Source: Chthonomonadales bacterium (lineage in GTDB: Bacteria; Armatimonadota; Chthonomonadetes; Chthonomonadales; CAJBBX01). Taken from it: a stretch of DNA of 64,000 nt. The translations under genes were made by a program, and so were the position numbers. Positions 1-64,000 of this stretch are shown piece by piece. The notes under the pieces were generated by a model. It did no database searches and was not told the origin of the DNA. It saw only the letters and a program-made list of their open reading frames with translations. Position 1 is the stretch's first letter. Every line of letters begins with the position of its first letter. The DNA lies in NCBI GenBank assembly GCA_037443035.1, contig JBBIPC010000007.1, forward strand, positions 32,001 through 96,000, given 5' to 3'.

Positions 1-753
1 GAAGAGCTCGTTCTCGAGATAGTCGAACCTCCCAGTGCGACGCATCATGGGCACGGTGATCTGCTTGCCATCTCCGGTCGTGAAAGTGGCATCCCTCGTC
101 GCCGCGACGGGGAACGCGTCCGTCCAACCTGCCTTGAAGTAGATGGCGTTGGTTAGTACCAGCATGGCGTCACGCAGCGCATCAGCGGCAACAATATCCT
201 TGATCTTCTCCCGCGTCTTCTGCTTGACCCAGTCGTTGATTCGCGTAGCTGCCTCCGGGGAGAGGAAATCCACAGAGTAGGGTTCGGCAAGAAAGCTGTC
301 CTTGCATCGCTGCATGAAGCCCGCATCGTACGCCACTCCCTGCTTTCCCCAGAGAGCGTTGGCGACGTACAGGTCCACCTTGGGATCGGGATTGGCCAGC
401 AGAGCCAGAAGCTCGGCGTTGGCCTTGTTGACCTCGTCCAGGCTCATGTCGCCATAGGAAAGCGCCTTGGCCATGCCGGCTCTAGTCTTGCCACGTGCTC
501 CGTTGTACGTCATCCCCAGCGCCAACTCGATGCTGGCCGGTGAAAGGAAGACGTTCCCCGGCTTCTCAGCAAGCTGCCGGTACAGCGCGAAACCGAAGTC
601 GTTCATCGCCGCCACTAGCTTCGGTTCCACCCTCAGGTCGGCCGATCGAGCTCCCCGGTCTGCCACGTTGCCGTCTCCTTCCCCGCATCCAGCGAAGCAA
701 CCCGATAGTGCCACCAGTGCCGCCACTGAGCCAAGGTACCGCATTCCGTGCAT
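1..753 (-). CDS. Serpin family protein, probable lipoprotein (3' end runs off the window)
   Basis: Manual translation (absent from the ORF track): MHGMRYLGSVAALVALSGCFAGC...NDFGFALYRQL..NVFLSPASIELAL...INDWVKQKT..KI...LVLTNAIYFKAGW...VPMM, all serpin motifs. GAGGAG RBS upstream of the ATG at 753. Confidence 0.92.
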   Translation of the reverse strand, partial: MHGMRYLGSVAALVALSGCFAGCGEGDGNVADRGARSADLRVEPKLVAAMNDFGFALYRQLAEKPGNVFLSPASIELALGMTYNGARGKTRAGMAKALSYGDMSLDEVNKANAELLALLANPDPKVDLYVANALWGKQGVAYDAGFMQRCKDSFLAEPYSVDFLSPEAATRINDWVKQKTREKIKDIVAADALRDAMLVLTNAIYFKAGWTDAFPVAATRDATFTTGDGKQITVPMMRRTGRFDYLENELF

Positions 754-792
754 CGAAGTGCCCTCCTCAGAGGACGAATTGGTTACACGGGC

Positions 793-821
793 ATTATAAC
801 CCGGCCTGTGCCTTCCTGCAA
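793..821 (-). promoter_or_regulatory. Sigma70-type promoter for the serpin gene
   Basis: Minus strand TTGCAG-17 nt-TATAAT. Confidence 0.55.
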
Positions 822-941
822 GGCTCGTTTGGAGCTCAGGGCCGCTCGGGGCGGTACACTTCTCGGCATGACCCGAACTGTGCTTGGCGACCCGCGGAGC
901 AGCACTCCATGCGGGACCTTTCGAACCACGGTTACACGCGC

Positions 942-2234
942 ATGACCACTGACGCGGAGGAACTGCTTGTTCCGCGTTGGCGCAAGGCAGCGCTGGCCAT
1001 CTGCATGTTCTTGATCACCGCCTCGTTCGGCTTCCTTCAGCCCTTCGTGCCGCTCTACATGGAAGCGTCCGGACTGACACGCAGTCGCATAGGCCTGGTG
1101 ACAGGATTTGGCACCGCACTTGCCCTGCTCATCCAGCCCGTGCTAGGCAAGCTGTCCGACAGATTGGACACTCGGCGGCCCCTCATGTTCGCCTCGGCTC
1201 TGGCAGCAGGAGTGGCGTACTCCTGCTATCGCTTCGCCCATTCGCCTCTCGAGTTCATGTTGCTGAGCGCTGTTGGCGTCAATGGTACGATCTACCTCAA
1301 CGCGGCCGGTGGCGTTCTCGTCGGCCGCATGGTGGGCAGCCGGCGAGGCGGAAGCGCCTACGCCCGCTATCGGGTGTGGGGGTCTGTCGGCTATATCGTC
1401 GTGGCACTCTTGACCGGTTGGTTGCTCTACCGCCATACGGCATCGCATGCCGCCATGACTCGAATACTCCTGGAGCCAGTGTTCCTTTATGGTCCCTGGC
1501 TGTTCGCGATCATCGCCATAGCGTGCATGTTCGTTCCAGACGTGCCAACAGAGCCCTCCGCCGTGCCCAGGAACCACCGTCGTGGTTCCGCTGCACCATC
1601 CGCGGGACTGGATCCTCGCGTCCGGCCCTTTCTTGTCTCCTTCTTCTTCTATCAGTTCGCTCTCTATGGCGCTTCGGCATATCTCAGCCTTTTCATGAAG
1701 GAGTTGGGCGCATCTCCGCCGTGGATCACGGCCACCTTCGCCACAGGCGTCGTCTGCGAGGTCCTCGTCATGACCCAAGTCGGGCGTCTGGCAGACCTCT
1801 ACGGCCGCAAACCGATCCTGACCATTGCCTTCACCATCATGCCGCTGCGTCTGCTCTGCTACATCCCCGCCACGGGACCTCTCTGGGTGATGGCAGTCCA
1901 AAGCCTCCATGGCCTGAACTTCGGGATCATGGGAGCCATCGCCATCGTGTTCATCAACGATCTGGCGACGAATCAGGACCGAGGTGCAGCCCAGGCCCGA
2001 CTTGCCGCGGTGGGGGGTCTTGCCACGGCTTTTGGTCCGGCTACTTGCGGATGGATCGCTCAGCGCTGGGGCATCGGCTCCATGTTCGCCGCCATGGCCG
2101 GCGTGGGATCCGTTGGAGCAGCGATCTTCCTTGCACGGGTCCAGGAATCCCATCCGGCCCCTGGGAACCCCATCGAGTGCGCCCCCGCCGCCCTCCGCCC
2201 GATCCTGCGACGTCTCTGGCGCAGGATTGCCTGA
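942..2234 (+). CDS. MFS transporter
   Basis: About 12 hydrophobic segments with MFS motif A twice (GKLSDRLDTRR, GRLADLYGRK). Start moved from 495 to the ATG at 942 because the longer ORF overlaps the serpin. Confidence 0.88.
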   Translation: MTTDAEELLVPRWRKAALAICMFLITASFGFLQPFVPLYMEASGLTRSRIGLVTGFGTALALLIQPVLGKLSDRLDTRRPLMFASALAAGVAYSCYRFAHSPLEFMLLSAVGVNGTIYLNAAGGVLVGRMVGSRRGGSAYARYRVWGSVGYIVVALLTGWLLYRHTASHAAMTRILLEPVFLYGPWLFAIIAIACMFVPDVPTEPSAVPRNHRRGSAAPSAGLDPRVRPFLVSFFFYQFALYGASAYLSLFMKELGASPPWITATFATGVVCEVLVMTQVGRLADLYGRKPILTIAFTIMPLRLLCYIPATGPLWVMAVQSLHGLNFGIMGAIAIVFINDLATNQDRGAAQARLAAVGGLATAFGPATCGWIAQRWGIGSMFAAMAGVGSVGAAIFLARVQESHPAPGNPIECAPAALRPILRRLWRRIA

Positions 2235-2253
2235 TCGTCCGGCGTTCTGGGCA

Positions 2254-2325
2254 GAGTCTTGCCTCACCCAAGCACCTGACGGAAAGCGCCCCGTCCAAAG
2301 TCAGATATTACGTGAAGCAACGCGC
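2254..2325. mobile_element. Miniature IS-end-like element, copy 1 (72 bp)
   Basis: GAGTCTTGCCTCACCCAAGCACCTGAC (2254-2280) with an imperfect inverted partner GTCAGATATTACGTGAAGCAACGCGC (2300-2325). 2254-2288 matches 4826-4860 at 31/35 positions. Confidence 0.55.
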
Positions 2326-2407
2326 TGGGTAAATCTTGACATTTACAATGGGGTACACTGGACCTCGTAACGCTTAGTCGAATGCTCGCGCTGGAGAACA
2401 ATCGAGT

Positions 2408-4699
2408 ATGTCCACACTTCGGACTTCGGCCGACATTAGTCATCCGACCATTTCCGTTGCTTGTCTTGCGCTGGCAGGACTTGGGCTTTGCGCTGTAGCG
2501 GCCAAACCAGCAGCCTTGCCATCCCTTCTAGCAGCCTGGGGAGCACGCGCAGTTAGCCTTGACTTCCTCGCGCGAAACTTCGATCGTTACGCGACCCATA
2601 TTGGCGCTCTTGGGATTGTCATTACGGCTTTGGCCGTGATCTTGTGGTGGCATCCAACGCGCTATGCCGCTCTCCTTGCGAAGGTTGGCGACAGGAGCGA
2701 GCTGCTCGACCGGTGTGAGGAATCCAACCCACTTTGTCATAGAGTGGTCTTGCGCTGGATTGCAGTTGCGCTGGTCTTGCTCGTACCTGTTGCGATCGTA
2801 TCCATTCCGCTCGCGGACTTCTCGCTCGACGACTATCCTATCGAGCGCGTTCTCGATGAGAAAGGAGCCACGGCATCGTTGCTTACTCCTCATTTGGGAC
2901 ACTCGATGCCGGGATATCGGCTGGAAGTGCTCGTAGCGCGGCGTCTGTTCGGGTTGGCCCCCGCGCCGAGAGCGATCGCGGTGTGGATCATGCTTGTCGC
3001 CACGATAACGGGGCTTTGTGTGTTCCTGAGAATGGTTGGGATGGCTTCTATACCTGCGCTGGCGGCACCTGCAGTGCTGACGGTGTGGACAGGAATGACC
3101 GATGTTTCCGCTGGCTTCTTCGGCAGCTCACCCTACATGCAGGTTCTTGGATGCGGTCTGTGGGCTCTGTCAGGTATGGGGATGTGGCTGAAAGGGATAC
3201 GTACGGGATTTGGCCATGTCTTGGCATGGTGTCCACTATTGGTGGTGGCCACCCTTATCGACAATGCCGGTCTATGGGTGATACCTGCCGCGATTATCGT
3301 TTCGATAGGCATCCCGCTCAGCGGTGAGAGGGCGGATATGGTCAGGCGCCGTCGAGGCGCGATCTTCACGGTGGTGGCTGTGGGCACAATCATGACTTTT
3401 GTCCACCTGTTGATCCTACTTGCGCGCGGTTCCCGTGGAGATCTACTGGCCGGAGGCCATGCAAGAACACTTGTGACGTTTGCCAACGATATTGGCTATG
3501 TGGTCGCCAATTCTTGGCAGCACATGATTTCCGGCCCGCTCGACATTGAGCGCGTCCAGTGGGCATTATTGGCTCCATTAGTTGCGAGTTTCATTGCTGG
3601 TTGGTGGAGCTCAAATGCGATGTGGCGCCGGGTTATTCTCATGATGTTGTCTTCTCTTGTCATCGCAGCCGCGTTTGTCGCAATCGGACGCCCTGGTATT
3701 CACGTACGAGGCGCTAACACTCAACACCTCTGGGTAGTTGCAGCGTTCTTAGTTTCATCGGCTGCCGCAGTCTTGCATTCAGCGTACGCACGTTCCGTTG
3801 TATGGCGCGATCGCGTGATCGAGTTTGTCTTGTTCATAATCATATTCAGCCTTCCCGTCCGCGTCCTCGGCTTGCTTTCGGCGAAATTCGACTGGGCCTA
3901 CAGGCGCGTCGAAGCTAACGCTGTTCGGAGTTTTGGCAACTGGCTCTCAACCGTATCTGAAAAGCAGAGGGTCTTGCGGGTGCCGTGGATCGGAGGGGAG
4001 CGCATGTGTCAAACGGTGCGCGGTTTGGAGCCGAACCCGTATGACATTGTCACGTACACACCTTTTCTTGCATCCCCTGGCACTAGAATCGAGTTCGTCG
4101 TGGCGCAAGGAGCCCAAGTGCCCCTGTCAAAGGATGTAAGTTTGGCTCGCAGGCCGAGCACCGCCATCTCACCGAAGCTTATCGACGCTATTAGGAGCAC
4201 CTCCAACATTGACCTCATGTTCTTCGGGCCTATCAATCTCACCCTGACCAAGCATCCGTTCCGTCTGGACTTGGCACCTGCGACACTACACAACAACGTG
4301 GATCACAGGCATCTGGTAGGAGCATCGGGAAAGTCCATACAGGGAAATAAGCAGCTCGAGTTCGTTTCCAACGGCCAAGCCATCTATTATCTGCGGCGCG
4401 GCGCTCTCGACACGTCGACCTCGCACGTCGTAGAGGTCTCTGCGTGGCGTGTTCATCCTGCGGAGAGCGCACGCGTCCTGGTCGCTTACGAGAGTCCGTA
4501 CGGCGATGGCGTTTCCCCGGACTGGATTGTTGTACCGTCAGAGCCTATGAACGAGGAGGTATTGCGCGTTAACCTCGCGCGACAGCCGCGGTTTGCGCTA
4601 TGTGACCGTGTCAAGGATCTGCGTCTGGTCTTTGTGCAGCCTGGCACCTACCGTGTTCGGGCCGCAGGCGTCTTTGGAGCCAGGGCTGTGACACGGTAA
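2408..4699 (+). CDS. Polytopic membrane protein with a C-terminal soluble domain, GT-C glycosyltransferase-like
   Basis: 763 aa ORF with more than 10 TM-like segments and a DD pair (FSLDDY) after an early TM. Lower GC than its neighbours. The GT-C call is an inference. Confidence 0.6.
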   Translation: MSTLRTSADISHPTISVACLALAGLGLCAVAAKPAALPSLLAAWGARAVSLDFLARNFDRYATHIGALGIVITALAVILWWHPTRYAALLAKVGDRSELLDRCEESNPLCHRVVLRWIAVALVLLVPVAIVSIPLADFSLDDYPIERVLDEKGATASLLTPHLGHSMPGYRLEVLVARRLFGLAPAPRAIAVWIMLVATITGLCVFLRMVGMASIPALAAPAVLTVWTGMTDVSAGFFGSSPYMQVLGCGLWALSGMGMWLKGIRTGFGHVLAWCPLLVVATLIDNAGLWVIPAAIIVSIGIPLSGERADMVRRRRGAIFTVVAVGTIMTFVHLLILLARGSRGDLLAGGHARTLVTFANDIGYVVANSWQHMISGPLDIERVQWALLAPLVASFIAGWWSSNAMWRRVILMMLSSLVIAAAFVAIGRPGIHVRGANTQHLWVVAAFLVSSAAAVLHSAYARSVVWRDRVIEFVLFIIIFSLPVRVLGLLSAKFDWAYRRVEANAVRSFGNWLSTVSEKQRVLRVPWIGGERMCQTVRGLEPNPYDIVTYTPFLASPGTRIEFVVAQGAQVPLSKDVSLARRPSTAISPKLIDAIRSTSNIDLMFFGPINLTLTKHPFRLDLAPATLHNNVDHRHLVGASGKSIQGNKQLEFVSNGQAIYYLRRGALDTSTSHVVEVSAWRVHPAESARVLVAYESPYGDGVSPDWIVVPSEPMNEEVLRVNLARQPRFALCDRVKDLRLVFVQPGTYRVRAAGVFGARAVTR

Positions 4700-4825
4700 G
4701 CAGTTCATCCATGGGTGGTGTCGGGTTCATAGTTCGTATCGACCCGGATCAGCGCTCTTCCTGACTTCTTCGCGTTCCCGCGCCGTGCCTGAACCCTCTT
4801 GACTGACAAGGATCCGTCGCTGCCG

Positions 4826-5010
4826 GAGTCTTGCCTCACACAAGAACCTGACCGAGAGCGTCTCGTTGCGTCATTTCATCGTATGACCGATGTCGCCCGA
4901 CACAGTCGCATGGCGGTGAGTGTCATGCGATGCTCCATGGTGGCAGCGTTCAGGCTTGCGCTTCTCTCTTGAGGAAACACACAGTCAGATTCTTATCTGA
5001 GGCGACGATC
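4826..5010. mobile_element. MITE-like / internally deleted IS remnant, copy 2 (185 bp)
   Basis: 27 bp imperfect terminal inverted repeats: 4826-4852 versus the reverse complement of 4984-5010 (GATCGTCGCCTCAGATAAGAATCTGAC), 20/27 identical. No transposase ORF inside. Confidence 0.6.
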
Positions 5011-5045
5011 CTCCACTGTCAGGTGCTGCGCGAAGCAAGCGGCCG

Positions 5046-5075
5046 TTGACTCCGCCCTCGCGGTTGTGCTATCTT
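5046..5075 (+). promoter_or_regulatory. Sigma70-type promoter with extended -10
   Basis: TTGACT-18 nt-TATCTT, preceded by TGn. Confidence 0.6.
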
Positions 5076-5183
5076 AACGGTCTGCCGGAGCTATCGCTGG
5101 CCGGAGGGGTGTTTGTCGGCCTTACGGTAGCCACCGGCGGGCTGCCCTGATCCGAGCTGCTTCACGGGAAAGGAGGGCAACTA

Positions 5184-5885
5184 TTGACAACGAATCTACC
5201 TGCTCGCCGAAGTGCGCTGGCGGCCATGGTCGCGGCGATGTTGATGCTGGCGGCGAACGGTGTCTTCGAGCGTACGACCGCTGCCGCTGACAGCGAAAGT
5301 ACCGCACAGGCGTCTAGCATCAGCGTGCGTACCGTCGAGGTGCGCGAACCCATTCCCTACGAGACTATCGAAAAGCCCACCAACGACCTGCGTGTGGGCA
5401 CATCGAAGACCACCCGTCCGGGAGTCCCTGGCGAAGCGGTTGTGACCTACCGAGTGACGATGCAGAATGAGCGCGAGATCCACAGGGAGGTCATCGAACG
5501 CAAGACCCTCAAGTCACCTGTGGCGGAGATCGTCCAGGTCGGACGGTCGTCGGTCAATATCTCCCGCGGACGCATGCCATCCCGTGGCTACTTCGCCGGA
5601 CGACGCGTCTTGACCATGATAGCGACAGGTTACGATCCAAGCCCGGCATCCAACGGTGGATACAGCCGAACCAGCACGGGGCTGAAGATTGGCCACGGAG
5701 TGGTCGCCGTAGATCCCAGAGTGATCCCCATCGGTACGAGGCTCTACATCGAAGGCTACGGTTACGCTGTGGCCGCTGATGTCGGAGGGGCGATCAAAGG
5801 TAATCGCATCGATCTCGGACACGACTCATCGCGAGGCGCGCGGAACATCGGTCGCAGGGTTGTGCGCGTGCATATCCTCGACTGA
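5184..5885 (+). CDS. G5 + 3D domain cell-wall protein (YabE/Sps-like lytic transglycosylase)
   Basis: Signal peptide; G5-like EPIPYET..GVPG...EIVQVG; 3D motifs ATGY, VAVDPRVIPIGTRLYIEGYG..AADVGGAIKGNRIDL. TTG start with AGGAGG RBS. Confidence 0.92.
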   Translation: MTTNLPARRSALAAMVAAMLMLAANGVFERTTAAADSESTAQASSISVRTVEVREPIPYETIEKPTNDLRVGTSKTTRPGVPGEAVVTYRVTMQNEREIHREVIERKTLKSPVAEIVQVGRSSVNISRGRMPSRGYFAGRRVLTMIATGYDPSPASNGGYSRTSTGLKIGHGVVAVDPRVIPIGTRLYIEGYGYAVAADVGGAIKGNRIDLGHDSSRGARNIGRRVVRVHILD

Positions 5886-5926
5886 AAGACGGCCCGGCGC
5901 TCTCGTGCACCGGGCTTCTCTCTAAG

Positions 5927-6823
5927 ATGGACCCGGCCCAGCCCAGCACCATGCGGGCCCTCTTGCGACGTCATGGACTACGCCCCAACAAACGGCTGGG
6001 CCAGCATTTCCTCTGCGATGGCAACATCCTGGATCGGATCGCTCAGGAGGCTCTAGCAGGTGACTCGTTACCCGTTGTGGAAATCGGCGCTGGGCCAGGT
6101 GCGCTCACGCTCCGGCTTGCCGCCAGGTCGCCTTCAGTTACAGCAGTGGAAGTGGACCAGTCCCTCCTGCCCATGCTCCGGGAGGTCGTCGCAGGGGTCT
6201 CTCAGGTCCGCGTCGTCCATGCGGACTTTCTCCGCCTTCCTACGCGCACCTTCCTAGACGAGTGCTTCGGTGGCGCGCCGGGGGTGGTCGCCGGCAACGT
6301 TCCCTATGGCATCACCGCACCCATCCTCGAACGCCTCTTCTCCTGCGGCGATCTGCTCGTACGCGCAGCTCTCCTCATCCAGACAGAAGTCGCCGACAGG
6401 CTCGGCGCTGCTCCAGGAACCCGCGAGTATGGTTCGCTGACCCTCTTCGCCGCCTACCACGGCCGCTTCCGACGCGTGCTATCCGTGCCAAAGCATCTCT
6501 TCTATCCACCCCCCGACGTCGGCAGCACCTTGGTGGTGTTCGAGCCAGGTTCAGAGCTGGCTCGCGACATCCTGAACCCCCAGATCTACTTTCGGCTCGT
6601 TCGCGCCGCTTTCAGTCAGCGCCGCAAGACCCTGGCCAACTCCCTTGCAGGAGCTGGCTTCGCGCCGAACGCACAGCTTGCGTGCGCTTGGCTGGAGACA
6701 TGCGGCATCGCTCCTGGCAGACGAGGCGAAACCCTTTCGCCCGAGGAGTACGGGAGACTGGCCAACTACCTTGCCGATCTGGGCTTTCCAGCTTCGGCAG
6801 GCGATAGCCGCACCGAGACGTAG
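5927..6823 (+). CDS. rsmA: 16S rRNA adenine dimethyltransferase RsmA/KsgA
   Basis: KRLGQHFL, VEIGAGPGALT, GNVPYGIT, FYPPPDV, AFSQRRKTL. Confidence 0.96.
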   Translation: MDPAQPSTMRALLRRHGLRPNKRLGQHFLCDGNILDRIAQEALAGDSLPVVEIGAGPGALTLRLAARSPSVTAVEVDQSLLPMLREVVAGVSQVRVVHADFLRLPTRTFLDECFGGAPGVVAGNVPYGITAPILERLFSCGDLLVRAALLIQTEVADRLGAAPGTREYGSLTLFAAYHGRFRRVLSVPKHLFYPPPDVGSTLVVFEPGSELARDILNPQIYFRLVRAAFSQRRKTLANSLAGAGFAPNAQLACAWLETCGIAPGRRGETLSPEEYGRLANYLADLGFPASAGDSRTET

Positions 6824-9246
6824 TGGACGACGGACGCCAGCTCGATCGTGCACGTCGGTCCGAGTCGCGTCACCCTGGCAGGTGCCACGTTGTCGGGGCT
6901 TACCGTGCTGGCATGGACCTGGCCTGACCACGGCAGATCCACGTGGATACGAACCGGACCACACGGACGTACCGTGTCCGTCGAAAGATCTATGGCCGTG
7001 TTGGCGCAATCCACATCGAGCGCTACTACCCCATCAGGCTTCCAGAGGGCGATCTCCAGCGTGCTTGGAGCCTCCGCCGAGACCAGCCTACGGCACGGAA
7101 GCCGGCCTATGAGGCTGGGAAGAAGCTCCTGCCGGCGCGATGACTGGAGGTAGTACTTCATTCCCAGGCCCTCTCCCAGGCTCACCCACCTACCCTTGCC
7201 GATCGTCCGCTCCGACGGCGATCCTTCTGAACCACCAGGGATCCCGAGCAGTCCTCTCTTCCTCGGCTCGAAGGCCCGTTCGACTCCGTGGCGACTTCCG
7301 CACGGTCCAGTCGTAACCAGGTAGCCGCCGTTGCGAACCCACCTCTCGATAGCCTGCAGCGCCTTATCGGAAAGGCACTCGACATCGGGGAGTATCAGCA
7401 CACGAATGCCACGTAGATGCTTCTCTTCGATACGCCAGTCCGGTAGCACTCGATACGGGAGATGAGCGTCCATTAGTGCGGTGCCCCAGCCCCAGTGCCC
7501 GAAGATGTTGGGTTGGCTGTCCATGTCCGGGAAACCGCCCGGGGCGAGTTCCCATAGCTGACAGTCCGGAGAGAATACGAGAGCGATGTCGGCGACGGGC
7601 CTGCGACGCACGAACCGTGTCTCGTGTGTGCGGAGGAAGTCGTTCCACCAGGCATGGCTCTGCAGCGTACCGGCAACACGCGGTTGACGAGGATCGCACA
7701 ACAGGACCGCACCGTTGGCGAATGCCTCGGCCATTAGCACTCGCCCGAGACCGGGCCGATTGGCCAGCCTACCAGCCTGGTTTTCCACGTAGTACCATGC
7801 CGCGCAATAGCGGGACGATTGATGCGCGAGCGCAGCCCGGTAGACCACAGCCATCTTCCCATCCGGCGGGAGCATGATGCCGCGCGTGCCGGTACCCATG
7901 TGCCAGCCCGGCGTCACCTCAGTGTGGACCATGTCGGTCCACTCCTCGCGGGCCCATCCAAGGCCGTAGAGGGGTATGTCGTTGCCACAGACGAGGAAAT
8001 CCGAGCATCCACCTTCGCGAGCACCCCTGTGGAGCGCACGATGGAGTGCTTTCAAGTCGCTTCGGGCCTGAATCTGCCTGCCGGCTCGATAGAGCCGCCA
8101 CAAAGCGTCTTCCTTCCATCGAGTGTCACGCCACGCCGGATCCGTCAGGTCGGCTGGGTCTGCAGCGCCATACATGCGCGCTCTGGCTCTCAACGACTCC
8201 CGGATATCGCCCGTTAGTGCCTCGCCCGCCTCGCGCACCGTCGCCTCAGGCGCGTCCCGAGACACATACTCGCGGAACCTGTGTACCGACCAGTCGCCAA
8301 ACGCATGGCGAATGGGCGGGTAGCCGAAGTTGTCCCAAGGCGACCAGTTGTCGCACCAGACACCGTGAACTCCTGCCTGTGCGATGGCGCGTGCCGAGGC
8401 CCGGGCATAGTCGCGCCAGAAGGGAGCCGACAGGTCCTTGTGGATGGAGATCACCCCGCACCAGACGTCCGTGCCGTCGGGGAGTCGTTCACCCTCGATC
8501 TCGTGGATGCCCGCCGTCGCCCGGAACAGCCCCTCGATCAGTGCGGGCGGCGCATCGCCACCCCGCGGTACACCGACAGCCGCGCCGAAGATAGGGTGCA
8601 GCTTCCCATTGATATCTTTCGAACCGCACGCATCCCAGATAGCTGCGTCCAGTGGCTCAGGAACGCCAGGTAGGCGGCCCGTGGCCGGTCTCCCATCGGG
8701 GTATCGCGGCGCCGGGATGCCTCTTGCGCGCAGCGTGTAGTGCGGCCGGAGATAATCCTGTTCCATTGCGCAGGCATGCACTCCGGCCCATCGGAACACG
8801 TTTCCATGCTCGAGTTTGCGATCGCCCCAGCACCAATGCGTGCGTACTGCCTTGGCCAACTCCGGATCATCGGACCGTAACGCGAACGAGCCGTCCTCCT
8901 TCCGAATTAGGGCGATGGCATAGACCATGCAATCGCCCACGCCCTCCACGTACGTCAGAATCCGTGCGCCGGCCTGTAGCACCTCTCTGGCGATGGAGCG
9001 CGTATCGAGGCAGGACAAGCGCTGGCACCAAGGTCCCCATGTGGGATCCGCGGCGATATTGCAGAGAAGCACGCGCGCACCTGACTTGTGGTACTCCTCC
9101 GGCGAAGCGGACTGTATCACCGTCGGCAGGATGTCCGACCAACGTGGAGACTGTTCGTCGGACCTTCGTCTCCACGGCAACGCGAGGGCGATGCTGCTGA
9201 TGAGTACTTCCCTGCGGGTTAGTTCCGGAGTGTCCTCCGATGGCAT
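6766..9246 (-). CDS. Tat-exported glycoside-hydrolase-like protein with a beta-galactosidase trimerization (GATase1-like) domain
   Basis: TRREVL twin-Arg signal; GVHGVWCDN barrel-like motif; C-terminal VLILPDVECLSD..IERWVRNGGYLVTTG. Start set at MPSEDT. Confidence 0.65.
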   Translation of the reverse strand: MPSEDTPELTRREVLISSIALALPWRRRSDEQSPRWSDILPTVIQSASPEEYHKSGARVLLCNIAADPTWGPWCQRLSCLDTRSIAREVLQAGARILTYVEGVGDCMVYAIALIRKEDGSFALRSDDPELAKAVRTHWCWGDRKLEHGNVFRWAGVHACAMEQDYLRPHYTLRARGIPAPRYPDGRPATGRLPGVPEPLDAAIWDACGSKDINGKLHPIFGAAVGVPRGGDAPPALIEGLFRATAGIHEIEGERLPDGTDVWCGVISIHKDLSAPFWRDYARASARAIAQAGVHGVWCDNWSPWDNFGYPPIRHAFGDWSVHRFREYVSRDAPEATVREAGEALTGDIRESLRARARMYGAADPADLTDPAWRDTRWKEDALWRLYRAGRQIQARSDLKALHRALHRGAREGGCSDFLVCGNDIPLYGLGWAREEWTDMVHTEVTPGWHMGTGTRGIMLPPDGKMAVVYRAALAHQSSRYCAAWYYVENQAGRLANRPGLGRVLMAEAFANGAVLLCDPRQPRVAGTLQSHAWWNDFLRTHETRFVRRRPVADIALVFSPDCQLWELAPGGFPDMDSQPNIFGHWGWGTALMDAHLPYRVLPDWRIEEKHLRGIRVLILPDVECLSDKALQAIERWVRNGGYLVTTGPCGSRHGVERAFEPRKRGLLGIPGGSEGSPSERTIGKGRWVSLGEGLGMKYYLQSSRRQELLPSLIGRLPCRRLVSAEAPSTLEIALWKPDGVVALDVDCANTAIDLSTDTVRPCGPVRIHVDLPWSGQVHASTVSPDNVAPARVTRLGPTCTIELASVVHYVSVRLSPAEAGKPRSAR

Positions 9247-9250
9247 GCCG

Positions 9251-9691
9251 TCACGTGGCTGGATCAGTATCGGAGTCGGTCTGAGCGGTCTCTTCGACGT
9301 TTGTTGCCTTCGCTTCCGGAACCTCCTCGGCGGCCTTCTCAGCATCCAGCGCTGCCTTGGCTGCCGCACCAATGCGCATGGTCAGAAGGTCCGCGTCCCT
9401 GGCTTCGCCAGCCACGATCTCCCCGTACTGGGCACCTCCATCTACTCCCTTCCACGCGAAGACCAGACGTGCGTTTTTCATGTGCGAAAGGAAGCCGTGG
9501 GCGTGGCCCACGACCTCTCGGGCGGCAGATGGGCTCGTCACGGCTATCGCTATGCGCTGATACCCCTGGGCGTCTGCTACTTCGTCAGCAGGAGGCTCGA
9601 CCAGGCGGCCCCGCAAGTGCGGCACCACCCTTTCTACGAAGGCGTCGCGGTCCCGGTCCGTCACGAAGTGCAAGGTCAGGATGAACGGCAT
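9251..9691 (-). CDS. Hypothetical protein with an acidic C-terminal tail
   Basis: 146 aa ORF packed between co-oriented genes (gaps of 4 and 9 bp); GAGGT RBS. Confidence 0.7.
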   Translation of the reverse strand: MPFILTLHFVTDRDRDAFVERVVPHLRGRLVEPPADEVADAQGYQRIAIAVTSPSAAREVVGHAHGFLSHMKNARLVFAWKGVDGGAQYGEIVAGEARDADLLTMRIGAAAKAALDAEKAAEEVPEAKATNVEETAQTDSDTDPAT

Positions 9692-9700
9692 GGCTACACC

Positions 9701-10882
9701 TCACTTCCAGAGTCGTTGTCCGGCCCTACCTGCCAGGCGTTCATGGGTATCCCTGAGCAGGGTCGGAATATCGAGTTTCAGCGGACAGCGTGGCAGACAC
9801 TCCCCGCAATTCGTGCAGAAGTCCCCCTGGGCACCTGGGAACCAGTGTCCCGCACCACCGGTCCGTTCGCCCGTGGCTGGATCCCGTCGGACGAACATGC
9901 CGTACCGGTACCGCCCGAACTCCACCATGTCGAACGCCACGGCAAGGTTCCGCAGGCGCAGGATCTCCGGTATATGCACATCTTCCGGGCATGGCAAGCA
10001 TGCGTGGCAGAAGCTGCAGTAGGTGGTGCCCAACGCATGCAGGGCATCTTCCAGTCGTCGAGCCACGGCGGAGGCTTGTTCCGGCAGCGGCCCCTCCTGG
10101 TCAGCACCGGTCAGATGCGCATCGAACTCTTGCGGCGTTGCGGCACCAACCGAGAGCGTGTGTACCTCCGGTTGGGCCAGGAGCCACCGCTGGTTGAACT
10201 CGATGGGCGTCAGGGGGTGGCAAAGTTCAGCCAGCTTCCGCGGAGGGTTGAAAAGCTGCCCACCTTTGTCGGTCGGTGAGATGATGAACACGCCCATGTC
10301 CATGGAGGCTGCAAGCTCCACAGCGGGTCTGTTCCGCTGGTTGACGAAATAGTAGTGCAGGTTCACGGCTTCGAACTCGCCCGTTCCGATGGCTCGTAGA
10401 ATCGTCTCCAGCGGCGCATGTGTAGCGAAACCCAGATGCCCGACCAGACCTTCGTCCATCGCCCGGCGGACCGCCGTCAGCGTGCCTTGGTGCTGGAGGG
10501 TGAGATCCAGGAGTTCGTCGGTATTGATGCCGTGAATATCCAGAATATCCACCCTATCCGTGTTGAGTCGGATCAGGGAATCATCGAGGGCAGCACGGAA
10601 CTCATCTGCCGTGGCAGCAGGCGCGATCTTCGTCGTCAGGAGGAACTCCTCGCGACGGATGACGCCTTCCCTAATCGCGCTTCCGATGAGCGCTTCGCTC
10701 GGTCCATATCCCCTCGCCGTCTCGATGTGGTTGATTCCCACATCCAGCGCCCGACGCAGCGTCGCGAACGCGCGCTCCCGATTCTCGTGCTCGGTCTCCT
10801 CCGGCATGGGCGGGATGCGCATGGCGCCGAATGTCAGTACGGTCGTATGGAGATTGGTCTTACCGAAGCGTCGTTTCTGCAT
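9701..10882 (-). CDS. Aldo/keto reductase with a C-terminal 4Fe-4S dicluster domain
   Basis: MQKRRFGKT..LTFGAMRIP, GINHIETARGYG.SE, CSFCHACLPCP and CTNCGECLPRCP. Confidence 0.92.
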   Translation of the reverse strand: MQKRRFGKTNLHTTVLTFGAMRIPPMPEETEHENRERAFATLRRALDVGINHIETARGYGPSEALIGSAIREGVIRREEFLLTTKIAPAATADEFRAALDDSLIRLNTDRVDILDIHGINTDELLDLTLQHQGTLTAVRRAMDEGLVGHLGFATHAPLETILRAIGTGEFEAVNLHYYFVNQRNRPAVELAASMDMGVFIISPTDKGGQLFNPPRKLAELCHPLTPIEFNQRWLLAQPEVHTLSVGAATPQEFDAHLTGADQEGPLPEQASAVARRLEDALHALGTTYCSFCHACLPCPEDVHIPEILRLRNLAVAFDMVEFGRYRYGMFVRRDPATGERTGGAGHWFPGAQGDFCTNCGECLPRCPLKLDIPTLLRDTHERLAGRAGQRLWK

Positions 10883-11021
10883 GGTGCTCCCTCGGCCCAT
10901 TCTAGCAGAGCCAACTTCCCCCGTCAATTCGCAGCCTGGGCGTCCTGCCATCGCCGAGCCGTGTCCGGCGTGGTGGTCCCTGGGCGCTCAGGTATCATAT
11001 CCACGCTAACGATTTCCGCCT

Positions 11022-12437
11022 ATGGTACCGAAACTCCTGCGCACGCTTGGCGATTACTGGTTCCCTATGGCCACTGCTATGGCGGCGGTGGTGGCACTCG
11101 GATGGTGGGTGCATGGTTACCTGTATCCGCCACCGGTTCCGGAGCGTGCACTCGGCATCGAGCAGTTCCGCACAAGGCCCGCGGCGCCGTCCCCGGCGGC
11201 CACCTCGTCGGCGACGAGTTTCAGCCGCCAACCTAGCCGTTTCGAGGCGCTCCCCGGCGTGTGGCCGTGGTTCCGAGGACCGATCCACGATAACGTCGTC
11301 CAGTCGGATGTCTCCATCTCCTTGGACTGGGGAGCCAACGGGCCACCTGTCGTCTGGAAGGTCGCCATGGGCGAAGGTTACGCGGCTCCGGCGGTGTGCA
11401 ATGGGCGAGTTTACGTGATAGATTACGATCAGGTTGGTCAGGCGGACGCTATCCGATGCTTTGCACTCTCCAATGGAGAAGAACTGTGGCGTCGCTCCTA
11501 TCCTGTGGTCGTCAAACGTAATCATGGTATGTCCCGTACCATCCCAGCGGTCTCCGACAAGCACGTCGTGACGCTGGGACCCAAGTGCCACCTGTCATGC
11601 ATGGATCCGCTCACAGGCAAACTGCTTTGGCAGCACGATCTTGTCGCAGAATACGGCGTAACCGTGCCGGAATGGTACGCAGGCCAGTGTCCGCTGCTCG
11701 ATGGGGACAGGGTTATCGTCGGCACGGGCGGCCAGGCGCTCATGATGGCGTTTCGTCTGGCCGACGGGAAGATCGCATGGCAGACTCCGAACCCACGCGG
11801 CTGGGTGATGACCCACTCGTCGGTTCTTCCGATCACCGTTGGCGGCAGGAGACAGTACGTATGGTGCGCCAGCGGAGGGGTTGTTGGGGTGGACGCATCC
11901 ACTGGGAAGGTGCTCTGGGAGAATCTGGACTGGGTTATCAGTACCGCGACGGTTCCTACGCCTGTAGACCTCGGCAGCGGCAGGTTGTTCCTGAGCGGAG
12001 GTTACAACTCCGGAGCCATGTTTCTGAAGATAACGGGCGCGGGTTCGACCTTTGCAGCAACCGTCGAGCAGCGGCTTCCCGCTTCCATCTTCGGTGCTGA
12101 ACAGCAAACACCGATTTTCTACAAGGGTCACATCTACGGCGTGAAAACGGGCGGTAAGATGGTATGCCTGGACCCAGCGGGTCGCCCTCTCTGGGACAGC
12201 GGAACGGATAGGTTCGGCCTGGGTCCCTATCTTGTCTGGAACGGTACCATATTGGCCATGAGCGATAGTGGGACCCTGAGCGCCATCGAAGCTACACCGA
12301 CGGGCTACAAGCGCCTAGCCCAGGCGAAGGTCTTGAACGGACCGGAGGCATGGGGGCCCATGGCGCCGGCCGGTACGCGTCTTCTCGTCCGGGACCTGAC
12401 GGAGATGCGCTGCTTGGAACTTGGGAAGTCTCGGTAG
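11022..12437 (+). CDS. Membrane-anchored PQQ-like (BamB-like) beta-propeller protein
   Basis: N-terminal TM; WPWFRGP; repeated G..LW docking motifs (GEELWR, GKLLWQ, GKIAWQ, GKVLWE). Confidence 0.88.
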   Translation: MVPKLLRTLGDYWFPMATAMAAVVALGWWVHGYLYPPPVPERALGIEQFRTRPAAPSPAATSSATSFSRQPSRFEALPGVWPWFRGPIHDNVVQSDVSISLDWGANGPPVVWKVAMGEGYAAPAVCNGRVYVIDYDQVGQADAIRCFALSNGEELWRRSYPVVVKRNHGMSRTIPAVSDKHVVTLGPKCHLSCMDPLTGKLLWQHDLVAEYGVTVPEWYAGQCPLLDGDRVIVGTGGQALMMAFRLADGKIAWQTPNPRGWVMTHSSVLPITVGGRRQYVWCASGGVVGVDASTGKVLWENLDWVISTATVPTPVDLGSGRLFLSGGYNSGAMFLKITGAGSTFAATVEQRLPASIFGAEQQTPIFYKGHIYGVKTGGKMVCLDPAGRPLWDSGTDRFGLGPYLVWNGTILAMSDSGTLSAIEATPTGYKRLAQAKVLNGPEAWGPMAPAGTRLLVRDLTEMRCLELGKSR

Positions 12438-12476
12438 AGGAGCATAACCCTGGCGCAGGGGAACGTATAGGACAGT

Positions 12477-13466
12477 ATGGGCAGGGAAGATCGAGATACG
12501 CGCACTACGCGACGGGACCTCTTCCGCGGCGGCGCCACGATTGTCGCCCTCTCCACGCTCGTGGCGGGATGCAGCGACAGACGTACGCGTTCGCATAGCG
12601 TGCACCCCGATGAAGATACGCCACCGCCCACGGATCCTGCCCTCGTCAAGTATCGGGAGAAAGCACGCCTGCCAATCACGGTACCGGAACCGAGGGGGAT
12701 CGCCTGGGATGGCGCTAGTTCGGTATGGGTCGTTGGCAACGGCGAAATGCAGCGCTCCCCCATCGAGGGGCCGTCCCCGGTGGCGGAGACGATCCGCTAT
12801 GACGGCCCAGGGGCGTGCGTGGCCTTCGACCATAAGAGGCTGCTTGTGGGCGTCGAAGGCAAGGTGCTCGAGGTACCGACGAGCTCATGGTTACCTCGTG
12901 TCTGGCTCGACGCCGGCCCCGATGCTGTTATCACATGTATCGCTGTAGGCAAAGATGCCATCTACCTCGCCGATGCCGGGCATCGCAGGATCGTGCGATG
13001 CACTCTGGATGGCAAGATACGCGGCTATCTCTGCGAGAAGGATGAGAAGCGAGGGTACGGCGGACTCATCGTCCCGAGCCCACACCTCGATGTCTGCGTG
13101 GACGCCGAAGGCGCAGTTCATGTCGCGAATCCGGGCAGTCATCGCATCGAGATCTACGACCCCGATGGTGCGCCCCGTTGGTCTTGGGGTGAGGAGTCCC
13201 AGGACATGCCTGGATTCTGCGGTTGCTGCAACCCAACGGACTTCGCACTCTTGCCGGACGGGCGCTATGTCACTGCCGAGAAAGGCATACCGCGCATCAA
13301 GATCTACAGCCCTGAAGGGCACTTCGAGTGTGTCGTGGCCGGTCCCGAGCGTCTCTCCCCGGGAGTGGTCGGCGTGGACGTCGCGGTCCTGGCCAACGGA
13401 GTGATCGCGGCTCTGGATAGGGGAATCGGTGCTGTTCGGCTCTTCGCACGGTCCGAGGGAGGATAG
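12477..13466 (+). CDS. Tat lipoprotein, NHL/six-bladed beta-propeller with an FCGCCNP motif
   Basis: TRRDLF...LVAGC signal; NHL-like repeats (IYLADAGHRRI, VHVANPGSHRIEIY, YVTAEKG..RIKIY). Confidence 0.82.
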   Translation: MGREDRDTRTTRRDLFRGGATIVALSTLVAGCSDRRTRSHSVHPDEDTPPPTDPALVKYREKARLPITVPEPRGIAWDGASSVWVVGNGEMQRSPIEGPSPVAETIRYDGPGACVAFDHKRLLVGVEGKVLEVPTSSWLPRVWLDAGPDAVITCIAVGKDAIYLADAGHRRIVRCTLDGKIRGYLCEKDEKRGYGGLIVPSPHLDVCVDAEGAVHVANPGSHRIEIYDPDGAPRWSWGEESQDMPGFCGCCNPTDFALLPDGRYVTAEKGIPRIKIYSPEGHFECVVAGPERLSPGVVGVDVAVLANGVIAALDRGIGAVRLFARSEGG

Positions 13467-13469
13467 CTC

Positions 13470-13682
13470 GTGACAGTAACGCGCAGGGAGTGGCTGAGGG
13501 CGTTGGCCCGACTTGGTGTCGCCGCCGGGGTCATTGGTGGCGCCGCTTGTCTCATGCACCGTCCCGAGGGATCGTGCACTGTGGCGCCGGATTGTGGCGA
13601 GTGCGCGGCGCTGAGAGGATGCCGCCTTCCCCAGGCAGAGATCGCGCGCAGGACACAGGCAATAGCCGGACGGTCCAGGTGA
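13470..13682 (+). CDS. Small Tat-signal Cys-rich protein
   Basis: TRREWL plus a hydrophobic stretch, then C-x5-C-x2-C-x5-C. Fills the gap in the operon. Confidence 0.72.
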   Translation: MTVTRREWLRALARLGVAAGVIGGAACLMHRPEGSCTVAPDCGECAALRGCRLPQAEIARRTQAIAGRSR

Positions 13683-13687
13683 GTGAC

Positions 13688-14251
13688 ATGACACAGCAGA
13701 AGGGACTCACACGTCGGGAGATCCTCGCGGGAGCCGCACGCGCTGGTACGGCCGCTGCCACTGGCGGGGTACTGGTGTCGCTGGCACGAGGCGCGCACTC
13801 GTCACCGACCGTCTGGCAGATCGATCCTGACAAGTGCATCCAATGCAACAAGTGCGCCACCGAGTGCGTGCTCACTCCGTCCGCGGTCAAGTGTGTCCAC
13901 GCCTACGCCATTTGCGGCTACTGCAAGCTATGCTTCGGGCTGCTCCGAGACAAGCGCACGGGCAATACCCTCACCGCTGAGAACAACCGGTGCCCGGTCG
14001 ACGCCATCGAGCGGCGATTCGTCGAGGACCCGTACTACGAGATGTACATCGATGAGCAACTCTGCATCGGTTGTGGCATCTGCGTCAAGGGGTGCAATCG
14101 CTTCGGCAACGGGTCCCTGTTCCTGCAGATACGCCATGACCGATGCGTCAACTGCAACGAGTGCGCCATAGCCCGCGTCTGCCCCTCCAATGCCTTTGTG
14201 CGGGTGCCAGCCTCTAGGCCGTATCTGCTCCGGAGCCAGCGCCGAGCGTGA
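13688..14251 (+). CDS. Tat-exported polyferredoxin (NapG/MauM-like)
   Basis: TRREIL signal; 17 Cys including CIQCNKCATEC, CGYCKLC, CIGCGICVKGC, CVNCNEC..CP. Confidence 0.88.
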   Translation: MTQQKGLTRREILAGAARAGTAAATGGVLVSLARGAHSSPTVWQIDPDKCIQCNKCATECVLTPSAVKCVHAYAICGYCKLCFGLLRDKRTGNTLTAENNRCPVDAIERRFVEDPYYEMYIDEQLCIGCGICVKGCNRFGNGSLFLQIRHDRCVNCNECAIARVCPSNAFVRVPASRPYLLRSQRRA

Positions 14252-15543
14252 GGAAGCAGGCATTCGTATCTATCGCCGCCGGCTGGTTCATCCTCCTGGC
14301 TGCGGCACTCGGGGCACAGGAACAGAAGAAGCAGCCGCCCCCCGAGTTCTCTTCTGGGTATTTCCCGCCTACGCCGACGACCCCTCAACCTCGGCTGGAC
14401 ACGTTCGCCGTCGTGGATGTCGTGGTGCTCTTCGTGGTACTGGTGCTGACGGTCTGGTTCGTATACCGCATGCGGTCCAGAACGATGGTCCGCCTCCTTG
14501 TTGTGTTTTCCGTGCTCTACTTCGGCTTCTACCGCCTGGGGTGCGTCTGCGCTGTGGGGAGCATCCAGAACGTCGCTCTGGCGATCGGGGACCGAAGCTA
14601 CACCCTTCCCGTGACAGTCGGCGCGTTCTTCGCCCTGCCCCTCGTCTTCGCGTTGTTGTATGGCCGCGTATTCTGCGCCGCCGCTTGTCCCCTTGGCGCC
14701 ATCCAGGACCTCGTGCTCCTTCGGCCCCGCCAGATCCATCGGGCGCTGAATGAGACTCTGGGTGTGGTCCCCTACCTCTACCTTGGCGCTGCCGTAGCCT
14801 TCGCCTGGACCGGCGCCGGGTTTGTCATCTGCCGGTACGACCCATTCATACCGTTCTATCGGCTGGGCGGCCACTGGGGCGTCATGGCGCTGGGAGCAGG
14901 TCTGCTCGTTCTCGGAACGGTCGTCGGTCGCCCCTACTGCCGTTACCTGTGCCCCTACAGCGTCCTTCTGCGCTGGACATCGGCGCTGTCCGCTCGGCGT
15001 GTGCGCATCACGCCCGGCGAGTGCCTTCACTGTCACCTCTGCGCCGATGAATGCCCCTTCGGCGCCATTCAACCTCCCACTCGTTTCGAGCCGGTATGGG
15101 ACCGGGGCGCGGCACGGCGGAAGCTGATCATAGCGCTAGTCTTGCTCCCCCTGCTGACCGTAGGGCTTGGTGTCCTAGGATACGCCGCAGCACCGGCCAT
15201 GGCCCGTGTGCATCGTGATATCCGCCTCGCCGAACGACTCTGGCTCGAGGAGACCGGCCGCGTTCGAGGCGTCACCGATGAGACCGAGGCATATCGCCAG
15301 CTTGCGTTGCCCAACACCGCGGCTTATCACCGGGCAGCAAGAGTGCGCCGCAAGTTCGATGTAGCAGGTGCCCTTCTTGGGTGCTGGTTCGGCCTTGTCA
15401 TCGGTGCTAGGCTGATCAGCGTTACGATCCGCCGCAATAGGGAGGACTACGAAGCGGATCGGAGTGGATGCGTTGCCTGCGCTCGCTGCTACATGTCCTG
15501 TCCGGTGGAGCACGAACGGTTGGGGCTGATCACGCTCGAATGA
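14248..15543 (+). CDS. Membrane 4Fe-4S protein (NapH/MauN/NosR-C-like)
   Basis: Multiple TMs; GRVFCAAACPLG and RPYCRYLCPY (CX3CP) motifs; CLHCHLCADECP and CVACARCYMSCP. Confidence 0.9.
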   Translation: MRKQAFVSIAAGWFILLAAALGAQEQKKQPPPEFSSGYFPPTPTTPQPRLDTFAVVDVVVLFVVLVLTVWFVYRMRSRTMVRLLVVFSVLYFGFYRLGCVCAVGSIQNVALAIGDRSYTLPVTVGAFFALPLVFALLYGRVFCAAACPLGAIQDLVLLRPRQIHRALNETLGVVPYLYLGAAVAFAWTGAGFVICRYDPFIPFYRLGGHWGVMALGAGLLVLGTVVGRPYCRYLCPYSVLLRWTSALSARRVRITPGECLHCHLCADECPFGAIQPPTRFEPVWDRGAARRKLIIALVLLPLLTVGLGVLGYAAAPAMARVHRDIRLAERLWLEETGRVRGVTDETEAYRQLALPNTAAYHRAARVRRKFDVAGALLGCWFGLVIGARLISVTIRRNREDYEADRSGCVACARCYMSCPVEHERLGLITLE

Positions 15544-17516
15544 CGACACACAGCGAGACATTCCAGGAGCGTTCGCGTGCTGCGACAGCAGCGGAGTGGA
15601 CGGCGCGCGTGGCGCTTGTGTACAGCGCCGTCGTCCTCGTCCTCATGCTCATCAACGCTGTGGCTGCACGTTCTGCACATCCCATCGAAGTTGCGTCCCT
15701 CGAGGCGCTGCAGCATGATCTGACTGTTCGCCCCGATGACGAGGGGCTCCGGCGACGCGTCAGGCAGGAGGACAAACGCATTCGGCAGGAGTACCTCCGC
15801 CACCGGGATTTCGCAGTGCGAGGGGCATGGCTTCTGCTCGCTGGTATTGCTACGTTCCTTGCCGCCGGCGAATACGCGCGGCGGTTCCAGACTCCAATGC
15901 CCACGCCCCGTCCTGACGCCGCCAGCCGCGCACGTGCGGCGGCCGACGCCACGTTCCGGGCGCTGGTAGCCGTCGGAGGCGTCCTGGCCGGAGCACTCCT
16001 TACCCTGACGGTCCTCTCCAGGCATGACACGGCGGCCGAGTACGTCCGCGCGGCGAGCCGTTCTCCCACGCAAGCCGGTGGGATGATGCCCGGTGGTTTG
16101 CCTCCGACGACCGGCCAGCAGGCAGCCACGGGTCTACCTGTCGCTACCGGTCCCGAACTTGCCAGCCCAGTCAGCGGATCCACAGGTATGCCAACGCCGC
16201 GACCTTCTGGTGGTAGGCTATCCGGTCCCGGTACCGTCATGATGCCTCTGCAGGGGCCGTCCAAGCGCCCGACACCGGCGGGCGGCGTTGCTTCGGAACT
16301 ACTGCGGCGCCCCCTGCCGAAGGTCGAGCCTTCTACGGCGCCTGGTTGGGAACGGAACTGGCCGAGGTTTCGTGGACCGGCGGGCACTGGAATCGCGTTT
16401 GGCGCAAATCCGCCGCTCCAGTGGAACGGTCAGACCGGCGAAGGCATCCTCTGGAAGACGAAGCTCCCTCTGCCAGGCTGGAACTCTCCCATCGTGTGGG
16501 AAGGACGCATCATCTGCAGCGGTGCGGACGAGACCCATCGAGAAGTCTACTGTCTCGACCTCTCCACGGGCGCCATCGTCTGGAAGACGACTGTACCATC
16601 TTCGGGTGGCGCCGCTCCGAAAGTCCAGGCCGACACCGGCTATGCGCCATCCACGCTCGCCACCGACGGAGCACGCATCGTGGCTGTCTTCGTCAATGGA
16701 GATGTGGCATGCCTGGACATGAGCGGCAAGCTGCTCTGGAAGCGCAGTTTCGGTCCGATGGAAAACCCCTACGGACATGCGTCGTCCCCCGTCGTCTTCG
16801 GATCGGGGGTAATCCTCCAGCTCGACCAGGGACACGGCGCCGAGGACGGCAAGTCCGCGCTCCTGGCCCTCGACCTTGTCAGCGGGAAGACGGTCTGGCA
16901 GATCCAGCGACCCGTGGGCGCATCGTGGAGCACGCCCATCCTGATCACGGTGAACGGCAAGGAGCAGCTCGTCACTACCGCGAACCCCTGGGTCATCGCC
17001 TATGATCCCCACGACGGTACCGAGCTGTGGCGCGCCGAGTGTCTCGGCGGAGAAGTGGCCGTATCTCCCGTGACTGCGCAAGGCTATGTCGTTGTGGCGA
17101 ACCAGGGATCGAACTCGGCTGCCATCAGGCCCGACGGCCGGGGCGACGTCAGCAAGTTGGCCGTGGCGTGGACGGCGGGCGACGGTCTGCCTGACATTGT
17201 CAGTCCTCTTGCGTTCCAGGATCTCACCCTGCTGGTCACAACGGAAGGCTTCCTGACCTGCATCGAGACGAAGACTGGCAAGAGAGTCTGGGAAGAAGAC
17301 CTGGGCGTCACCGTGCGCGCGTCGCCTGTCCTGGCCGGCGGCCGAGTCTACCTGCTCGATGCCAGCGGCACGATGCACATTCTCCAACCCGGCCGGACGT
17401 TCAAACTCATAGGACGGTGTCCCTTGGGTGAAGCTGCCAATGCTACGCCTGCGTTCGTGGCCGATCGGATCGTAATCCGCACCCGGCAACACATCGTCTG
17501 CGTGGGCTCCCGATGA
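15540..17516 (+). CDS. Membrane protein (3 TM plus Pro/Gly linker) with a C-terminal PQQ-like beta-propeller
   Basis: NWPRFRGP, WNSPIVW, repeated GK.LW motifs. ATGA overlap with the upstream gene. Confidence 0.88.
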   Translation: MTTHSETFQERSRAATAAEWTARVALVYSAVVLVLMLINAVAARSAHPIEVASLEALQHDLTVRPDDEGLRRRVRQEDKRIRQEYLRHRDFAVRGAWLLLAGIATFLAAGEYARRFQTPMPTPRPDAASRARAAADATFRALVAVGGVLAGALLTLTVLSRHDTAAEYVRAASRSPTQAGGMMPGGLPPTTGQQAATGLPVATGPELASPVSGSTGMPTPRPSGGRLSGPGTVMMPLQGPSKRPTPAGGVASELLRRPLPKVEPSTAPGWERNWPRFRGPAGTGIAFGANPPLQWNGQTGEGILWKTKLPLPGWNSPIVWEGRIICSGADETHREVYCLDLSTGAIVWKTTVPSSGGAAPKVQADTGYAPSTLATDGARIVAVFVNGDVACLDMSGKLLWKRSFGPMENPYGHASSPVVFGSGVILQLDQGHGAEDGKSALLALDLVSGKTVWQIQRPVGASWSTPILITVNGKEQLVTTANPWVIAYDPHDGTELWRAECLGGEVAVSPVTAQGYVVVANQGSNSAAIRPDGRGDVSKLAVAWTAGDGLPDIVSPLAFQDLTLLVTTEGFLTCIETKTGKRVWEEDLGVTVRASPVLAGGRVYLLDASGTMHILQPGRTFKLIGRCPLGEAANATPAFVADRIVIRTRQHIVCVGSR

Positions 17517-20011
17517 TCCGCCTACTTGGACGTAGAGGGCGTCCCGACCGGACCATCGGCAGCGCCGGTGGCTCCAGACACATGGCACCGGCACCGGAAC
17601 CGCCGCCACCTGGCAAGTTCGTCGAAGACTTGGTCGGAGAACTCGGTCGAGGTCAGGAAGCTCTCATACCTATCCTCCAGGCCATCCAGAAACGCTACCG
17701 GTATCTACCCGAGGAGGCTCTCCATCGGATCTGCGAACTGACGGATATCACGCCAACAGACCTCATGGGTGCGGCAACCTTCTATTCTCAGTTCCGGCTC
17801 GAGCCTGTGGGTCGCCACATCGTCAGCGTCTGCCACGGCACGGCCTGCCACGTGAAGGGTTCCGAGCTTGTGGACGATGGTCTGCGGCGTTACCTCCGCT
17901 TAGGAGAGGGTCAGGACACCGACCGAGATGGCGTTTTCACCGTGAAGAGAGTCGCATGCGTTGGGTGCTGCACTCTCGCTCCCGTGATACAGATTGACGG
18001 CCTCACCTACGGCCACATGAGCTCGGAGACCGTCGGCAAAGCCCTCGAGGACTACCTCTCGCTGGAGCGACGCGGCGAAGTACCTTCGGCCACGAGCGAC
18101 ACCTACGGCGGCAACATGGGCGAGGTTCGGCTTGCCCTGGACTCCTGCTGCATCGCTGGCGGGACCATGCGCGTCCGGGATGCCGTCGCTAAGGCCATCG
18201 CCGACGTTGGCGCACCCGCCGTTGTTCGGGGTATCTCCTGCAGCGGGCTGTGTCACCAGATCCCGCTCGTGGAAGTAGCAGTACCGGGCAGGCCCATCGT
18301 TACCTACGCCCGATTCGATCCTGCCGACGCAGAAGGTCTGGTCAGGCGCCACTTTCGCCCCACTCGGTTCTCGGACCGCTTGAGAGCGACTGCCACCACT
18401 CTGCTGGATGGCTTGCTGGCAGACGATGCGCGGCAGCCTCTGACACGCTACGCACTGGACACACGCGATCCCATGCTCTGCGCGTATCTCGGTCCCCAGA
18501 AGCGGATCGCCATGGAGCATGCCGGTGAGTATCCGCCCTTGGACCTGGAAGCCTACGCGAGTCGAGGAGGTTTCAGCGCTCTTCGCCGATGCGTCGCTGC
18601 AATGACTCCGGAACAGGTGATCGGCGAGGTGAAGAGGAGCGGTCTGCGGGGCCGCGGCGGAGCCGGTTTTCCAACGGGTCTGAAGTGGGAGAAGGTACGC
18701 GCCGCAGGTGGTACACCCAAGTACGTCATCTGCAACGGCGACGAGGGCGATCCTGGCGCATTCATGGATCGGATGCTGCTGGAGTCGTTCCCGTTCCGCG
18801 TGCTGGAGGGTATTGCCATCGCGGCTTATGCAGTAGGTGCAGAAGAGGGTGTGCTGTATATACGCGCCGAGTACCCTTACGCCGTGGAGAGAATCCGTCG
18901 TGCCATCGCCATGTGCGAGGAGCGAGGTCTGTTCCATCTTGGGTCGGACGGCCGACCTGCTAAGAGCACGACGAGCGACGGGCACGGCAGCTTTCGCCTC
19001 CGGCTCCGGGTCATGGAGGGGGCAGGCGCGTTCGTCTGCGGGGAGGAGACCGCCCTGATCGCTTCCATTGAGGGGCGGCGCGGCGTACCGACGCTGCGTC
19101 CCCCGTACCCGTCCGAGAGCGGGCTATGGGGAAAGCCCACGTCCATCAACAACGTGGAGACGTACGCCCTTGTACCGTGGATACTCCGCAACGGCGCAGA
19201 GGCGTTCGCCGCCATCGGCACCGAGAACAGCAAGGGGACCAAGGTGTTCGCACTGGCAGGGAAGGTGCGCCGCGGCGGGTTGATCGAGGTGCCCATGGGA
19301 GTAACGATCCGCACCATCGTGGAAGATATCGGCGGAGGGGTACCCGAGGGTTCCCACTTCAAAGCGGTGCAGATCGGTGGCCCATCCGGCGGATGCCTTC
19401 CGGCGAGCCTGGCGGACACGCCCGTGGACTACGATGCCCTCCGGTCCGTGGGGACCATCATGGGTTCCGGCGGCATGGTGGTTCTCGACGATCGTACCTG
19501 CATGGTGGACATCGCCCGCTATTTCCTCGCGTTCACGCAAGCGGAGTCCTGCGGAAAGTGCACGTTCTGCCGCCTGGGAACGAAGCGCATGCTGGAGATC
19601 CTCGAACGCATGTGCACAGGCCGAGGCCGTCGCGGAGATATCGAGAAGCTGGAGGAGCTGAGCCGGATGGTCCAGCAAGGCAGCCTCTGTGGCCTCGGTC
19701 AGACAGCGCCTAACCCAGTCCTGACCGGCATCCGGTACTTCCGCGAGGAGTACGAAGCCCATCTCGATGGCAAGTGTCCGGCCGGTGCCTGCAAGGAGCT
19801 GATCCGATACGAGATCACCGAGGACTGCATCGGCTGTACGCTCTGCGCGCAGCAGTGCCCGGTCGATGCCATCGCGTTGCGGCCATTCGCTCGCCACGTG
19901 ATCGCAGACGAGAAGTGCACGCGATGCGACACCTGCCGGAAGCAGTGCCCCGAGGACGCCATTGTCATTCTGTCCGGCGGCGAACGTGTCGTGACGGGCA
20001 GGAGAGGGTGA
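17513..20011 (+). CDS. Fused NuoE-NuoF (HydC-HydB-like) NADH-binding flavo-Fe-S subunit
   Basis: NuoE VCHGTACHVKG/ACVGCC; second thioredoxin-like 2Fe-2S domain; LRGRGGAGFPTG, NGDEGDPGAFMDR, GAFVCGEETAL, GGPSGG, ESCGKCTFCR, CPAGAC; two C-terminal 4Fe-4S motifs. Confidence 0.93.
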   Translation: MIRLLGRRGRPDRTIGSAGGSRHMAPAPEPPPPGKFVEDLVGELGRGQEALIPILQAIQKRYRYLPEEALHRICELTDITPTDLMGAATFYSQFRLEPVGRHIVSVCHGTACHVKGSELVDDGLRRYLRLGEGQDTDRDGVFTVKRVACVGCCTLAPVIQIDGLTYGHMSSETVGKALEDYLSLERRGEVPSATSDTYGGNMGEVRLALDSCCIAGGTMRVRDAVAKAIADVGAPAVVRGISCSGLCHQIPLVEVAVPGRPIVTYARFDPADAEGLVRRHFRPTRFSDRLRATATTLLDGLLADDARQPLTRYALDTRDPMLCAYLGPQKRIAMEHAGEYPPLDLEAYASRGGFSALRRCVAAMTPEQVIGEVKRSGLRGRGGAGFPTGLKWEKVRAAGGTPKYVICNGDEGDPGAFMDRMLLESFPFRVLEGIAIAAYAVGAEEGVLYIRAEYPYAVERIRRAIAMCEERGLFHLGSDGRPAKSTTSDGHGSFRLRLRVMEGAGAFVCGEETALIASIEGRRGVPTLRPPYPSESGLWGKPTSINNVETYALVPWILRNGAEAFAAIGTENSKGTKVFALAGKVRRGGLIEVPMGVTIRTIVEDIGGGVPEGSHFKAVQIGGPSGGCLPASLADTPVDYDALRSVGTIMGSGGMVVLDDRTCMVDIARYFLAFTQAESCGKCTFCRLGTKRMLEILERMCTGRGRRGDIEKLEELSRMVQQGSLCGLGQTAPNPVLTGIRYFREEYEAHLDGKCPAGACKELIRYEITEDCIGCTLCAQQCPVDAIALRPFARHVIADEKCTRCDTCRKQCPEDAIVILSGGERVVTGRRG

Positions 20012-20024
20012 GGGAGGAGATCCA

Positions 20025-21593
20025 ATGCCTGATCTCACCATAGACGGGCGGACGGTGCACGCACCGGAAGGAGCGACCATCCTCGAGGCGGCGGCATTGG
20101 CCGACATCGAGATACCGACTCTCTGCTACCTGCCGCACAAGCCTCCCCAGACCTCGTGTTTCCTCTGCGTAGTCCGCGTAGAGGGGACGTCGCGCCTCCT
20201 ACCGGCGTGCGCCACGCGTGTATCCGACGGCATGGTAGTCCACAACGAGTGCGACGAAGTGCGCGCCGCCAGGCGGACGGCCATCGAATTGCTGTTGAGC
20301 GATCACCTGGGCGACTGTGTGGGGCCATGCCAAAGCGTCTGTCCAGCCCATATGGACATCCCACAGATGATGGCCTTGACCGCTCGAGGACGCTTCAGGG
20401 AAGCGCTCATCGTTGTCAAGGAGGCGATACCCCTGCCCGCGGTTCTCGGCCGGATATGCCCTGAGTTATGCGAGAAGGGGTGCCGTCGGGCATCGTACGA
20501 CGCTCCGCTCTCCGTCTGCCTAACGAAACGATTCGTGGCGGACTACGACCTGGCGAGCGACCATCCCTACATGCCGGAGTGCGCTCCTCCGACGGGCAAG
20601 CGGGTAGCTGTCATCGGCTCCGGTCCCGCAGGGCTGTCGGCGGCGTATTACCTGAGGCGTGCTGGGCATGCGTGTGTCGTATTCGATGAGCATGAAGCCC
20701 TCGGAGGCATGCTCCGGTACGGCGTGTCTCGTGACGTTCTACCAGAGCAGGTCCTGGACAACGAGATCGAGATTATCCGGCGTATGGGGGTCGTCTTCGT
20801 TCCCCGTACGCGCATCGGCCGTGACGCTTCGCTGCTGGAGATGAAACGCGAGTATGATGCGATCCTTCTTGCGGTAGGAGACGTGCGAGACGGAAGGAAC
20901 GAGTGGGCATCCCTCGCCTTCGGTCCTCAAGGACTGCAGGTGGATCGTGCTTCGATGATGACGTCCATGGAGGGCGTCTTCGCAGCGGGTGGCGCACTGC
21001 TACCCCTGAAGCACGCGGTCCGGGCCGTGGCGGACGGACGCGCGGCTGCATATGCTATCAGCGAGTACCTCGTGGGATCACCTGTAGGTACGGTAGATCC
21101 CGGTTTCAGTGTGCATATCGGAAAGCTGGACGCGCAGGAGGTTCTCCCGTTTCTCCGCTTCGGCACGCCGGACGGCCGCCAGTCACCGTCTAGCCAGGAC
21201 GGCGGTTTCACTCCCGAGGAGGTCCAGCGGGAATCTCGCCGGTGCCTGCAATGTGCATGTTCGGCCGCATCCCGCTGCCGTCTCAGGATGTTCGCTCAGC
21301 GGTACGACGCCCAGCCGCTTCGCTACAGCGGTGAGAGACGCGGTATGGGCATAGACGACAGCCACCCGGACATCCTCTTCGATTCGGGCAAGTGCATTGC
21401 GTGCGGCATTTGTGTGCGCATCGCAGCAGAGGCGCACGAGAAGCTCGGCATAGGCTTCGTAGGCAGAGGATTCGGGGTACGAACCGCAGCACCCTTCCAC
21501 GCCGCCATGGTGGACGGGCTACGAGAGGTGGCCCTCGCCTGCGCCGATGCTTGCCCCACAGGAGCCCTAGTGCGCCGAACGACGCTCCCCTAG
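20025..21593 (+). CDS. NuoG/HydA-N-terminal 2Fe-2S plus shortened GltD-like FAD domain plus 4Fe-4S protein
   Basis: IPTLC..SCFLC..PAC; CVGPCQSVCP; RICPELCEKGC; VIGSGPAGL; RCLQCAC; CIACGIC..CPTGAL. Confidence 0.88.
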   Translation: MPDLTIDGRTVHAPEGATILEAAALADIEIPTLCYLPHKPPQTSCFLCVVRVEGTSRLLPACATRVSDGMVVHNECDEVRAARRTAIELLLSDHLGDCVGPCQSVCPAHMDIPQMMALTARGRFREALIVVKEAIPLPAVLGRICPELCEKGCRRASYDAPLSVCLTKRFVADYDLASDHPYMPECAPPTGKRVAVIGSGPAGLSAAYYLRRAGHACVVFDEHEALGGMLRYGVSRDVLPEQVLDNEIEIIRRMGVVFVPRTRIGRDASLLEMKREYDAILLAVGDVRDGRNEWASLAFGPQGLQVDRASMMTSMEGVFAAGGALLPLKHAVRAVADGRAAAYAISEYLVGSPVGTVDPGFSVHIGKLDAQEVLPFLRFGTPDGRQSPSSQDGGFTPEEVQRESRRCLQCACSAASRCRLRMFAQRYDAQPLRYSGERRGMGIDDSHPDILFDSGKCIACGICVRIAAEAHEKLGIGFVGRGFGVRTAAPFHAAMVDGLREVALACADACPTGALVRRTTLP

Positions 21594-21670
21594 GAGGGGT
21601 TCTCCAGGAAGAGCGTACTCCGAAACGTCTCCCGGACTACGAGCGCCAACTTCTTACCAGAAGACAGCCC

Positions 21671-21707
21671 TCTGCGGGGGACGCCGGTCTTGGACATCCC
21701 CCGCAGA
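21671..21707. terminator. Hairpin between convergent genes, probable terminator
   Basis: Perfect 11 bp stem TCTGCGGGGGA / TCCCCCGCAGA. Confidence 0.6.
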
Positions 21708-21734
21708 ACCAGCTTCAGGTTGTGAGTCTGACGA

Positions 21735-22886
21735 CTAGTCGCAGTCGGGACATCCGCCAGGTGCGCCCGTGTTGGACGGCCGCAACCAGTAGATGACGTG
21801 CGTTATGTTGCCGTTGGTCGTCTGCGAGTAGACGCCCTTGTCCTCGTAGTAGTCCAGCTTGGCCTCGACCCAGTACGGTCCAGGCGGAGGTACCACGAAG
21901 GCGGCAATGCCCTGCGTTGATGTGATGCCGCGCGCCTGCCACGCACCTCGATCACGCCGCACGCGAACCATGGCTCCGCAGACGGGCACCATGGGGCTCA
22001 CGGTCGGATCCTCCACCACCTCTACGATAATGTAGTGGGTAGTGCTGGGATAGGTGTTGATGGCCCACCATGAGAAGTGTGTCACCTGGGCGCGGTACAC
22101 GGCCGGGCTGACGGTGTCGTCTCGAGTCGCCATCGCCTCGACGATCCAACGGCCTGTTGCCTTATCGAGCGACCAGACAGGTACGGTGGGCGTTCCCGGA
22201 TCATGCCCAGGCGTGATGGGGAACTCCACCGTGGCAGGCTTCGCCGGGTCCAGTCGGGCCGGCTGACCCGTGGAGTCCTTCAGCGCTACGTTCACGACAC
22301 CATGACTGAACAGCGGCACTTCGCCACCACCGACGACCCCGACGAAGAGACTCGGGTACGCATAGTTGAAGCGAGCGTCCTCCGGTGAGGCAGTTGTGAT
22401 GGAAACAACCGGATTCGCCACAGGCGCCCCGGACGCATCCACAACGCTGTTGGCAGGGAACGTGATCTTGCAGTTCAGCCCGTCAGCACGATTGTCCTCG
22501 ACCACGCTGTCCTGGGTGCCATCCATGTTGATCGTCGCGCCTGACTTGAAGAGCACGACGTCCATGGTTGACCAGCGCCCGTTCTCCACTTTCGCTACGG
22601 CTACGGATTCGGCGTAGCTCGGCTTGGAGTAGGTGACGGTGAACTCCTGGGTGCCGGACGGGACGCCTTTGAGGACGTACAGACCGGCGCTGTTCGTGGT
22701 TGTCGTGACGGCCGGATTGGATGCCAGGCTGACCGTGACGCCCGCGATAGGCAGGTCGGAAGTGTCTGTAACCTTGCCCATCAGGCGCGGGCTCCGTGTG
22801 GAAGAGCCACCGCCGCCGCATCCGGCCAACGCTAGGACAGCCACGGCGGCTGCAACGACAACGAGTGCGATTGTGCCTTTCTTCAT
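21735..22886 (-). CDS. Lipoprotein with a carboxypeptidase-regulatory-like domain
   Basis: MKK..LAGC lipobox; GKVTD...PIAGVTV...TTNSAGLY; VTHFSWW; GGAGG RBS. Confidence 0.8.
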   Translation of the reverse strand: MKKGTIALVVVAAAVAVLALAGCGGGGSSTRSPRLMGKVTDTSDLPIAGVTVSLASNPAVTTTTNSAGLYVLKGVPSGTQEFTVTYSKPSYAESVAVAKVENGRWSTMDVVLFKSGATINMDGTQDSVVEDNRADGLNCKITFPANSVVDASGAPVANPVVSITTASPEDARFNYAYPSLFVGVVGGGEVPLFSHGVVNVALKDSTGQPARLDPAKPATVEFPITPGHDPGTPTVPVWSLDKATGRWIVEAMATRDDTVSPAVYRAQVTHFSWWAINTYPSTTHYIIVEVVEDPTVSPMVPVCGAMVRVRRDRGAWQARGITSTQGIAAFVVPPPGPYWVEAKLDYYEDKGVYSQTTNGNITHVIYWLRPSNTGAPGGCPDCD

Positions 22887-22918
22887 CTGTGTGTGACCTC
22901 CTTGGCTGCCGACCCTGA

Positions 22919-24820
22919 TCATTGTCCGGGCCACCAACCGCTCTCCGGAACGAACCGGTAGCGATCAAGAAACGTATTGCGCAAGTCGGGCCCGAGCGAA
23001 AGCTCCCGAGCCGTGATGTCCTCCAAGTACAGATAGTTGACGCCTTCGATGATGCTGCGCAACTGCTGTTCGACGTAGTCCTCCAGCCGCACCCTCACAC
23101 GCTGGGGTGGTTGCGGCTGGCGGCGCGGGCTCAGCGGCATGCTGAGCGTGATCTGGACAAGGCGGCTCGTGGACGTATCCCGTACCCCGATTCCCAGCTC
23201 CACAGAGCCGAACTGACGAATGAAATCCACGCCGACGCCAGTGTCGGCGGTAAGGAAGCGGCCGCCCAGCAAGCGGATCTGCGACTTCCATTGTGGCAGG
23301 AAATGCCAGTATTCCAGCAACCAGTACAGCCGCTTGTCCAACCGGTCGTGGTTAATGCGTCCGAATACGCCATGGACGAGGCTCCGACTGCTCAGTGGCC
23401 TCAGCGCCTCCACCACGACACCGTCAGCAGACCTGGGGAACTTGCCGGCGATGACCTGCGCGAGCCATCGTGGGCGCGGTGAAAACGCGTAGGAGACCAC
23501 GGCACGATCGTTGCGCCATCGGCGCGGCTCCTCATCCACCAGCTCCCCACCGAGCGGGTAGATCCATCGGGCCTGAGCTTGAGCGCCACGGCCTAATGGC
23601 GCCACCACCTCCACCCTGCCGAAGACACCGATCTGAAATACGTCCGTCTCCGTACCCAGCACGGTTCGCATGCCCGGGCTCAACACGACATCCACATGCC
23701 CGAAGGAGCTGTTGGCGACGGCAGTTTCCTGCTGTGGCCCCCGCATCTCGCCGGTTGGAGGCAATAAAGTCACTTCGCTCGCCTCTCGCATGTCTGCAGG
23801 AGTCGCGTCGCCGGCTGCGTAGCGCTTGAATGTCTCCAGGGGAACCCGGTACTCGGCCATGACCAGAGCACGCCGTCGCAGTCGTACCACCAAAGCCACT
23901 GTGTTCGGGGGCGCGTTCTCAGCCATGACCTTCAGGACATCAGGAAGGCCATCGAGCTGATTCACTGTGAAGCAGCGGTCATCGTAGGCAACGGCTAGCT
24001 CCGAGTTCTCGCCGATGAGGGTGGCCGAGACCTGGACATCCTCGAACCCGGATTTCACCAACGCCTCTTTGATGCGCTCCATGGCCTCGCTGATGGTGCC
24101 CTCGGGCGGCTTCCGTGCGGGGGGCTCCAGCTTGCGCGGAGGCAGGTAGGCCATGGGCCAGCTAAAGCCAACTGTAGCTGTTGTACCGGTACTGAGGTTG
24201 GCAACACGGGCGAAGGCGCGGTCGCCCAGTGCAGCGACGATACCGTAGTTCACCCGCTCTGTATCGTACTCCGCCTGAAGCTCGATGGCGTTGCCGAGGC
24301 GAACCTGCAAGCCAGCCAGCAGCCCGTGGTTGCCACTGAACGCTCCACCCAGGGTAAGGCCCACCTGATTGTCCAAGAGTGGCCACGTGGCAACTAGGAA
24401 GCCCGTGGAGCCCTTGGGACCATTGCGCGCCACGTCCACCACGCCAAGCGCTACGGCCGGCATGGAGCCCGAGGCGTTCAGCAGGTTCACCTTCCCATGG
24501 CCAGCCAAGTCGAAATCCTGCGACGCAGGTCCCAGGGAGAAGGCGAACTCGGTGTGTGGAATGACGCCCGCTACGGCAGCGAAGGAGCTCCTGGCCCCGA
24601 TGGAGACAGGTCCCATGCCCATGGGAGGTGTATAGACGAATCTCGCATGTTCCTGCCTCAGCACGAACGCGTTCGGCACCCGGATAAGACCCGTCAGGCC
24701 TGTGAGACTCGCCGTGCGGTCCAGGCCGCTACCGGAAGGTTGGGCGTAGCAGGACACGCCGCTTCCCAACGCCAGCGACACCAGAAGCAACTCCCCTACT
24801 GCGTAGAGGATTCCACGCAT
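22919..24820 (-). CDS. YjbH-domain outer-membrane/exopolysaccharide-associated protein
   Basis: Signal peptide; GLTGLIRVPNA; QAEYD; GRFLTADTGVGVDFIRQFGSVELG. Confidence 0.75.
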   Translation of the reverse strand: MRGILYAVGELLLVSLALGSGVSCYAQPSGSGLDRTASLTGLTGLIRVPNAFVLRQEHARFVYTPPMGMGPVSIGARSSFAAVAGVIPHTEFAFSLGPASQDFDLAGHGKVNLLNASGSMPAVALGVVDVARNGPKGSTGFLVATWPLLDNQVGLTLGGAFSGNHGLLAGLQVRLGNAIELQAEYDTERVNYGIVAALGDRAFARVANLSTGTTATVGFSWPMAYLPPRKLEPPARKPPEGTISEAMERIKEALVKSGFEDVQVSATLIGENSELAVAYDDRCFTVNQLDGLPDVLKVMAENAPPNTVALVVRLRRRALVMAEYRVPLETFKRYAAGDATPADMREASEVTLLPPTGEMRGPQQETAVANSSFGHVDVVLSPGMRTVLGTETDVFQIGVFGRVEVVAPLGRGAQAQARWIYPLGGELVDEEPRRWRNDRAVVSYAFSPRPRWLAQVIAGKFPRSADGVVVEALRPLSSRSLVHGVFGRINHDRLDKRLYWLLEYWHFLPQWKSQIRLLGGRFLTADTGVGVDFIRQFGSVELGIGVRDTSTSRLVQITLSMPLSPRRQPQPPQRVRVRLEDYVEQQLRSIIEGVNYLYLEDITARELSLGPDLRNTFLDRYRFVPESGWWPGQ

Positions 24821-24872
24821 GCGTTACGTCCTTCCCCTCCGCACCCGGGCAAAGCCCGCCTGCTAATGCCTA

Positions 24873-24901
24873 ATAGTAACACGAGACCTCTCCACTGTCA
24901 A
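24873..24901 (-). promoter_or_regulatory. Sigma70 promoter for the YjbH-like/lipoprotein pair
   Basis: Minus strand TTGACA-17 nt-TACTAT with an extended TG. Confidence 0.7.
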
Positions 24902-24978
24902 GGGAGAAGCCGACAATAACGATAGACGCCACCTGGCGCAAGGCTGGCCCCTGCGTCGGGTGGCATCTCAGGGCAGTG

Positions 24979-25052
24979 TCGGGGTGGGCGGACTTGAACC
25001 GCCGACCTCGCAGTCCCGAACCGCGCGCTCTACCAAGCTGAGCCACACCCCG
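24979..25052 (-). tRNA. tRNA-Pro(CGG), CCA not encoded
   Basis: CGGGGTGTGGCTCAGCTTGGTAGAGCGCGCGGTTCGGGACTGCGAGGTCGGCGGTTCAAGTCCGCCCACCCCGA folds as a cloverleaf with anticodon loop TT-CGG-GA. Confidence 0.97.
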
Positions 25053-25072
25053 ATAGTCGGGTCGTCACGTTC

Positions 25073-25102
25073 AGTATGCTTCAAGTCCCGATCGACTGTC
25101 AA
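25073..25102 (-). promoter_or_regulatory. tRNA promoter
   Basis: Minus strand TTGACA-18 nt-CATACT, about 20 nt upstream of the tRNA. Confidence 0.65.
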
Positions 25103-25194
25103 GGTACCCAGCGTGATTCGACCGCGGATACACGGAGGGCGCTCGCATTCGCGCGGGCGCCCGCCTCGACGTCAGGTTGTGCTCCGTCCGATAT

Positions 25195-25992
25195 CTACTG
25201 GCGGTTCTCCGGGATGTTCCGGCACTGATTCTGCCAGTCGCGGAGGACGTTGCTGTCAGGTCCGGACCACCACTCCCAGAGGAAGTCGTCCGCAGGCACC
25301 TGCCCTGGCGCCCAGTTCAACGCCCCGAATGTGGCACACGCGTTGATCGCCTTGGCGTGGCCATCGTAGAAGCACCAGGTGGACTTGGCAGAGTTATGGC
25401 CGTTGAACATACCCTTGGAGCCATCGAACCACACGGTCCAGGGCAGCGTCCACGTTCCGAGATCCGGATACCACTCACGGGACTCGATAATCATGATGAG
25501 CGTGGATGGGCGTGTAGGCTCCGAGATCTTGCGGCCTGATGGCGCGTAGGCCGTGTGCGCCCAGCTGTGGCAGCCCGCATAGGACCGTCGGGCCATGGGC
25601 TGCTGCCATGCCAACTGGACATCGCTGCAGAGGCCCCATGCCCATAGGGGTTCATCGTACATCTCCCACATGGGGCAGACCGTCACGCCCGAGTTCTTGA
25701 TGTACGGATAGACCGAGTAGCGCCAGTCCCAGACGTTCCGGACGATCCGCCCGTCGAAGGATGTGCCCACCTGGGTACAGTTGCCCGACTGACCACCGTA
25801 GGGCAGGGTTTCGTCGTAGTCCTGCGCGTACTGAAGCACAGCCAGACCAAGCTGCTTGATGTTGGAAATGCACTGAGTGCGCTTCGCCTGTGCCCGCGCC
25901 TGCGCGAAGACAGGGAAGAGGATCGCCGCCAGAATGGCAATGATGGCGATCACGACGAGAAGTTCGATCAGGGTAAAGCCGCGACGTTGCAT
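25195..25992 (-). CDS. Prepilin-type N-terminal cleavage/methylation protein (DUF1559, H-X9-DG C-terminal motif)
   Basis: [64 protein letters not shown]. Confidence 0.93.
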
Positions 25993-26248
25993 GCTACAAC
26001 TCCTTCCTTCGGGTGGCGCTGACTTCCATCACCCGTAGTATAGTATACGTCGTTCCTGTCCTATTTCCCTGTTTTGTCCCCTGCCTTCCCGGTTTCATCG
26101 AACCTTCAACACGAACGCCAGACACCGGCCGGGCCCCAGGCCGGGCCTTGTCATCCTAGCTTATGCTACAATGGCCAGTGAGTTTGATGCGTCCGACGCC
26201 CATGGCTTGGGGAGCGTGTCGGACGTCGAGATGGAGGTTGGCTGTACT

Positions 26249-26809
26249 TTGATTGATACTAGCGATTTTCGCAACGGGCTCTCGATCATCCAGGGCAACG
26301 ACATTTTCACCATTGTCGAGTTTCAGCACGTGAAGCCAGGTAAGGGAGGCGCGTTCGTGCGCACACGATTGAAGAACGTGCGCACCGGTGCGGTCATCGA
26401 GAAGACCTTCCGTGCCGGCGAAAGGATGGAGCAGGCGAGGCTCGAGCGAAAGCCCATGCAGTACCTGTACAAACAGGACGACGAGTACTATCTGATGAAC
26501 ACCGAGACCTACGATCAGATATCGGTGTCGGGCGATCTCATCGGCGAGCCGGTGAAGTACCTCAAGGATGGAATGGAGGTCACCGTCGTCGAGCATGACG
26601 GTACGATCATCGCGGTAGAGGTACCCTTCTTCGTCGAGCTGGAGGTTGTCGAGACAGAGCCCGGTGTGCGCGGCGATACCGCGTCGGGAGGCTCGAAACC
26701 TGCGACACTCGAGACGGGTGCTGTGATTCAGGTGCCGTTTTTCGTGGATGTCGGTGACAAGGTCAAGGTGGATACTCGTACTGACGCGTATCTGGAGCGT
26801 GTGAAGTAG
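26249..26809 (+). CDS. efp: Elongation factor P
   Basis: [31 protein letters not shown] start with GGAGGT RBS. Confidence 0.97.
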
Positions 26810-26841
26810 CTCCGGCCCTGTAGGAAGGGCGACCATAGACA

Positions 26842-28089
26842 ATGCGCATCCGGGAACCATCGTCCCGCCGTTCGACGGCCTTGCTGGAACAGGCGTTTTA
26901 CGACTGGACGAAGAAGATCCTTCAGCTTGCCAGCGTGGCGCTGGTAGCTCTTGGCGGGTACCTCGTCTACGGACTGATGTCCGGTGGGCTGGGTAACTGG
27001 TCTTCCCTGGACGCGGCAGCCCAGGCGCGCATCTCGGCCAACATTCAGGGCACGATCCTCTACTTCAACATCACCCTCATCGTACTGCTCATCACTTCCG
27101 TGATCCTCTACTACGATGAGGAATCCCTCGGCTACATCCTTGTCGTCCTTTCTATCGCGCTCTACTTCGGCGTTCCTTTCCTCATGGACTCCCAGATGCC
27201 CGGCCAGGTGGAGGCATGGGAGAAAGCCCGGAATGTCCCCATGTTGGCCCTGTACCACGAGGCGCGGGTCCTGGCGCTCATCCTCGTCGTCCCTGGTGTC
27301 GGCCTGGCCGTCTACGACATCGTCCAGCGAGTGCTGTCCGCGGGACGAGGCGAGAATGTGGACCTCACGGCCATGCAGTATGGCGGAGGCACCAAGGAGA
27401 TCGCTCCAGCGAACCCAGCCCTCATCGGCGCTTTCGCAGCTTGTTGGCAGTTACCGTTCTGCCGCGAGTCTCTCAGGGTCCGGTGCCCCATCTACCACCT
27501 GAAACGCCGATGCTGGCGCGAGCGCGTGGGCTGCATGTGCGAGGAGATGAGCATCCGGCAGGCGCTCGCCAGGTTCTTCGACAAACCGCGGGAGACGGGT
27601 AACTTGAACTTCGCTACGGGACTGGAGGGCGCCCCGGAGCCCGACACGCTCGTCGGCAGCTCGGTGCCCACTGGCCCGCGGGAGGATATCATCCGCGTTC
27701 CTGAGATCCGCAGGGATCAGGTGCGAATACCGTACAACACCTCCATGCCCATGGACGCGAAGAAAGAGCGGTGCCGCAACTGCGTGATCTACAACGAACA
27801 CCAACGCCACAAGTATCAGATGCTCGCGCCGATCATTACGCTGGCGGTGCCTCTGGTAGCCATTCTCGAGTTCGAAACGCTCCTGAACTACTTGAAGGAC
27901 TTCCTCCGCACCGCGGACCATGTCATGGCGCGCCTCTCTTTCGATCCGCAGGTACGCGACGTTGGCATTGCCGCCGCCACAACCAGCAGCGACGTCGCCA
28001 ACATCATCATGATCGCCTGCCTCGTCATTATCGTTACCACCATGGCGTTGCGCGTGCTCGAATACGTCGTATTCACACTGAAGGCATGA
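26842..28089 (+). CDS. Membrane protein with a Cys-rich two-CW-like soluble domain
   Basis: 4 N-terminal and 2 C-terminal TMs; CWQLPFC..CPIY..CWRERVGCMC and CRNC. Confidence 0.75.
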   Translation: MRIREPSSRRSTALLEQAFYDWTKKILQLASVALVALGGYLVYGLMSGGLGNWSSLDAAAQARISANIQGTILYFNITLIVLLITSVILYYDEESLGYILVVLSIALYFGVPFLMDSQMPGQVEAWEKARNVPMLALYHEARVLALILVVPGVGLAVYDIVQRVLSAGRGENVDLTAMQYGGGTKEIAPANPALIGAFAACWQLPFCRESLRVRCPIYHLKRRCWRERVGCMCEEMSIRQALARFFDKPRETGNLNFATGLEGAPEPDTLVGSSVPTGPREDIIRVPEIRRDQVRIPYNTSMPMDAKKERCRNCVIYNEHQRHKYQMLAPIITLAVPLVAILEFETLLNYLKDFLRTADHVMARLSFDPQVRDVGIAAATTSSDVANIIMIACLVIIVTTMALRVLEYVVFTLKA

Positions 28090-28535
28090 GCGACACCGTC
28101 GAGAAGATCGTGGACCTCGTCGCCCGATCCAGGGTGCGTTCCGTGAAGATTCGTACGCCCGATTGCAGCATCACCGTGAGAGTGAACCGGCGTCGGACCG
28201 CGGTTCAGCCAGAAGCACCTCCATCGGTCACTCCAGAGAGTCGGGCAGCGCCGACGCCTGTCCACCCGACATTGGAGCTACAGACCGTCAGAAGCCGCCG
28301 CGTTGGGGTCTTCCATCATCTGGAGCCACCAGTGATCCTTGGGCAGACTGTCGCGGCGGGTCAGACGTTGGGTGTGATCGAATCCATGCGGATCCTCAGT
28401 GACGTCCGAGCCGAGCGAGCCGGCGCCGTGCACGAGATACTGATCGAGGACGGAGCGCCTGTGGAATACGACCAGCCTCTCTTCGTCCTGGCCGCGCAGC
28501 CGTCCGCCAGAGAGGACAACGGCGATGCTGGATAA
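28086..28535 (+). CDS. accB: Biotin carboxyl carrier protein-like protein lacking the biotinyl-Lys
   Basis: VGVF, V..GQTLGVIESMRI..V.A..AG.V.EILIEDGAPVEYDQPLF, Pro/Ala linker. Canonical EAMK reads ESMR. Confidence 0.8.
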   Translation: MSDTVEKIVDLVARSRVRSVKIRTPDCSITVRVNRRRTAVQPEAPPSVTPESRAAPTPVHPTLELQTVRSRRVGVFHHLEPPVILGQTVAAGQTLGVIESMRILSDVRAERAGAVHEILIEDGAPVEYDQPLFVLAAQPSAREDNGDAG

Positions 28536-28893
28536 GATGCGTCGGTGGCGAGCTCTGAATATGATCGAGGTCCTGGTGGTTCTCGTCATCCTGGTAGCCA
28601 TCGGGGCATTCCTCCTACCGCGATACCTTCACTCCGCGGGAAAGCGCGCCGACAGTTTCCGTGGCCCTGTGGTCGAGGCAAGAGACACCGTCTGCCGCTC
28701 CAATCTCAACCAGTTGCGTGCCAGCATCCAAGCCGCCGCGGCTAGCGATCCGGATGGTGCCTATCCCCGCTCGCTGGAGGACCTCGGTATGCCTTCCGAG
28801 ATCCTAAGGTGCCCTACAGGTGGTGAGGCGTACCGGTATGACGCAGCATCCGGTCGCGTGCAGTGCCCGCATCCCGGACACGAGGGGTACTAG
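28525..28893 (+). CDS. Small pilin/pseudopilin-like protein
   Basis: RA-LNMIEVLVVLVILVAI type III-like signal with Glu+5; C.SNL.Q; CP..G..Y.Y..CP.H. Confidence 0.75.
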   Translation: MLDKMRRWRALNMIEVLVVLVILVAIGAFLLPRYLHSAGKRADSFRGPVVEARDTVCRSNLNQLRASIQAAAASDPDGAYPRSLEDLGMPSEILRCPTGGEAYRYDAASGRVQCPHPGHEGY

Positions 28894-28900
28894 AAGGCTG

Positions 28901-30262
28901 ATGTTCCGCAAGATCCTGGTCGCCAACCGCGGCGAGATTGCCGTCCGCATTCTCCGAGCCTGCCGCGAGCTCGGCATCGCGACGGTCGCTGTGTACTCCG
29001 TGGCGGACCGTACCTCGCTACATGTGCAACTCGCCGATGAAACGGTCTGCATCGGCCCTGAATCCAGCAAGGATAGTTACCTCAACTCCGCCAACATCAT
29101 CGCGGCAGCTCACAATGCCGGTGCCGAGGCCATCCACCCAGGATACGGTTACCTGAGCGAGCAGGCGTCTTTCGCCGAGGCATGCGAGGCCTGCAAGCTC
29201 ACCTTCATCGGACCGCCCGCCCAGGTCATGGATGACATGGGTGACAAGGCCCGCGCACGAGAGATAGCCCGGAAGGCCAAGGTGCCCATCATTCCTGGCT
29301 CTGAGGGACCAGTCTCCAATGAGACAGAAGGCGCCAGAGTTGCTCAGCGCATCGGATTCCCCATCTACATCAAGGCGGTCGCAGGCGGCGGTGGCACGGG
29401 CATTCGCCGCGTGGATCGGGCCGAAGACCTGCCGCGGGCTCTTCAGATGGCCATGTCCGAAGCGGATGCCGCCTTTGGACGCCCCGACGTCTACATCGAG
29501 AAGTACCTGGAGCAGCCGCGCCATATCGAAGCCCAGGTCATGGCCGACCGCCACGGCCACGTCATGCACCTGGGGCTTCGCGAGTGCTCGGTACAGAACA
29601 TTCGGCACAAGAAACTCATCGAAGAGTGTCCTGCCAGCGAGATCCCTGCTTCGCTCGGTGCGAAGATCGCCGAAGCCGCAGTTCGCCTTGCCAGGTCCGT
29701 GGGTTACGTCAACGCCGGCACAGTGGAGTTCCTCGTGGACAAGAAGGGGGAGTTTTACTTCCTCGAGATGAATACCCGGCTGCAGGTGGAACACCCGGTG
29801 ACCGAACTCGTGACGGGCGTTGATATCGTCCAGGAGCAGATACGCATCGCGGCAGGGTTGCCCCTATCTCTTAGCCAGAAAGCGGTTCGCTGGTACGGTC
29901 ACGCCATCGAGTGCCGGGTCACCGCCGAGGATCCGGAGCAGAACTACATGCCTCAAGCCGGTCGGATTACGCGCATACGCTGGCCAGGCGGCCCAGGAGT
30001 GCGACTGGATACCCACGTCTACACCGGCTACGAAGTTCCCCCCTACTATGACCCCATGCTGGGAAAGGTCATTGTCTGGGCCCCAACTCGTGCAGCAGCC
30101 ATCGCCCGCATGCGCCGGTGCCTCGATGAGCTCGTCATCGAGGGTCTCGCCACGAACATCGCCCTTCAGCGAAGGATCGTCGCCAACCCGTTTTTCGAGA
30201 AGGGCGACGTCACCACCGAGACGTTAGCCAACGTCATCACCAACGGTGGTCAGGCAAGCTGA
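28901..30262 (+). CDS. accC: Biotin carboxylase (divergent)
   Basis: KILVANRGEIA, IHPGYG, KAVAGGGG, FLEMNTRLQVEHPVTE, PYYDPM. Confidence 0.92.
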   Translation: MFRKILVANRGEIAVRILRACRELGIATVAVYSVADRTSLHVQLADETVCIGPESSKDSYLNSANIIAAAHNAGAEAIHPGYGYLSEQASFAEACEACKLTFIGPPAQVMDDMGDKARAREIARKAKVPIIPGSEGPVSNETEGARVAQRIGFPIYIKAVAGGGGTGIRRVDRAEDLPRALQMAMSEADAAFGRPDVYIEKYLEQPRHIEAQVMADRHGHVMHLGLRECSVQNIRHKKLIEECPASEIPASLGAKIAEAAVRLARSVGYVNAGTVEFLVDKKGEFYFLEMNTRLQVEHPVTELVTGVDIVQEQIRIAAGLPLSLSQKAVRWYGHAIECRVTAEDPEQNYMPQAGRITRIRWPGGPGVRLDTHVYTGYEVPPYYDPMLGKVIVWAPTRAAAIARMRRCLDELVIEGLATNIALQRRIVANPFFEKGDVTTETLANVITNGGQAS

Positions 30263-30265
30263 CCG

Positions 30266-31396
30266 ATGCCCATGAACGATCGCGAAAGGTATCTGGAAAC
30301 TTTGCTTTTCGGTGCACCCGACCGCATCCCCTTCAACCCCGGCGGTCCGAGGGAGTCCACGCTCCGCGCCTGGCACCAGCAAGGGTTGCCTGAAGGCGTT
30401 CACTGGTACCACTACATCCGCGAGGTCATTGGCATCGAGCCGCCTCCGTCCGAGCCGCGCCCCGGTGTGTGGATACGGCACACGATGATCCCCGAGTTCG
30501 AGGAGAAGGTTCTCGAAGAGCGTGAGGACTCGCTCATTGTCCAGGACTGGAAGGGGAATATCTGCGAGATATCCAAGCAGTTCGATGTCTCTTATCTGCG
30601 GTCTGCCAAGGACTTCGTTACGCGGCGCTGGATCCGTTGCCCCGTCGAGACCTGGGACGACTGGGAATCCATGAAGGCGCGCTACGACCCCGAGGACACC
30701 TCGCGCTTGCCAGCCAACCTGGCCGAACTCGCGCCACGCCTGACGGACCGGGACTACCCCATCGGCGTGGGCGTCCACGGCCCCTTCTGGCAGATGAGAG
30801 AGTGGCTAGGCTTCGAAGGGCTCTGCGTGATGTTCAAGGACGACCCGGCCCTCATTCGCGACATGGTCCGTTTCTGGACCGATTACATCTCCCGCCTCCT
30901 CGAGAGGCTTCTCCGCGTAGTGACGGTGGATTACCTGCACATCTCCGAAGACATGGCCTACAAGGTGAAGCCCATGATCGGACCGGATATGTGCAGGGAG
31001 TTCCTCGCTCCATGCTGGCGCCAGTGGGGTGAGATCCTTCGGAGCCACGATGTGCCCATCTACGACGTCGACTCGGACGGATATATCGTGGACCTCATCC
31101 CGGTATGGACTGAATGCGGCATCAACGTCTGCGATCCCATCGAGGTAGCTGCGGGCAATGACATCCAGGCCATGCGTGAGCAGTTCGGGACGGCCATGGC
31201 ATTCCAGGGCGGCGTGGACAAACGCGCTATGGCCGCCGGCGGCCGCGAGCTCGAAGCGGAGCTGGATCGCATCGAACCCGTCCTCCGATCCGGCGGTTAC
31301 ATACCGGGCTGCGATCATGGCATACCGCCTGATGTAAGCTGGCCCAATATGGTGGCCTACTGCGACAGACTGGCGCGCATGACGGGCTGGAAGTAA
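30266..31396 (+). CDS. Uroporphyrinogen decarboxylase-family protein
   Basis: ISEDMAYK..PMI.P, DSDG, GGVDK, GGYIPGCDHGIP. Confidence 0.85.
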   Translation: MPMNDRERYLETLLFGAPDRIPFNPGGPRESTLRAWHQQGLPEGVHWYHYIREVIGIEPPPSEPRPGVWIRHTMIPEFEEKVLEEREDSLIVQDWKGNICEISKQFDVSYLRSAKDFVTRRWIRCPVETWDDWESMKARYDPEDTSRLPANLAELAPRLTDRDYPIGVGVHGPFWQMREWLGFEGLCVMFKDDPALIRDMVRFWTDYISRLLERLLRVVTVDYLHISEDMAYKVKPMIGPDMCREFLAPCWRQWGEILRSHDVPIYDVDSDGYIVDLIPVWTECGINVCDPIEVAAGNDIQAMREQFGTAMAFQGGVDKRAMAAGGRELEAELDRIEPVLRSGGYIPGCDHGIPPDVSWPNMVAYCDRLARMTGWK

Positions 31397-31399
31397 GCC

Positions 31400-33019
31400 C
31401 TACGGCGCGTCAGCGTCACTTCCCCGGTACCGATAGCACCTGTAGAGATAGTAGGTCACCACAGGCTCATCGTAGATGGGCCGAACCCATACAACCACCG
31501 GCTCCCGCACAGGTTCCACTCGCTCGAAGAGTGTATGGAATGCCGGCAACAGCGGGTCATCCGGCGGCCGGTGGTCTACGATCAGTGCGTTCCGACCCTT
31601 GGTCAGCCCCGCAGCGGCGTTCAGGAAGCGATACTGATTGTCCCGTGTCCCCAGAAAGAAGCAGTACACGCGCGGTTGGCCAGGCAGATAGAATGCCAGC
31701 CGACTGGCATTGTCGTACGTGGCCGCCCCCACGATTGGAGCCACTCCTTCGCGCGCCATCTTACGCATCTCCTGCACACAGGCGGTGGCAAGCTCGCGGC
31801 CTCCATACATCTTCCGGGACTGATCGAGCCTCGCTGGGATGCGCAGCCCCACCGCCACACGGAACTCCGGCCATCCGGCAAGCAGTGAGATGATAGCAGC
31901 GAGTCCGGTGGCGACCGCTGCGTAACGTAGCCGTCGGCGATGGCGCGCTGGCTGCGATCCCGACCCTGCGACTTCGCGTGGCTCCTTCTCACTGTGCCGA
32001 GCGTCCACTGAGCCGCCATGAAACACCCAACCGGCATAGGCCAGCGCTGCGCCGACCCACCCGCATACGGCCCAGTTCGCCTGCACCTTCGCCTTGAGAC
32101 TGAGGAGCACGAACAGAAGCAGCACCGGCACACTGAACCAGAAGCCGATCTGCGTGCCCTTGTCTGCGAGCCTCCGTCCTGGCCTGCCGATGCTCCACAG
32201 CGCCGTCGACATCCCGCCGAACAACAGAGGCGTGACAAGGCCGATCTGGGAGCCGATGAAATCGCCAAGCCGTCGCAAAGGACCATGCGTATCCGCCTTG
32301 GCTGTCAGGCCGGAGACGTGCAGAACACTCACCCACTCGTGCCGGGCCTGCCATACAAGATTCGGCATCACCAGGGCTACTGCAATGGCGAGGGCTACGT
32401 ACGGGTGCGGCCGCCGGAGCCACGGGCGGAGGTCCGGCTGGGTATACAGATAGAGCACCGCGCACGGTACTGCCAGGACCATGGTGTACTTGCTCGAGAC
32501 GCCCAACCCGCCAGCGATCCCGAGGAGAACCCACGGCAGCCACCCGCGAGCCACGCATACGTTGATCCTGCCTGCGTGCAGCGCTTCGTTCCCCTCCGTG
32601 GCCCACACCAGACAACAGATGGCCATGGTCCAGAACAGGACCAGAGGCACATCGTAAGTCGCAACGAATCCGCCCACCGTACCCATGGGGGTCACGGCAG
32701 CACATAGCATCGCCAGCAAGCCCGCCCACGCCCCTGAGAGTCGCCGACCCGCCCAGTACACCAGAGCCAGCGTGAGCGTTGCGGTAAGGACGATACCCCC
32801 CCTTACGCCGAGCTCCGTGCTGCCGAACAGCTCGGTAGATGCGCGAATGAGCCAGGCGATGACCGGCCCCTGATCGTAGTAGCCCCAGTCGAGCTGCCGG
32901 CTCCACTCCCAGTAGTACGTCTCGTCAGGCGCCAAGGGGAACCGGAGCGCTAGCAGCACGTGGAGAGCGGTGATTCCGACCAGCAGACCGAGCGCGAGTC
33001 TATCTGCGGGATGACGCAT
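31400..33019 (-). CDS. ArnT/PMT-family (GT39/83-like) glycosyltransferase
   Basis: PDETYYWEWSRQLDWGYYDQGP, GLGVSSKYT, many TMs. Confidence 0.88.
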   Translation of the reverse strand: MRHPADRLALGLLVGITALHVLLALRFPLAPDETYYWEWSRQLDWGYYDQGPVIAWLIRASTELFGSTELGVRGGIVLTATLTLALVYWAGRRLSGAWAGLLAMLCAAVTPMGTVGGFVATYDVPLVLFWTMAICCLVWATEGNEALHAGRINVCVARGWLPWVLLGIAGGLGVSSKYTMVLAVPCAVLYLYTQPDLRPWLRRPHPYVALAIAVALVMPNLVWQARHEWVSVLHVSGLTAKADTHGPLRRLGDFIGSQIGLVTPLLFGGMSTALWSIGRPGRRLADKGTQIGFWFSVPVLLLFVLLSLKAKVQANWAVCGWVGAALAYAGWVFHGGSVDARHSEKEPREVAGSGSQPARHRRRLRYAAVATGLAAIISLLAGWPEFRVAVGLRIPARLDQSRKMYGGRELATACVQEMRKMAREGVAPIVGAATYDNASRLAFYLPGQPRVYCFFLGTRDNQYRFLNAAAGLTKGRNALIVDHRPPDDPLLPAFHTLFERVEPVREPVVVWVRPIYDEPVVTYYLYRCYRYRGSDADAP

Positions 33020-33067
33020 GGCACACGCATTGTACAGCATGCCTAGGCACAGCGTCTGCCGAGCCGA

Positions 33068-33829
33068 CTACCTTCCGAGAACGCGCACGCTCCAGTAGGC
33101 GATGTCCACGCCCGGGTCCTGGTCGGTCGGGTACACGTCGTGGAGCGGTTCGTAGCCAGGGTAGCCCGGACTAGAGCTACTTTCATACAGGCGGTTCTGA
33201 AGGGTATCTATCGTGAGGAACGTGTTGAAAGACCCCGAGCCTAGGCGCTGATCGCCCATGGCGTCCACGTACTTGTCAGGATCTGGCACGAGGGGGTCTG
33301 TGGGTGTGGTGGTGGTGGCGATGACGTTGATCTGCAGATAGCGCGGCAGCTCCCCGTTGTTGGGGTCAGGCTCGCCCGCAGCCGGTTGTATGCGGCTCAG
33401 ATCTAGCTCGAACTGGAGCATGGCACTTCCCGACGGAGGTGCGGTGTACTCCGGCTCGCCTCTCGCAGCGAAGACGTTCCGGTTCGGATCGCCGTTCATG
33501 CCATCCGGAAGATGGTAGAGACCATAACCCGATGCAGTGGGCTGGCGCTGGCCCCGGCTATACTCCACAAAGTCCGTGAAGCCTGGCGTTGCGGCGTTCT
33601 GGCCCGTCGCGAATCCGTTCAGATACGGAGGAAGAATGACTGCGATGGGACCATTCTGTCCGGAGGGATCGCCTGCGTTTCGGATAAGAAAGTAATAGTG
33701 ATAGAAGTCGTTCACGGGCCCGTTCATACGCAGGGTAACCGCTAGGCGCACGCCAGTTGTGGCCGTCGTTGGCGCACGCGCGCAGCCCGATGCGATCAGC
33801 AGGACAAAATGGGCTACCAGTAGAATCAT
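33068..33829 (-). CDS. Hypothetical lipoprotein
   Basis: Hydrophobic signal ending IASGC. Start uncertain (33829, or as far as 33919). Confidence 0.65.
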   Translation of the reverse strand: MILLVAHFVLLIASGCARAPTTATTGVRLAVTLRMNGPVNDFYHYYFLIRNAGDPSGQNGPIAVILPPYLNGFATGQNAATPGFTDFVEYSRGQRQPTASGYGLYHLPDGMNGDPNRNVFAARGEPEYTAPPSGSAMLQFELDLSRIQPAAGEPDPNNGELPRYLQINVIATTTTPTDPLVPDPDKYVDAMGDQRLGSGSFNTFLTIDTLQNRLYESSSSPGYPGYEPLHDVYPTDQDPGVDIAYWSVRVLGR

Positions 33830-33917
33830 GACAACGGTGCTCGGACTAGGGTCTCTGAGGTGGCGCGCCGCTTGTCCACTCCTCGAGAAGTTGGACATCG
33901 AATGGAGAAATCGTTTC

Positions 33918-35570
33918 ATGAGTCAGGTCCAGCAGACGCAGGCCGCTGATGCGGCGGCCACTCCTAGTGAGCTAGCTGGGGCCAGTATAGCCGACCGTAA
34001 GCCTCCAAGGCAACGCTGGGGTCCGTGGGTGGCCGTGCTGGTGGCAGCTGCGCTCGTTACTCTGGCGTTCCCGCCCACGGATCTCGGCTGGCTTGCCTGG
34101 ATCGGCTACGCTCCGCTCCTCTGGGCGATTCGCCAGGCCAACCGTCCGCGTTCAGCGGTGCTACTCGCCTACGTGTTCGGTGTCGTACACTTCGGTTGGT
34201 TGACACCGTGGATCGGGAAAACGGTCAGCGCCTGGTCGGGCACGAGTCTCGGCTGGTTGGCATGGATAGGTCTGGCAGCCATACAGGGCCTGTGGTACGC
34301 CCTTTTCGGATTCCTGGCGTGGTGGATCGTACGACGGACGCGCGGCGATGCCCAGCTTCTTCTCCTGGCCTGCGCCTGGGTCGTCATCGAGCACTTCCGA
34401 ACGCTCGGTGGCCTTGCCATGCCATGGGGCCTTGCGGCGTACACCCAATATCGGGCCCTCACCCTCATCCAGATCTGCGATATCACGGGTGCACTGGGCA
34501 TCAGTTTCATCATCGCTCTCGTGAACAGCGCCCTCAGCGCGTTTCTGATACCCGCCTCGCCAAGCAATGCATCCGACGGGCGCCTGTCGCGGATGACCCT
34601 TCGCCTGAAGAACTATGTGGCGGATCTCGGCGTTCTCGTGCTGCCTTGCCTGCTCTACGCCGGCACGCTCTCTTACGGAATGCTCACGGCTGGCCTACCG
34701 TGGAATGGACGACCGGTGATGGTCTCGCTGATTCAGCCCAACTTCTCGAGCGTCGGTCCTCAGCTTCCTCGCGACAGACTCATGGGGAGGCTAGCCGCGG
34801 CCGTCAACTCGGTGGCGGCTAGCGCCCCTTCCTTAACGGTGTGGCCCGAGAGCACGACCCCGGAAGACGCCGTCCATGACCTCGACATGCGTACGGTATT
34901 CGACTCCTTCGCCGACATGACTGGCGGCTTCCATCTTGTCGGTACAGGATACACGGACGACCAGGGAAGGAGTCGCAACTCCGCCGCACTCTTTGGACCG
35001 GAGACCGGCCTCATAGGACGCTATGACAAGCAACAGCTTGTCCCGTTCGGCGAGTGGTTTCCGGCGCGACTGCTCCTGAAGCCTGTGGCAAGCATCTTTC
35101 GCATTCCGGAGGACGACGTTGTGGCAGGCGGTCCTCAGGACCCACTGAAGGCCCGTGAGATGAGAATCGGTGTGCTCATCTGCTATGAGTCCATATTCCC
35201 CGCGCTCGCAAGGGATAGGGTGCGACGTGGGGCCAATGTCCTCGTGTCCATCACCAATGACAGTTGGGCCGGGCGATCTGCGTCGCCGCGACAGCACTTC
35301 GCCATGAGCATCTTCCGCGCCATCGAGACGCGCCGGACTCTGTGCGCAGCCGCGCTAACGGGCGTGACGGGCATTGTCGCTCCCAACGGCCAGGCCACGT
35401 ATTCCGAGGAGAACTGTCCAGCCATCGCCACGGATCTCATTGACCTGCGCGAGGGTCTCACTCCTTACGCACGATGGGGCGACTGGTTCCCGTACCTCTG
35501 CTTTGTCCTCGTCGTCTACGGTCTCTGGAAAACGAGTACGTCTCCGGCCGTCCAGCCCCACGCTGAGTAG
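33918..35570 (+). CDS. lnt: Apolipoprotein N-acyltransferase
   Basis: LAFPP, QPN, VWPE, YDKQQLVPFGE, ICYESIF, TNDSW, RAIE. Confidence 0.95.
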   Translation: MSQVQQTQAADAAATPSELAGASIADRKPPRQRWGPWVAVLVAAALVTLAFPPTDLGWLAWIGYAPLLWAIRQANRPRSAVLLAYVFGVVHFGWLTPWIGKTVSAWSGTSLGWLAWIGLAAIQGLWYALFGFLAWWIVRRTRGDAQLLLLACAWVVIEHFRTLGGLAMPWGLAAYTQYRALTLIQICDITGALGISFIIALVNSALSAFLIPASPSNASDGRLSRMTLRLKNYVADLGVLVLPCLLYAGTLSYGMLTAGLPWNGRPVMVSLIQPNFSSVGPQLPRDRLMGRLAAAVNSVAASAPSLTVWPESTTPEDAVHDLDMRTVFDSFADMTGGFHLVGTGYTDDQGRSRNSAALFGPETGLIGRYDKQQLVPFGEWFPARLLLKPVASIFRIPEDDVVAGGPQDPLKAREMRIGVLICYESIFPALARDRVRRGANVLVSITNDSWAGRSASPRQHFAMSIFRAIETRRTLCAAALTGVTGIVAPNGQATYSEENCPAIATDLIDLREGLTPYARWGDWFPYLCFVLVVYGLWKTSTSPAVQPHAE

Positions 35571-35682
35571 CAGGTCCCGGCTGGCCTGGCATGCAGACAG
35601 AGGTATACTTTGCATAGACCGCTGGCGCGCGTGGTCTGTGTGGAGTGTGCGCCTCGGCGTGCCAGGACAAGGGGACCCGTTC

Positions 35683-36942
35683 GTGACGTCTAGCAAGATT
35701 ATCGTGCGAGGCGGCGAGCCGTTGCACGGTACAGTGCCAACAAGCGGCAGCAAGAATGCCGCACTCGCCGTAATGGCTGCAGCCATATTAGCGACCGAGC
35801 CAGTCACGTTGCGTAATGTGCCGCGCATCGGTGACATCCACACAATGGTGGAACTGCTCAACGAGCTCGGAGCCACCGCTCAGTTCGTCGAGCCTACCAC
35901 GGTCCGCATCGATCCTTCCTCCATCTTGACACTGGAGGCGCCCTACGAGCTAGTTCGCAAGATGCGGGCATCCTTCAACGTTCTGGGTCCGCTGCTAGCT
36001 CGCTTCGGCTTCGCGAGGGTTCCCGTACCAGGCGGTTGCGATATCGGGACACGGCCCGTCAACTTTCATGTGGACGGACTCCGGAGGCTCGGGGCCAAGC
36101 TGCATTCCGAGCACGGTGTCTACACTGCTGAGGCGAAGAAGCTCGTCGGCGGCACCATCTACATGGATTTCCCCAGCGCCGGTGCCACGCAGCACCTGAT
36201 GACGGCTGCCTCTCTTGCGCAGGGAGTCACCACCATAGAAAACTGCGCCACCGAGCCGGAGGTTCTCAGTCTGGCAGAGTTTCTCAACTCCCTGGGAGCG
36301 CAGGTACACGGCGCCGGTACGACGACCATCCGTGTCACTGGCGTCGAGTGCCTTCGTGGTGGCGAGTTCACCATCATCCCGGACCGCATGGAGGCGGGCA
36401 CGTTCGCGGTGGCGGCTGCCATCACCGCAGGAGATGTGGTCATCGAGAACGCAGTCGTCGAGCACATGAGTCCGGTCCTGAACAAGCTCATGGAGACTGG
36501 GGCCGAAGTCACGCCTGTCACGAATGGCGTCCGGATTCGAGGTCCGAAACGCCCCAAGCCCGCGGATATCAAGACCAACCCGCATCCAGCGTTTCCCACG
36601 GACATGCAGCAACCTTTCGGTGCCCTCCTCTCCATCGCCGATGGAACCTCCGTGATCACGGAGAACGTCTACGAAAGCCGTTTCCGGTACGTCAACGAAC
36701 TCAATCGCATGGGAGCGGACATCCGAGTAAGTGCCAGAACGGCGGTCATCACAGGGGTGCCGCGGCTCACAGGCTGTCCGGTTACCGCGTCGGATCTGCG
36801 GGCTGCTGCCGCGCTCGTGTGCGCTGGCCTGGCAGCAGAGGGAGCCACGGAGTTGACCGGTGTGGAGCACCTCGAGCGTGGCTATGAAGATCTGCCCTCC
36901 AAACTTCGCTCCCTTGGCGCAAGTGTCGAGTGCTGTGACTAG
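35683..36942 (+). CDS. murA: UDP-N-acetylglucosamine 1-carboxyvinyltransferase
   Basis: [21 protein letters not shown] (catalytic Cys), FPTDMQ, DLRA, ERGYE. Confidence 0.97.
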
Positions 36943-36959
36943 CCGCGAGGTTCCCTGAC

Positions 36960-37979
36960 ATGTGGTCGCTGACACCCGAACTTGGCATAGACCTCGGAAC
37001 CGCTAACATCCTCGTGTATCAGAGAGGCAAGGGCATCATCGTCCGAGAACCCTCCGTCGTCGCTGTCTCCCTCACCACGAAGAAGGTACTCGCGGTCGGA
37101 GAAGAAGCTTGCCTGATGATCGGGCGTACTCCCGGGAACATCGTGGCCATACGCCCTATGTCCGACGGCGTTATCGCTGATTACACCACAACTCTCAAGA
37201 TGCTCGAGCATCTGATCCGGCGAGCCGTGGGTCGCAAGCGGATCCTCAAGCCTCGCGTACTCGTATGCGTTCCGTCAGGAGTGACCGGCGTCGAGAAGCG
37301 GGCCGTGCTTCAGGCCGCACGGGAGGCCGGAGCGGGGGAGGCCTATACGATCGAAGAGCCCATGGCCGCCGCTATCGGAGCCGGTTTGCCTATCTCCACG
37401 CCTGGCGGCAACATGGTCGTGGACATCGGGGGAGGCACCACCGACATTGCCGTCATCTCCCTCGAGGGTATCGTCATCTCGCGCAGCCTTCGCGTGGGCG
37501 GGGCGAAGATGGACGATGTCATCGTGCGTCACCTCCGCACAGCGCACAACCTGATGATCGGCGAACGGACGGCTGAGGAGATCAAGATCAAGATTGGCTC
37601 GGCCTATCCCTTGAAGGAAGAGATGACAACAGAGGTCCGTGGGCGGAACATCGTCGCAGGACTGCCACGTACAGTCACTGTTACTTCGGAAGAGATCCGG
37701 CAGGCGCTCAGCGAACCCGTCATGCAGATCGTCGAGAAGGTCCGCGCCGTTCTGGAGGAGACGCCACCCGAGCTGTCGGCAGATATCATCGAGCGCGGCA
37801 TCTGGCTCACGGGTGGCGGTGCCTTGCTTCGTGGTATGGACGACCTCCTTTCGGCAGCTACGGACATACCTGTCTACGTTGCCGACGATCCGCTCTCATG
37901 CGTGGCTCTGGGCACTGGCCGCGCGCTAGAAGAGCTTCCCGCCATCCGCCGCAGCGGTCACCGCGGCATTCTCAGTTAG
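36960..37979 (+). CDS. mreB: Rod shape-determining protein MreB/Mbl
   Basis: [41 protein letters not shown]. Confidence 0.96.
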
Positions 37980-38003
37980 TCGGCTCGGCGAAAGGAGTTG
38001 GAT

Positions 38004-38654
38004 ATGGAGCGATTCGGACGGCCAATCGGGTTTCTGCTGACCTTAGCGTGGGCCTGCACTGCCCAGACGCAGGTACCTCTGCCAAGGGATGTGCCAGCGA
38101 ACCATTGGGCGGCGACGGCTGTGCGTACGGTCCTCGATACCGGCGTCATGTCTGCCCCGAATGGCGTCTTCGCTGGAGAACGGAGGATAACCCGCGCCGA
38201 GCTGGTCGCCGTCCTGGCGCGCTTTGCCAGACTCCTCGAAGCGAGGAAATGGCCATCCGAATCACCGAAAGCACTCCCGGAGAAGCAGTCCAAGACCACA
38301 TGGAAAACCAGGCAAGTTACCCGCTACGAGGTTGCTGCAGTTATCGCTCGGCTCGGTGCCTTCGCCATGGCCGGTCTGCCGTCGCAGCCTTCCAAGACTC
38401 CATATGATAGCGAAGCCATACCGCCGGTGCCCACGTACGACCGCTCCAAGGTCCTGCCCGCTGCCCGTTCGGACCTCCAGTACCTCACCTCGCGGCGACT
38501 TCTCTGGCCGCGCTCCCCACTGCTCGAGGCTGGCCGGCAACCCGTCACCGGTCAGCAGTTGGCCGATGCCGTGGCTCAGGTCATCTCTGGCGTAGCCAGC
38601 CGCATGACCGACGAACCAGAAGAGCGCGAGGATCTCGTGTGGCCCCCGCGATAG
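38004..38654 (+). CDS. S-layer homology (SLH) domain protein
   Basis: Signal peptide; DVPANHWA, ITRAEL, VTRYEVA. AAAGGAG RBS. Confidence 0.82.
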   Translation: MERFGRPIGFLLTLAWACTAQTQVPLPRDVPANHWAATAVRTVLDTGVMSAPNGVFAGERRITRAELVAVLARFARLLEARKWPSESPKALPEKQSKTTWKTRQVTRYEVAAVIARLGAFAMAGLPSQPSKTPYDSEAIPPVPTYDRSKVLPAARSDLQYLTSRRLLWPRSPLLEAGRQPVTGQQLADAVAQVISGVASRMTDEPEEREDLVWPPR

Positions 38655-38661
38655 GACCCTC

Positions 38662-39861
38662 CTACAACTTGCGCATGCGCTCCACGGCGTCCCAGATGGC
38701 CGCGCAGATGTAGCGGTTATCGTCCTCGGACATGCCTGGATGGATGGGAGGACAGAATAGCCTGGCCCCTACCTCCTCCGAAACGGGCAAGTGCACGTTG
38801 CCTGTTAGCCGTCGTAAGTATGGTACGGTGCTATGCACAGGGGGATTGGCGATGATGGTGTTGACGCTGTAATCTTCTCGCAACATGGCGCACAACCGGT
38901 CGCGCCGCTCGCCAGCCCATTCCGGAGGCACTAGAATCGTGTACAAGTAGTAGCTGTGGTAGCAGTCCGGCGGTTCCACCGGGAGAGTCAGTTCTGGCAA
39001 GTCCTGCAGCATGGCAGTCCGATCGGCCGCGACCTTCCGACGCATGGCAACGTGCGTGTCTAGCTTCCTGAGCTGCACCCTCCCCACGGCTGCCTGGACG
39101 CTCGTCATGAGATAGCTGCTTCCCCACGAGTCGTCGCCCCCGAAGAACCGCAACTTCCGGAGCCGGACGGCTAGGTCGGGATCGTCCGTGGTGATGGCGC
39201 CCCCTTCACCCAGCGTGCACATGTTCTTCTGGGTGTGGAAGCTGAAGACGGTCATCCAACCCCGTTTGCCGATCTTCGTGCCTTTGTAGCCGCCACCTGC
39301 AGCCCTGGCCGCATCACCGATGACCTCGAGGGGTCCATGCTTGGGATGAGGATGCTTCTCGGCGATCTCCAGTAGTTCGTCCATGGGCGCCGATAGACCG
39401 TTCATGTGCACCGGGAAGATGGCGCGCGTCCTCGGCGTGATACGACGCACCACGTCATCCGGATCGGTCTGGAGAGTGCGTGGGTTCACCTCGCACGGCA
39501 CCCAGGTTCCTCCCTGGCCCACGATGGCCATGGGTGCAGCCTTGAAATTGATGGACGGGCAGATGACCTCGTCGCCTGGCTCTAGATCCAGAGACATCAT
39601 GGCCATATCCAGCCCCACGCCAGCGCTGTTCACCGTCACAGCGTGCTCTGTACCAACGTAAGCCGCGATCTCTGCCTCGAACGGTGCGCCCTCGGACTCG
39701 CCGGTCCTGAAGCCCCGCTCCGGATGCGAAGCCTGACGGATGGCCCGCACTGCAGCCTCCACCTCTTCTTCCCCGTAGATACTGCCGAGAGCAGGCTCGC
39801 CTGCGTAGTTGATGGAGGGACGGCCTGCCCGAAGCGCTTCCTTACGTTCCGACGCGTTCAT
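38662..39861 (-). CDS. DegT/DnrJ/EryC1/StrS PLP-dependent aminotransferase
   Basis: PGDEVI.P, VH.NG, DAA, FSFHTQKNM..GEGG. Confidence 0.92.
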   Translation of the reverse strand: MNASERKEALRAGRPSINYAGEPALGSIYGEEEVEAAVRAIRQASHPERGFRTGESEGAPFEAEIAAYVGTEHAVTVNSAGVGLDMAMMSLDLEPGDEVICPSINFKAAPMAIVGQGGTWVPCEVNPRTLQTDPDDVVRRITPRTRAIFPVHMNGLSAPMDELLEIAEKHPHPKHGPLEVIGDAARAAGGGYKGTKIGKRGWMTVFSFHTQKNMCTLGEGGAITTDDPDLAVRLRKLRFFGGDDSWGSSYLMTSVQAAVGRVQLRKLDTHVAMRRKVAADRTAMLQDLPELTLPVEPPDCYHSYYLYTILVPPEWAGERRDRLCAMLREDYSVNTIIANPPVHSTVPYLRRLTGNVHLPVSEEVGARLFCPPIHPGMSEDDNRYICAAIWDAVERMRKL

Positions 39862-40043
39862 GATTCCACCTCCGCCAACTCTCCTTCGGCGCCTGGAGGG
39901 CCGAAACCTGCACGTCTAAGTGTCGGTCGTCGCACGAGACCATGCGGTGGAAACCATGATGCCCATATTGTAAGTATATATGAGTGATAGTGACTAAGGT
40001 GCCGTCGCATGACGGACCATGACCCTGAGCAAAGGAGGAGACT

Positions 40044-40550
40044 ATGCTGAAGCGGAACGTTCCTGGCACAGCGGTGGTGCGTCGTGGGGAGACCAGCCCA
40101 ACGGTCCTCAGCCCTTGGAGCCTCTTCGACGAGATGCAGCGGCGCATGGACGAGATCTTCGCCCGGCCGTTCGGTAGCCTCCTGACCGATCGGTGGATCT
40201 ACGACCGCATGGAGCCGGCGGTGGACGTGTACGAAACCGACGAGAGCGTGGTGGCCTTCGCTGCATTGCCGGGGTATTCGCCTGATTCCATTCGCGTGGA
40301 AGCCACGACAGATACACTCTCCATCCAGGGCGAGCGCGGCGAGCTGTTCAGCACCGACAAGGCTACGGCTCATCGGGTCACTGGCCTGACAGGCGCGAGC
40401 CAGTTCAGCGTCAGCTACACGCTCCCCGTCGAGATCCAGCCGGACAAGGTAAAGGCGTCATTCAATCACGGCATCCTGCGGGTCGAGATGCCCAAGGCCG
40501 AGCATGCGAAGCCCAAGGGCGTGAAGGTAACCGTCGAGAAGGGCTCCTAA
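40044..40550 (+). CDS. Hsp20/alpha-crystallin small heat shock protein
   Basis: PAVDVYET, ALPG, LSIQGER, ASFNHGILRVEMPK; AGGAGG RBS. Confidence 0.93.
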   Translation: MLKRNVPGTAVVRRGETSPTVLSPWSLFDEMQRRMDEIFARPFGSLLTDRWIYDRMEPAVDVYETDESVVAFAALPGYSPDSIRVEATTDTLSIQGERGELFSTDKATAHRVTGLTGASQFSVSYTLPVEIQPDKVKASFNHGILRVEMPKAEHAKPKGVKVTVEKGS

Positions 40551-40576
40551 GACAGACTCACGACGCGAATCTCCAC

Positions 40577-40610
40577 GGAGCGCCCCCCAAGCGGGGCGCT
40601 CCCGTTGCTT
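40577..40610 (+). terminator. Intrinsic terminator-like hairpin
   Basis: GGAGCGCCCC-ccaagc-GGGGCGCTCC followed by a T-rich tail. Confidence 0.65.
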
Positions 40611-40643
40611 TGCTGCCTCGGGCACCTCTGTCGCGCGCGCATC

Positions 40644-42989
40644 TCAGTAGCTCACCCATCGAAGATCGCTGATGCGAAACCGCACACGCCCACCAGAGCT
40701 GTTGCATCCGACCTTCACGGTCACGACCTCCTGGATATCGAGCTTGCCGTTCGGATCCGGCTGAGACCATCCTTGGCCGTGGACCGCACCGGATAGGAGA
40801 GCCACTGTCGGAACGCCTTCTCCGGTTCTCGGCTGTGACACGAAGTCCGCAACATAGCTGCTACCGTTCCGCTCGTCGAAAATGGCGCGGAATATGCCGT
40901 TACCTTCCAACAGCGTGATGGTGCAGGCCAGCCCCGCAGCCCGACGCGGAATAGCCTTGGCGCCTGATACACGGACCCGCGGATAGAACCAGGGATCGCC
41001 TGTTGGCGTCGCCTCGAAAACAATGCCGCCATTCTCCCGAACCGCTGTGGGTTGTCGACCGCCCGATACCAGAAGCTCCCATGAGGCAGGATCTTCGGCT
41101 CCCGCCAGAGGGGTCCCGCGCTTGACCGCAAGAGCACTCGAGTCCGGAGCGACCCGAACGGACGCCACCGGCCTTCCTGCCGTGCCAAAATCACCTCGGA
41201 ACTGAATGCTTTCGACGGTTCGTCCGCCTGCGCCGAGGGGGATCAGTCGGAAGGTCAGTTCCAGCCGCTCCATGGGTTCCAGGCGAACTCTGTCCTGCAT
41301 CTCCACCTTCCATCCTCGCGGAGGCCGCACCTGGATCCGGCCTTCCGCCGGCTGCGCACCGAAGTTGTACACCGCCAGCTTCCCCTCCGTGGGCTGCGAA
41401 CCGGAGACGCGGTAGGCTGACGCCCACAGAAGCGTCTGCTGCTCGGTGAAGAGCGGCTGGAACACGATGGATGACGGCTTCCCTACGGCGCGTCGAGGTC
41501 TCGGTGGTGGTGCATCGAGGTGAAGAAGCTGACCCGCTTCGCTCGGCAGCACTACGAACACCGGCGCAGTCGTAAGGCTGAGGCGTGACGCCACGTTCAG
41601 CGACCTGCCGAGATGGTCGGCCACGGCGAGGGGTGCGACCGGGACTTCCAGCGTGGCCGTGCCACTCTTGGCCCACGCCACGACGACAACCCGTTCCTTT
41701 CCGTCGGGCCTGGCCCGAAAGGCATAGGCGTAGGCGTTGTCATCGGTCCGCAGACGGCCAAGAGCTTGCGCATCAGCCAAGAACCGCCCCACTGCTGCAA
41801 GCGCCACGTACGCCGGTCTCGGCGTCAGGTCCCGGCGGATGATTCCGAACTGGGTCTGCCCCTCAACGTAATGTCCGAGTATGAAGTAGAACGTCGCTGC
41901 AGCACCTTCGTGGAGCGAGCCAGCGAACACTTTGGCTATGCGACGAGACTGTTCTCGCAGATCTTCATCCGACAGCTCCTGGAGCTTCGGATCGCCGGAC
42001 CATCGCACGGGCATCGCACATTCGGTGACCCACAGAGGACGTCCCGCTGAGATGGACCGGTGGTCCGCATACACCTGCGGATAGCCTTCGAACGCCACGT
42101 AATGGTGCAGGTTGTACGTGTCGAAGTAGGGCCATGCTTCATTGTCGCGCAGATCATCGAGCTGCGCGCGAGCGTGCCCTGCGAACACGTTCAGGCATGC
42201 CGTGACGCCGGGATTGCCGGCCTTCAGACCGAGATAGGAGGCCTTCTGCATGGCGGCCATCTCGGCACCTGTGTGCCCGCCGAAGACCTGAATATCCGCT
42301 TCGTTCCACGGCTCGAATGCCCCTACCTGGCCCCTCCAGCGCCGCGCCATCTCCCGATAGAATCGGTAGGCATCCCGCAGATCGGGAGGGAAGCGCCGTC
42401 CGTCCTGTCCTGCCCACGCCGGTGTCGAGTGGTTCACTTGCAGTACTCGCAGGTGGGCACCGGCCTGGGCTGCCGCGGAAGCATCGTACTTGTTCCGATC
42501 CGCGAACTTGCCTCGTTCCGGCTCCATCTGGCCCCACGCCAGCCTGTCCCGCACATGGTTCACCCCAGCCAGCGCCGCCAGCGAAGCCACGCTCGCCATC
42601 ATCTCCTCCGGATAGAACCAGGCCATGGCCACGTCCACCCCGATGGGAGACGTCCAGGGCGTTGGCGCCGCCAAGCGCTGCAGAACCGCCAACGAGATCC
42701 ACTCCTCCGAGCCTTCCCTGCGCAAGCGGTACCATCCCACTGGCAGTTGCCCCAGGTCTGCGGATGCTGTTCCAGGGGGTATGTTGGCGATCGTTCGATC
42801 GTCGTAGTCCACCGCACGCCAGGCGCTTCGGGAGTCCGGCAGGCCAACGATCACCCTTTCCCCCGCGAGAAACACGTTACCCGGGTGCCCAGGAAGAGGC
42901 TCAGGAATAGGACGAGGCGCTTCTGCGAGCGCCCCCATACTCGTCATGGCCAATGCTGCAACTGCCAGAGCAGGAAGTAACTCATGCAT
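40644..42989 (-). CDS. Secreted clan GH-A-like glycoside hydrolase with C-terminal beta-sandwich domains
   Basis: Signal peptide; WNE acid/base motif (EPWNEAD), NLHHY, PLWVTE nucleophile motif. Confidence 0.75.
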   Translation of the reverse strand: MHELLPALAVAALAMTSMGALAEAPRPIPEPLPGHPGNVFLAGERVIVGLPDSRSAWRAVDYDDRTIANIPPGTASADLGQLPVGWYRLRREGSEEWISLAVLQRLAAPTPWTSPIGVDVAMAWFYPEEMMASVASLAALAGVNHVRDRLAWGQMEPERGKFADRNKYDASAAAQAGAHLRVLQVNHSTPAWAGQDGRRFPPDLRDAYRFYREMARRWRGQVGAFEPWNEADIQVFGGHTGAEMAAMQKASYLGLKAGNPGVTACLNVFAGHARAQLDDLRDNEAWPYFDTYNLHHYVAFEGYPQVYADHRSISAGRPLWVTECAMPVRWSGDPKLQELSDEDLREQSRRIAKVFAGSLHEGAAATFYFILGHYVEGQTQFGIIRRDLTPRPAYVALAAVGRFLADAQALGRLRTDDNAYAYAFRARPDGKERVVVVAWAKSGTATLEVPVAPLAVADHLGRSLNVASRLSLTTAPVFVVLPSEAGQLLHLDAPPPRPRRAVGKPSSIVFQPLFTEQQTLLWASAYRVSGSQPTEGKLAVYNFGAQPAEGRIQVRPPRGWKVEMQDRVRLEPMERLELTFRLIPLGAGGRTVESIQFRGDFGTAGRPVASVRVAPDSSALAVKRGTPLAGAEDPASWELLVSGGRQPTAVRENGGIVFEATPTGDPWFYPRVRVSGAKAIPRRAAGLACTITLLEGNGIFRAIFDERNGSSYVADFVSQPRTGEGVPTVALLSGAVHGQGWSQPDPNGKLDIQEVVTVKVGCNSSGGRVRFRISDLRWVSY

Positions 42990-43131
42990 AGCTCACCTCA
43001 GCGCTCGATCATGATGTCCTGACATCCTTCCATGCACGTTCAGCCAGCTCCTGCTCCTGGGGGTATGGCGGATCCGTGCGACAGGAATCTCCATGTGCGG
43101 TACGGAAAAGCTGGTGAACCGTACCTCGCTC

Positions 43132-45099
43132 ATGGAGATTGCCATGGCACTGCTTCTCGTCCCACTCGCGCTTGCAGCTGCGACTGCCACCGACCGACCT
43201 GCGCCACGCATCACCATGTACGTCTCGAAGCTCGGCGACAACACGACCGGTCGTACTTGGGCTACGGCGTTCCGAACCATCCAAGCCGCCCTGGATGCGG
43301 TGCCTTCCGGCGGAGGATGCCGCATCGTCGTCCGGCCCGACACCTACATGGAGGCGAACTTGGCGCCAGCCCACCCTGGCATTGAAGGCGCCTACAACGA
43401 AATCATCGGCGATACGGAAGGTACGTTCGGTGGCGGCCGGGCTGGCCACGTCGTCATCGACTCCAGCGACCCGGCCAGGGGCTTCAAGAGCTATGACTGG
43501 TGGGGCACCATCCGAGCCACGACCAAAGGTTGGTCCCCTGAACACACGGAGGAGACCTTCTCCGCCATCGGCTGGGACCGGTGGATCCTCCGCAATCTCT
43601 ACGCAACCGGCGGAGACGGTGGCCTCATGTTCGATTGCACCAACCGCGTGGAACCGTTCAGTGTCGTCGTCGAAGATTGCACGAGCATCGGTCGCGCTTT
43701 CGGAGGTGGTGTGGCGAGCTGTCTCTCGCGGCCGACCGAGCCCATCGTCTTTCGGCGATGCAAGCTGTGGGCAATGGACTGGTGGGGCGATACTGCTGCA
43801 GCCTACGTGCGCGTGGAAAACCCCGCCATGCCTTCCTCACCGGATGTTGTGTTCGAAGACTGCACCATGGTGAGTCCGCAATGCGCCCTCAAGGCCGGCA
43901 ACTACGGCTTCCACACGTACTCGCGCGTAAGCGTGCGCCGGTGCAAGCTCATCGCTCTCAACTTCTCCCAACCGGCTGGTACGCCGACCGACGGCATCAT
44001 CCAGAGCGTCCAGCATGGCAGGTATCTGCATGTCGAGCTGGAGGACAGCACGCTCATGGGCTACAAGGTTTTCGGCTCGGCAGTGGCCAAGGACTCCTCA
44101 GGCGACATCGGCTACACGGTGCGGGGGTCTGTCCGCGCCTATGTCCAGTTCCAGCAGGACGTGCCGGCAGGTATGCACCGGCTCGGTCACTGGCCAACGG
44201 AGATCTTCACCGATCTGACACCCCCATCCAAGCGAAGCTTCCCTGAGGCATCCTCCCGGGTTCCTCGTCCCTTGCGGGTCTCTCTGGTCCGCAAGGACAT
44301 GTGTGAGGTTTCGCCTTTCATCTGGAAAGGCAAGCTCTGCCTACTGGAGTGTCACCGCCCAGCGGCAGGGGGAAAGAGGGAGAACTACTACCTAGTGATA
44401 CGAGACGTGGACAGCGGCACGGAACTAGCCCGCTTCGGCGAGGGGTACAGCCTGGCTTCGGCCTTCGTGTGGCGAGGCAAGCTGCGGGTGTTCGCATCTC
44501 GGCTCGAGAACGACACCTGGAACGACGTGACCATGTTCACCACAGGCGACCTGCGCACCTGGACCCATCGAGTCGTCATACGCCAAGATCCCTCGGAGCA
44601 TCTCTTCAACAGCTCCGTGTGCCGTGGCGTAGACGGGTTTGTCATGGCCTACGAAAGCAACAACCCGCGATGGCCGCCATTCACCGTGCGGTTCGCACGC
44701 TCCCGGGACCTCGAAACATGGGAGACGATACCCGACGCTTTGCTCGGCACCGACCGATACGCCGCGTGCCCCTGCATCCGCCATGCAGACGGCTGGTACT
44801 ACGTTCTCTACCTGGAACATCGGACGCCACGCTGGTACTTCGAAACCTATATCGCCCGTTCCAGAGACCTCGTACACTGGGAGTCGAGTGCCGGTAACCC
44901 CGTACTGGAACCGCTGGAACTGGAGGACGGCATCAACGCCTCGGACCCGGACATCGTTGAGTTCCGCGGTCAGACGCTGTTGTATTACGCCATAGGAGAC
45001 CAACTTACGTGGATAAATATCGAACGGGCGGACTATCGCATGCCGCTAAGACGATGGCTCGCAAGCTGGTTCCGGCAAGGTGGCATCGCCACCAAGTAG
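43132..45099 (+). CDS. Secreted two-domain protein: beta-helix (pectin-lyase-like) plus beta-propeller glycosidase-like domain
   Basis: YVSKLGD..G.TW..AFRTIQAALD; C-terminal YAACP, YIARSRDLVHW..NPVL, NASDPD. Start uncertain (43093 to 43144). Confidence 0.65.
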   Translation: MEIAMALLLVPLALAAATATDRPAPRITMYVSKLGDNTTGRTWATAFRTIQAALDAVPSGGGCRIVVRPDTYMEANLAPAHPGIEGAYNEIIGDTEGTFGGGRAGHVVIDSSDPARGFKSYDWWGTIRATTKGWSPEHTEETFSAIGWDRWILRNLYATGGDGGLMFDCTNRVEPFSVVVEDCTSIGRAFGGGVASCLSRPTEPIVFRRCKLWAMDWWGDTAAAYVRVENPAMPSSPDVVFEDCTMVSPQCALKAGNYGFHTYSRVSVRRCKLIALNFSQPAGTPTDGIIQSVQHGRYLHVELEDSTLMGYKVFGSAVAKDSSGDIGYTVRGSVRAYVQFQQDVPAGMHRLGHWPTEIFTDLTPPSKRSFPEASSRVPRPLRVSLVRKDMCEVSPFIWKGKLCLLECHRPAAGGKRENYYLVIRDVDSGTELARFGEGYSLASAFVWRGKLRVFASRLENDTWNDVTMFTTGDLRTWTHRVVIRQDPSEHLFNSSVCRGVDGFVMAYESNNPRWPPFTVRFARSRDLETWETIPDALLGTDRYAACPCIRHADGWYYVLYLEHRTPRWYFETYIARSRDLVHWESSAGNPVLEPLELEDGINASDPDIVEFRGQTLLYYAIGDQLTWINIERADYRMPLRRWLASWFRQGGIATK

Positions 45100-45150
45100 G
45101 TCCGTCGGCCTTCTCCGGCGACAGATTCACGCTCCGGCCGCCTCTGGTGG

Positions 45151-45693
45151 TCAGAGTGTCTGCATCTTGCGATAGACGACCAGGGGCGGTTCTCCCTCCA
45201 GGTCCTCCGGATGGTAGCGCGGGAAGGGATACTCGAGTTGGCGCACTTCGACGGGAGACACCTTGGGGTCAACTAGTCCAAGGGCCACAGCGACGCCGTA
45301 GATGATGGCCTCCGGGCGCGGTGGACATCCCGGTATGTAGAAGTCCACCGGCACCACCTTCTCCACGGGTCCCAGCACGTTGTAGGTGTCGAACCAGACC
45401 CCGCCTCCGCATGCACATGAACCGATGGCGAAGACGAGCTTGGGCGCGGGCATGGCCTCGTACGCTCGGCGTAAGGCCTTGCTCGTGGATCTCATGGCCG
45501 GTCCTTGGCAGAGCATGACATCCGCATGGCGCGGCGATGCCACGAGCCGTATCCCGAAGCGCTCCGCATCGTAGTAGGGCGTCAAGACGTCGAGGACCTC
45601 GATATCGCAGCCGTTGCAACCGCCGCTGTTCGCATGGTAGACCCAGAGGGACCGCCCGAACAGTTTCTTGCAGAGCCCCGCCAGTACGCTCAT
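45151..45693 (-). CDS. Group 4 [NiFe]-hydrogenase small subunit (HycG/NuoB-like)
   Basis: GGCNGCDIE, SPRHAD, GSCACGGG, PGCPPRP. Confidence 0.93.
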   Translation of the reverse strand: MSVLAGLCKKLFGRSLWVYHANSGGCNGCDIEVLDVLTPYYDAERFGIRLVASPRHADVMLCQGPAMRSTSKALRRAYEAMPAPKLVFAIGSCACGGGVWFDTYNVLGPVEKVVPVDFYIPGCPPRPEAIIYGVAVALGLVDPKVSPVEVRQLEYPFPRYHPEDLEGEPPLVVYRKMQTL

Positions 45694-45701
45694 CCTTGCC
45701 C

Positions 45702-46226
45702 TCAGTCCAACTCGATGGGTATATCCTCGACCGGTGGAAAGCCCGGTAGGAACGTCTCGGCCCGGAAGATCCACCGCTCGCTGGCTACGTCGTCGAAGCG
45801 ATACCCCTTCAGCTTCAGCGCCTCCAACGGTGATGGTTCGGGGAAACAACGGCCACAACGCTGGCATGCACCCATGAACAGCTCCAGCCTTTGCCTCAAG
45901 TCACCGATACGCGGCGTCGCCGTCTCGAAGTCCCGGCTCATGGTGATGGCCTTCTCCGGGCACACTTCGGCGCACCGACCGCAGTAAGTACATCTCCGAC
46001 CCAGGTATTGCAGTATCCGGATCTCCTGGCAAACGTCTACCACGAGAATCTCCCGGGCCGGGCAGTTGTTCGCACAGCCTGCACAACCGATGCAGCGGTT
46101 GGCATCGAAGATGGGGCGTCCCCGGAAACCCTCCGGCGTCGGTCGAGGAACGGCCGGATAGGGAAGCGTCACACGTCCCGCTTGCAGACAGATCACCGCT
46201 TCACGCACTTTGGAAAGTAGCGACAT
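45702..46226 (-). CDS. Hydrogenase 4Fe-4S subunit (HycF/NuoI-like)
   Basis: T..YP..FRG, CIGCAGCANNCP, CTYCGRCAEVCP, CQRCG. Confidence 0.92.
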   Translation of the reverse strand: MSLLSKVREAVICLQAGRVTLPYPAVPRPTPEGFRGRPIFDANRCIGCAGCANNCPAREILVVDVCQEIRILQYLGRRCTYCGRCAEVCPEKAITMSRDFETATPRIGDLRQRLELFMGACQRCGRCFPEPSPLEALKLKGYRFDDVASERWIFRAETFLPGFPPVEDIPIELD

Positions 46227-46236
46227 TACCCGATCC

Positions 46237-47151
46237 TCAGTACCCCGCCACCGCCAGCACGAGCGCTGCCAGCGACGCCGCCAATAGCGCCGAATAGCGC
46301 CCGAGAGCCTGGTCAATCCGGATGCGGGCGTGCACGGTTGCCAGGAGCGCCACACCCAGGACAACAGCCAGCACTTTCAGCCAGTGGATGGGCCACGCGT
46401 ACACTGCAGCCAGGTCCGCCCCCCACGGCGCGAACAGCCCGATGAACAGGCTCGCATACACCACCAGCTTGGCCATGGCAGCGTAACGCAGGAGCGCCAG
46501 CTTCGGACCGGAGTACTCCGCCAGGGGACCTTCCATGATCTCTGTCTCAGCCTCGGTTGTGTCGAACGGCTGCTTCTGAGCGTAAGCCTGCAAGCCCAGC
46601 ACCATGACAATGAGCAACAGAATGCCGGACACCGTCACGCCTCCGCCCCCGTAGACGGACCCGTCCAGGAGTACCTGCAGACGGAGCGTGTGCGACTGGA
46701 CGGCACCTACAAGAACAGCAAACGCGAACAACGGCTCCAGCACAACGACAGCCATCATCTCGCGGCTGACTCCCACCATGGAGTACGGTGATCCCGCCGC
46801 GAGCCCTGCGAAGGCCGTGGTGGCTGCACAGAGCGTCAGAACGTAGAGCAGCAGGATGCCGTCGGCGTAGCGAGCCAGCGGCACTCCGAGACCCATGGGG
46901 GTCAAGCAGGCGGCTGTCAGGACGGACGCCAACGCAAGGATGGCCGAAGCTCGCTGCGCGGCCGGCACTTCGCCGCTCTCGATGTCCTCCTTCCCCAATA
47001 GCTTCAGGAGATCTACGTAGCTCTGCGTTATGGGCGGCCCCTGCCGCGAGTGGATGCGGGCGACCAACTTCCGCATGAGGCCGTCCAGCAGGGGGGCCAA
47101 CGCCATGACGGCCAGCACGTTGGCGAGGCTTCGTACGACCGCGTCTATCAT
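46237..47151 (-). CDS. Hydrogenase membrane subunit (HycD/NuoH-like)
   Basis: RKLVARIHSRQGPP, DLLKLLGKE, PFD..EAETEI.EG...EYSG. Confidence 0.93.
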   Translation of the reverse strand: MIDAVVRSLANVLAVMALAPLLDGLMRKLVARIHSRQGPPITQSYVDLLKLLGKEDIESGEVPAAQRASAILALASVLTAACLTPMGLGVPLARYADGILLLYVLTLCAATTAFAGLAAGSPYSMVGVSREMMAVVVLEPLFAFAVLVGAVQSHTLRLQVLLDGSVYGGGGVTVSGILLLIVMVLGLQAYAQKQPFDTTEAETEIMEGPLAEYSGPKLALLRYAAMAKLVVYASLFIGLFAPWGADLAAVYAWPIHWLKVLAVVLGVALLATVHARIRIDQALGRYSALLAASLAALVLAVAGY

Positions 47152-48827
47152 CTTCGCCTCCCGCTGTCCCCAGCCGTCGCCAGTTCCTCAGGCGTCCAGA
47201 TACTCACATGGCCCGTTCGAAGATCTAGCGTCTCCATGCGGTCCGTACACGAGAAGCACGGGTCAATGCTCCCCAGCGAAATAGTCATGTCAGCCAGGCG
47301 CTGGTCCTTGATCATGGCAGGGACGCCCTGTAGATTCTGGTACGTGGGCGCACGTACGCGCCACCGCCGCGGCCGGTTGTTCTCGCCTGTGATGAGGAAG
47401 TGATGGCTCTCGCCTCGAGGCGCTTCCACCGACGAAAGGCCGAGGCGCCCTACTGGCAGCTCATCCGAGATAGGCGTCTGCAGCGGGCCAGGTTCTAGCC
47501 TGTCCAGACACTGCCGGATAATTCGGATGGACTGGAAGACCTCCTCTGTGCGCACGAGCACTCGGGACCAGACATCGCACCCATCGTGGGTTACCACCTC
47601 CATCGCGACCCGGTCGTAGGCCGCATACGGATGGTCACGCCGCACATCCCGCGGAACACCTGCCGCCCGGGCCACAGGTCCCACCAAGCCCATCTCCTTG
47701 ACCAACTGCCTATCGGCGATTCCCACACCGCGCGTGCGCGCCATGAGGTTCCTATCGCCCGACACCGCTCGGGCGGCAGCCGTCCATTCCTTCTCGAGGG
47801 TATCCAGCACTCCGCGCAGATCCTCGGCCACTTCCGCCGTAATGTCGTGGCGCACACCACCGACTAGACACAGACCGTAGGTCTTGCGGTTGCCGCAGAT
47901 CCGTTCAGCTATCCACATGATCGGTTCGCGGATCCGGAAGCTCTGCATGAACAGCGTGTCGAACCCGACGATGTGGCACGCCAATCCGACCCACAGCAGG
48001 TGGCTGTGGAGGCGCTCGATCTCCAACATGACCGTACGGATGTACTCAGCGCGCTCAGGTGGCCGAATGCCCGTTGCGCTCTCCACGGCCTGGCAGTACG
48101 CTACGCTGTGAACGCATCCACAGATCCCGCAGATCCGCTCGGCCAAGAACGGGATGTCGTCGTAGCCCATGACCGATTCGGCTAGTTTTTCGATTCCCCT
48201 ATGGACCATGAACCCCCGATATTCGCACCCCCGCACCACTTCGCCGTCCACATAGAGACGGAAGTGGGCTGGCTCGTCCAGCGTGGGATGGAACGGACCG
48301 AACGGTATGACCGTGCAGCCCTCAGGCGGATCTCCGAAGGGGTAGACGGCGTCTTCGTCGTAGTCGTCGGGCATGTGATTCCATGGGACATCCTTCCGCA
48401 AGGGGTGGACGCCCTCTGGCCATCCGTCCGGCAAGATCAGCCGTTTGGGATACGAGTGGCCGACTGGTTCGATGCCCACCAGATCCCTGAACTCCCGCTC
48501 CGCCCAACCCGCTGCCGGTACCACGGGCGTGATGCTGGGCACCGTAGGATCCGCCTCCGGCACAGCAGCGAGCACGCTGCACAGAATGTGATCGTCGTCG
48601 TAGGCGAAGTCATGGGCAACGAGAAACATGCCGGAATACGGCCGGTCATCGGCGCCGATGCTGATCACATAGCGAGCGTCCTGGTCGCGGAAGATGAACC
48701 GGCACACGTCACGCAGCAGCTCCCTGGGAACGTGAACGTAGAGGCGGTTGTCCGATGGAAGCTCGGCTCTAAGCGTGGCGGTGGGAAATCGCTCCCGCAA
48801 GGCGGCCAGACGTTCACGCGCTACCAT
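47148..48827 (-). CDS. Group 4 [NiFe]-hydrogenase large subunit (HycE-like, NuoC-NuoD fusion)
   Basis: ERICGICGCVH (L1) and DPCFSCTDR (L2) with all four Ni-Fe Cys, followed by a C-terminal extension; HPLRKD; EAPRGE. Confidence 0.95.
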   Translation of the reverse strand: MVARERLAALRERFPTATLRAELPSDNRLYVHVPRELLRDVCRFIFRDQDARYVISIGADDRPYSGMFLVAHDFAYDDDHILCSVLAAVPEADPTVPSITPVVPAAGWAEREFRDLVGIEPVGHSYPKRLILPDGWPEGVHPLRKDVPWNHMPDDYDEDAVYPFGDPPEGCTVIPFGPFHPTLDEPAHFRLYVDGEVVRGCEYRGFMVHRGIEKLAESVMGYDDIPFLAERICGICGCVHSVAYCQAVESATGIRPPERAEYIRTVMLEIERLHSHLLWVGLACHIVGFDTLFMQSFRIREPIMWIAERICGNRKTYGLCLVGGVRHDITAEVAEDLRGVLDTLEKEWTAAARAVSGDRNLMARTRGVGIADRQLVKEMGLVGPVARAAGVPRDVRRDHPYAAYDRVAMEVVTHDGCDVWSRVLVRTEEVFQSIRIIRQCLDRLEPGPLQTPISDELPVGRLGLSSVEAPRGESHHFLITGENNRPRRWRVRAPTYQNLQGVPAMIKDQRLADMTISLGSIDPCFSCTDRMETLDLRTGHVSIWTPEELATAGDSGRRR

Positions 48828-50715
48828 GGCGCTTCCCTTCTTTCGCGTCTCCCCACGTCCGCTTCAGCTCCGAGTAGAAGCCGTGAGCCGTGTAGCGAAT
48901 CTCGTCGCCTCCTGTCGCGTAGCCACACAACCAGGGCGCGTCGCGTCGTCGGTGCGCTCCGCCCAATCGGGAAACGAACCACGCCATTAGGGCCATCGCC
49001 GCCAGTACCCCAAGAATCGCCAGCGGTGCGTAGCCGGCGCCGTCGGCGGCCAGGCGGACGCCGAAGCCGGGGCCGCGGCGTATGGCTGTCACTGTGGCCA
49101 AGAGTCCTCCGACTCCCTGATGGGTAGCTGCGACGGCGTTGCCCGCCAGCCACACCAAGAGCGCTGGGAAGATCCCCGTGATGACGCACAGCGCCGCCAG
49201 AGCAAGTTGCGGAACCCGCATGAGCCACCCCACCTCGATCTTGCCACGCTCCCTGACTTGCGCTTCGACGACAGCGCTGCTCTGCCCAAGGAAACTTGTA
49301 CCGAAGAACTTGACGAACGATGCCAGGGTGAGAGCACTCGTCATGAGCGCCAGGGCCGCGCAAATGGCCATGTAGGGTGCTGCAGGACTTGCGCGGAGGG
49401 CCGCCACGTAGACCATCCACTTGCTGACGAAGCCGTTGAGCAACGGAAAGCCCGCAATGGCCATGCTGGCTGTCAGGGCGGTCCAGGCGGTCAATGGCAT
49501 GTGCCGCCACAATCCGCCCATGCGGTTGAGGTCCTGTGTACCGGTCGCGTCTAGCATGGATCCCGCATTGAGGAAAAGCAACGCTTTGAATACGCCGTGG
49601 TTGAACGAATGGAGCAGGGCAGCCATGAGCGCCAGGGCTGCGATCTGCCAAAGCTCCGGGTTGTCAGTCGCCACGAGCACCATGCACGTGCCGCAGGCCA
49701 ACAGAATGTAGCCGGCTTGGCCGATGCTGTGGAATGCCAGTAAGCGCTTCGTGTAGTCCTGCCGCAGGGCGGCGGTGGTGCCAGTTACCATGGTCACCGT
49801 GCCAATGACCGCGATGATTCCGCCCCATGTGCCGAAGCCGAAGTCGGTCCGAGCGCTCGACGGCACGAGGCACAGGAAGTAGCGAAGCAGACCGTACACA
49901 CCGGTCTTGATCATCACGCCTGAAAGCACCGCGCTGACCGGCGAAGGGGCCGCTGGATGGGCTTCCGGCAACCAGATGGCGCCGAATGGCCACATACCCG
50001 TCTTCACTCCGAAACCGACCAGGAACAGACCGAACGCCAGCGCCGCTAGCGCCGGTCGCTCGTTCAGCAGCATGGGTATGCCGGCGGTTACTGCGTCGAA
50101 ACTGTACTTCAGCTCGCCTGTGGAAGCGTGGCGGGCGGCAGCCTGCGCCAGTATCTCACCGCCGATCATCGTCGCGGCGCACCCTAGCTGCATCATGAGC
50201 AGGAAGCGGTTCGCGGCTCGGACGTTTTCTGGGCGACGGTACTCGAAGCGGATGAGGAGATACCCAGGGATGGTCATCATCTGCCAGAAGATGAAGAGGA
50301 ACCACATCATGTCCGTCGTGCTGACCAGCCCGTACATGGCCGCAACGAAGAACAACAGGTGGGGGTAATAGTGACCCACGCCGTAGGACGCGAACCGACC
50401 CATGTGGGCGATGGAATGGAGTGCCGCAGGTACGGCAATGACAACGGCGAGCACAAGGAAGATGGCGGTCAACCCGTCCACGCTCACGAAGAGGGAGAAT
50501 CCGAGCCGGGGGGCAGCTAGCAATCGCTCCGGCTTGCCAGATGGACCGTGGGCCAGGACTTCCATGGCGGCTGTCATCACCAGCGCGGCTGTTGCCAGCA
50601 CAATGAGGAACGCGAACCACCCCGCCACGACACGCCACCGGCTCAACGGAACGGAAATCAGCGATCCAACCACGGCGGCAACAATGGCGATGAGCACGAG
50701 ACGCTCAGGAGTCAT
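48814..50715 (-). CDS. Antiporter-like hydrogenase membrane subunit (HycC/HyfB/NuoL-like)
   Basis: WLPEAHPAAPSPVSAVLSG.MIK.G.YG, KRLLAFHSI, NHGVFKALLFL, GF.SKW. Confidence 0.92.
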   Translation of the reverse strand: MTPERLVLIAIVAAVVGSLISVPLSRWRVVAGWFAFLIVLATAALVMTAAMEVLAHGPSGKPERLLAAPRLGFSLFVSVDGLTAIFLVLAVVIAVPAALHSIAHMGRFASYGVGHYYPHLLFFVAAMYGLVSTTDMMWFLFIFWQMMTIPGYLLIRFEYRRPENVRAANRFLLMMQLGCAATMIGGEILAQAAARHASTGELKYSFDAVTAGIPMLLNERPALAALAFGLFLVGFGVKTGMWPFGAIWLPEAHPAAPSPVSAVLSGVMIKTGVYGLLRYFLCLVPSSARTDFGFGTWGGIIAVIGTVTMVTGTTAALRQDYTKRLLAFHSIGQAGYILLACGTCMVLVATDNPELWQIAALALMAALLHSFNHGVFKALLFLNAGSMLDATGTQDLNRMGGLWRHMPLTAWTALTASMAIAGFPLLNGFVSKWMVYVAALRASPAAPYMAICAALALMTSALTLASFVKFFGTSFLGQSSAVVEAQVRERGKIEVGWLMRVPQLALAALCVITGIFPALLVWLAGNAVAATHQGVGGLLATVTAIRRGPGFGVRLAADGAGYAPLAILGVLAAMALMAWFVSRLGGAHRRRDAPWLCGYATGGDEIRYTAHGFYSELKRTWGDAKEGKRHGSA

Positions 50716-51205
50716 GCCCCGCTCCTCCGCCGTCACCTCGTCCCAAGAGCTGGATCAGGACTGGCGCCAAATGCTCCAGGGCAGTCTGCACTTCCTCGCT
50801 CAGGCAAGCTCCAGGCAGTGTCTCCGCAGGCTGGACGCCTAGAAGCCACACGCGGGACGTGGAGTATCGTTCCAGAGCCTCTGCCAGCACCCCTAACGCC
50901 ATGCGGTGCGTGGAGACTTGCGGGAAGCGAGATCGCATGCCCGCCGAATCGAATAGCATGACCGTTCCGGGCGCCTGGCCGGCCTCCACTGCATCCAGGA
51001 GGATCACGCTGTCCATTTCCCGAGCGCACATCAGGCAGCGCTCTGGCCAGAGTCCTCCGACCACCACGCGCGGCACGCCTGCATGTTTCAGCGTCTCCGC
51101 GAGCACGACGCCGAAGCCGTCATCGCCGAAGAGGGGATTGCCAAGCCCCAGGACAGCCGTCCGTCCTCTGCAGCAATCCGCCAGCGACGCCGCCAGCCCG
51201 TCCAT
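50705..51205 (-). CDS. Hydrogenase maturation protease (HycI-like)
   Basis: VLGLGNPLFGDDGFG, LLDAV, STH, GVQP. Confidence 0.92.
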   Translation of the reverse strand: MDGLAASLADCCRGRTAVLGLGNPLFGDDGFGVVLAETLKHAGVPRVVVGGLWPERCLMCAREMDSVILLDAVEAGQAPGTVMLFDSAGMRSRFPQVSTHRMALGVLAEALERYSTSRVWLLGVQPAETLPGACLSEEVQTALEHLAPVLIQLLGRGDGGGAGHDS

Positions 51206-52053
51206 CAGATATCCTCTCCCAACATGCGCAACTGCTCGTAGGTGAAGACGGGGCCGTCCACACAGACATAGGCAACGCCGATGCAGCAGTGGCCGCACTT
51301 GCCTACGCCGCACTTCATGTACCGCTCCATGGTGGAGACGATCCTATCCTCCCGGTACCCCATGGCGAGCAGATCCTTGATGACGAACCGGAACATGACA
51401 GGCGGACCGCAAACGAAGGCAATGCTGTTGTCCACAGCCACTCGAACATCCGGCCGCTTGAACAGGCTTCCAACGACACCCACCGGACCGCTCCAACTCT
51501 CATCGCCCCGGTCCACGGTCAGGTGGCACTCGACCCCTCCCTGCTCGGCCCAACCGCGCATCTCCGTTTGGTACATGAGTTCCGCTGGCGTTCGTGCGCC
51601 GTAGAACACCTGAATCGTGCCGTACTGCTCGCGCCGATGCATGGCGTAGACAATGCACGATCGGAGCGGGATCATGCCGATGCCGCCCGCCACGAAAACG
51701 AGATTCATGCCGGCGTATTCGTCCATGGGAAAACCGTTGCCATAGGGACCACGAACGCCGAAGCAATCGCCGGGCTGGAGGCTGTGCAGAGCCGATGTAC
51801 AGCTGCCCACGCGCCTGACCGTGAAGAAGCGCTCCTTCTCCGTAGGGCTGGGTGGGAGCGATAGCGGGAACTCGCCCGCGCCGATGATCGAGACCTGGGC
51901 GAACTGCCCTGGCCGGAACCGGGAGAAAGCAACATCATCCGCCGGGTCCACGAAACGCCAGTAGAAACTGCGCACCTCGCGGATCTCGTCCTGAACCCGC
52001 TCGAGAACCGCCACACGGGGGATGTAGATGTTCGTCTCGTCAGGCTGCTGCAT
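51205..52053 (-). CDS. FAD/NAD(P)-binding 2Fe-2S subunit (AsrB / group 3b hydrogenase gamma-like)
   Basis: FRPGQF, RGPYGNGF, AGGIG..PLRS, CGPPVM, ER.MKCGVGKCGHC..VCVDGPVF. Confidence 0.93.
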   Translation of the reverse strand: MQQPDETNIYIPRVAVLERVQDEIREVRSFYWRFVDPADDVAFSRFRPGQFAQVSIIGAGEFPLSLPPSPTEKERFFTVRRVGSCTSALHSLQPGDCFGVRGPYGNGFPMDEYAGMNLVFVAGGIGMIPLRSCIVYAMHRREQYGTIQVFYGARTPAELMYQTEMRGWAEQGGVECHLTVDRGDESWSGPVGVVGSLFKRPDVRVAVDNSIAFVCGPPVMFRFVIKDLLAMGYREDRIVSTMERYMKCGVGKCGHCCIGVAYVCVDGPVFTYEQLRMLGEDI

Positions 52054-53122
52054 GAGCCTCTTCCCCAACGGAGCCTCGCCGGATCATCTCCACGACCGTC
52101 GGCATGCCAATCTCGCCATGACAGACAGCTGCGCACCGTCCGCATCCCACGCATGCAACGCTCAGCTCCCGTTGCACGAAGTAGTGGGAGAGCTTGCGGA
52201 AGAAACGCCTGTTGCGCCGATCATGGACAGCTTTCCTGGGATTGAACCCGCCTGCCATCCGCGTGAACCCCGCCAGTGCGCAGGAGTCCCACACTCGGAC
52301 ACGTTCGTAGGTGTCTGGTCCTGTTAGACGGTCCGTTACCGTGAAGCACGTGCATGCGGGACAGACGAACGTGCATCCACCGCATTCCAGACACCGATTG
52401 CCGATCTCCTCCCACGTCTCCTCGCTTACCTTTCCCGCCGAAACGCCCCGCACAGCGCCAGCGAACCAGCTTGTTCGGTGGAAGAAGCTCCTCCGCGCAT
52501 TGGCAAGCGCGAGCCGGCGCGCAGCTACGTCCTCCGGCGTAGCCTTGCGGAAGATCGTCGAAGCGAAGAGAGCTTCGCCTGCCGGAGTACCTGCGACTGC
52601 CAGGTACCGGTCGCCAAGAGCGACCAGTTGCAGATCGAAACCACTTCTTGCCGCAGGTCCCGTGTCCGTACAGACGCAGAAGCAGTCTGGCCCGATGTCC
52701 ACGCCGGGCACGGTACAGGCGACGTTCACAAGGAACAGCCCCTGCCGCAGACGGTGGTAGTAGATGTCCCGATACTCCCGATCCAGATAGAACCTATCGA
52801 GGTGTCCGATGCCAGCCACGTCACACGATCGAATGCCAAACACCGCCAGTCGCTGCTCGGCCACCGTCGGTTCGATGCGCATGCCCTCCGACGTTCGTTG
52901 CAATGTCATGATCCGCTGGATGTGAGGTAGGACGAACCGCTTGGGCGGATAGAGCGGGTTGGGCAGGTGGAGTGTCGCCGCATGGCGGTTGGCCTCGTTG
53001 ACGACATCGAAGCATGTATCCGATCCGTGGATGCGGAACGGCGCCACCACCGCGTACCCCTTCTCGCGGAGCAGATCGATGATGCAGAGCACGTCTTCGG
53101 CCGCAATGATGCGCGCTTTCAC
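52040..53122 (-). CDS. 4Fe-4S subunit (AsrA / group 3b hydrogenase beta-like)
   Basis: FGIRSCD, CFC, CLECGGCTFVCPACTC, R.WDSC, CVGCGRCAAVC. Confidence 0.92.
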   Translation of the reverse strand: MKARIIAAEDVLCIIDLLREKGYAVVAPFRIHGSDTCFDVVNEANRHAATLHLPNPLYPPKRFVLPHIQRIMTLQRTSEGMRIEPTVAEQRLAVFGIRSCDVAGIGHLDRFYLDREYRDIYYHRLRQGLFLVNVACTVPGVDIGPDCFCVCTDTGPAARSGFDLQLVALGDRYLAVAGTPAGEALFASTIFRKATPEDVAARRLALANARRSFFHRTSWFAGAVRGVSAGKVSEETWEEIGNRCLECGGCTFVCPACTCFTVTDRLTGPDTYERVRVWDSCALAGFTRMAGGFNPRKAVHDRRNRRFFRKLSHYFVQRELSVACVGCGRCAAVCHGEIGMPTVVEMIRRGSVGEEAHAAA

Positions 53123-55146
53123 GGGCGAATCCTCTCGATCCGCACAGGCACATACGGGGACCCGTTCGCTGCATGGCCCCGGATGGCCTGATCCACGTTC
53201 TTGACGAAGAAGGGAGCGAACACTGCACCCCGTCGCACCTCGTCCGTCACACGAGCCGCGATCTCCACACAACCTCCCGCCGAGCAGACACGAATAGTTT
53301 CGCCGTCCCGCACCGACAGTTCTCGCGCGTCCTCCGTGTTCACCTCCACGAACCCCTCGGGATAGTCGAGCAGGAGGATGCGGTACTCACGCTTCAGCGT
53401 CTCGCTGTGCTGGATCAGCACGTTCTTGTGCCAGTAGTAGTTGGAATAGCCGAACACCAGGGTCAGCGGGAACTCGGCGCTGCGTGGCACAGGGACGGGA
53501 GGCCGCACAGGCTGCAGACGGAATGGATGTTGCTCGCCAGAACCGTCTGCGAACAGCCTGGGCGTTCCGACGGGCCGCTGCCAGGTGCACGGCCATTGCA
53601 CCCCGAAGTCCCTCCGGAGATTGTCGTAGCTGGCCGCTTCGTAGAACGGAACAGCTTGGCCGATCTCTGCCATGACATCCGCCGGACCATCGTATTCCCA
53701 CTCTGCGCCGAGGGCGCGTGCCACTCGGACAATGTGCCTCCAGGCTGGCTCCGTCGCACCAGGCGCCGCTGCAACCTTCTCTGCAACCTGGATGCGCCGG
53801 TCCGTGCTGGTGAAGGTGACGGTCTCCTCACCGAAGGCAGTGGTGGGCAGGATGACGTCAGCGAAGGCGGCTGTTTCCGTCATGAACAGGTGCTGGACCA
53901 CGATGAACTCGCATTGCTGGAGAGCCCAGGCCGCGTCGCCGAAGAAGGCCGTGCTGGCGGGATCGTAACGACCCAGCCACAGTCCCCGAATCGCACCGTT
54001 GCCCAGACCGCCCAGTACTTCGCGCGCCGACAGCCCGACCTCCCGCGGAAGCTCCGCCTGCCATAGACTGCCCAGCCGGGCCGACGCCTCTTCATCGGTG
54101 ACGCGCCTATAGCCCGGCAGCATGTCGGGCAGCATGCCCATGTCGCAGACGCCTTGGAGGTTGTTATGTTCGGTCAGCGCATAGACACCCGCGCCTGGAC
54201 GGCCGATCTGCCCGGTCAGCAGAGCGAGGTTGACAGCGGCCCGAATGGTTTCCTCGTGGCGCGCCTCCAATCCCGTCGAATAGACCAGGGAGGCTGCCTG
54301 CGCCTCGGCGTACAGCGTAGCCGCTTCCTCCAGCGCTTCTGGCGGTACGCCACATTCCTCGGCAGCCGTCAATAAGTCGAAGTGCTCGGTGGCGGAGAGG
54401 AATGCGTCGAACCCACCGCACCGGCTCTTCAGGAAGCTGCGGTCCTCCAGCCCACGGTCGATAATGACCCTGGCCATGGCACCGTACAGCGTGGCTTCCG
54501 TCCCAGGGCGGATCTGGAGGAAAACGTCGGCGTGGCCCGCCAGACGATGCCGGCGAGAATCCACCACAATGAGTCGTGCACCGTCCAGCTTGGCGCGTAG
54601 GACAATGCCTGCCACCGTCGGCAACTGCCGCGCCAGGTCCACCCCGTCCACGAGAATCACGTCGCTCAGACTCAAGTCGCCAATCGGGTTCGTCGTGGCT
54701 GGTACGCCGAGCATGTCCAGGAGCACGTTGATGGAGTTGTGGACATACACTCCGGTCCCGTGGTCCACATTGTTGGTGCCCACCACGGCGCGCGCCAGCT
54801 TCTGGAGCAGATATGCTTCCTCGTTGGAACATCGGGGCGAGTCGAGGAATGCCACCGCCTGCGGACCATGCTGCATCACGATCGCTCGAAGCCGCTCGGC
54901 GATCAGCTCCACCGCCTCGTCCCACGTCGCTTCCTCGAAGCCCCTCGAACGCCGGATGAGAGGGTGGAGCAACCTGTCGGGCGAACCGGAGACCTCGTGA
55001 ACATGCCAGCCACGCAGGCAGATCCTTCCCCGGTTCGTGGGATGGGACAAGCTGGGATAGGCACCGCTTACGCGCCCTTCGGCGGTCTCGAGATACAGAC
55101 CGCATCCCACCCCGCAGAAGGTGCATGTGGTAAGTTGGTGCGGCAT
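53119..55146 (-). CDS. Formate dehydrogenase alpha (FdhF)-like protein with a degenerate active site
   Basis: TTCTFCGVGC..GRIC, NEEAYLLQKLAR..GTNNVD, HNNLQG..DMG, ADVILP. Catalytic Cys/Sec, His and Arg are not conserved. Confidence 0.88.
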   Translation of the reverse strand: MPHQLTTCTFCGVGCGLYLETAEGRVSGAYPSLSHPTNRGRICLRGWHVHEVSGSPDRLLHPLIRRSRGFEEATWDEAVELIAERLRAIVMQHGPQAVAFLDSPRCSNEEAYLLQKLARAVVGTNNVDHGTGVYVHNSINVLLDMLGVPATTNPIGDLSLSDVILVDGVDLARQLPTVAGIVLRAKLDGARLIVVDSRRHRLAGHADVFLQIRPGTEATLYGAMARVIIDRGLEDRSFLKSRCGGFDAFLSATEHFDLLTAAEECGVPPEALEEAATLYAEAQAASLVYSTGLEARHEETIRAAVNLALLTGQIGRPGAGVYALTEHNNLQGVCDMGMLPDMLPGYRRVTDEEASARLGSLWQAELPREVGLSAREVLGGLGNGAIRGLWLGRYDPASTAFFGDAAWALQQCEFIVVQHLFMTETAAFADVILPTTAFGEETVTFTSTDRRIQVAEKVAAAPGATEPAWRHIVRVARALGAEWEYDGPADVMAEIGQAVPFYEAASYDNLRRDFGVQWPCTWQRPVGTPRLFADGSGEQHPFRLQPVRPPVPVPRSAEFPLTLVFGYSNYYWHKNVLIQHSETLKREYRILLLDYPEGFVEVNTEDARELSVRDGETIRVCSAGGCVEIAARVTDEVRRGAVFAPFFVKNVDQAIRGHAANGSPYVPVRIERIRP

Positions 55147-55182
55147 GGCGCCCGCCTTCGCGATCGTGGCCCCGAAGCCTCT

Positions 55183-55668
55183 CTACCAGGAGCGCACGTG
55201 CCGCTCGACAAGCTTCTGACGGACCGCCTGGAGCCGTTGCTCCAACAGTGTCGCGAACCGCTGCAGGAGCATGTAGCCTAGGCTTGGGTCCTTCTCGCAC
55301 CGCTCCCGCAGAGCAGGACCGTCGAGGACCAATAGGCGTGTCCTGCGCGCCGCCCGAGCGTCCAGACGCCAACGGTACGGCGGCACGAGCACCGACCAAC
55401 CGAAGGCATCGCCATCCTCTAGTTCCTGCACGGTCGTGGGCCCGTACTGCAGGTTGAAAGCCTCCAGTACAACTGCGCCTTCGAGGATCAGGTAGAACCT
55501 GTCCGCCTGCTCCCCCTCCCGAAAGATCACTTGACCTGCGTCCAGCGTCGTTTCGGTCGACAGCGACAATAGCGCCTGAGCACAGTCCGCTGGCAGATCG
55601 GCGAATAGCGGGTGGCCAGCCAGGACTTCGCCAGAAGACCGCGTCGCAGGTGTGTGTTGCACTGCCAT
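55183..55668 (-). CDS. Standalone cyclic-nucleotide-binding domain protein (no HTH)
   Basis: HPLFADL, GQVIFREGEQADRFYLILEG.V, GD.FGWS. 161 aa; GGAGGT RBS. Confidence 0.88.
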   Translation of the reverse strand: MAVQHTPATRSSGEVLAGHPLFADLPADCAQALLSLSTETTLDAGQVIFREGEQADRFYLILEGAVVLEAFNLQYGPTTVQELEDGDAFGWSVLVPPYRWRLDARAARRTRLLVLDGPALRERCEKDPSLGYMLLQRFATLLEQRLQAVRQKLVERHVRSW

Positions 55669-55831
55669 TGCACAACCTCCTACTGCTCGGCCAGTCTTGC
55701 ACCGTGCCCTTATGTTATCACGCTGCAGCCGAGAATACAAGAGGTTCGACGGCAGATTGTGGGTTTTTTCTCAGAATGTTGCCGCATGAGATGAGCCGAG
55801 ACGCATGTATCGAAGCGGTCGGACACATTAC

Positions 55832-55849
55832 TCGTGAACATAGTCACAG
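55832..55849. promoter_or_regulatory. Rex- or CRP/FNR-like operator upstream of the hydrogenase operon
   Basis: TCGTGAACATAGTCACAG: 9/10 to TGTGA-N6-TCACA and 11/14 to TTGTGAA-N4-TTCACAA. Confidence 0.5.
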
Positions 55850-55901
55850 ATAGCAGCGACAGCAGTTCGCCACCCACTTACTGCTGGGACGCTCGCGAAA
55901 G

Positions 55902-56747
55902 CTACACGGCTGATGGCTTGGCAAGATGCTGACGTGTGGCAGCGCGGGACCCCTCTTCGCGGGTCGTCCACCACTCCTCGTCCTGCACGGACCGCACAAT
56001 GATGTCCCGTACTGCCTCGGGTGAGTCGCTAACCGCCATCAGGTCCATGTCGTGCGGCGAGATCTTTCCCTCGGCTGCCAGAGTGGCGCGCATCCAGTCC
56101 AGCATGCCCTGCCAGTAAGCCGAGCTGAAGAGCACGACGGGGAAGTTGCGTATCTTGCCTGTCTGAATAAGCACCAGCGCCTCCAGCAGCTCATCGAGCG
56201 TGCCGAAGCCTCCGGGGAAGATGACGAACGCACAGGCGTACTTCACGAACATCATCTTCCGCACGAAGAAGTAGCGGAACTCCACTGCCGTGTCGGTGTA
56301 GGGATTCAGGTGCTGCTCGAACGGCAGCTCGATATTCAGACCGACCGATCGCGCGCCGGCAAGGTGGGCTCCTTTGTTTCCAGCCTCCATGATGCCCGGG
56401 CCGCCTCCCGTGATGATGCTGAAGCCTGCCTCCCCCAACAGCCTGGCGGTCTCGACTGCCGCGCCGTACATGGGATCCGTCTCGCTTACCCTTGCGCTGC
56501 CAAAGATCGTCACGGCCATGCCGAGATCCGCTAGCGCGTCGAAGCCGGCGACGAACTCCCCCATGATGCGCAGGACCCGCCAGGGGTCCGATTGCGTGAA
56601 CAGCTCCGGAGTATGGCGCCGGACATTGATGAGCCGCTCATCCTCGGTGACGCTGGTAGTACGGGGACGACGGGTGACAGGCGGGCGAATGGCAGCCGAA
56701 TGGTTCGCGCCGGAGATGACGTGCTTTTCAGACACGGGCTTCCTCAC
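55902..56747 (-). CDS. LOG-family (TIGR00730-type) Rossmann-fold protein
   Basis: VTIFGSAR, TGGGPGIMEA, YFFVRK, PGGFGTLDE. Start uncertain. Confidence 0.92.
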   Translation of the reverse strand: MRKPVSEKHVISGANHSAAIRPPVTRRPRTTSVTEDERLINVRRHTPELFTQSDPWRVLRIMGEFVAGFDALADLGMAVTIFGSARVSETDPMYGAAVETARLLGEAGFSIITGGGPGIMEAGNKGAHLAGARSVGLNIELPFEQHLNPYTDTAVEFRYFFVRKMMFVKYACAFVIFPGGFGTLDELLEALVLIQTGKIRNFPVVLFSSAYWQGMLDWMRATLAAEGKISPHDMDLMAVSDSPEAVRDIIVRSVQDEEWWTTREEGSRAATRQHLAKPSAV

Positions 56748-58681
56748 GGTTCCGGAAAGCGTCCGGAGAGTGTGCGATCGAAGAGATATACATCCAGTAC
56801 TGCTTCGATCCTAGGCTCCCGTTCCCACGCGGTTCTGGACGCCTGCTGCCAGAACGCATAGGCGGCCGCTCGGTCGCCCTTCTCGCGTGCATCGTATGCG
56901 CGCGCCAGCGGCTCGACGATGGCAGCATGGTGCAGCAGGTACCGCCACGAGGCTGACCACACAGGTTGCGCATCGGCAGCGTGGCGTTCCATCACTGGCC
57001 GAAAGCTCTGGATGACTTCCGGCACGCGCCCGAAGGCCGGCCCACGATCGCACCGGACGTTCACCGACTCTGCGGTCTTCTCTCGGTCCCCGCGGAGGTA
57101 AGGAGGATCGAACATCTCGGAAAGCTCGTAGAGATAGCCTCGTACAGCTCGCCAATCGGGACCGAAAGCTGCCTGGAAGTACTCTTCCTCGATTGCGCCA
57201 AAGGAGCGACCAGGATCCCAGAGGCCAGCAGCCATGGCATACATGCCTAGCCCCGTTGGCAAGAATGCGCGTTGGGTCTGGCAACTCATGAAACCGTTCA
57301 GTCCGATGGCGGCCAGTCTTCGAACGTCTTCGTGCAGAATTGAAGCGATACTGCAGTAGCCCGGATCGTTGTAGTGGTCCCACATGAAGTGGTAGTCGAA
57401 ATCGAAGCCGTCCCCCTTGAAAGCGCGCTCCCAGGCTCGCAGAAACGCTACATTGGCGGTCACGGAACGGGGGAACTGGAGCCGATTGCGCTCGAATGGG
57501 GGCAGATCCGGCAGGTGCTCCATATCCGCCTCGAACGGCCGACTGTAGGAACGCGTGATGGGCGCGAACATGAGCACGAAACGTTCCGGGTGGGCGATCA
57601 CCTCTCGTTCCGGAGGCCAGAGGAGGTCCACGTAGATGAGGAAGACGATTTTCGTGTCGAGCCCCTGCCTGGTGAGTGCAGCGTCGAGCTCGTTCAGTAG
57701 CATCACGTAGAAGTCCGACGGCCTCGCCTGCACGCAGTTCTCGCACTCGCAGTTGTTGTTGGCGCCATCCGCCAGCCAGACGTGCAAGAGATCTACCGCC
57801 GGATGCTCCTGCACATACCGCACCATGTCCTCGACCATGATGCGCCGAACCTCGGGGTTGGAGTAGCAGAGGTTCGTGTTGAGTGGTATGCCCTCCCAGA
57901 CATCTCGTTTCCCATTCACCATGGCAAGATAGGGCACGGCTTCGGGAGGCGCCTGGACGGGTTCGAACTCCCATCCCAGACCTGCCATACCGAATGGTTC
58001 GCATGTCCAGCCATGCCCAACCGCGTGATACAGAAGGTCACGCCGCTCGATCTCGGCGACGATACGCTCGAGGATGCCCCTCGCTTGCTCGATCGAGAAC
58101 GGTTCCGCCTCTCGGTAAGGATTGTACTGATGGGAGTACCACCGGTTGAAGAACGTGAAACTCTCCCGGAACTGGGTGAAATAGGCGTTCATCCCGACGC
58201 GTGGGAGCCACTCCACGATGCCCCGCACATGTTCTTCGCTGACAGCGCCTTCGATGCAGATTCCCCTGTGACGGTAAGCCGGCTTCTCCCTGAGCTGGCA
58301 GCTCAGTTCCGGCAGGTGGTCGGGCACGTACTCGCCGTCGCTACCAGGACGGACCCAACGACAGCCCAGCTCCCTCAAGAATCGATAGACTGCCAGAAGC
58401 ACGCTGCGCGGGTTCGTACCGGTGAGCACACCGGTCCCCTGCTGAACGCTCACGAAGATCGCATCGTCCAAGCGCCGGTCCGGGACGGGAGGAAGATCCA
58501 CCGCGGGCAGATCTCCGGCCGACGCCACCCATAGCCCTGGCACGTCGGCATCGTACGTCTCGGCTGAGATGCTGGGGACCGGTGCACCACACATAGCTCC
58601 GAGACAGCGTGACAGCTCCTCGGCGGCGTACTGCACTGTTGGATGGGACCCGATGGTCCTGACAATAGGGGCTTCTGGCAT
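56744..58681 (-). CDS. DUF4838-like / glycoside-hydrolase-like protein
   Basis: YAAEEL..L, LTG.NPRSVL.AVY.FL..LGCRW..PG, HRG, LCYSNP, WLADG.N..CEC..C. Confidence 0.7.
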   Translation of the reverse strand: MPEAPIVRTIGSHPTVQYAAEELSRCLGAMCGAPVPSISAETYDADVPGLWVASAGDLPAVDLPPVPDRRLDDAIFVSVQQGTGVLTGTNPRSVLLAVYRFLRELGCRWVRPGSDGEYVPDHLPELSCQLREKPAYRHRGICIEGAVSEEHVRGIVEWLPRVGMNAYFTQFRESFTFFNRWYSHQYNPYREAEPFSIEQARGILERIVAEIERRDLLYHAVGHGWTCEPFGMAGLGWEFEPVQAPPEAVPYLAMVNGKRDVWEGIPLNTNLCYSNPEVRRIMVEDMVRYVQEHPAVDLLHVWLADGANNNCECENCVQARPSDFYVMLLNELDAALTRQGLDTKIVFLIYVDLLWPPEREVIAHPERFVLMFAPITRSYSRPFEADMEHLPDLPPFERNRLQFPRSVTANVAFLRAWERAFKGDGFDFDYHFMWDHYNDPGYCSIASILHEDVRRLAAIGLNGFMSCQTQRAFLPTGLGMYAMAAGLWDPGRSFGAIEEEYFQAAFGPDWRAVRGYLYELSEMFDPPYLRGDREKTAESVNVRCDRGPAFGRVPEVIQSFRPVMERHAADAQPVWSASWRYLLHHAAIVEPLARAYDAREKGDRAAAYAFWQQASRTAWEREPRIEAVLDVYLFDRTLSGRFPEP

Positions 58682-58710
58682 GTGTATCACCTCTCTCTTC
58701 CGGCGCGACG

Positions 58711-60570
58711 CTAGCCGATTCGCAGAACGCTGAGAAACGCTTCCTGTGGTATCTCCACGCTGCCGATCTGCTTCATCCGCTTTTTCCCTTCCTTCTGCTT
58801 CTCGAGCAGCTTCCGCTTTCTCGTGATGTCGCCGCCATAGCACTTGGCGGTTACGTTCTTCCGAAATGGTCGCACCGACTCGGCGGCGATGATCTTGCCA
58901 CCTATGGCCGCCTGTATACGTACTTCGAACTGCTGGCGCGGCACGACCTCCTTCATTTTCTCCACGAGGGCCCTCGCACGCTGATACGCCTTGTCGCGAT
59001 GAGTGATCAGCGACAGCGCATCCACCATCTCGCCGTTCACCAACACGTCCAGCTTGATGAGCTTTCCTTCGCGGTAGCCTATCGGTTCATAGTCGAAGGA
59101 TGCGTAGCCCCGCGTACGGCTCTTGAGCTGATCATAGAAATCCAACAGAATCTCCGCCAACGGGAGCCTGTAGTGCAGCAGCACCCTGTCGCGGTACTGC
59201 TCGGCCTCGTTGGCGGGTGGACCGGTAGCAGTGCCCACTCTGGCGTGGGTGATATGCTCCATGCGCACGAACTCGCCACGTCTCTCCCTGGCCAGCTCCA
59301 TGATGGCCCCAACGAATGCCGACGGTACGAAGATCGTCGCGTCCACGTACGGCTCTTCGATGGAATGAATGCGGGCAGGGTCCGGAAATCGAGCCGGATT
59401 GTCCACTTCCACAGTCGTGCCATCGGTAAGGTGAACCCGAAACACCACCGACGGCGATGTGGCGATGAGCCGAAGACCGAACTCCCGTTCGAGTCGTTCT
59501 TGGATGATCTCCATGTGGAGTAGGCCCAGGAATCCACACCGGTAGCCGAATCCTAGGGCGGCGGATGTTTCCGGTTCGAAGGAAAGGGCCGCATCGTTGA
59601 GTTGGAGCTTCTCCAGAGCCTCTCGAAGGTCAGGGTAGTCCTTGCTGTCTATCGGATAGAGGCCGCAGAACACCATGGGTTTGGCCTTCCGATAGCCAGG
59701 CAGCGGCTGCGACGCGGGATGCTGGGCTGTCGTGATCGTGTCTCCGACGTTCGCATCGCCGATGGTCTTGATCCCGGCAGTGAGAAAGCCCACTTCTCCC
59801 GTGCGGAGGACTTCCGTCTGCTCCATGCGCGGTCTGAAGATCCCGACGGTACTGACTTCGAAATCCCGCCCGGTGGACATGAAACGGATGCGCATGCCGG
59901 GCTTAACGTAGCCGTCTACCACACGGATGTAGCACACGACGCCGAGATAGCTGTCGAAGTGGCTATCGAAAACAAGCGCCCGTAGCGGGCCTGTGGGATC
60001 GCCCGATGGCGGCGGTATTCTCTGGACGACCTGCTCGAGGACCTCTCGGGTGCCGATGCCCTGCTTGGCACTGGCAAGCACGGCATCGTGAGCCTCGACG
60101 GCAAGGATATTCTCGATATCCTCACGCACTCGCTCTGGATCGGCCGCCGGCAGGTCCACCTTGTTGATGACAGGAATGATGGTCAACCCATTGTTGTAGG
60201 CAAGGTTGACATTGGCAACGGTCTGAGCTTCGACGCCCTGAGCTGCATCCACCACCAGCACGGCTCCCTCGCAAGCCGCCAGCGATCGGGACACTTCGTA
60301 GGTGAAGTCCACGTGGCCAGGGGTGTCAATGAGGTTCAGCTCGTACTCCTGACCATCCAGCGCCGTGTAGTTGAGTCGTACGGCCGTCATCTTGATCGTG
60401 ATGCCACGCTCCCGCTCGATGTCCATGGTATCCAGGAGCTGGTCCTGCATCTCCCGCTCGTCGATGGCGCCCGTCAGTTCGAGGATACGGTCGGCGAGCG
60501 TGGACTTGCCATGGTCCACGTGGGCAATGATGCAGAAGTTCCGTATATGGGACTGCGAACGGGCTTCCAT
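58711..60570 (-). CDS. lepA: Elongation factor 4 (LepA)
   Basis: [62 protein letters not shown]. Confidence 0.98.
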
Positions 60571-60609
60571 GTTGGGCGTATGTCCTGCGCTGCCGGGTCG
60601 TACGGCGTG

Positions 60610-60672
60610 ATTATAGCATTCGCTCAGTCGCGACGCCGGGGCAGCACACCGACGGGAGTAGAGGTGTATAAT
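60610..60672. promoter_or_regulatory. Divergent -10 elements for lepA and the Gly-rich gene
   Basis: Minus strand TGcTATAAT at 60610-60618; plus strand TATAAT at 60667-60672. Confidence 0.6.
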
Positions 60673-60731
60673 GACGCCGAATGCGTCGGCAAACGGTGTG
60701 GGCTCGGCCTGCACCTGGAAAGGCAGAGGAG

Positions 60732-61061
60732 ATGCTACGCAAAGAAATCAGTCCTATCACTGCCATTCTTGTCATCGTAATACTCGCTGCTGTAGCCGCC
60801 GGAGTGTACTTCATCGCGACCAAGCGGTCTGCGCCGCGCTACGATCCTAAGAAGGCTGCCGAGCTCAATGCAGCCAGGGGTCAGGCCGCCTTCCGATCCA
60901 TGATGAGCGGGAGCGGCGGCATGATGTCACCAGGTGCTGCGGGCTATCGTGGTTCGGGCGGTTACGGCGGTGGTATGTCCGGAGGCTACCGCGGAGGTAT
61001 GTCGGGCGGCTATGGTGGCGGCATGTCCGGAGGCTATGGCGGGATGAGCGGGGGGCGCTAG
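60732..61061 (+). CDS. Small membrane-anchored protein with a Gly/Met/Tyr-rich repeat tail
   Basis: AGAGGAG RBS; single N-terminal TM; SGGY(G/R)GGM repeats. Confidence 0.8.
60954..61049 (+). repeat. Coding tandem repeat, about 4 x 24 bp
   Basis: [31 protein letters not shown], with synonymous differences between copies. Confidence 0.85.
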
Positions 61062-61199
61062 AAAGCACCTGCCAATCCTCGCCAGCCTCGGTGGTTCCAC
61101 GCTCGGCGTCGGTGACCTCCCTCTCGATCCGCGCCGTCTAGGGCATCATCGTGAGCCCGACGGGAGTGCAGTGCGAGGGACGGCCCCACGCAGGAGGCA

Positions 61200-61619
61200 T
61201 CAGGCTTCACCGATGACCGTTACGATGAGAACTCGCCGCCGCGGTCGGATGTCGCATTCCACTAGGAACACCTGCTGCCACGTTCCCAGTGCGGGCGCGC
61301 CGTCCGTCACCGGGAACGTCACCGATTGCCCGAGCAGTGTCGCCTGAAGATGGGAGTGGCCGTTGCCGTCGTGCCAAGTCTGCTCGTGGGCGTAATCTGG
61401 GCTCGGCGGAGCCAGTGAGTCGAGCAGCCGCGGCAGGTCCTGCTTCAGACCTCGCTCACACTCCATCAAGCCGATGCCACCAGTGCTGCCCTGCACGAAA
61501 ACGTGCGCGATACCCGTCTTGATGCCTGACGCCCTGACCACTGCGGTCACTTGTGGCGTGATGTCCTGCACCTCACGATGCCCACTTGTCGGTACTTCGA
61601 ATGTCTCTTGTCTTACCAT
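61200..61619 (-). CDS. YjbQ/UPF0047 family protein
   Basis: DIT..V, GSTG, Y.HE..W.DGNGHSHL, LGTWQ. Confidence 0.92.
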   Translation of the reverse strand: MVRQETFEVPTSGHREVQDITPQVTAVVRASGIKTGIAHVFVQGSTGGIGLMECERGLKQDLPRLLDSLAPPSPDYAHEQTWHDGNGHSHLQATLLGQSVTFPVTDGAPALGTWQQVFLVECDIRPRRRVLIVTVIGEA

Positions 61620-61662
61620 TGCGCTGTCCCCAATCGTACACAGGCCGGCCGCAGCCATCTTC

Positions 61663-63591
61663 CTAAGGCCAGAAATCGTAGGCCCTGATTCCCAGAGCGA
61701 TGCCGTACAGCGACCAGAAGCATCCGACGAGCATCTCGCCCAGGATCATACCGAGGAAGAACGGCACTGCGGTTCGATAAAGCCGGAGGCCGCCGTATCG
61801 CATGGTGACGGCCTTGAGTATGCATCCGATCGTCACAGGTAACCAGATCTGCGCCATGCCCCATGAGTTCGCCACAGCGTAGCCCAGAGGGTGGAAGGGA
61901 AACCACGCGAACCGTACCCGCATGGCAGCCATACCCAATGACAGCACGAACGAGATGCCGGCGGCTATGAGACTGCCGTAGTTGGCAGTCCCGGGGGTCA
62001 GGAACCACTCGTGCAGCCGTCCGAAGTTCTCTCCAGGGAACTCACGCGGCCACCTCTCGACCCTTGCGGTACCGGCACCCAGCTCGTAGGCTCGGCTGAG
62101 GTATGCCCAGAAGACGCCAACTCCTCCCACACAGGCGGCCAGCATGATACCCCTTACAACGGCCTTCTGACTCGCACCGGTGGCATCTGCTAGTTTCATG
62201 CCTTCGAGAGCGTGCGGAGCAGGGTTGGCGAAGTAGGTCCTGTTGAACCAATAGGTCAGCGCGAAGCCCACGAGATTGCGAGGACCCAATCGCGTAGGCC
62301 CCACCGAAGCCAGGAGGGGATTCAGCGGCCCCATGAAATGCATGTCATGGATAGGGAACCCGAACTCGGCGCGGATCCTCGTGATGACCACAACCAGCAC
62401 AAAGTAGAGCGCGAAGAATGCCACGGCTACCCATGCGGACATGCCCATGGCCACGCAGAACGCGCTGAGCGCCGCCACGCCCAGAATCATGCCTATCAGA
62501 GCATGCCGGTAGCGTATGGGCTCGTCCGCATCGCTCGCCGTTGACGCGCCGCTGACGGCTTGCTTGAGGATATCTGCAAGATCGCGCCTGGCCGCCCACA
62601 GCGCTGTGGCAGCCACCGCCATGTAGGCCCCGAACGCTTGGCCGTGCTCGTAAGGTGGGTAGTTGTTGAAGCCAGCCCCACTCGTGAAGCTCTGCTCGAT
62701 GCCCAGGGCTGTCACAGCCACAAGCTCCAGCTTGTAGAGAACATAGAAGACCGACAACGAGAACGAGAGATCCAAGGGCATGATGAAGGCCAAACCAATG
62801 GCGAAGAAATAGAAGGAGATCTTGACGTTGCCCATACCCTTCCACGGCATGGCCGTGATGTAGGGGTCAATGTCCTGGCGCTTGATCGGGATCATGGGCA
62901 CAACTGGCCAGAAGTACGCGATGCCGTTGAGCAGCGTCACACCACCCGCCAGCGCGAACCCGGCCCACAGCACGCGGCTCCGCCAGAACACGGATCCGGT
63001 CGTCATCTCCAGCGGCAGGTATACCGATGGATAGGTCAGTCTCTCGGCTACCATCCAACGGCGCCTCAAGAACGTGTTCACGCAGAGCATGGTGTAGATC
63101 AACACAACGATGAAACCGGACCACAGCAAGACGGGCACCAGCCAGGGCATCCAGTTCTCGGCTAGATACAGCGAGCTGTTGCCGGAGTAGAAGCGGCGGA
63201 CGGCTCCCGGGTCATCCACCATGAACCGTCGGGGCAAGTACGGCATGAACGTCGTCTGCCACCTGTTGCCGATACCAGCGTAGGCGAATGGAAATGGGAG
63301 AAAAGAAACGAGGAGCTGGCCCATCTGCTGGGCGCCAAGGGCCGAACCGATGCACATCATCGTGAAGACGCAGAGCAGTTCTGCCCGTGTCAGGGTCAAG
63401 CATCTCGTGGCTTGCCAACGGCTGCAAAGGCCGTTGACTCCTATCAGCGCCGCCAGGAGCGCGATCGTATTGCAGAAAGGAACGGCGTTGGTAAACAGCG
63501 ACCAGCGTACGAGTTCGGCCTCGATGAGCCAACGCTGATTCAGAAGGACCAGAAGCACACCGATAACATACGTGCGTGCGCGTATGGACAA
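61663..63591 (-). CDS. DUF6785/DUF6784-like polytopic membrane protein
   Basis: W..W..P...W, RRRW...ERL.YP, F.IG.AF..P.D.SFS, RIRAE.G.P, W.P.HP.GY, PFF.G.ILGE. Confidence 0.75.
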   Translation of the reverse strand: MSIRARTYVIGVLLVLLNQRWLIEAELVRWSLFTNAVPFCNTIALLAALIGVNGLCSRWQATRCLTLTRAELLCVFTMMCIGSALGAQQMGQLLVSFLPFPFAYAGIGNRWQTTFMPYLPRRFMVDDPGAVRRFYSGNSSLYLAENWMPWLVPVLLWSGFIVVLIYTMLCVNTFLRRRWMVAERLTYPSVYLPLEMTTGSVFWRSRVLWAGFALAGGVTLLNGIAYFWPVVPMIPIKRQDIDPYITAMPWKGMGNVKISFYFFAIGLAFIMPLDLSFSLSVFYVLYKLELVAVTALGIEQSFTSGAGFNNYPPYEHGQAFGAYMAVAATALWAARRDLADILKQAVSGASTASDADEPIRYRHALIGMILGVAALSAFCVAMGMSAWVAVAFFALYFVLVVVITRIRAEFGFPIHDMHFMGPLNPLLASVGPTRLGPRNLVGFALTYWFNRTYFANPAPHALEGMKLADATGASQKAVVRGIMLAACVGGVGVFWAYLSRAYELGAGTARVERWPREFPGENFGRLHEWFLTPGTANYGSLIAAGISFVLSLGMAAMRVRFAWFPFHPLGYAVANSWGMAQIWLPVTIGCILKAVTMRYGGLRLYRTAVPFFLGMILGEMLVGCFWSLYGIALGIRAYDFWP

Positions 63592-63650
63592 GCTCCCGCC
63601 CTCAGTTGTCAGGCCTGACCCAAGGCCTACCGGATCCTACGGCCTCGCAT

Positions 63651-64000
63651 TCAACACGACCGTGCCCCGTGACCGTTGGATCCTCCGCGCCGCCTAGCGT
63701 CCGCCACCGCTCTCAGGGCTGCCATTCTGGCGGCCAGTAGCTTGCGACGTATCTCGCGGACATCCAGCCACGCCAGTACGAGCAGTACGCCCGTCAGCCC
63801 GAAACAGAGCGTCCAGTAGGCGCCGATCGTTGCGATGCGCACCGCTACAGCCCGCCTTGCGCGCTCTGCCTCGGGCGATGGTTCCACGCCAGCACGCCTC
63901 GCTTGCACCGCCTGCCGCGCCAGGTCACGCACCATCGCATTGCCAACGCTTCGGAAGAAGGGATGGATCGTACCGTTCGCAAGCAGCGCGATGATGGCCA
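63651..64000 (-). CDS. Hypothetical membrane protein (5' end off the window)
   Basis: Frame stays open to the window edge; TM segment YWTLCFGLTGVLLVLAWLD; co-oriented with the downstream gene. Confidence 0.6.
   Translation of the reverse strand, partial: AIIALLANGTIHPFFRSVGNAMVRDLARQAVQARRAGVEPSPEAERARRAVAVRIATIGAYWTLCFGLTGVLLVLAWLDVREIRRKLLAARMAALRAVADARRRGGSNGHGARSC

Follow-up and report, generated by a model that had tools for sequence, protein, structure and literature searches.

Eight genes lie together on the forward strand between positions 11022 and 21593 of the window, by which we mean the whole stretch of 64,000 nucleotides of Chthonomonadales bacterium DNA that was analysed. Propeller A (11022-12437, +), an N-terminally anchored, 8-bladed PQQ_2/BamB-like protein (Pfam PQQ_2, E 1e-26), is followed by an NHL 6-bladed beta-propeller (12477-13466, +; NHL fold matches), which here has a twin-arginine motif and a lipobox, by a 70-residue twin-arginine Cys4 protein with one hydrophobic stretch, recognised from its translation (13470-13682, +), and by a polyferredoxin (13688-14251, +), whose predicted Tat export and NapG/MauM-like role rest on an RR motif and 16 cysteines. 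Pfam matches and hydropathy identify a membrane Fe-S protein of the PF12801 (NapH/NosR/RdhC-like) family (14248-15543, +) and propeller B (15540-17516, +), in which three predicted TM segments and a linker are joined to a PQQ_2/BamB-like propeller. The last two genes encode a BfuC-BfuB fusion (17513-20011, +), NuoE-NuoF/NfnC-NfnB-like by PDB matches and motifs, and a truncated, NfnA/StnC-like BfuA (20025-21593, +; PDB match 9bov_A). The intergenic gaps are, in order, 39, 3, 5, -4, -4, -4 and 13 bp, the three -4 bp overlaps reading GTGA, ATGA and ATGA, and GC3 across the genes is 0.68-0.78. The preliminary description of eight co-oriented, tightly packed genes is thus borne out (all +, gaps of -4 to 39 bp), and its domain assignments agree with the domain calls made here.

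The BfuC-BfuB fusion finds its best PDB matches in 9bov_B (E 7.5e-205), 8oh5_B and 9n5u_B, and carries the C1, B1, B2, B3 and B4 ligands. The C1 motif occurs in 75/75 homologues, its ligands C107, C112, C149 and C153 being conserved in 100% of the 75; for B1/B2, C680, C683, C686, C726, C663, H750, C755 and C760 reach 97-100% and C701, of the same ligand set, 83%, and the eight C-terminal cysteines of the B3/B4 domain are at 100%. Residues C212/C213, C243, C247 and H280 of the B5 site are conserved at 91-100%, a site at which [2Fe-2S] and Zn are not distinguishable by sequence and which in the Csac enzyme holds Zn. Set against Supplementary Figs 9-10 of PMC9304861, the NADH/FMN-site motifs GAFMDR (73/75) and GAF(V/I)C (75/75) match those of the bifurcating Bfu members, which stand above the line in Supplementary Fig. 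10. Judged by these residues, the fusion keeps an intact NAD(H)/FMN/ferredoxin core together with the bifurcation signatures.

BfuA is most similar to 9bov_A (E 4.2e-112), its residues 4-286 aligning with chain positions 6-287 and residues 276-518 with positions 425-674 of 1178. The gap corresponds to the NADPH-binding domain and recurs in the alignments to 9n5u_A and 8oh5_C; a search for the NADPH-binding motif, in which GltD scored positive as a control, gave 0/69 homologues. The Fdh/NuoG-like C-terminal domain is likewise absent, as BfuA ends at residue 522, equivalent to chain position 674, and the A4 ligands are lost. The A1, A2, A3, A6 and A7 ligands and a FAD-type Rossmann half are kept, with the A6/A7 residues C106, C145, C149 and K168 present in 67/69, 68/69, 68/69 and 57/69 homologues. 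The spacing of the FAD motifs is 110-144 in the 57 homologues that have both, against 290 in the genome's GltD, and the acidic residue of the second motif is retained in 17/69. In three homologues (L055, L077 and L123) the entire FAD domain is missing while the A1, A2 and A3 ligands are still present, and therefore the conserved function appears to be that of the Fe-S wire rather than of a flavin active site. The gene had been described as encoding a HydA/NfnA-like flavoprotein; it encodes an NfnA/StnC homologue with a deleted NADPH domain and not a HydA, and the further claim that the cluster has neither a catalytic subunit nor an NADPH site stands.

The membrane protein scores 50.2 bits against PF12801 (cut-off 22). 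It has a signal peptide and two CX3CP motifs, 7 TM segments are predicted, and a TM hairpin interrupts its 2x[4Fe-4S] domain. Fifteen cysteines and D198 are invariant in 55/55 homologues, among them the CX3CP cysteines C143, C147, C231 and C235 and an additional set, C99/C101/C195/D198, predicted to lie on the outer face. Loop charges agree with the positive-inside rule, the bias placing the eight ferredoxin cysteines and both CX3CP motifs inside and C99/C101/C195 outside. Matches in the PDB span the ferredoxin motifs only, and the PDB search returned no solved structure of a PF12801 membrane protein. NapH proper was rejected (NapH/MauN model TIGR02163, 28.4 against a cut-off of 213 bits), as was NosR/RdhC, the protein giving no FMN_bind Pfam match; the NosR model matched at its residues 409-649 only (47 vs 1000 bits). 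Passages of PMC5928378 present characterised NapH as a quinol dehydrogenase and assign no metal function to CX3CP. Neither the eight genes nor the recurrent neighbour clusters that were inspected include a Nap, Nos or Mau enzyme. At one locus (L067, 9923-12985) a single ORF fuses propeller B and the membrane Fe-S protein.

NapG/MauM proteins have a Tat signal plus four [4Fe-4S] clusters. The polyferredoxin shows this pattern (RR plus 16 Cys), the family models that it matched being generic ferredoxin models only; the twin arginine, with F/L at +2, occurs in 94/94 homologues, the 16 cysteines, at 100% conservation, make up four predicted [4Fe-4S] clusters, and TatC is encoded in the genome. The small protein has the motif C-x5-C-x2-C-x5-C-x2-P, its four cysteines conserved at 97-100% in 60 sequences; the motif was found at 46/65 scanned loci, at 42 of the 46 with an RRxF-like motif, and no Pfam family matched a homologue. 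We regard this protein as a candidate single Fe-S or metal shuttle. In the NHL propeller (AlphaFold pLDDT 88.9; best folds NHL domains, Z 29.9), the vicinal C250/C251 are present in 86/86 and 64/64 sequences of two alignments, and T266, E268, K269, R273 and K275 are also invariant. The view of it as a Tat lipoprotein holds for this protein and does not extend to the family, the Tat motif occurring in 8/64 and the lipobox in 10/64 aligned homologues, with start sites assigned mechanically. Propeller A (pLDDT 91.4; N-terminal helix 4-34) resembles YxaL (Z 35.0), Rv3035 (32.7), BamB (32.7), tetrathionate hydrolase (31.4) and PQQ dehydrogenases (27.8) in fold, and conservation computed in 73 and in 55 sequences outlines a pocket of H168, R172, W218, Y219, Q222, C223, H265, Y328, W444 and D458. 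According to DSSP, the invariant residues of both propellers lie just before the first strand of the blades or between the second and third strands, positions that form the top face of propellers. Neither propeller has a known catalytic cofactor motif, and the fold matches are generic; we suggest that propeller A is a candidate substrate-binding or catalytic subunit. As identities for propellers A and B, PQQ dehydrogenase (TIGR03075, 19.4 and 38.4 against a cut-off of 480) and BamB (51.8 and 75.9 against an equivalog cut-off of 285.2 bits) were rejected; a search of the genome for pqqC gave no match, control genomes being equally without one.

The conservation of the locus was followed in the best 80 loci from other species, a partner being counted only where the flank sufficed. 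At these loci the polyferredoxin was present in 73/73 sufficiently flanked cases, the NHL propeller in 64/65, propeller A in 51/56, propeller B in 65/66, BfuC-B in 60/63 and BfuA in 50/54, counts by which the genes cluster far beyond chance. All six tested partners were found in 36/42 fully flanked loci, and 34/42 had identical order and strand, with labels spanning at least nine phylum-level groups. In the phylum sample, the truncated BfuA occurs in 50/56 genomes with the membrane Fe-S gene, the other six giving no BfuA match at E 1e-120, and the membrane gene in 50/51 genomes with BfuA; in G099 and G167, whose operon is split, the two still co-occur. The co-conservation of the propeller/Tat genes with the NuoEF pair, on which the preliminary description had made its reading depend, is thus seen both in ordered loci (34/42) and in genomes (50/56). 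In two genomes of unstated completeness, G301 (L012) and G303 (L068), the membrane/periplasmic half is present, and neither BfuA nor the BfuC-B fusion was found; at L012, propeller B directly adjoins an ABC gene.

Genes for GT4, ABC-FtsX and propeller C co-travel with the operon and are unlinked to it in this genome, out of view of the preliminary description. An orthologue of the distinctive GT4 or FtsX-type ABC gene occurs in 53/56 phylum-sample genomes with the membrane gene, and the membrane gene in 3/220 genomes with neither GT4 nor FtsX, a count in which kin are not independent. Where GT4/FtsX occur without the redox genes, they often stand beside a ligase/chorismate-lyase-like/radical-SAM set, an alternative module comprising ligase, chorismate-lyase-like, thioesterase, HemN-like radical-SAM and ADH/ALDH genes. 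In total, 28 genomes have GT4 or FtsX and no membrane gene, 12 of the 28 being without the ligase module as well, and therefore the GT4/FtsX core does not need the wire.

Among known systems, the Bfu pair resembles Nfn-Bfu/NfnABC/StnABC, with solved relatives from Caldicellulosiruptor (9bov), Sporomusa (8oh5) and Thermococcus (9n5u) (PMC9304861, PMC11829005), in its BfuBC core with NADH/FMN motifs and B1-B4 and C1 ligands, and in a BfuA with A1, A2, A3 and an inserted NfnL-like domain bearing A6/A7. Unlike in Nfn-Bfu, BfuC is fused to BfuB, the NADPH-binding domain (~140-150 residues) and the Fdh-like tail (~500 residues) are missing, A4 is lost, the FAD domain is dispensable in three homologues, and the pair is encoded with membrane and exported subunits. 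The predicted Nuo-Bfu and Mbh-Bfu (PMC9304861) also combine a BfuABC module with membrane subunits, but the present operon has no antiporter-like, NuoH/B/D/I or NiFe subunits and instead has a PF12801 membrane part, Tat-exported Fe-S proteins and propellers. The 12 Bfu activity types listed in Supplementary Table 1 of PMC9304861 include none that fits this system, and the Bfu enzymes characterised in the surveyed literature all end at a cytoplasmic catalytic site. As far as the accessible parts of PMC8238504 and PMC5928378 describe them, NapGH/NosGH/MauMN and NosR/RdhC share the two-CX3CP membrane module, the C-terminal 2x[4Fe-4S] domain and the adjoining Tat polyferredoxin; here, however, the FMN-binding domain of NosR/RdhC is absent, the ferredoxin domain is split by the hairpin, the extra outer-face Cys set is present, the eight genes include no Nap/Nos/Mau/Rdh enzyme, and a dedicated NADH/ferredoxin module lies within the operon. 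The 8-bladed fold of PQQ quinoproteins, tetrathionate hydrolase and BamB/YxaL/Rv3035 recurs in propeller A, which is compact and has an invariant pocket of its own; propellers A and B both score far below the family cut-offs. DsbD/CcdA export cytoplasmic reducing power to a periplasmic dithiol through thiol relays that draw on NADPH and thioredoxin. In our best reading, cytoplasmic reductant would likewise reach a periplasmic dithiol, but through an Fe-S wire fed by NADH and ferredoxin, and no sequence relation was seen. The literature search found no published description of such a complex, in keeping with the preliminary description, which knew of no characterised complex with this composition.

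We propose a model, to which we give about an even chance, in which electrons of NADH and ferredoxin would be merged to ~-400 mV and exported via a haem-free Fe-S wire for the reduction of an envelope metabolite. The Bfu core would merge the electrons of NADH and reduced ferredoxin as Nfn-Bfu does in making NADPH, BfuA would pass them along A1-A2-A3-A6(-A7) and not to an NADPH site, and the membrane protein would receive them from the Bfu pair at its cytoplasmic 2x[4Fe-4S] domain. From there they would cross the membrane by way of the CX3CP centre and a further, outer-face centre of C99/C101/C195/D198 and enter the Tat-exported four-cluster polyferredoxin, from which the small Cys4 protein would relay them to the vicinal Cys pair in the NHL propeller and into the pocket that propeller A provides. 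An envelope metabolite, glycosylated and moved by the co-inherited GT4, FtsX-type ABC and propeller C, would thereby be reduced, in biosynthesis, maturation or re-reduction and not in respiration. That the eight genes form one functional unit is highly probable, and coupling to NAD(H) plus ferredoxin is likely; we favour outward electron flow and lean somewhat towards a direct wire rather than a route via quinone, and we rate it as likely as not that the system serves the GT4/ABC substrate. Conserved gene order, co-occurrence by genome, the lost NADPH site, the predicted topology and the invariant polyferredoxin twin arginine speak for the model; the two genomes in which the membrane half alone was found, the six with no BfuA match, the quinol role of NapH, the propellers' want of a known cofactor motif and the GT4/FtsX core that occurs without the membrane gene speak against it. 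It may equally well be, or not be, a Bfu complex type whose third-substrate port is a trans-membrane wire, a description for which we infer wiring, direction and substrate. More tentatively, and with some doubt, this could be a Bfu class in which NADH and ferredoxin are confurcated and electrons of NADPH grade or stronger leave across the inner membrane along an Fe-S wire without haem or quinone, as one of two largely alternative partner modules of a GT4/FtsX-ABC/propeller core that makes or handles a glycosylated envelope metabolite or cofactor. The latter might be what the PQQ-like propellers bind that are abundant and uncharacterised in these phyla.

Two further routes for the electrons were weighed against this model. 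The halves of the operon might be linked through quinone, a NapH-like membrane protein passing electrons from menaquinol to the polyferredoxin and the Bfu pair either supplying electrons to the quinone pool (a role proposed for Nuo-Bfu) or only activating or maturing the membrane protein. The NapH/NosR family role, as given in the accessible parts of PMC5928378 and PMC8238504, agrees with this, as do the MqnA/D-family menaquinone genes of the genome and the two genomes with the membrane half in which the Bfu pair was not found; yet menaquinone reduction needs no ferredoxin-coupled core and B3/B4 are kept, BfuA co-occurs with the membrane gene in most genomes, and the additional invariant cysteines of the outer face open a path that needs no quinone, and we consider such a link unlikely. 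Bfu enzymes are reversible (PMC9304861), and electrons might also flow inward, propeller A or the NHL propeller oxidising a low-potential periplasmic substrate (aldehyde, aldose or reduced sulfur) and the Bfu core bifurcating to NAD+ and ferredoxin, like Wor-Bfu for aldehydes. The resemblance of propeller A to tetrathionate hydrolase and PQQ dehydrogenases and the many sugar-use genes of the genome would suit this direction. However, Mo/W, haem and quinone-cofactor motifs were not found, PQQ has too positive a potential for NAD reduction, and the co-inherited glycosyltransferase and FtsX-type ABC suggest biosynthesis or trafficking; inward flow is of similarly low probability.

The host genome encodes a complex I of its own, besides a haem-copper oxidase, FDH and NiFe enzymes, and the preliminary description had allowed for a NuoEF partner encoded elsewhere. 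The Bfu pair would then serve a hydrogenase or FDH, and the propeller genes would be a separate system, for which an FdhF-type gene (window 53119-55146) and NiFe-type large subunits (C4, C9 and window 47148-48827) could be cited. Nevertheless, no FeFe-hydrogenase was found in the genome by a search whose control was positive, and FDH and the NiFe enzymes lie in operons of their own, that of FDH holding electron-transfer and group-4-hydrogenase-like genes and the C9 NiFe enzyme having NuoE/F/G-like genes; with A4 lost and BfuA tracking the membrane gene in 50/51 genomes, such a partnership is very improbable. We give still less credence to an ordinary or decaying NfnABC transhydrogenase beside unrelated envelope genes: the closest solved relatives of the pair are indeed NfnABC/StnABC and the second FAD motif has largely lost its acidic residue, but the identical deletion occurs in 69/69 homologues, the Fe-S ligands are invariant and gene order is conserved across phyla.

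The Bfu pair, which is co-inherited with exported Fe-S proteins, has lost the cytoplasmic catalytic site of characterised Bfu enzymes through a conserved deletion. A direct wire, if real, would bring low-potential electrons into the periplasm by an unusual route. It would also give a natural minimal model of the Bfu mechanism (two chains, FAD-free in some species) and a way to study electron movement through PF12801 membrane proteins. The link to GT4/FtsX-ABC points to an undescribed envelope metabolite. The eight-gene set is carried by many bacteria, mostly uncultured; the marker gene occurs in at least 589 species-representative genome stretches, including that of the cultured Draconibacterium orientale (L066), which makes the system testable.

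The operon at window 11022-21593 (+) is a real, widespread and apparently undescribed variant within the Bfu family of electron-bifurcating enzymes, a family to which its Bfu pair belongs by every sequence feature tested. The eight open reading frames of the preliminary description were borne out, with successive gaps of 39, 3, 5, -4, -4, -4 and 13 bp, as were its domain assignments, which match the Pfam and NCBIfam results. The source genome is 100% complete by markers and holds one full-strength copy of each of the eight genes. The 832-aa protein is, on sequence comparison, a BfuC-BfuB fusion. Among solved structures it is closest to the B subunits of NfnABC/StnABC (9bov_B, E 7.5e-205; 8oh5_B; 9n5u_B). 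Across 75 complete BfuC-BfuB homologues the C1, B1, B2, B3 and B4 ligands are retained, and at the NADH and FMN sites the motifs match the bifurcating type of Supplementary Fig. 10 of PMC9304861. The 522-aa BfuA has two segments that match NfnA/StnC (9bov_A, E 4.2e-112), query residues 4-286 aligning with residues 6-287 and query residues 276-518 with residues 425-674 of the 1178-residue chain; BfuA thus lacks some 140-150 residues corresponding to the NADPH-binding domain, as well as the Fdh-like tail. The NADPH Rossmann motif was found in 0 of 69 complete BfuA homologues, with the source genome's own GltD as the positive control, and the deletion is therefore not damage in a single genome. 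Both FAD motifs were recognised in 57 homologues, where 110-144 residues separate them, compared with 290 in GltD; the acidic residue of the second is retained in 17 of the 69, and A4 is lost. In the minimal forms, of 349-367 aa (L055:15330-16379, L077:15340-16443 and L123), the whole FAD domain is gone. In NfnABC, the electron path runs FAD-A7-A6-A3-A2-A1 to the bifurcation site (PMC11829005). The pattern of retained and missing motifs indicates that selection on BfuA preserves the NfnABC-type Fe-S wire with the substrate end removed.

A scan of species-representative genomes with the gene of the membrane Fe-S protein gave at least 589 confirmed relatives among 600 stretches. The loci analysed were the best 80 of these, chosen by similarity to the membrane gene, and the figures describe that subfamily only. 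The labels among these best 80 of at least 589 loci include Planctomycetota, Armatimonadota, Bacteroidota, Verrucomicrobiota, KSB1, Calditrichota, Poribacteria, Aminicenantes, Aegiribacteria and Desulfobacteraceae. One carrier, Draconibacterium orientale DSM 25947 (L066), is available in culture. Where the flank suffices, the polyferredoxin accompanies the membrane gene in 73/73 of them, the NHL protein in 64/65, propeller A in 51/56, propeller B in 65/66, BfuC-BfuB in 60/63 and BfuA in 50/54; among the 42 of the 80 loci with both flanks, all six partners are present in 36, in identical order and strand in 34. NAD(P)-binding epimerase/SDR-like genes lie inside or adjoin the operon at L002:15582-16493 and L014:11355-12431. 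In a phylum sample of 301 genomes, the membrane gene occurs in 56, the truncated BfuA in 51 and both in 50. The preliminary description had staked its proposal on co-conservation of the membrane and exported genes with the NuoEF pair, and this stands for those 50 of 56 genomes. Among five genomes with BfuA-less loci, two carry BfuA elsewhere and one has a 360-aa form without the FAD domain; co-conservation fails in the other two (G301 and G303), in which neither BfuA nor the BfuC-BfuB fusion was found, and these two are the main evidence against an obligatory Bfu-membrane link. Five genomes without the membrane gene yielded no NHL orthologue (one weak 45.8-bit match), and their propeller A matches were at paralogue level only.

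The PF12801 membrane protein (431 aa), whose nearest named homologues carry the label Armatimonadota, has a signal-like segment followed by seven more hydrophobic segments. Fifteen cysteines and D198 are invariant across the alignment (55/55 homologues). Judged by the charge of the loops, the eight ferredoxin-type cysteines and both CX3CP motifs face the cytoplasm and C99, C101, C195 and D198 face outward; all these groups are putative metal centres. Domain searches detected no FMN-binding domain in this protein, which scores far under the NapH and NosR cut-offs. Propeller B has three transmembrane segments, and at L067:9923-12985 a single 1020-aa ORF holds both proteins. Residue counts were drawn from the 80 loci, 18 selected of 55 phylum relatives and the window, with at least one locus duplicated. 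In the polyferredoxin the twin arginine (94/94) and 16 cysteines are invariant. The 70-aa protein carries a twin arginine and a C-x5-C-x2-C-x5-C motif, found in 46 of 65 loci scanned, which resembles the cluster motif of endonuclease III. The NHL protein is confidently predicted as a six-bladed propeller, and its C250-C251 pair is invariant (86/86); its candidacy as a cofactor-loaded Tat substrate is weakened, a Tat motif occurring in 8/64 homologues. Propeller A, by predicted structure and fold search (the same basis as for NHL), is compact and eight-bladed, and a group of its polar and aromatic residues is invariant. By DSSP position, the invariant residues of propeller A and the NHL cysteines are predicted to sit in the loops that make up the top face of a propeller. 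The fold searches returned generic six- and eight-bladed propellers only, with no enzyme identity, and the ESM Atlas nothing beyond automatically named clusters.

A wider gene set recurs around the operon. Among the best 80 of at least 589 loci, an FtsX-type double permease neighbours 32, a GT4 gene 23 and an ABC ATPase cluster 30 (two of the 30 being unrelated ATPases), together with a further propeller. In the source genome an ABC ATPase, a 1100-aa double FtsX permease and propeller C lie together at C5:120068-125342 (= L081:8069-13343), and their orthologues precede or follow the operon in many other genomes. The source genome's GT4 gene is at C16:20206-21492 (= L082:8207-9493). Across 39 GT4 sequences C15 and C18, a CxxC near the N-terminus, are invariant and C164 is nearly so, a possible metal site that would be unusual for GT4. 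An FtsX or GT4 orthologue is present in 53 of the 56 membrane-gene genomes of the phylum sample, the membrane gene occurs in only 3 of 220 genomes having neither, and 28 genomes that lack it carry GT4 or FtsX; kin are not independent, so these co-occurrences are patterns rather than tests. In several stretches from such GT4/FtsX genomes, a second module lies beside GT4/ABC, with an AMP-binding ligase, a small membrane protein, a hotdog thioesterase, a protein without Pfam match (presumably chorismate-lyase-like), a HemN-like radical SAM enzyme, Fe-ADH and ALDH, to which L117 adds a flavin halogenase-like gene. Stretches with this module and the GT4/ABC core (L101:6635-19335, L103, L112, L113 and L117) come mostly from genomes without the redox operon. 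The module occurs in 20/301 genomes, each with GT4 or FtsX and 16 without the membrane gene; strict mutual exclusion of the two modules is ruled out, both being present in 4 of the 20. It was not found in the source genome. For a planctomycete, 10.1101/723874 proposes that a chorismate lyase-like enzyme paired with a brominase synthesises dibromo-anisic acid. Terpenoid genes flank 5-8 of the best 80 of at least 589 loci. A divergent terpenoid-type cluster (L002:495-6450, L004, L091, L093, L096 and L100) comprises ferredoxin, radical SAM, squalene-hopene-cyclase-like, DUF116-polyprenyl synthase and prenyltransferase genes. In the source genome the ferredoxin, radical SAM, cyclase-like and prenyltransferase queries had no tblastn match at 1e-8, which rules out an obligatory terpenoid link there, and the DUF116 fusion query matched only a plain polyprenyl synthase.

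Nfn-Bfu enzymes form NADPH from NADH and reduced ferredoxin at about -380 mV (PMC9304861, Table 1). With the NADPH site gone and a membrane protein bearing a cytoplasmic ferredoxin domain co-encoded, the simplest reading is that these same mid-potential electrons would leave via the membrane. The membrane protein would pass them to the exported polyferredoxin, from which they would reach the small Cys4 protein and then the NHL dithiol; there they could serve a reduction, in or close to propeller A, of a metabolite handled by GT4 and FtsX-ABC. The analysis establishes the gene content, deletion, motifs and co-inheritance and supplies predicted folds; the metal centres, contacts, electron direction and substrate of such a wire are inferred. 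Two alternatives are unlikely, to the same degree: that the cytoplasmic and exported halves are linked through quinone, and that electrons run inward from an oxidation outside. It is far less probable that the Bfu pair serves a partner enzyme encoded elsewhere. That the present pair is an ordinary transhydrogenase is barely credible.

The system falls outside Nfn-Bfu, NapH, NosR/RdhC, BamB and the PQQ dehydrogenases. The 12 Bfu activity types listed in Supplementary Table 1 of PMC9304861 offer no match; that supplement gives no accessions, and fusions of the present kind may be among the unlabelled entries of the paper's tree. The words 'propeller' and 'periplasm' are absent from its main text. 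The portion of PMC8238504 covered reports flavinylated NapH-like systems and mentions no such eight-gene cluster, 10.64898/2026.10.06.756941 describes a HydB fusion, which differs from the present system, and a term search of PMC11334425 gave no matches. No description of the eight-gene system was found in the published literature covered, most subscription journals lying outside that coverage.

Around the operon, the promoter scan gave a single site, on the - strand at 10927, with no excess over chance (1 vs 2.2 +/- 1.5), the terminator scan found none, and the sole Rfam match was a tRNA at window 24979-25052 (-). An aldo/keto reductase with a C-terminal Fe-S motif (window 9701-10951, -) diverges from the operon 70 bp away; it is ruled out as a member of the system, 0/80 related loci having one. 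Beyond it, window 6766-9372 (-) encodes a protein of 868 aa that has an RR motif close to its likely start and whose sole domain match, a weak one, is to the GH42 trimerisation domain. A further operon at window 45151-55146 (-) encodes an FdhF-type formate dehydrogenase, sulfhydrogenase beta/gamma-like proteins, a maturation protease and group-4-hydrogenase/Nuo-like membrane subunits, and elsewhere in the source genome (G000:C9:7841-12747) a second set of NuoE/F/G-like genes, Hox-like in character, is accompanied by a NiFe large subunit.
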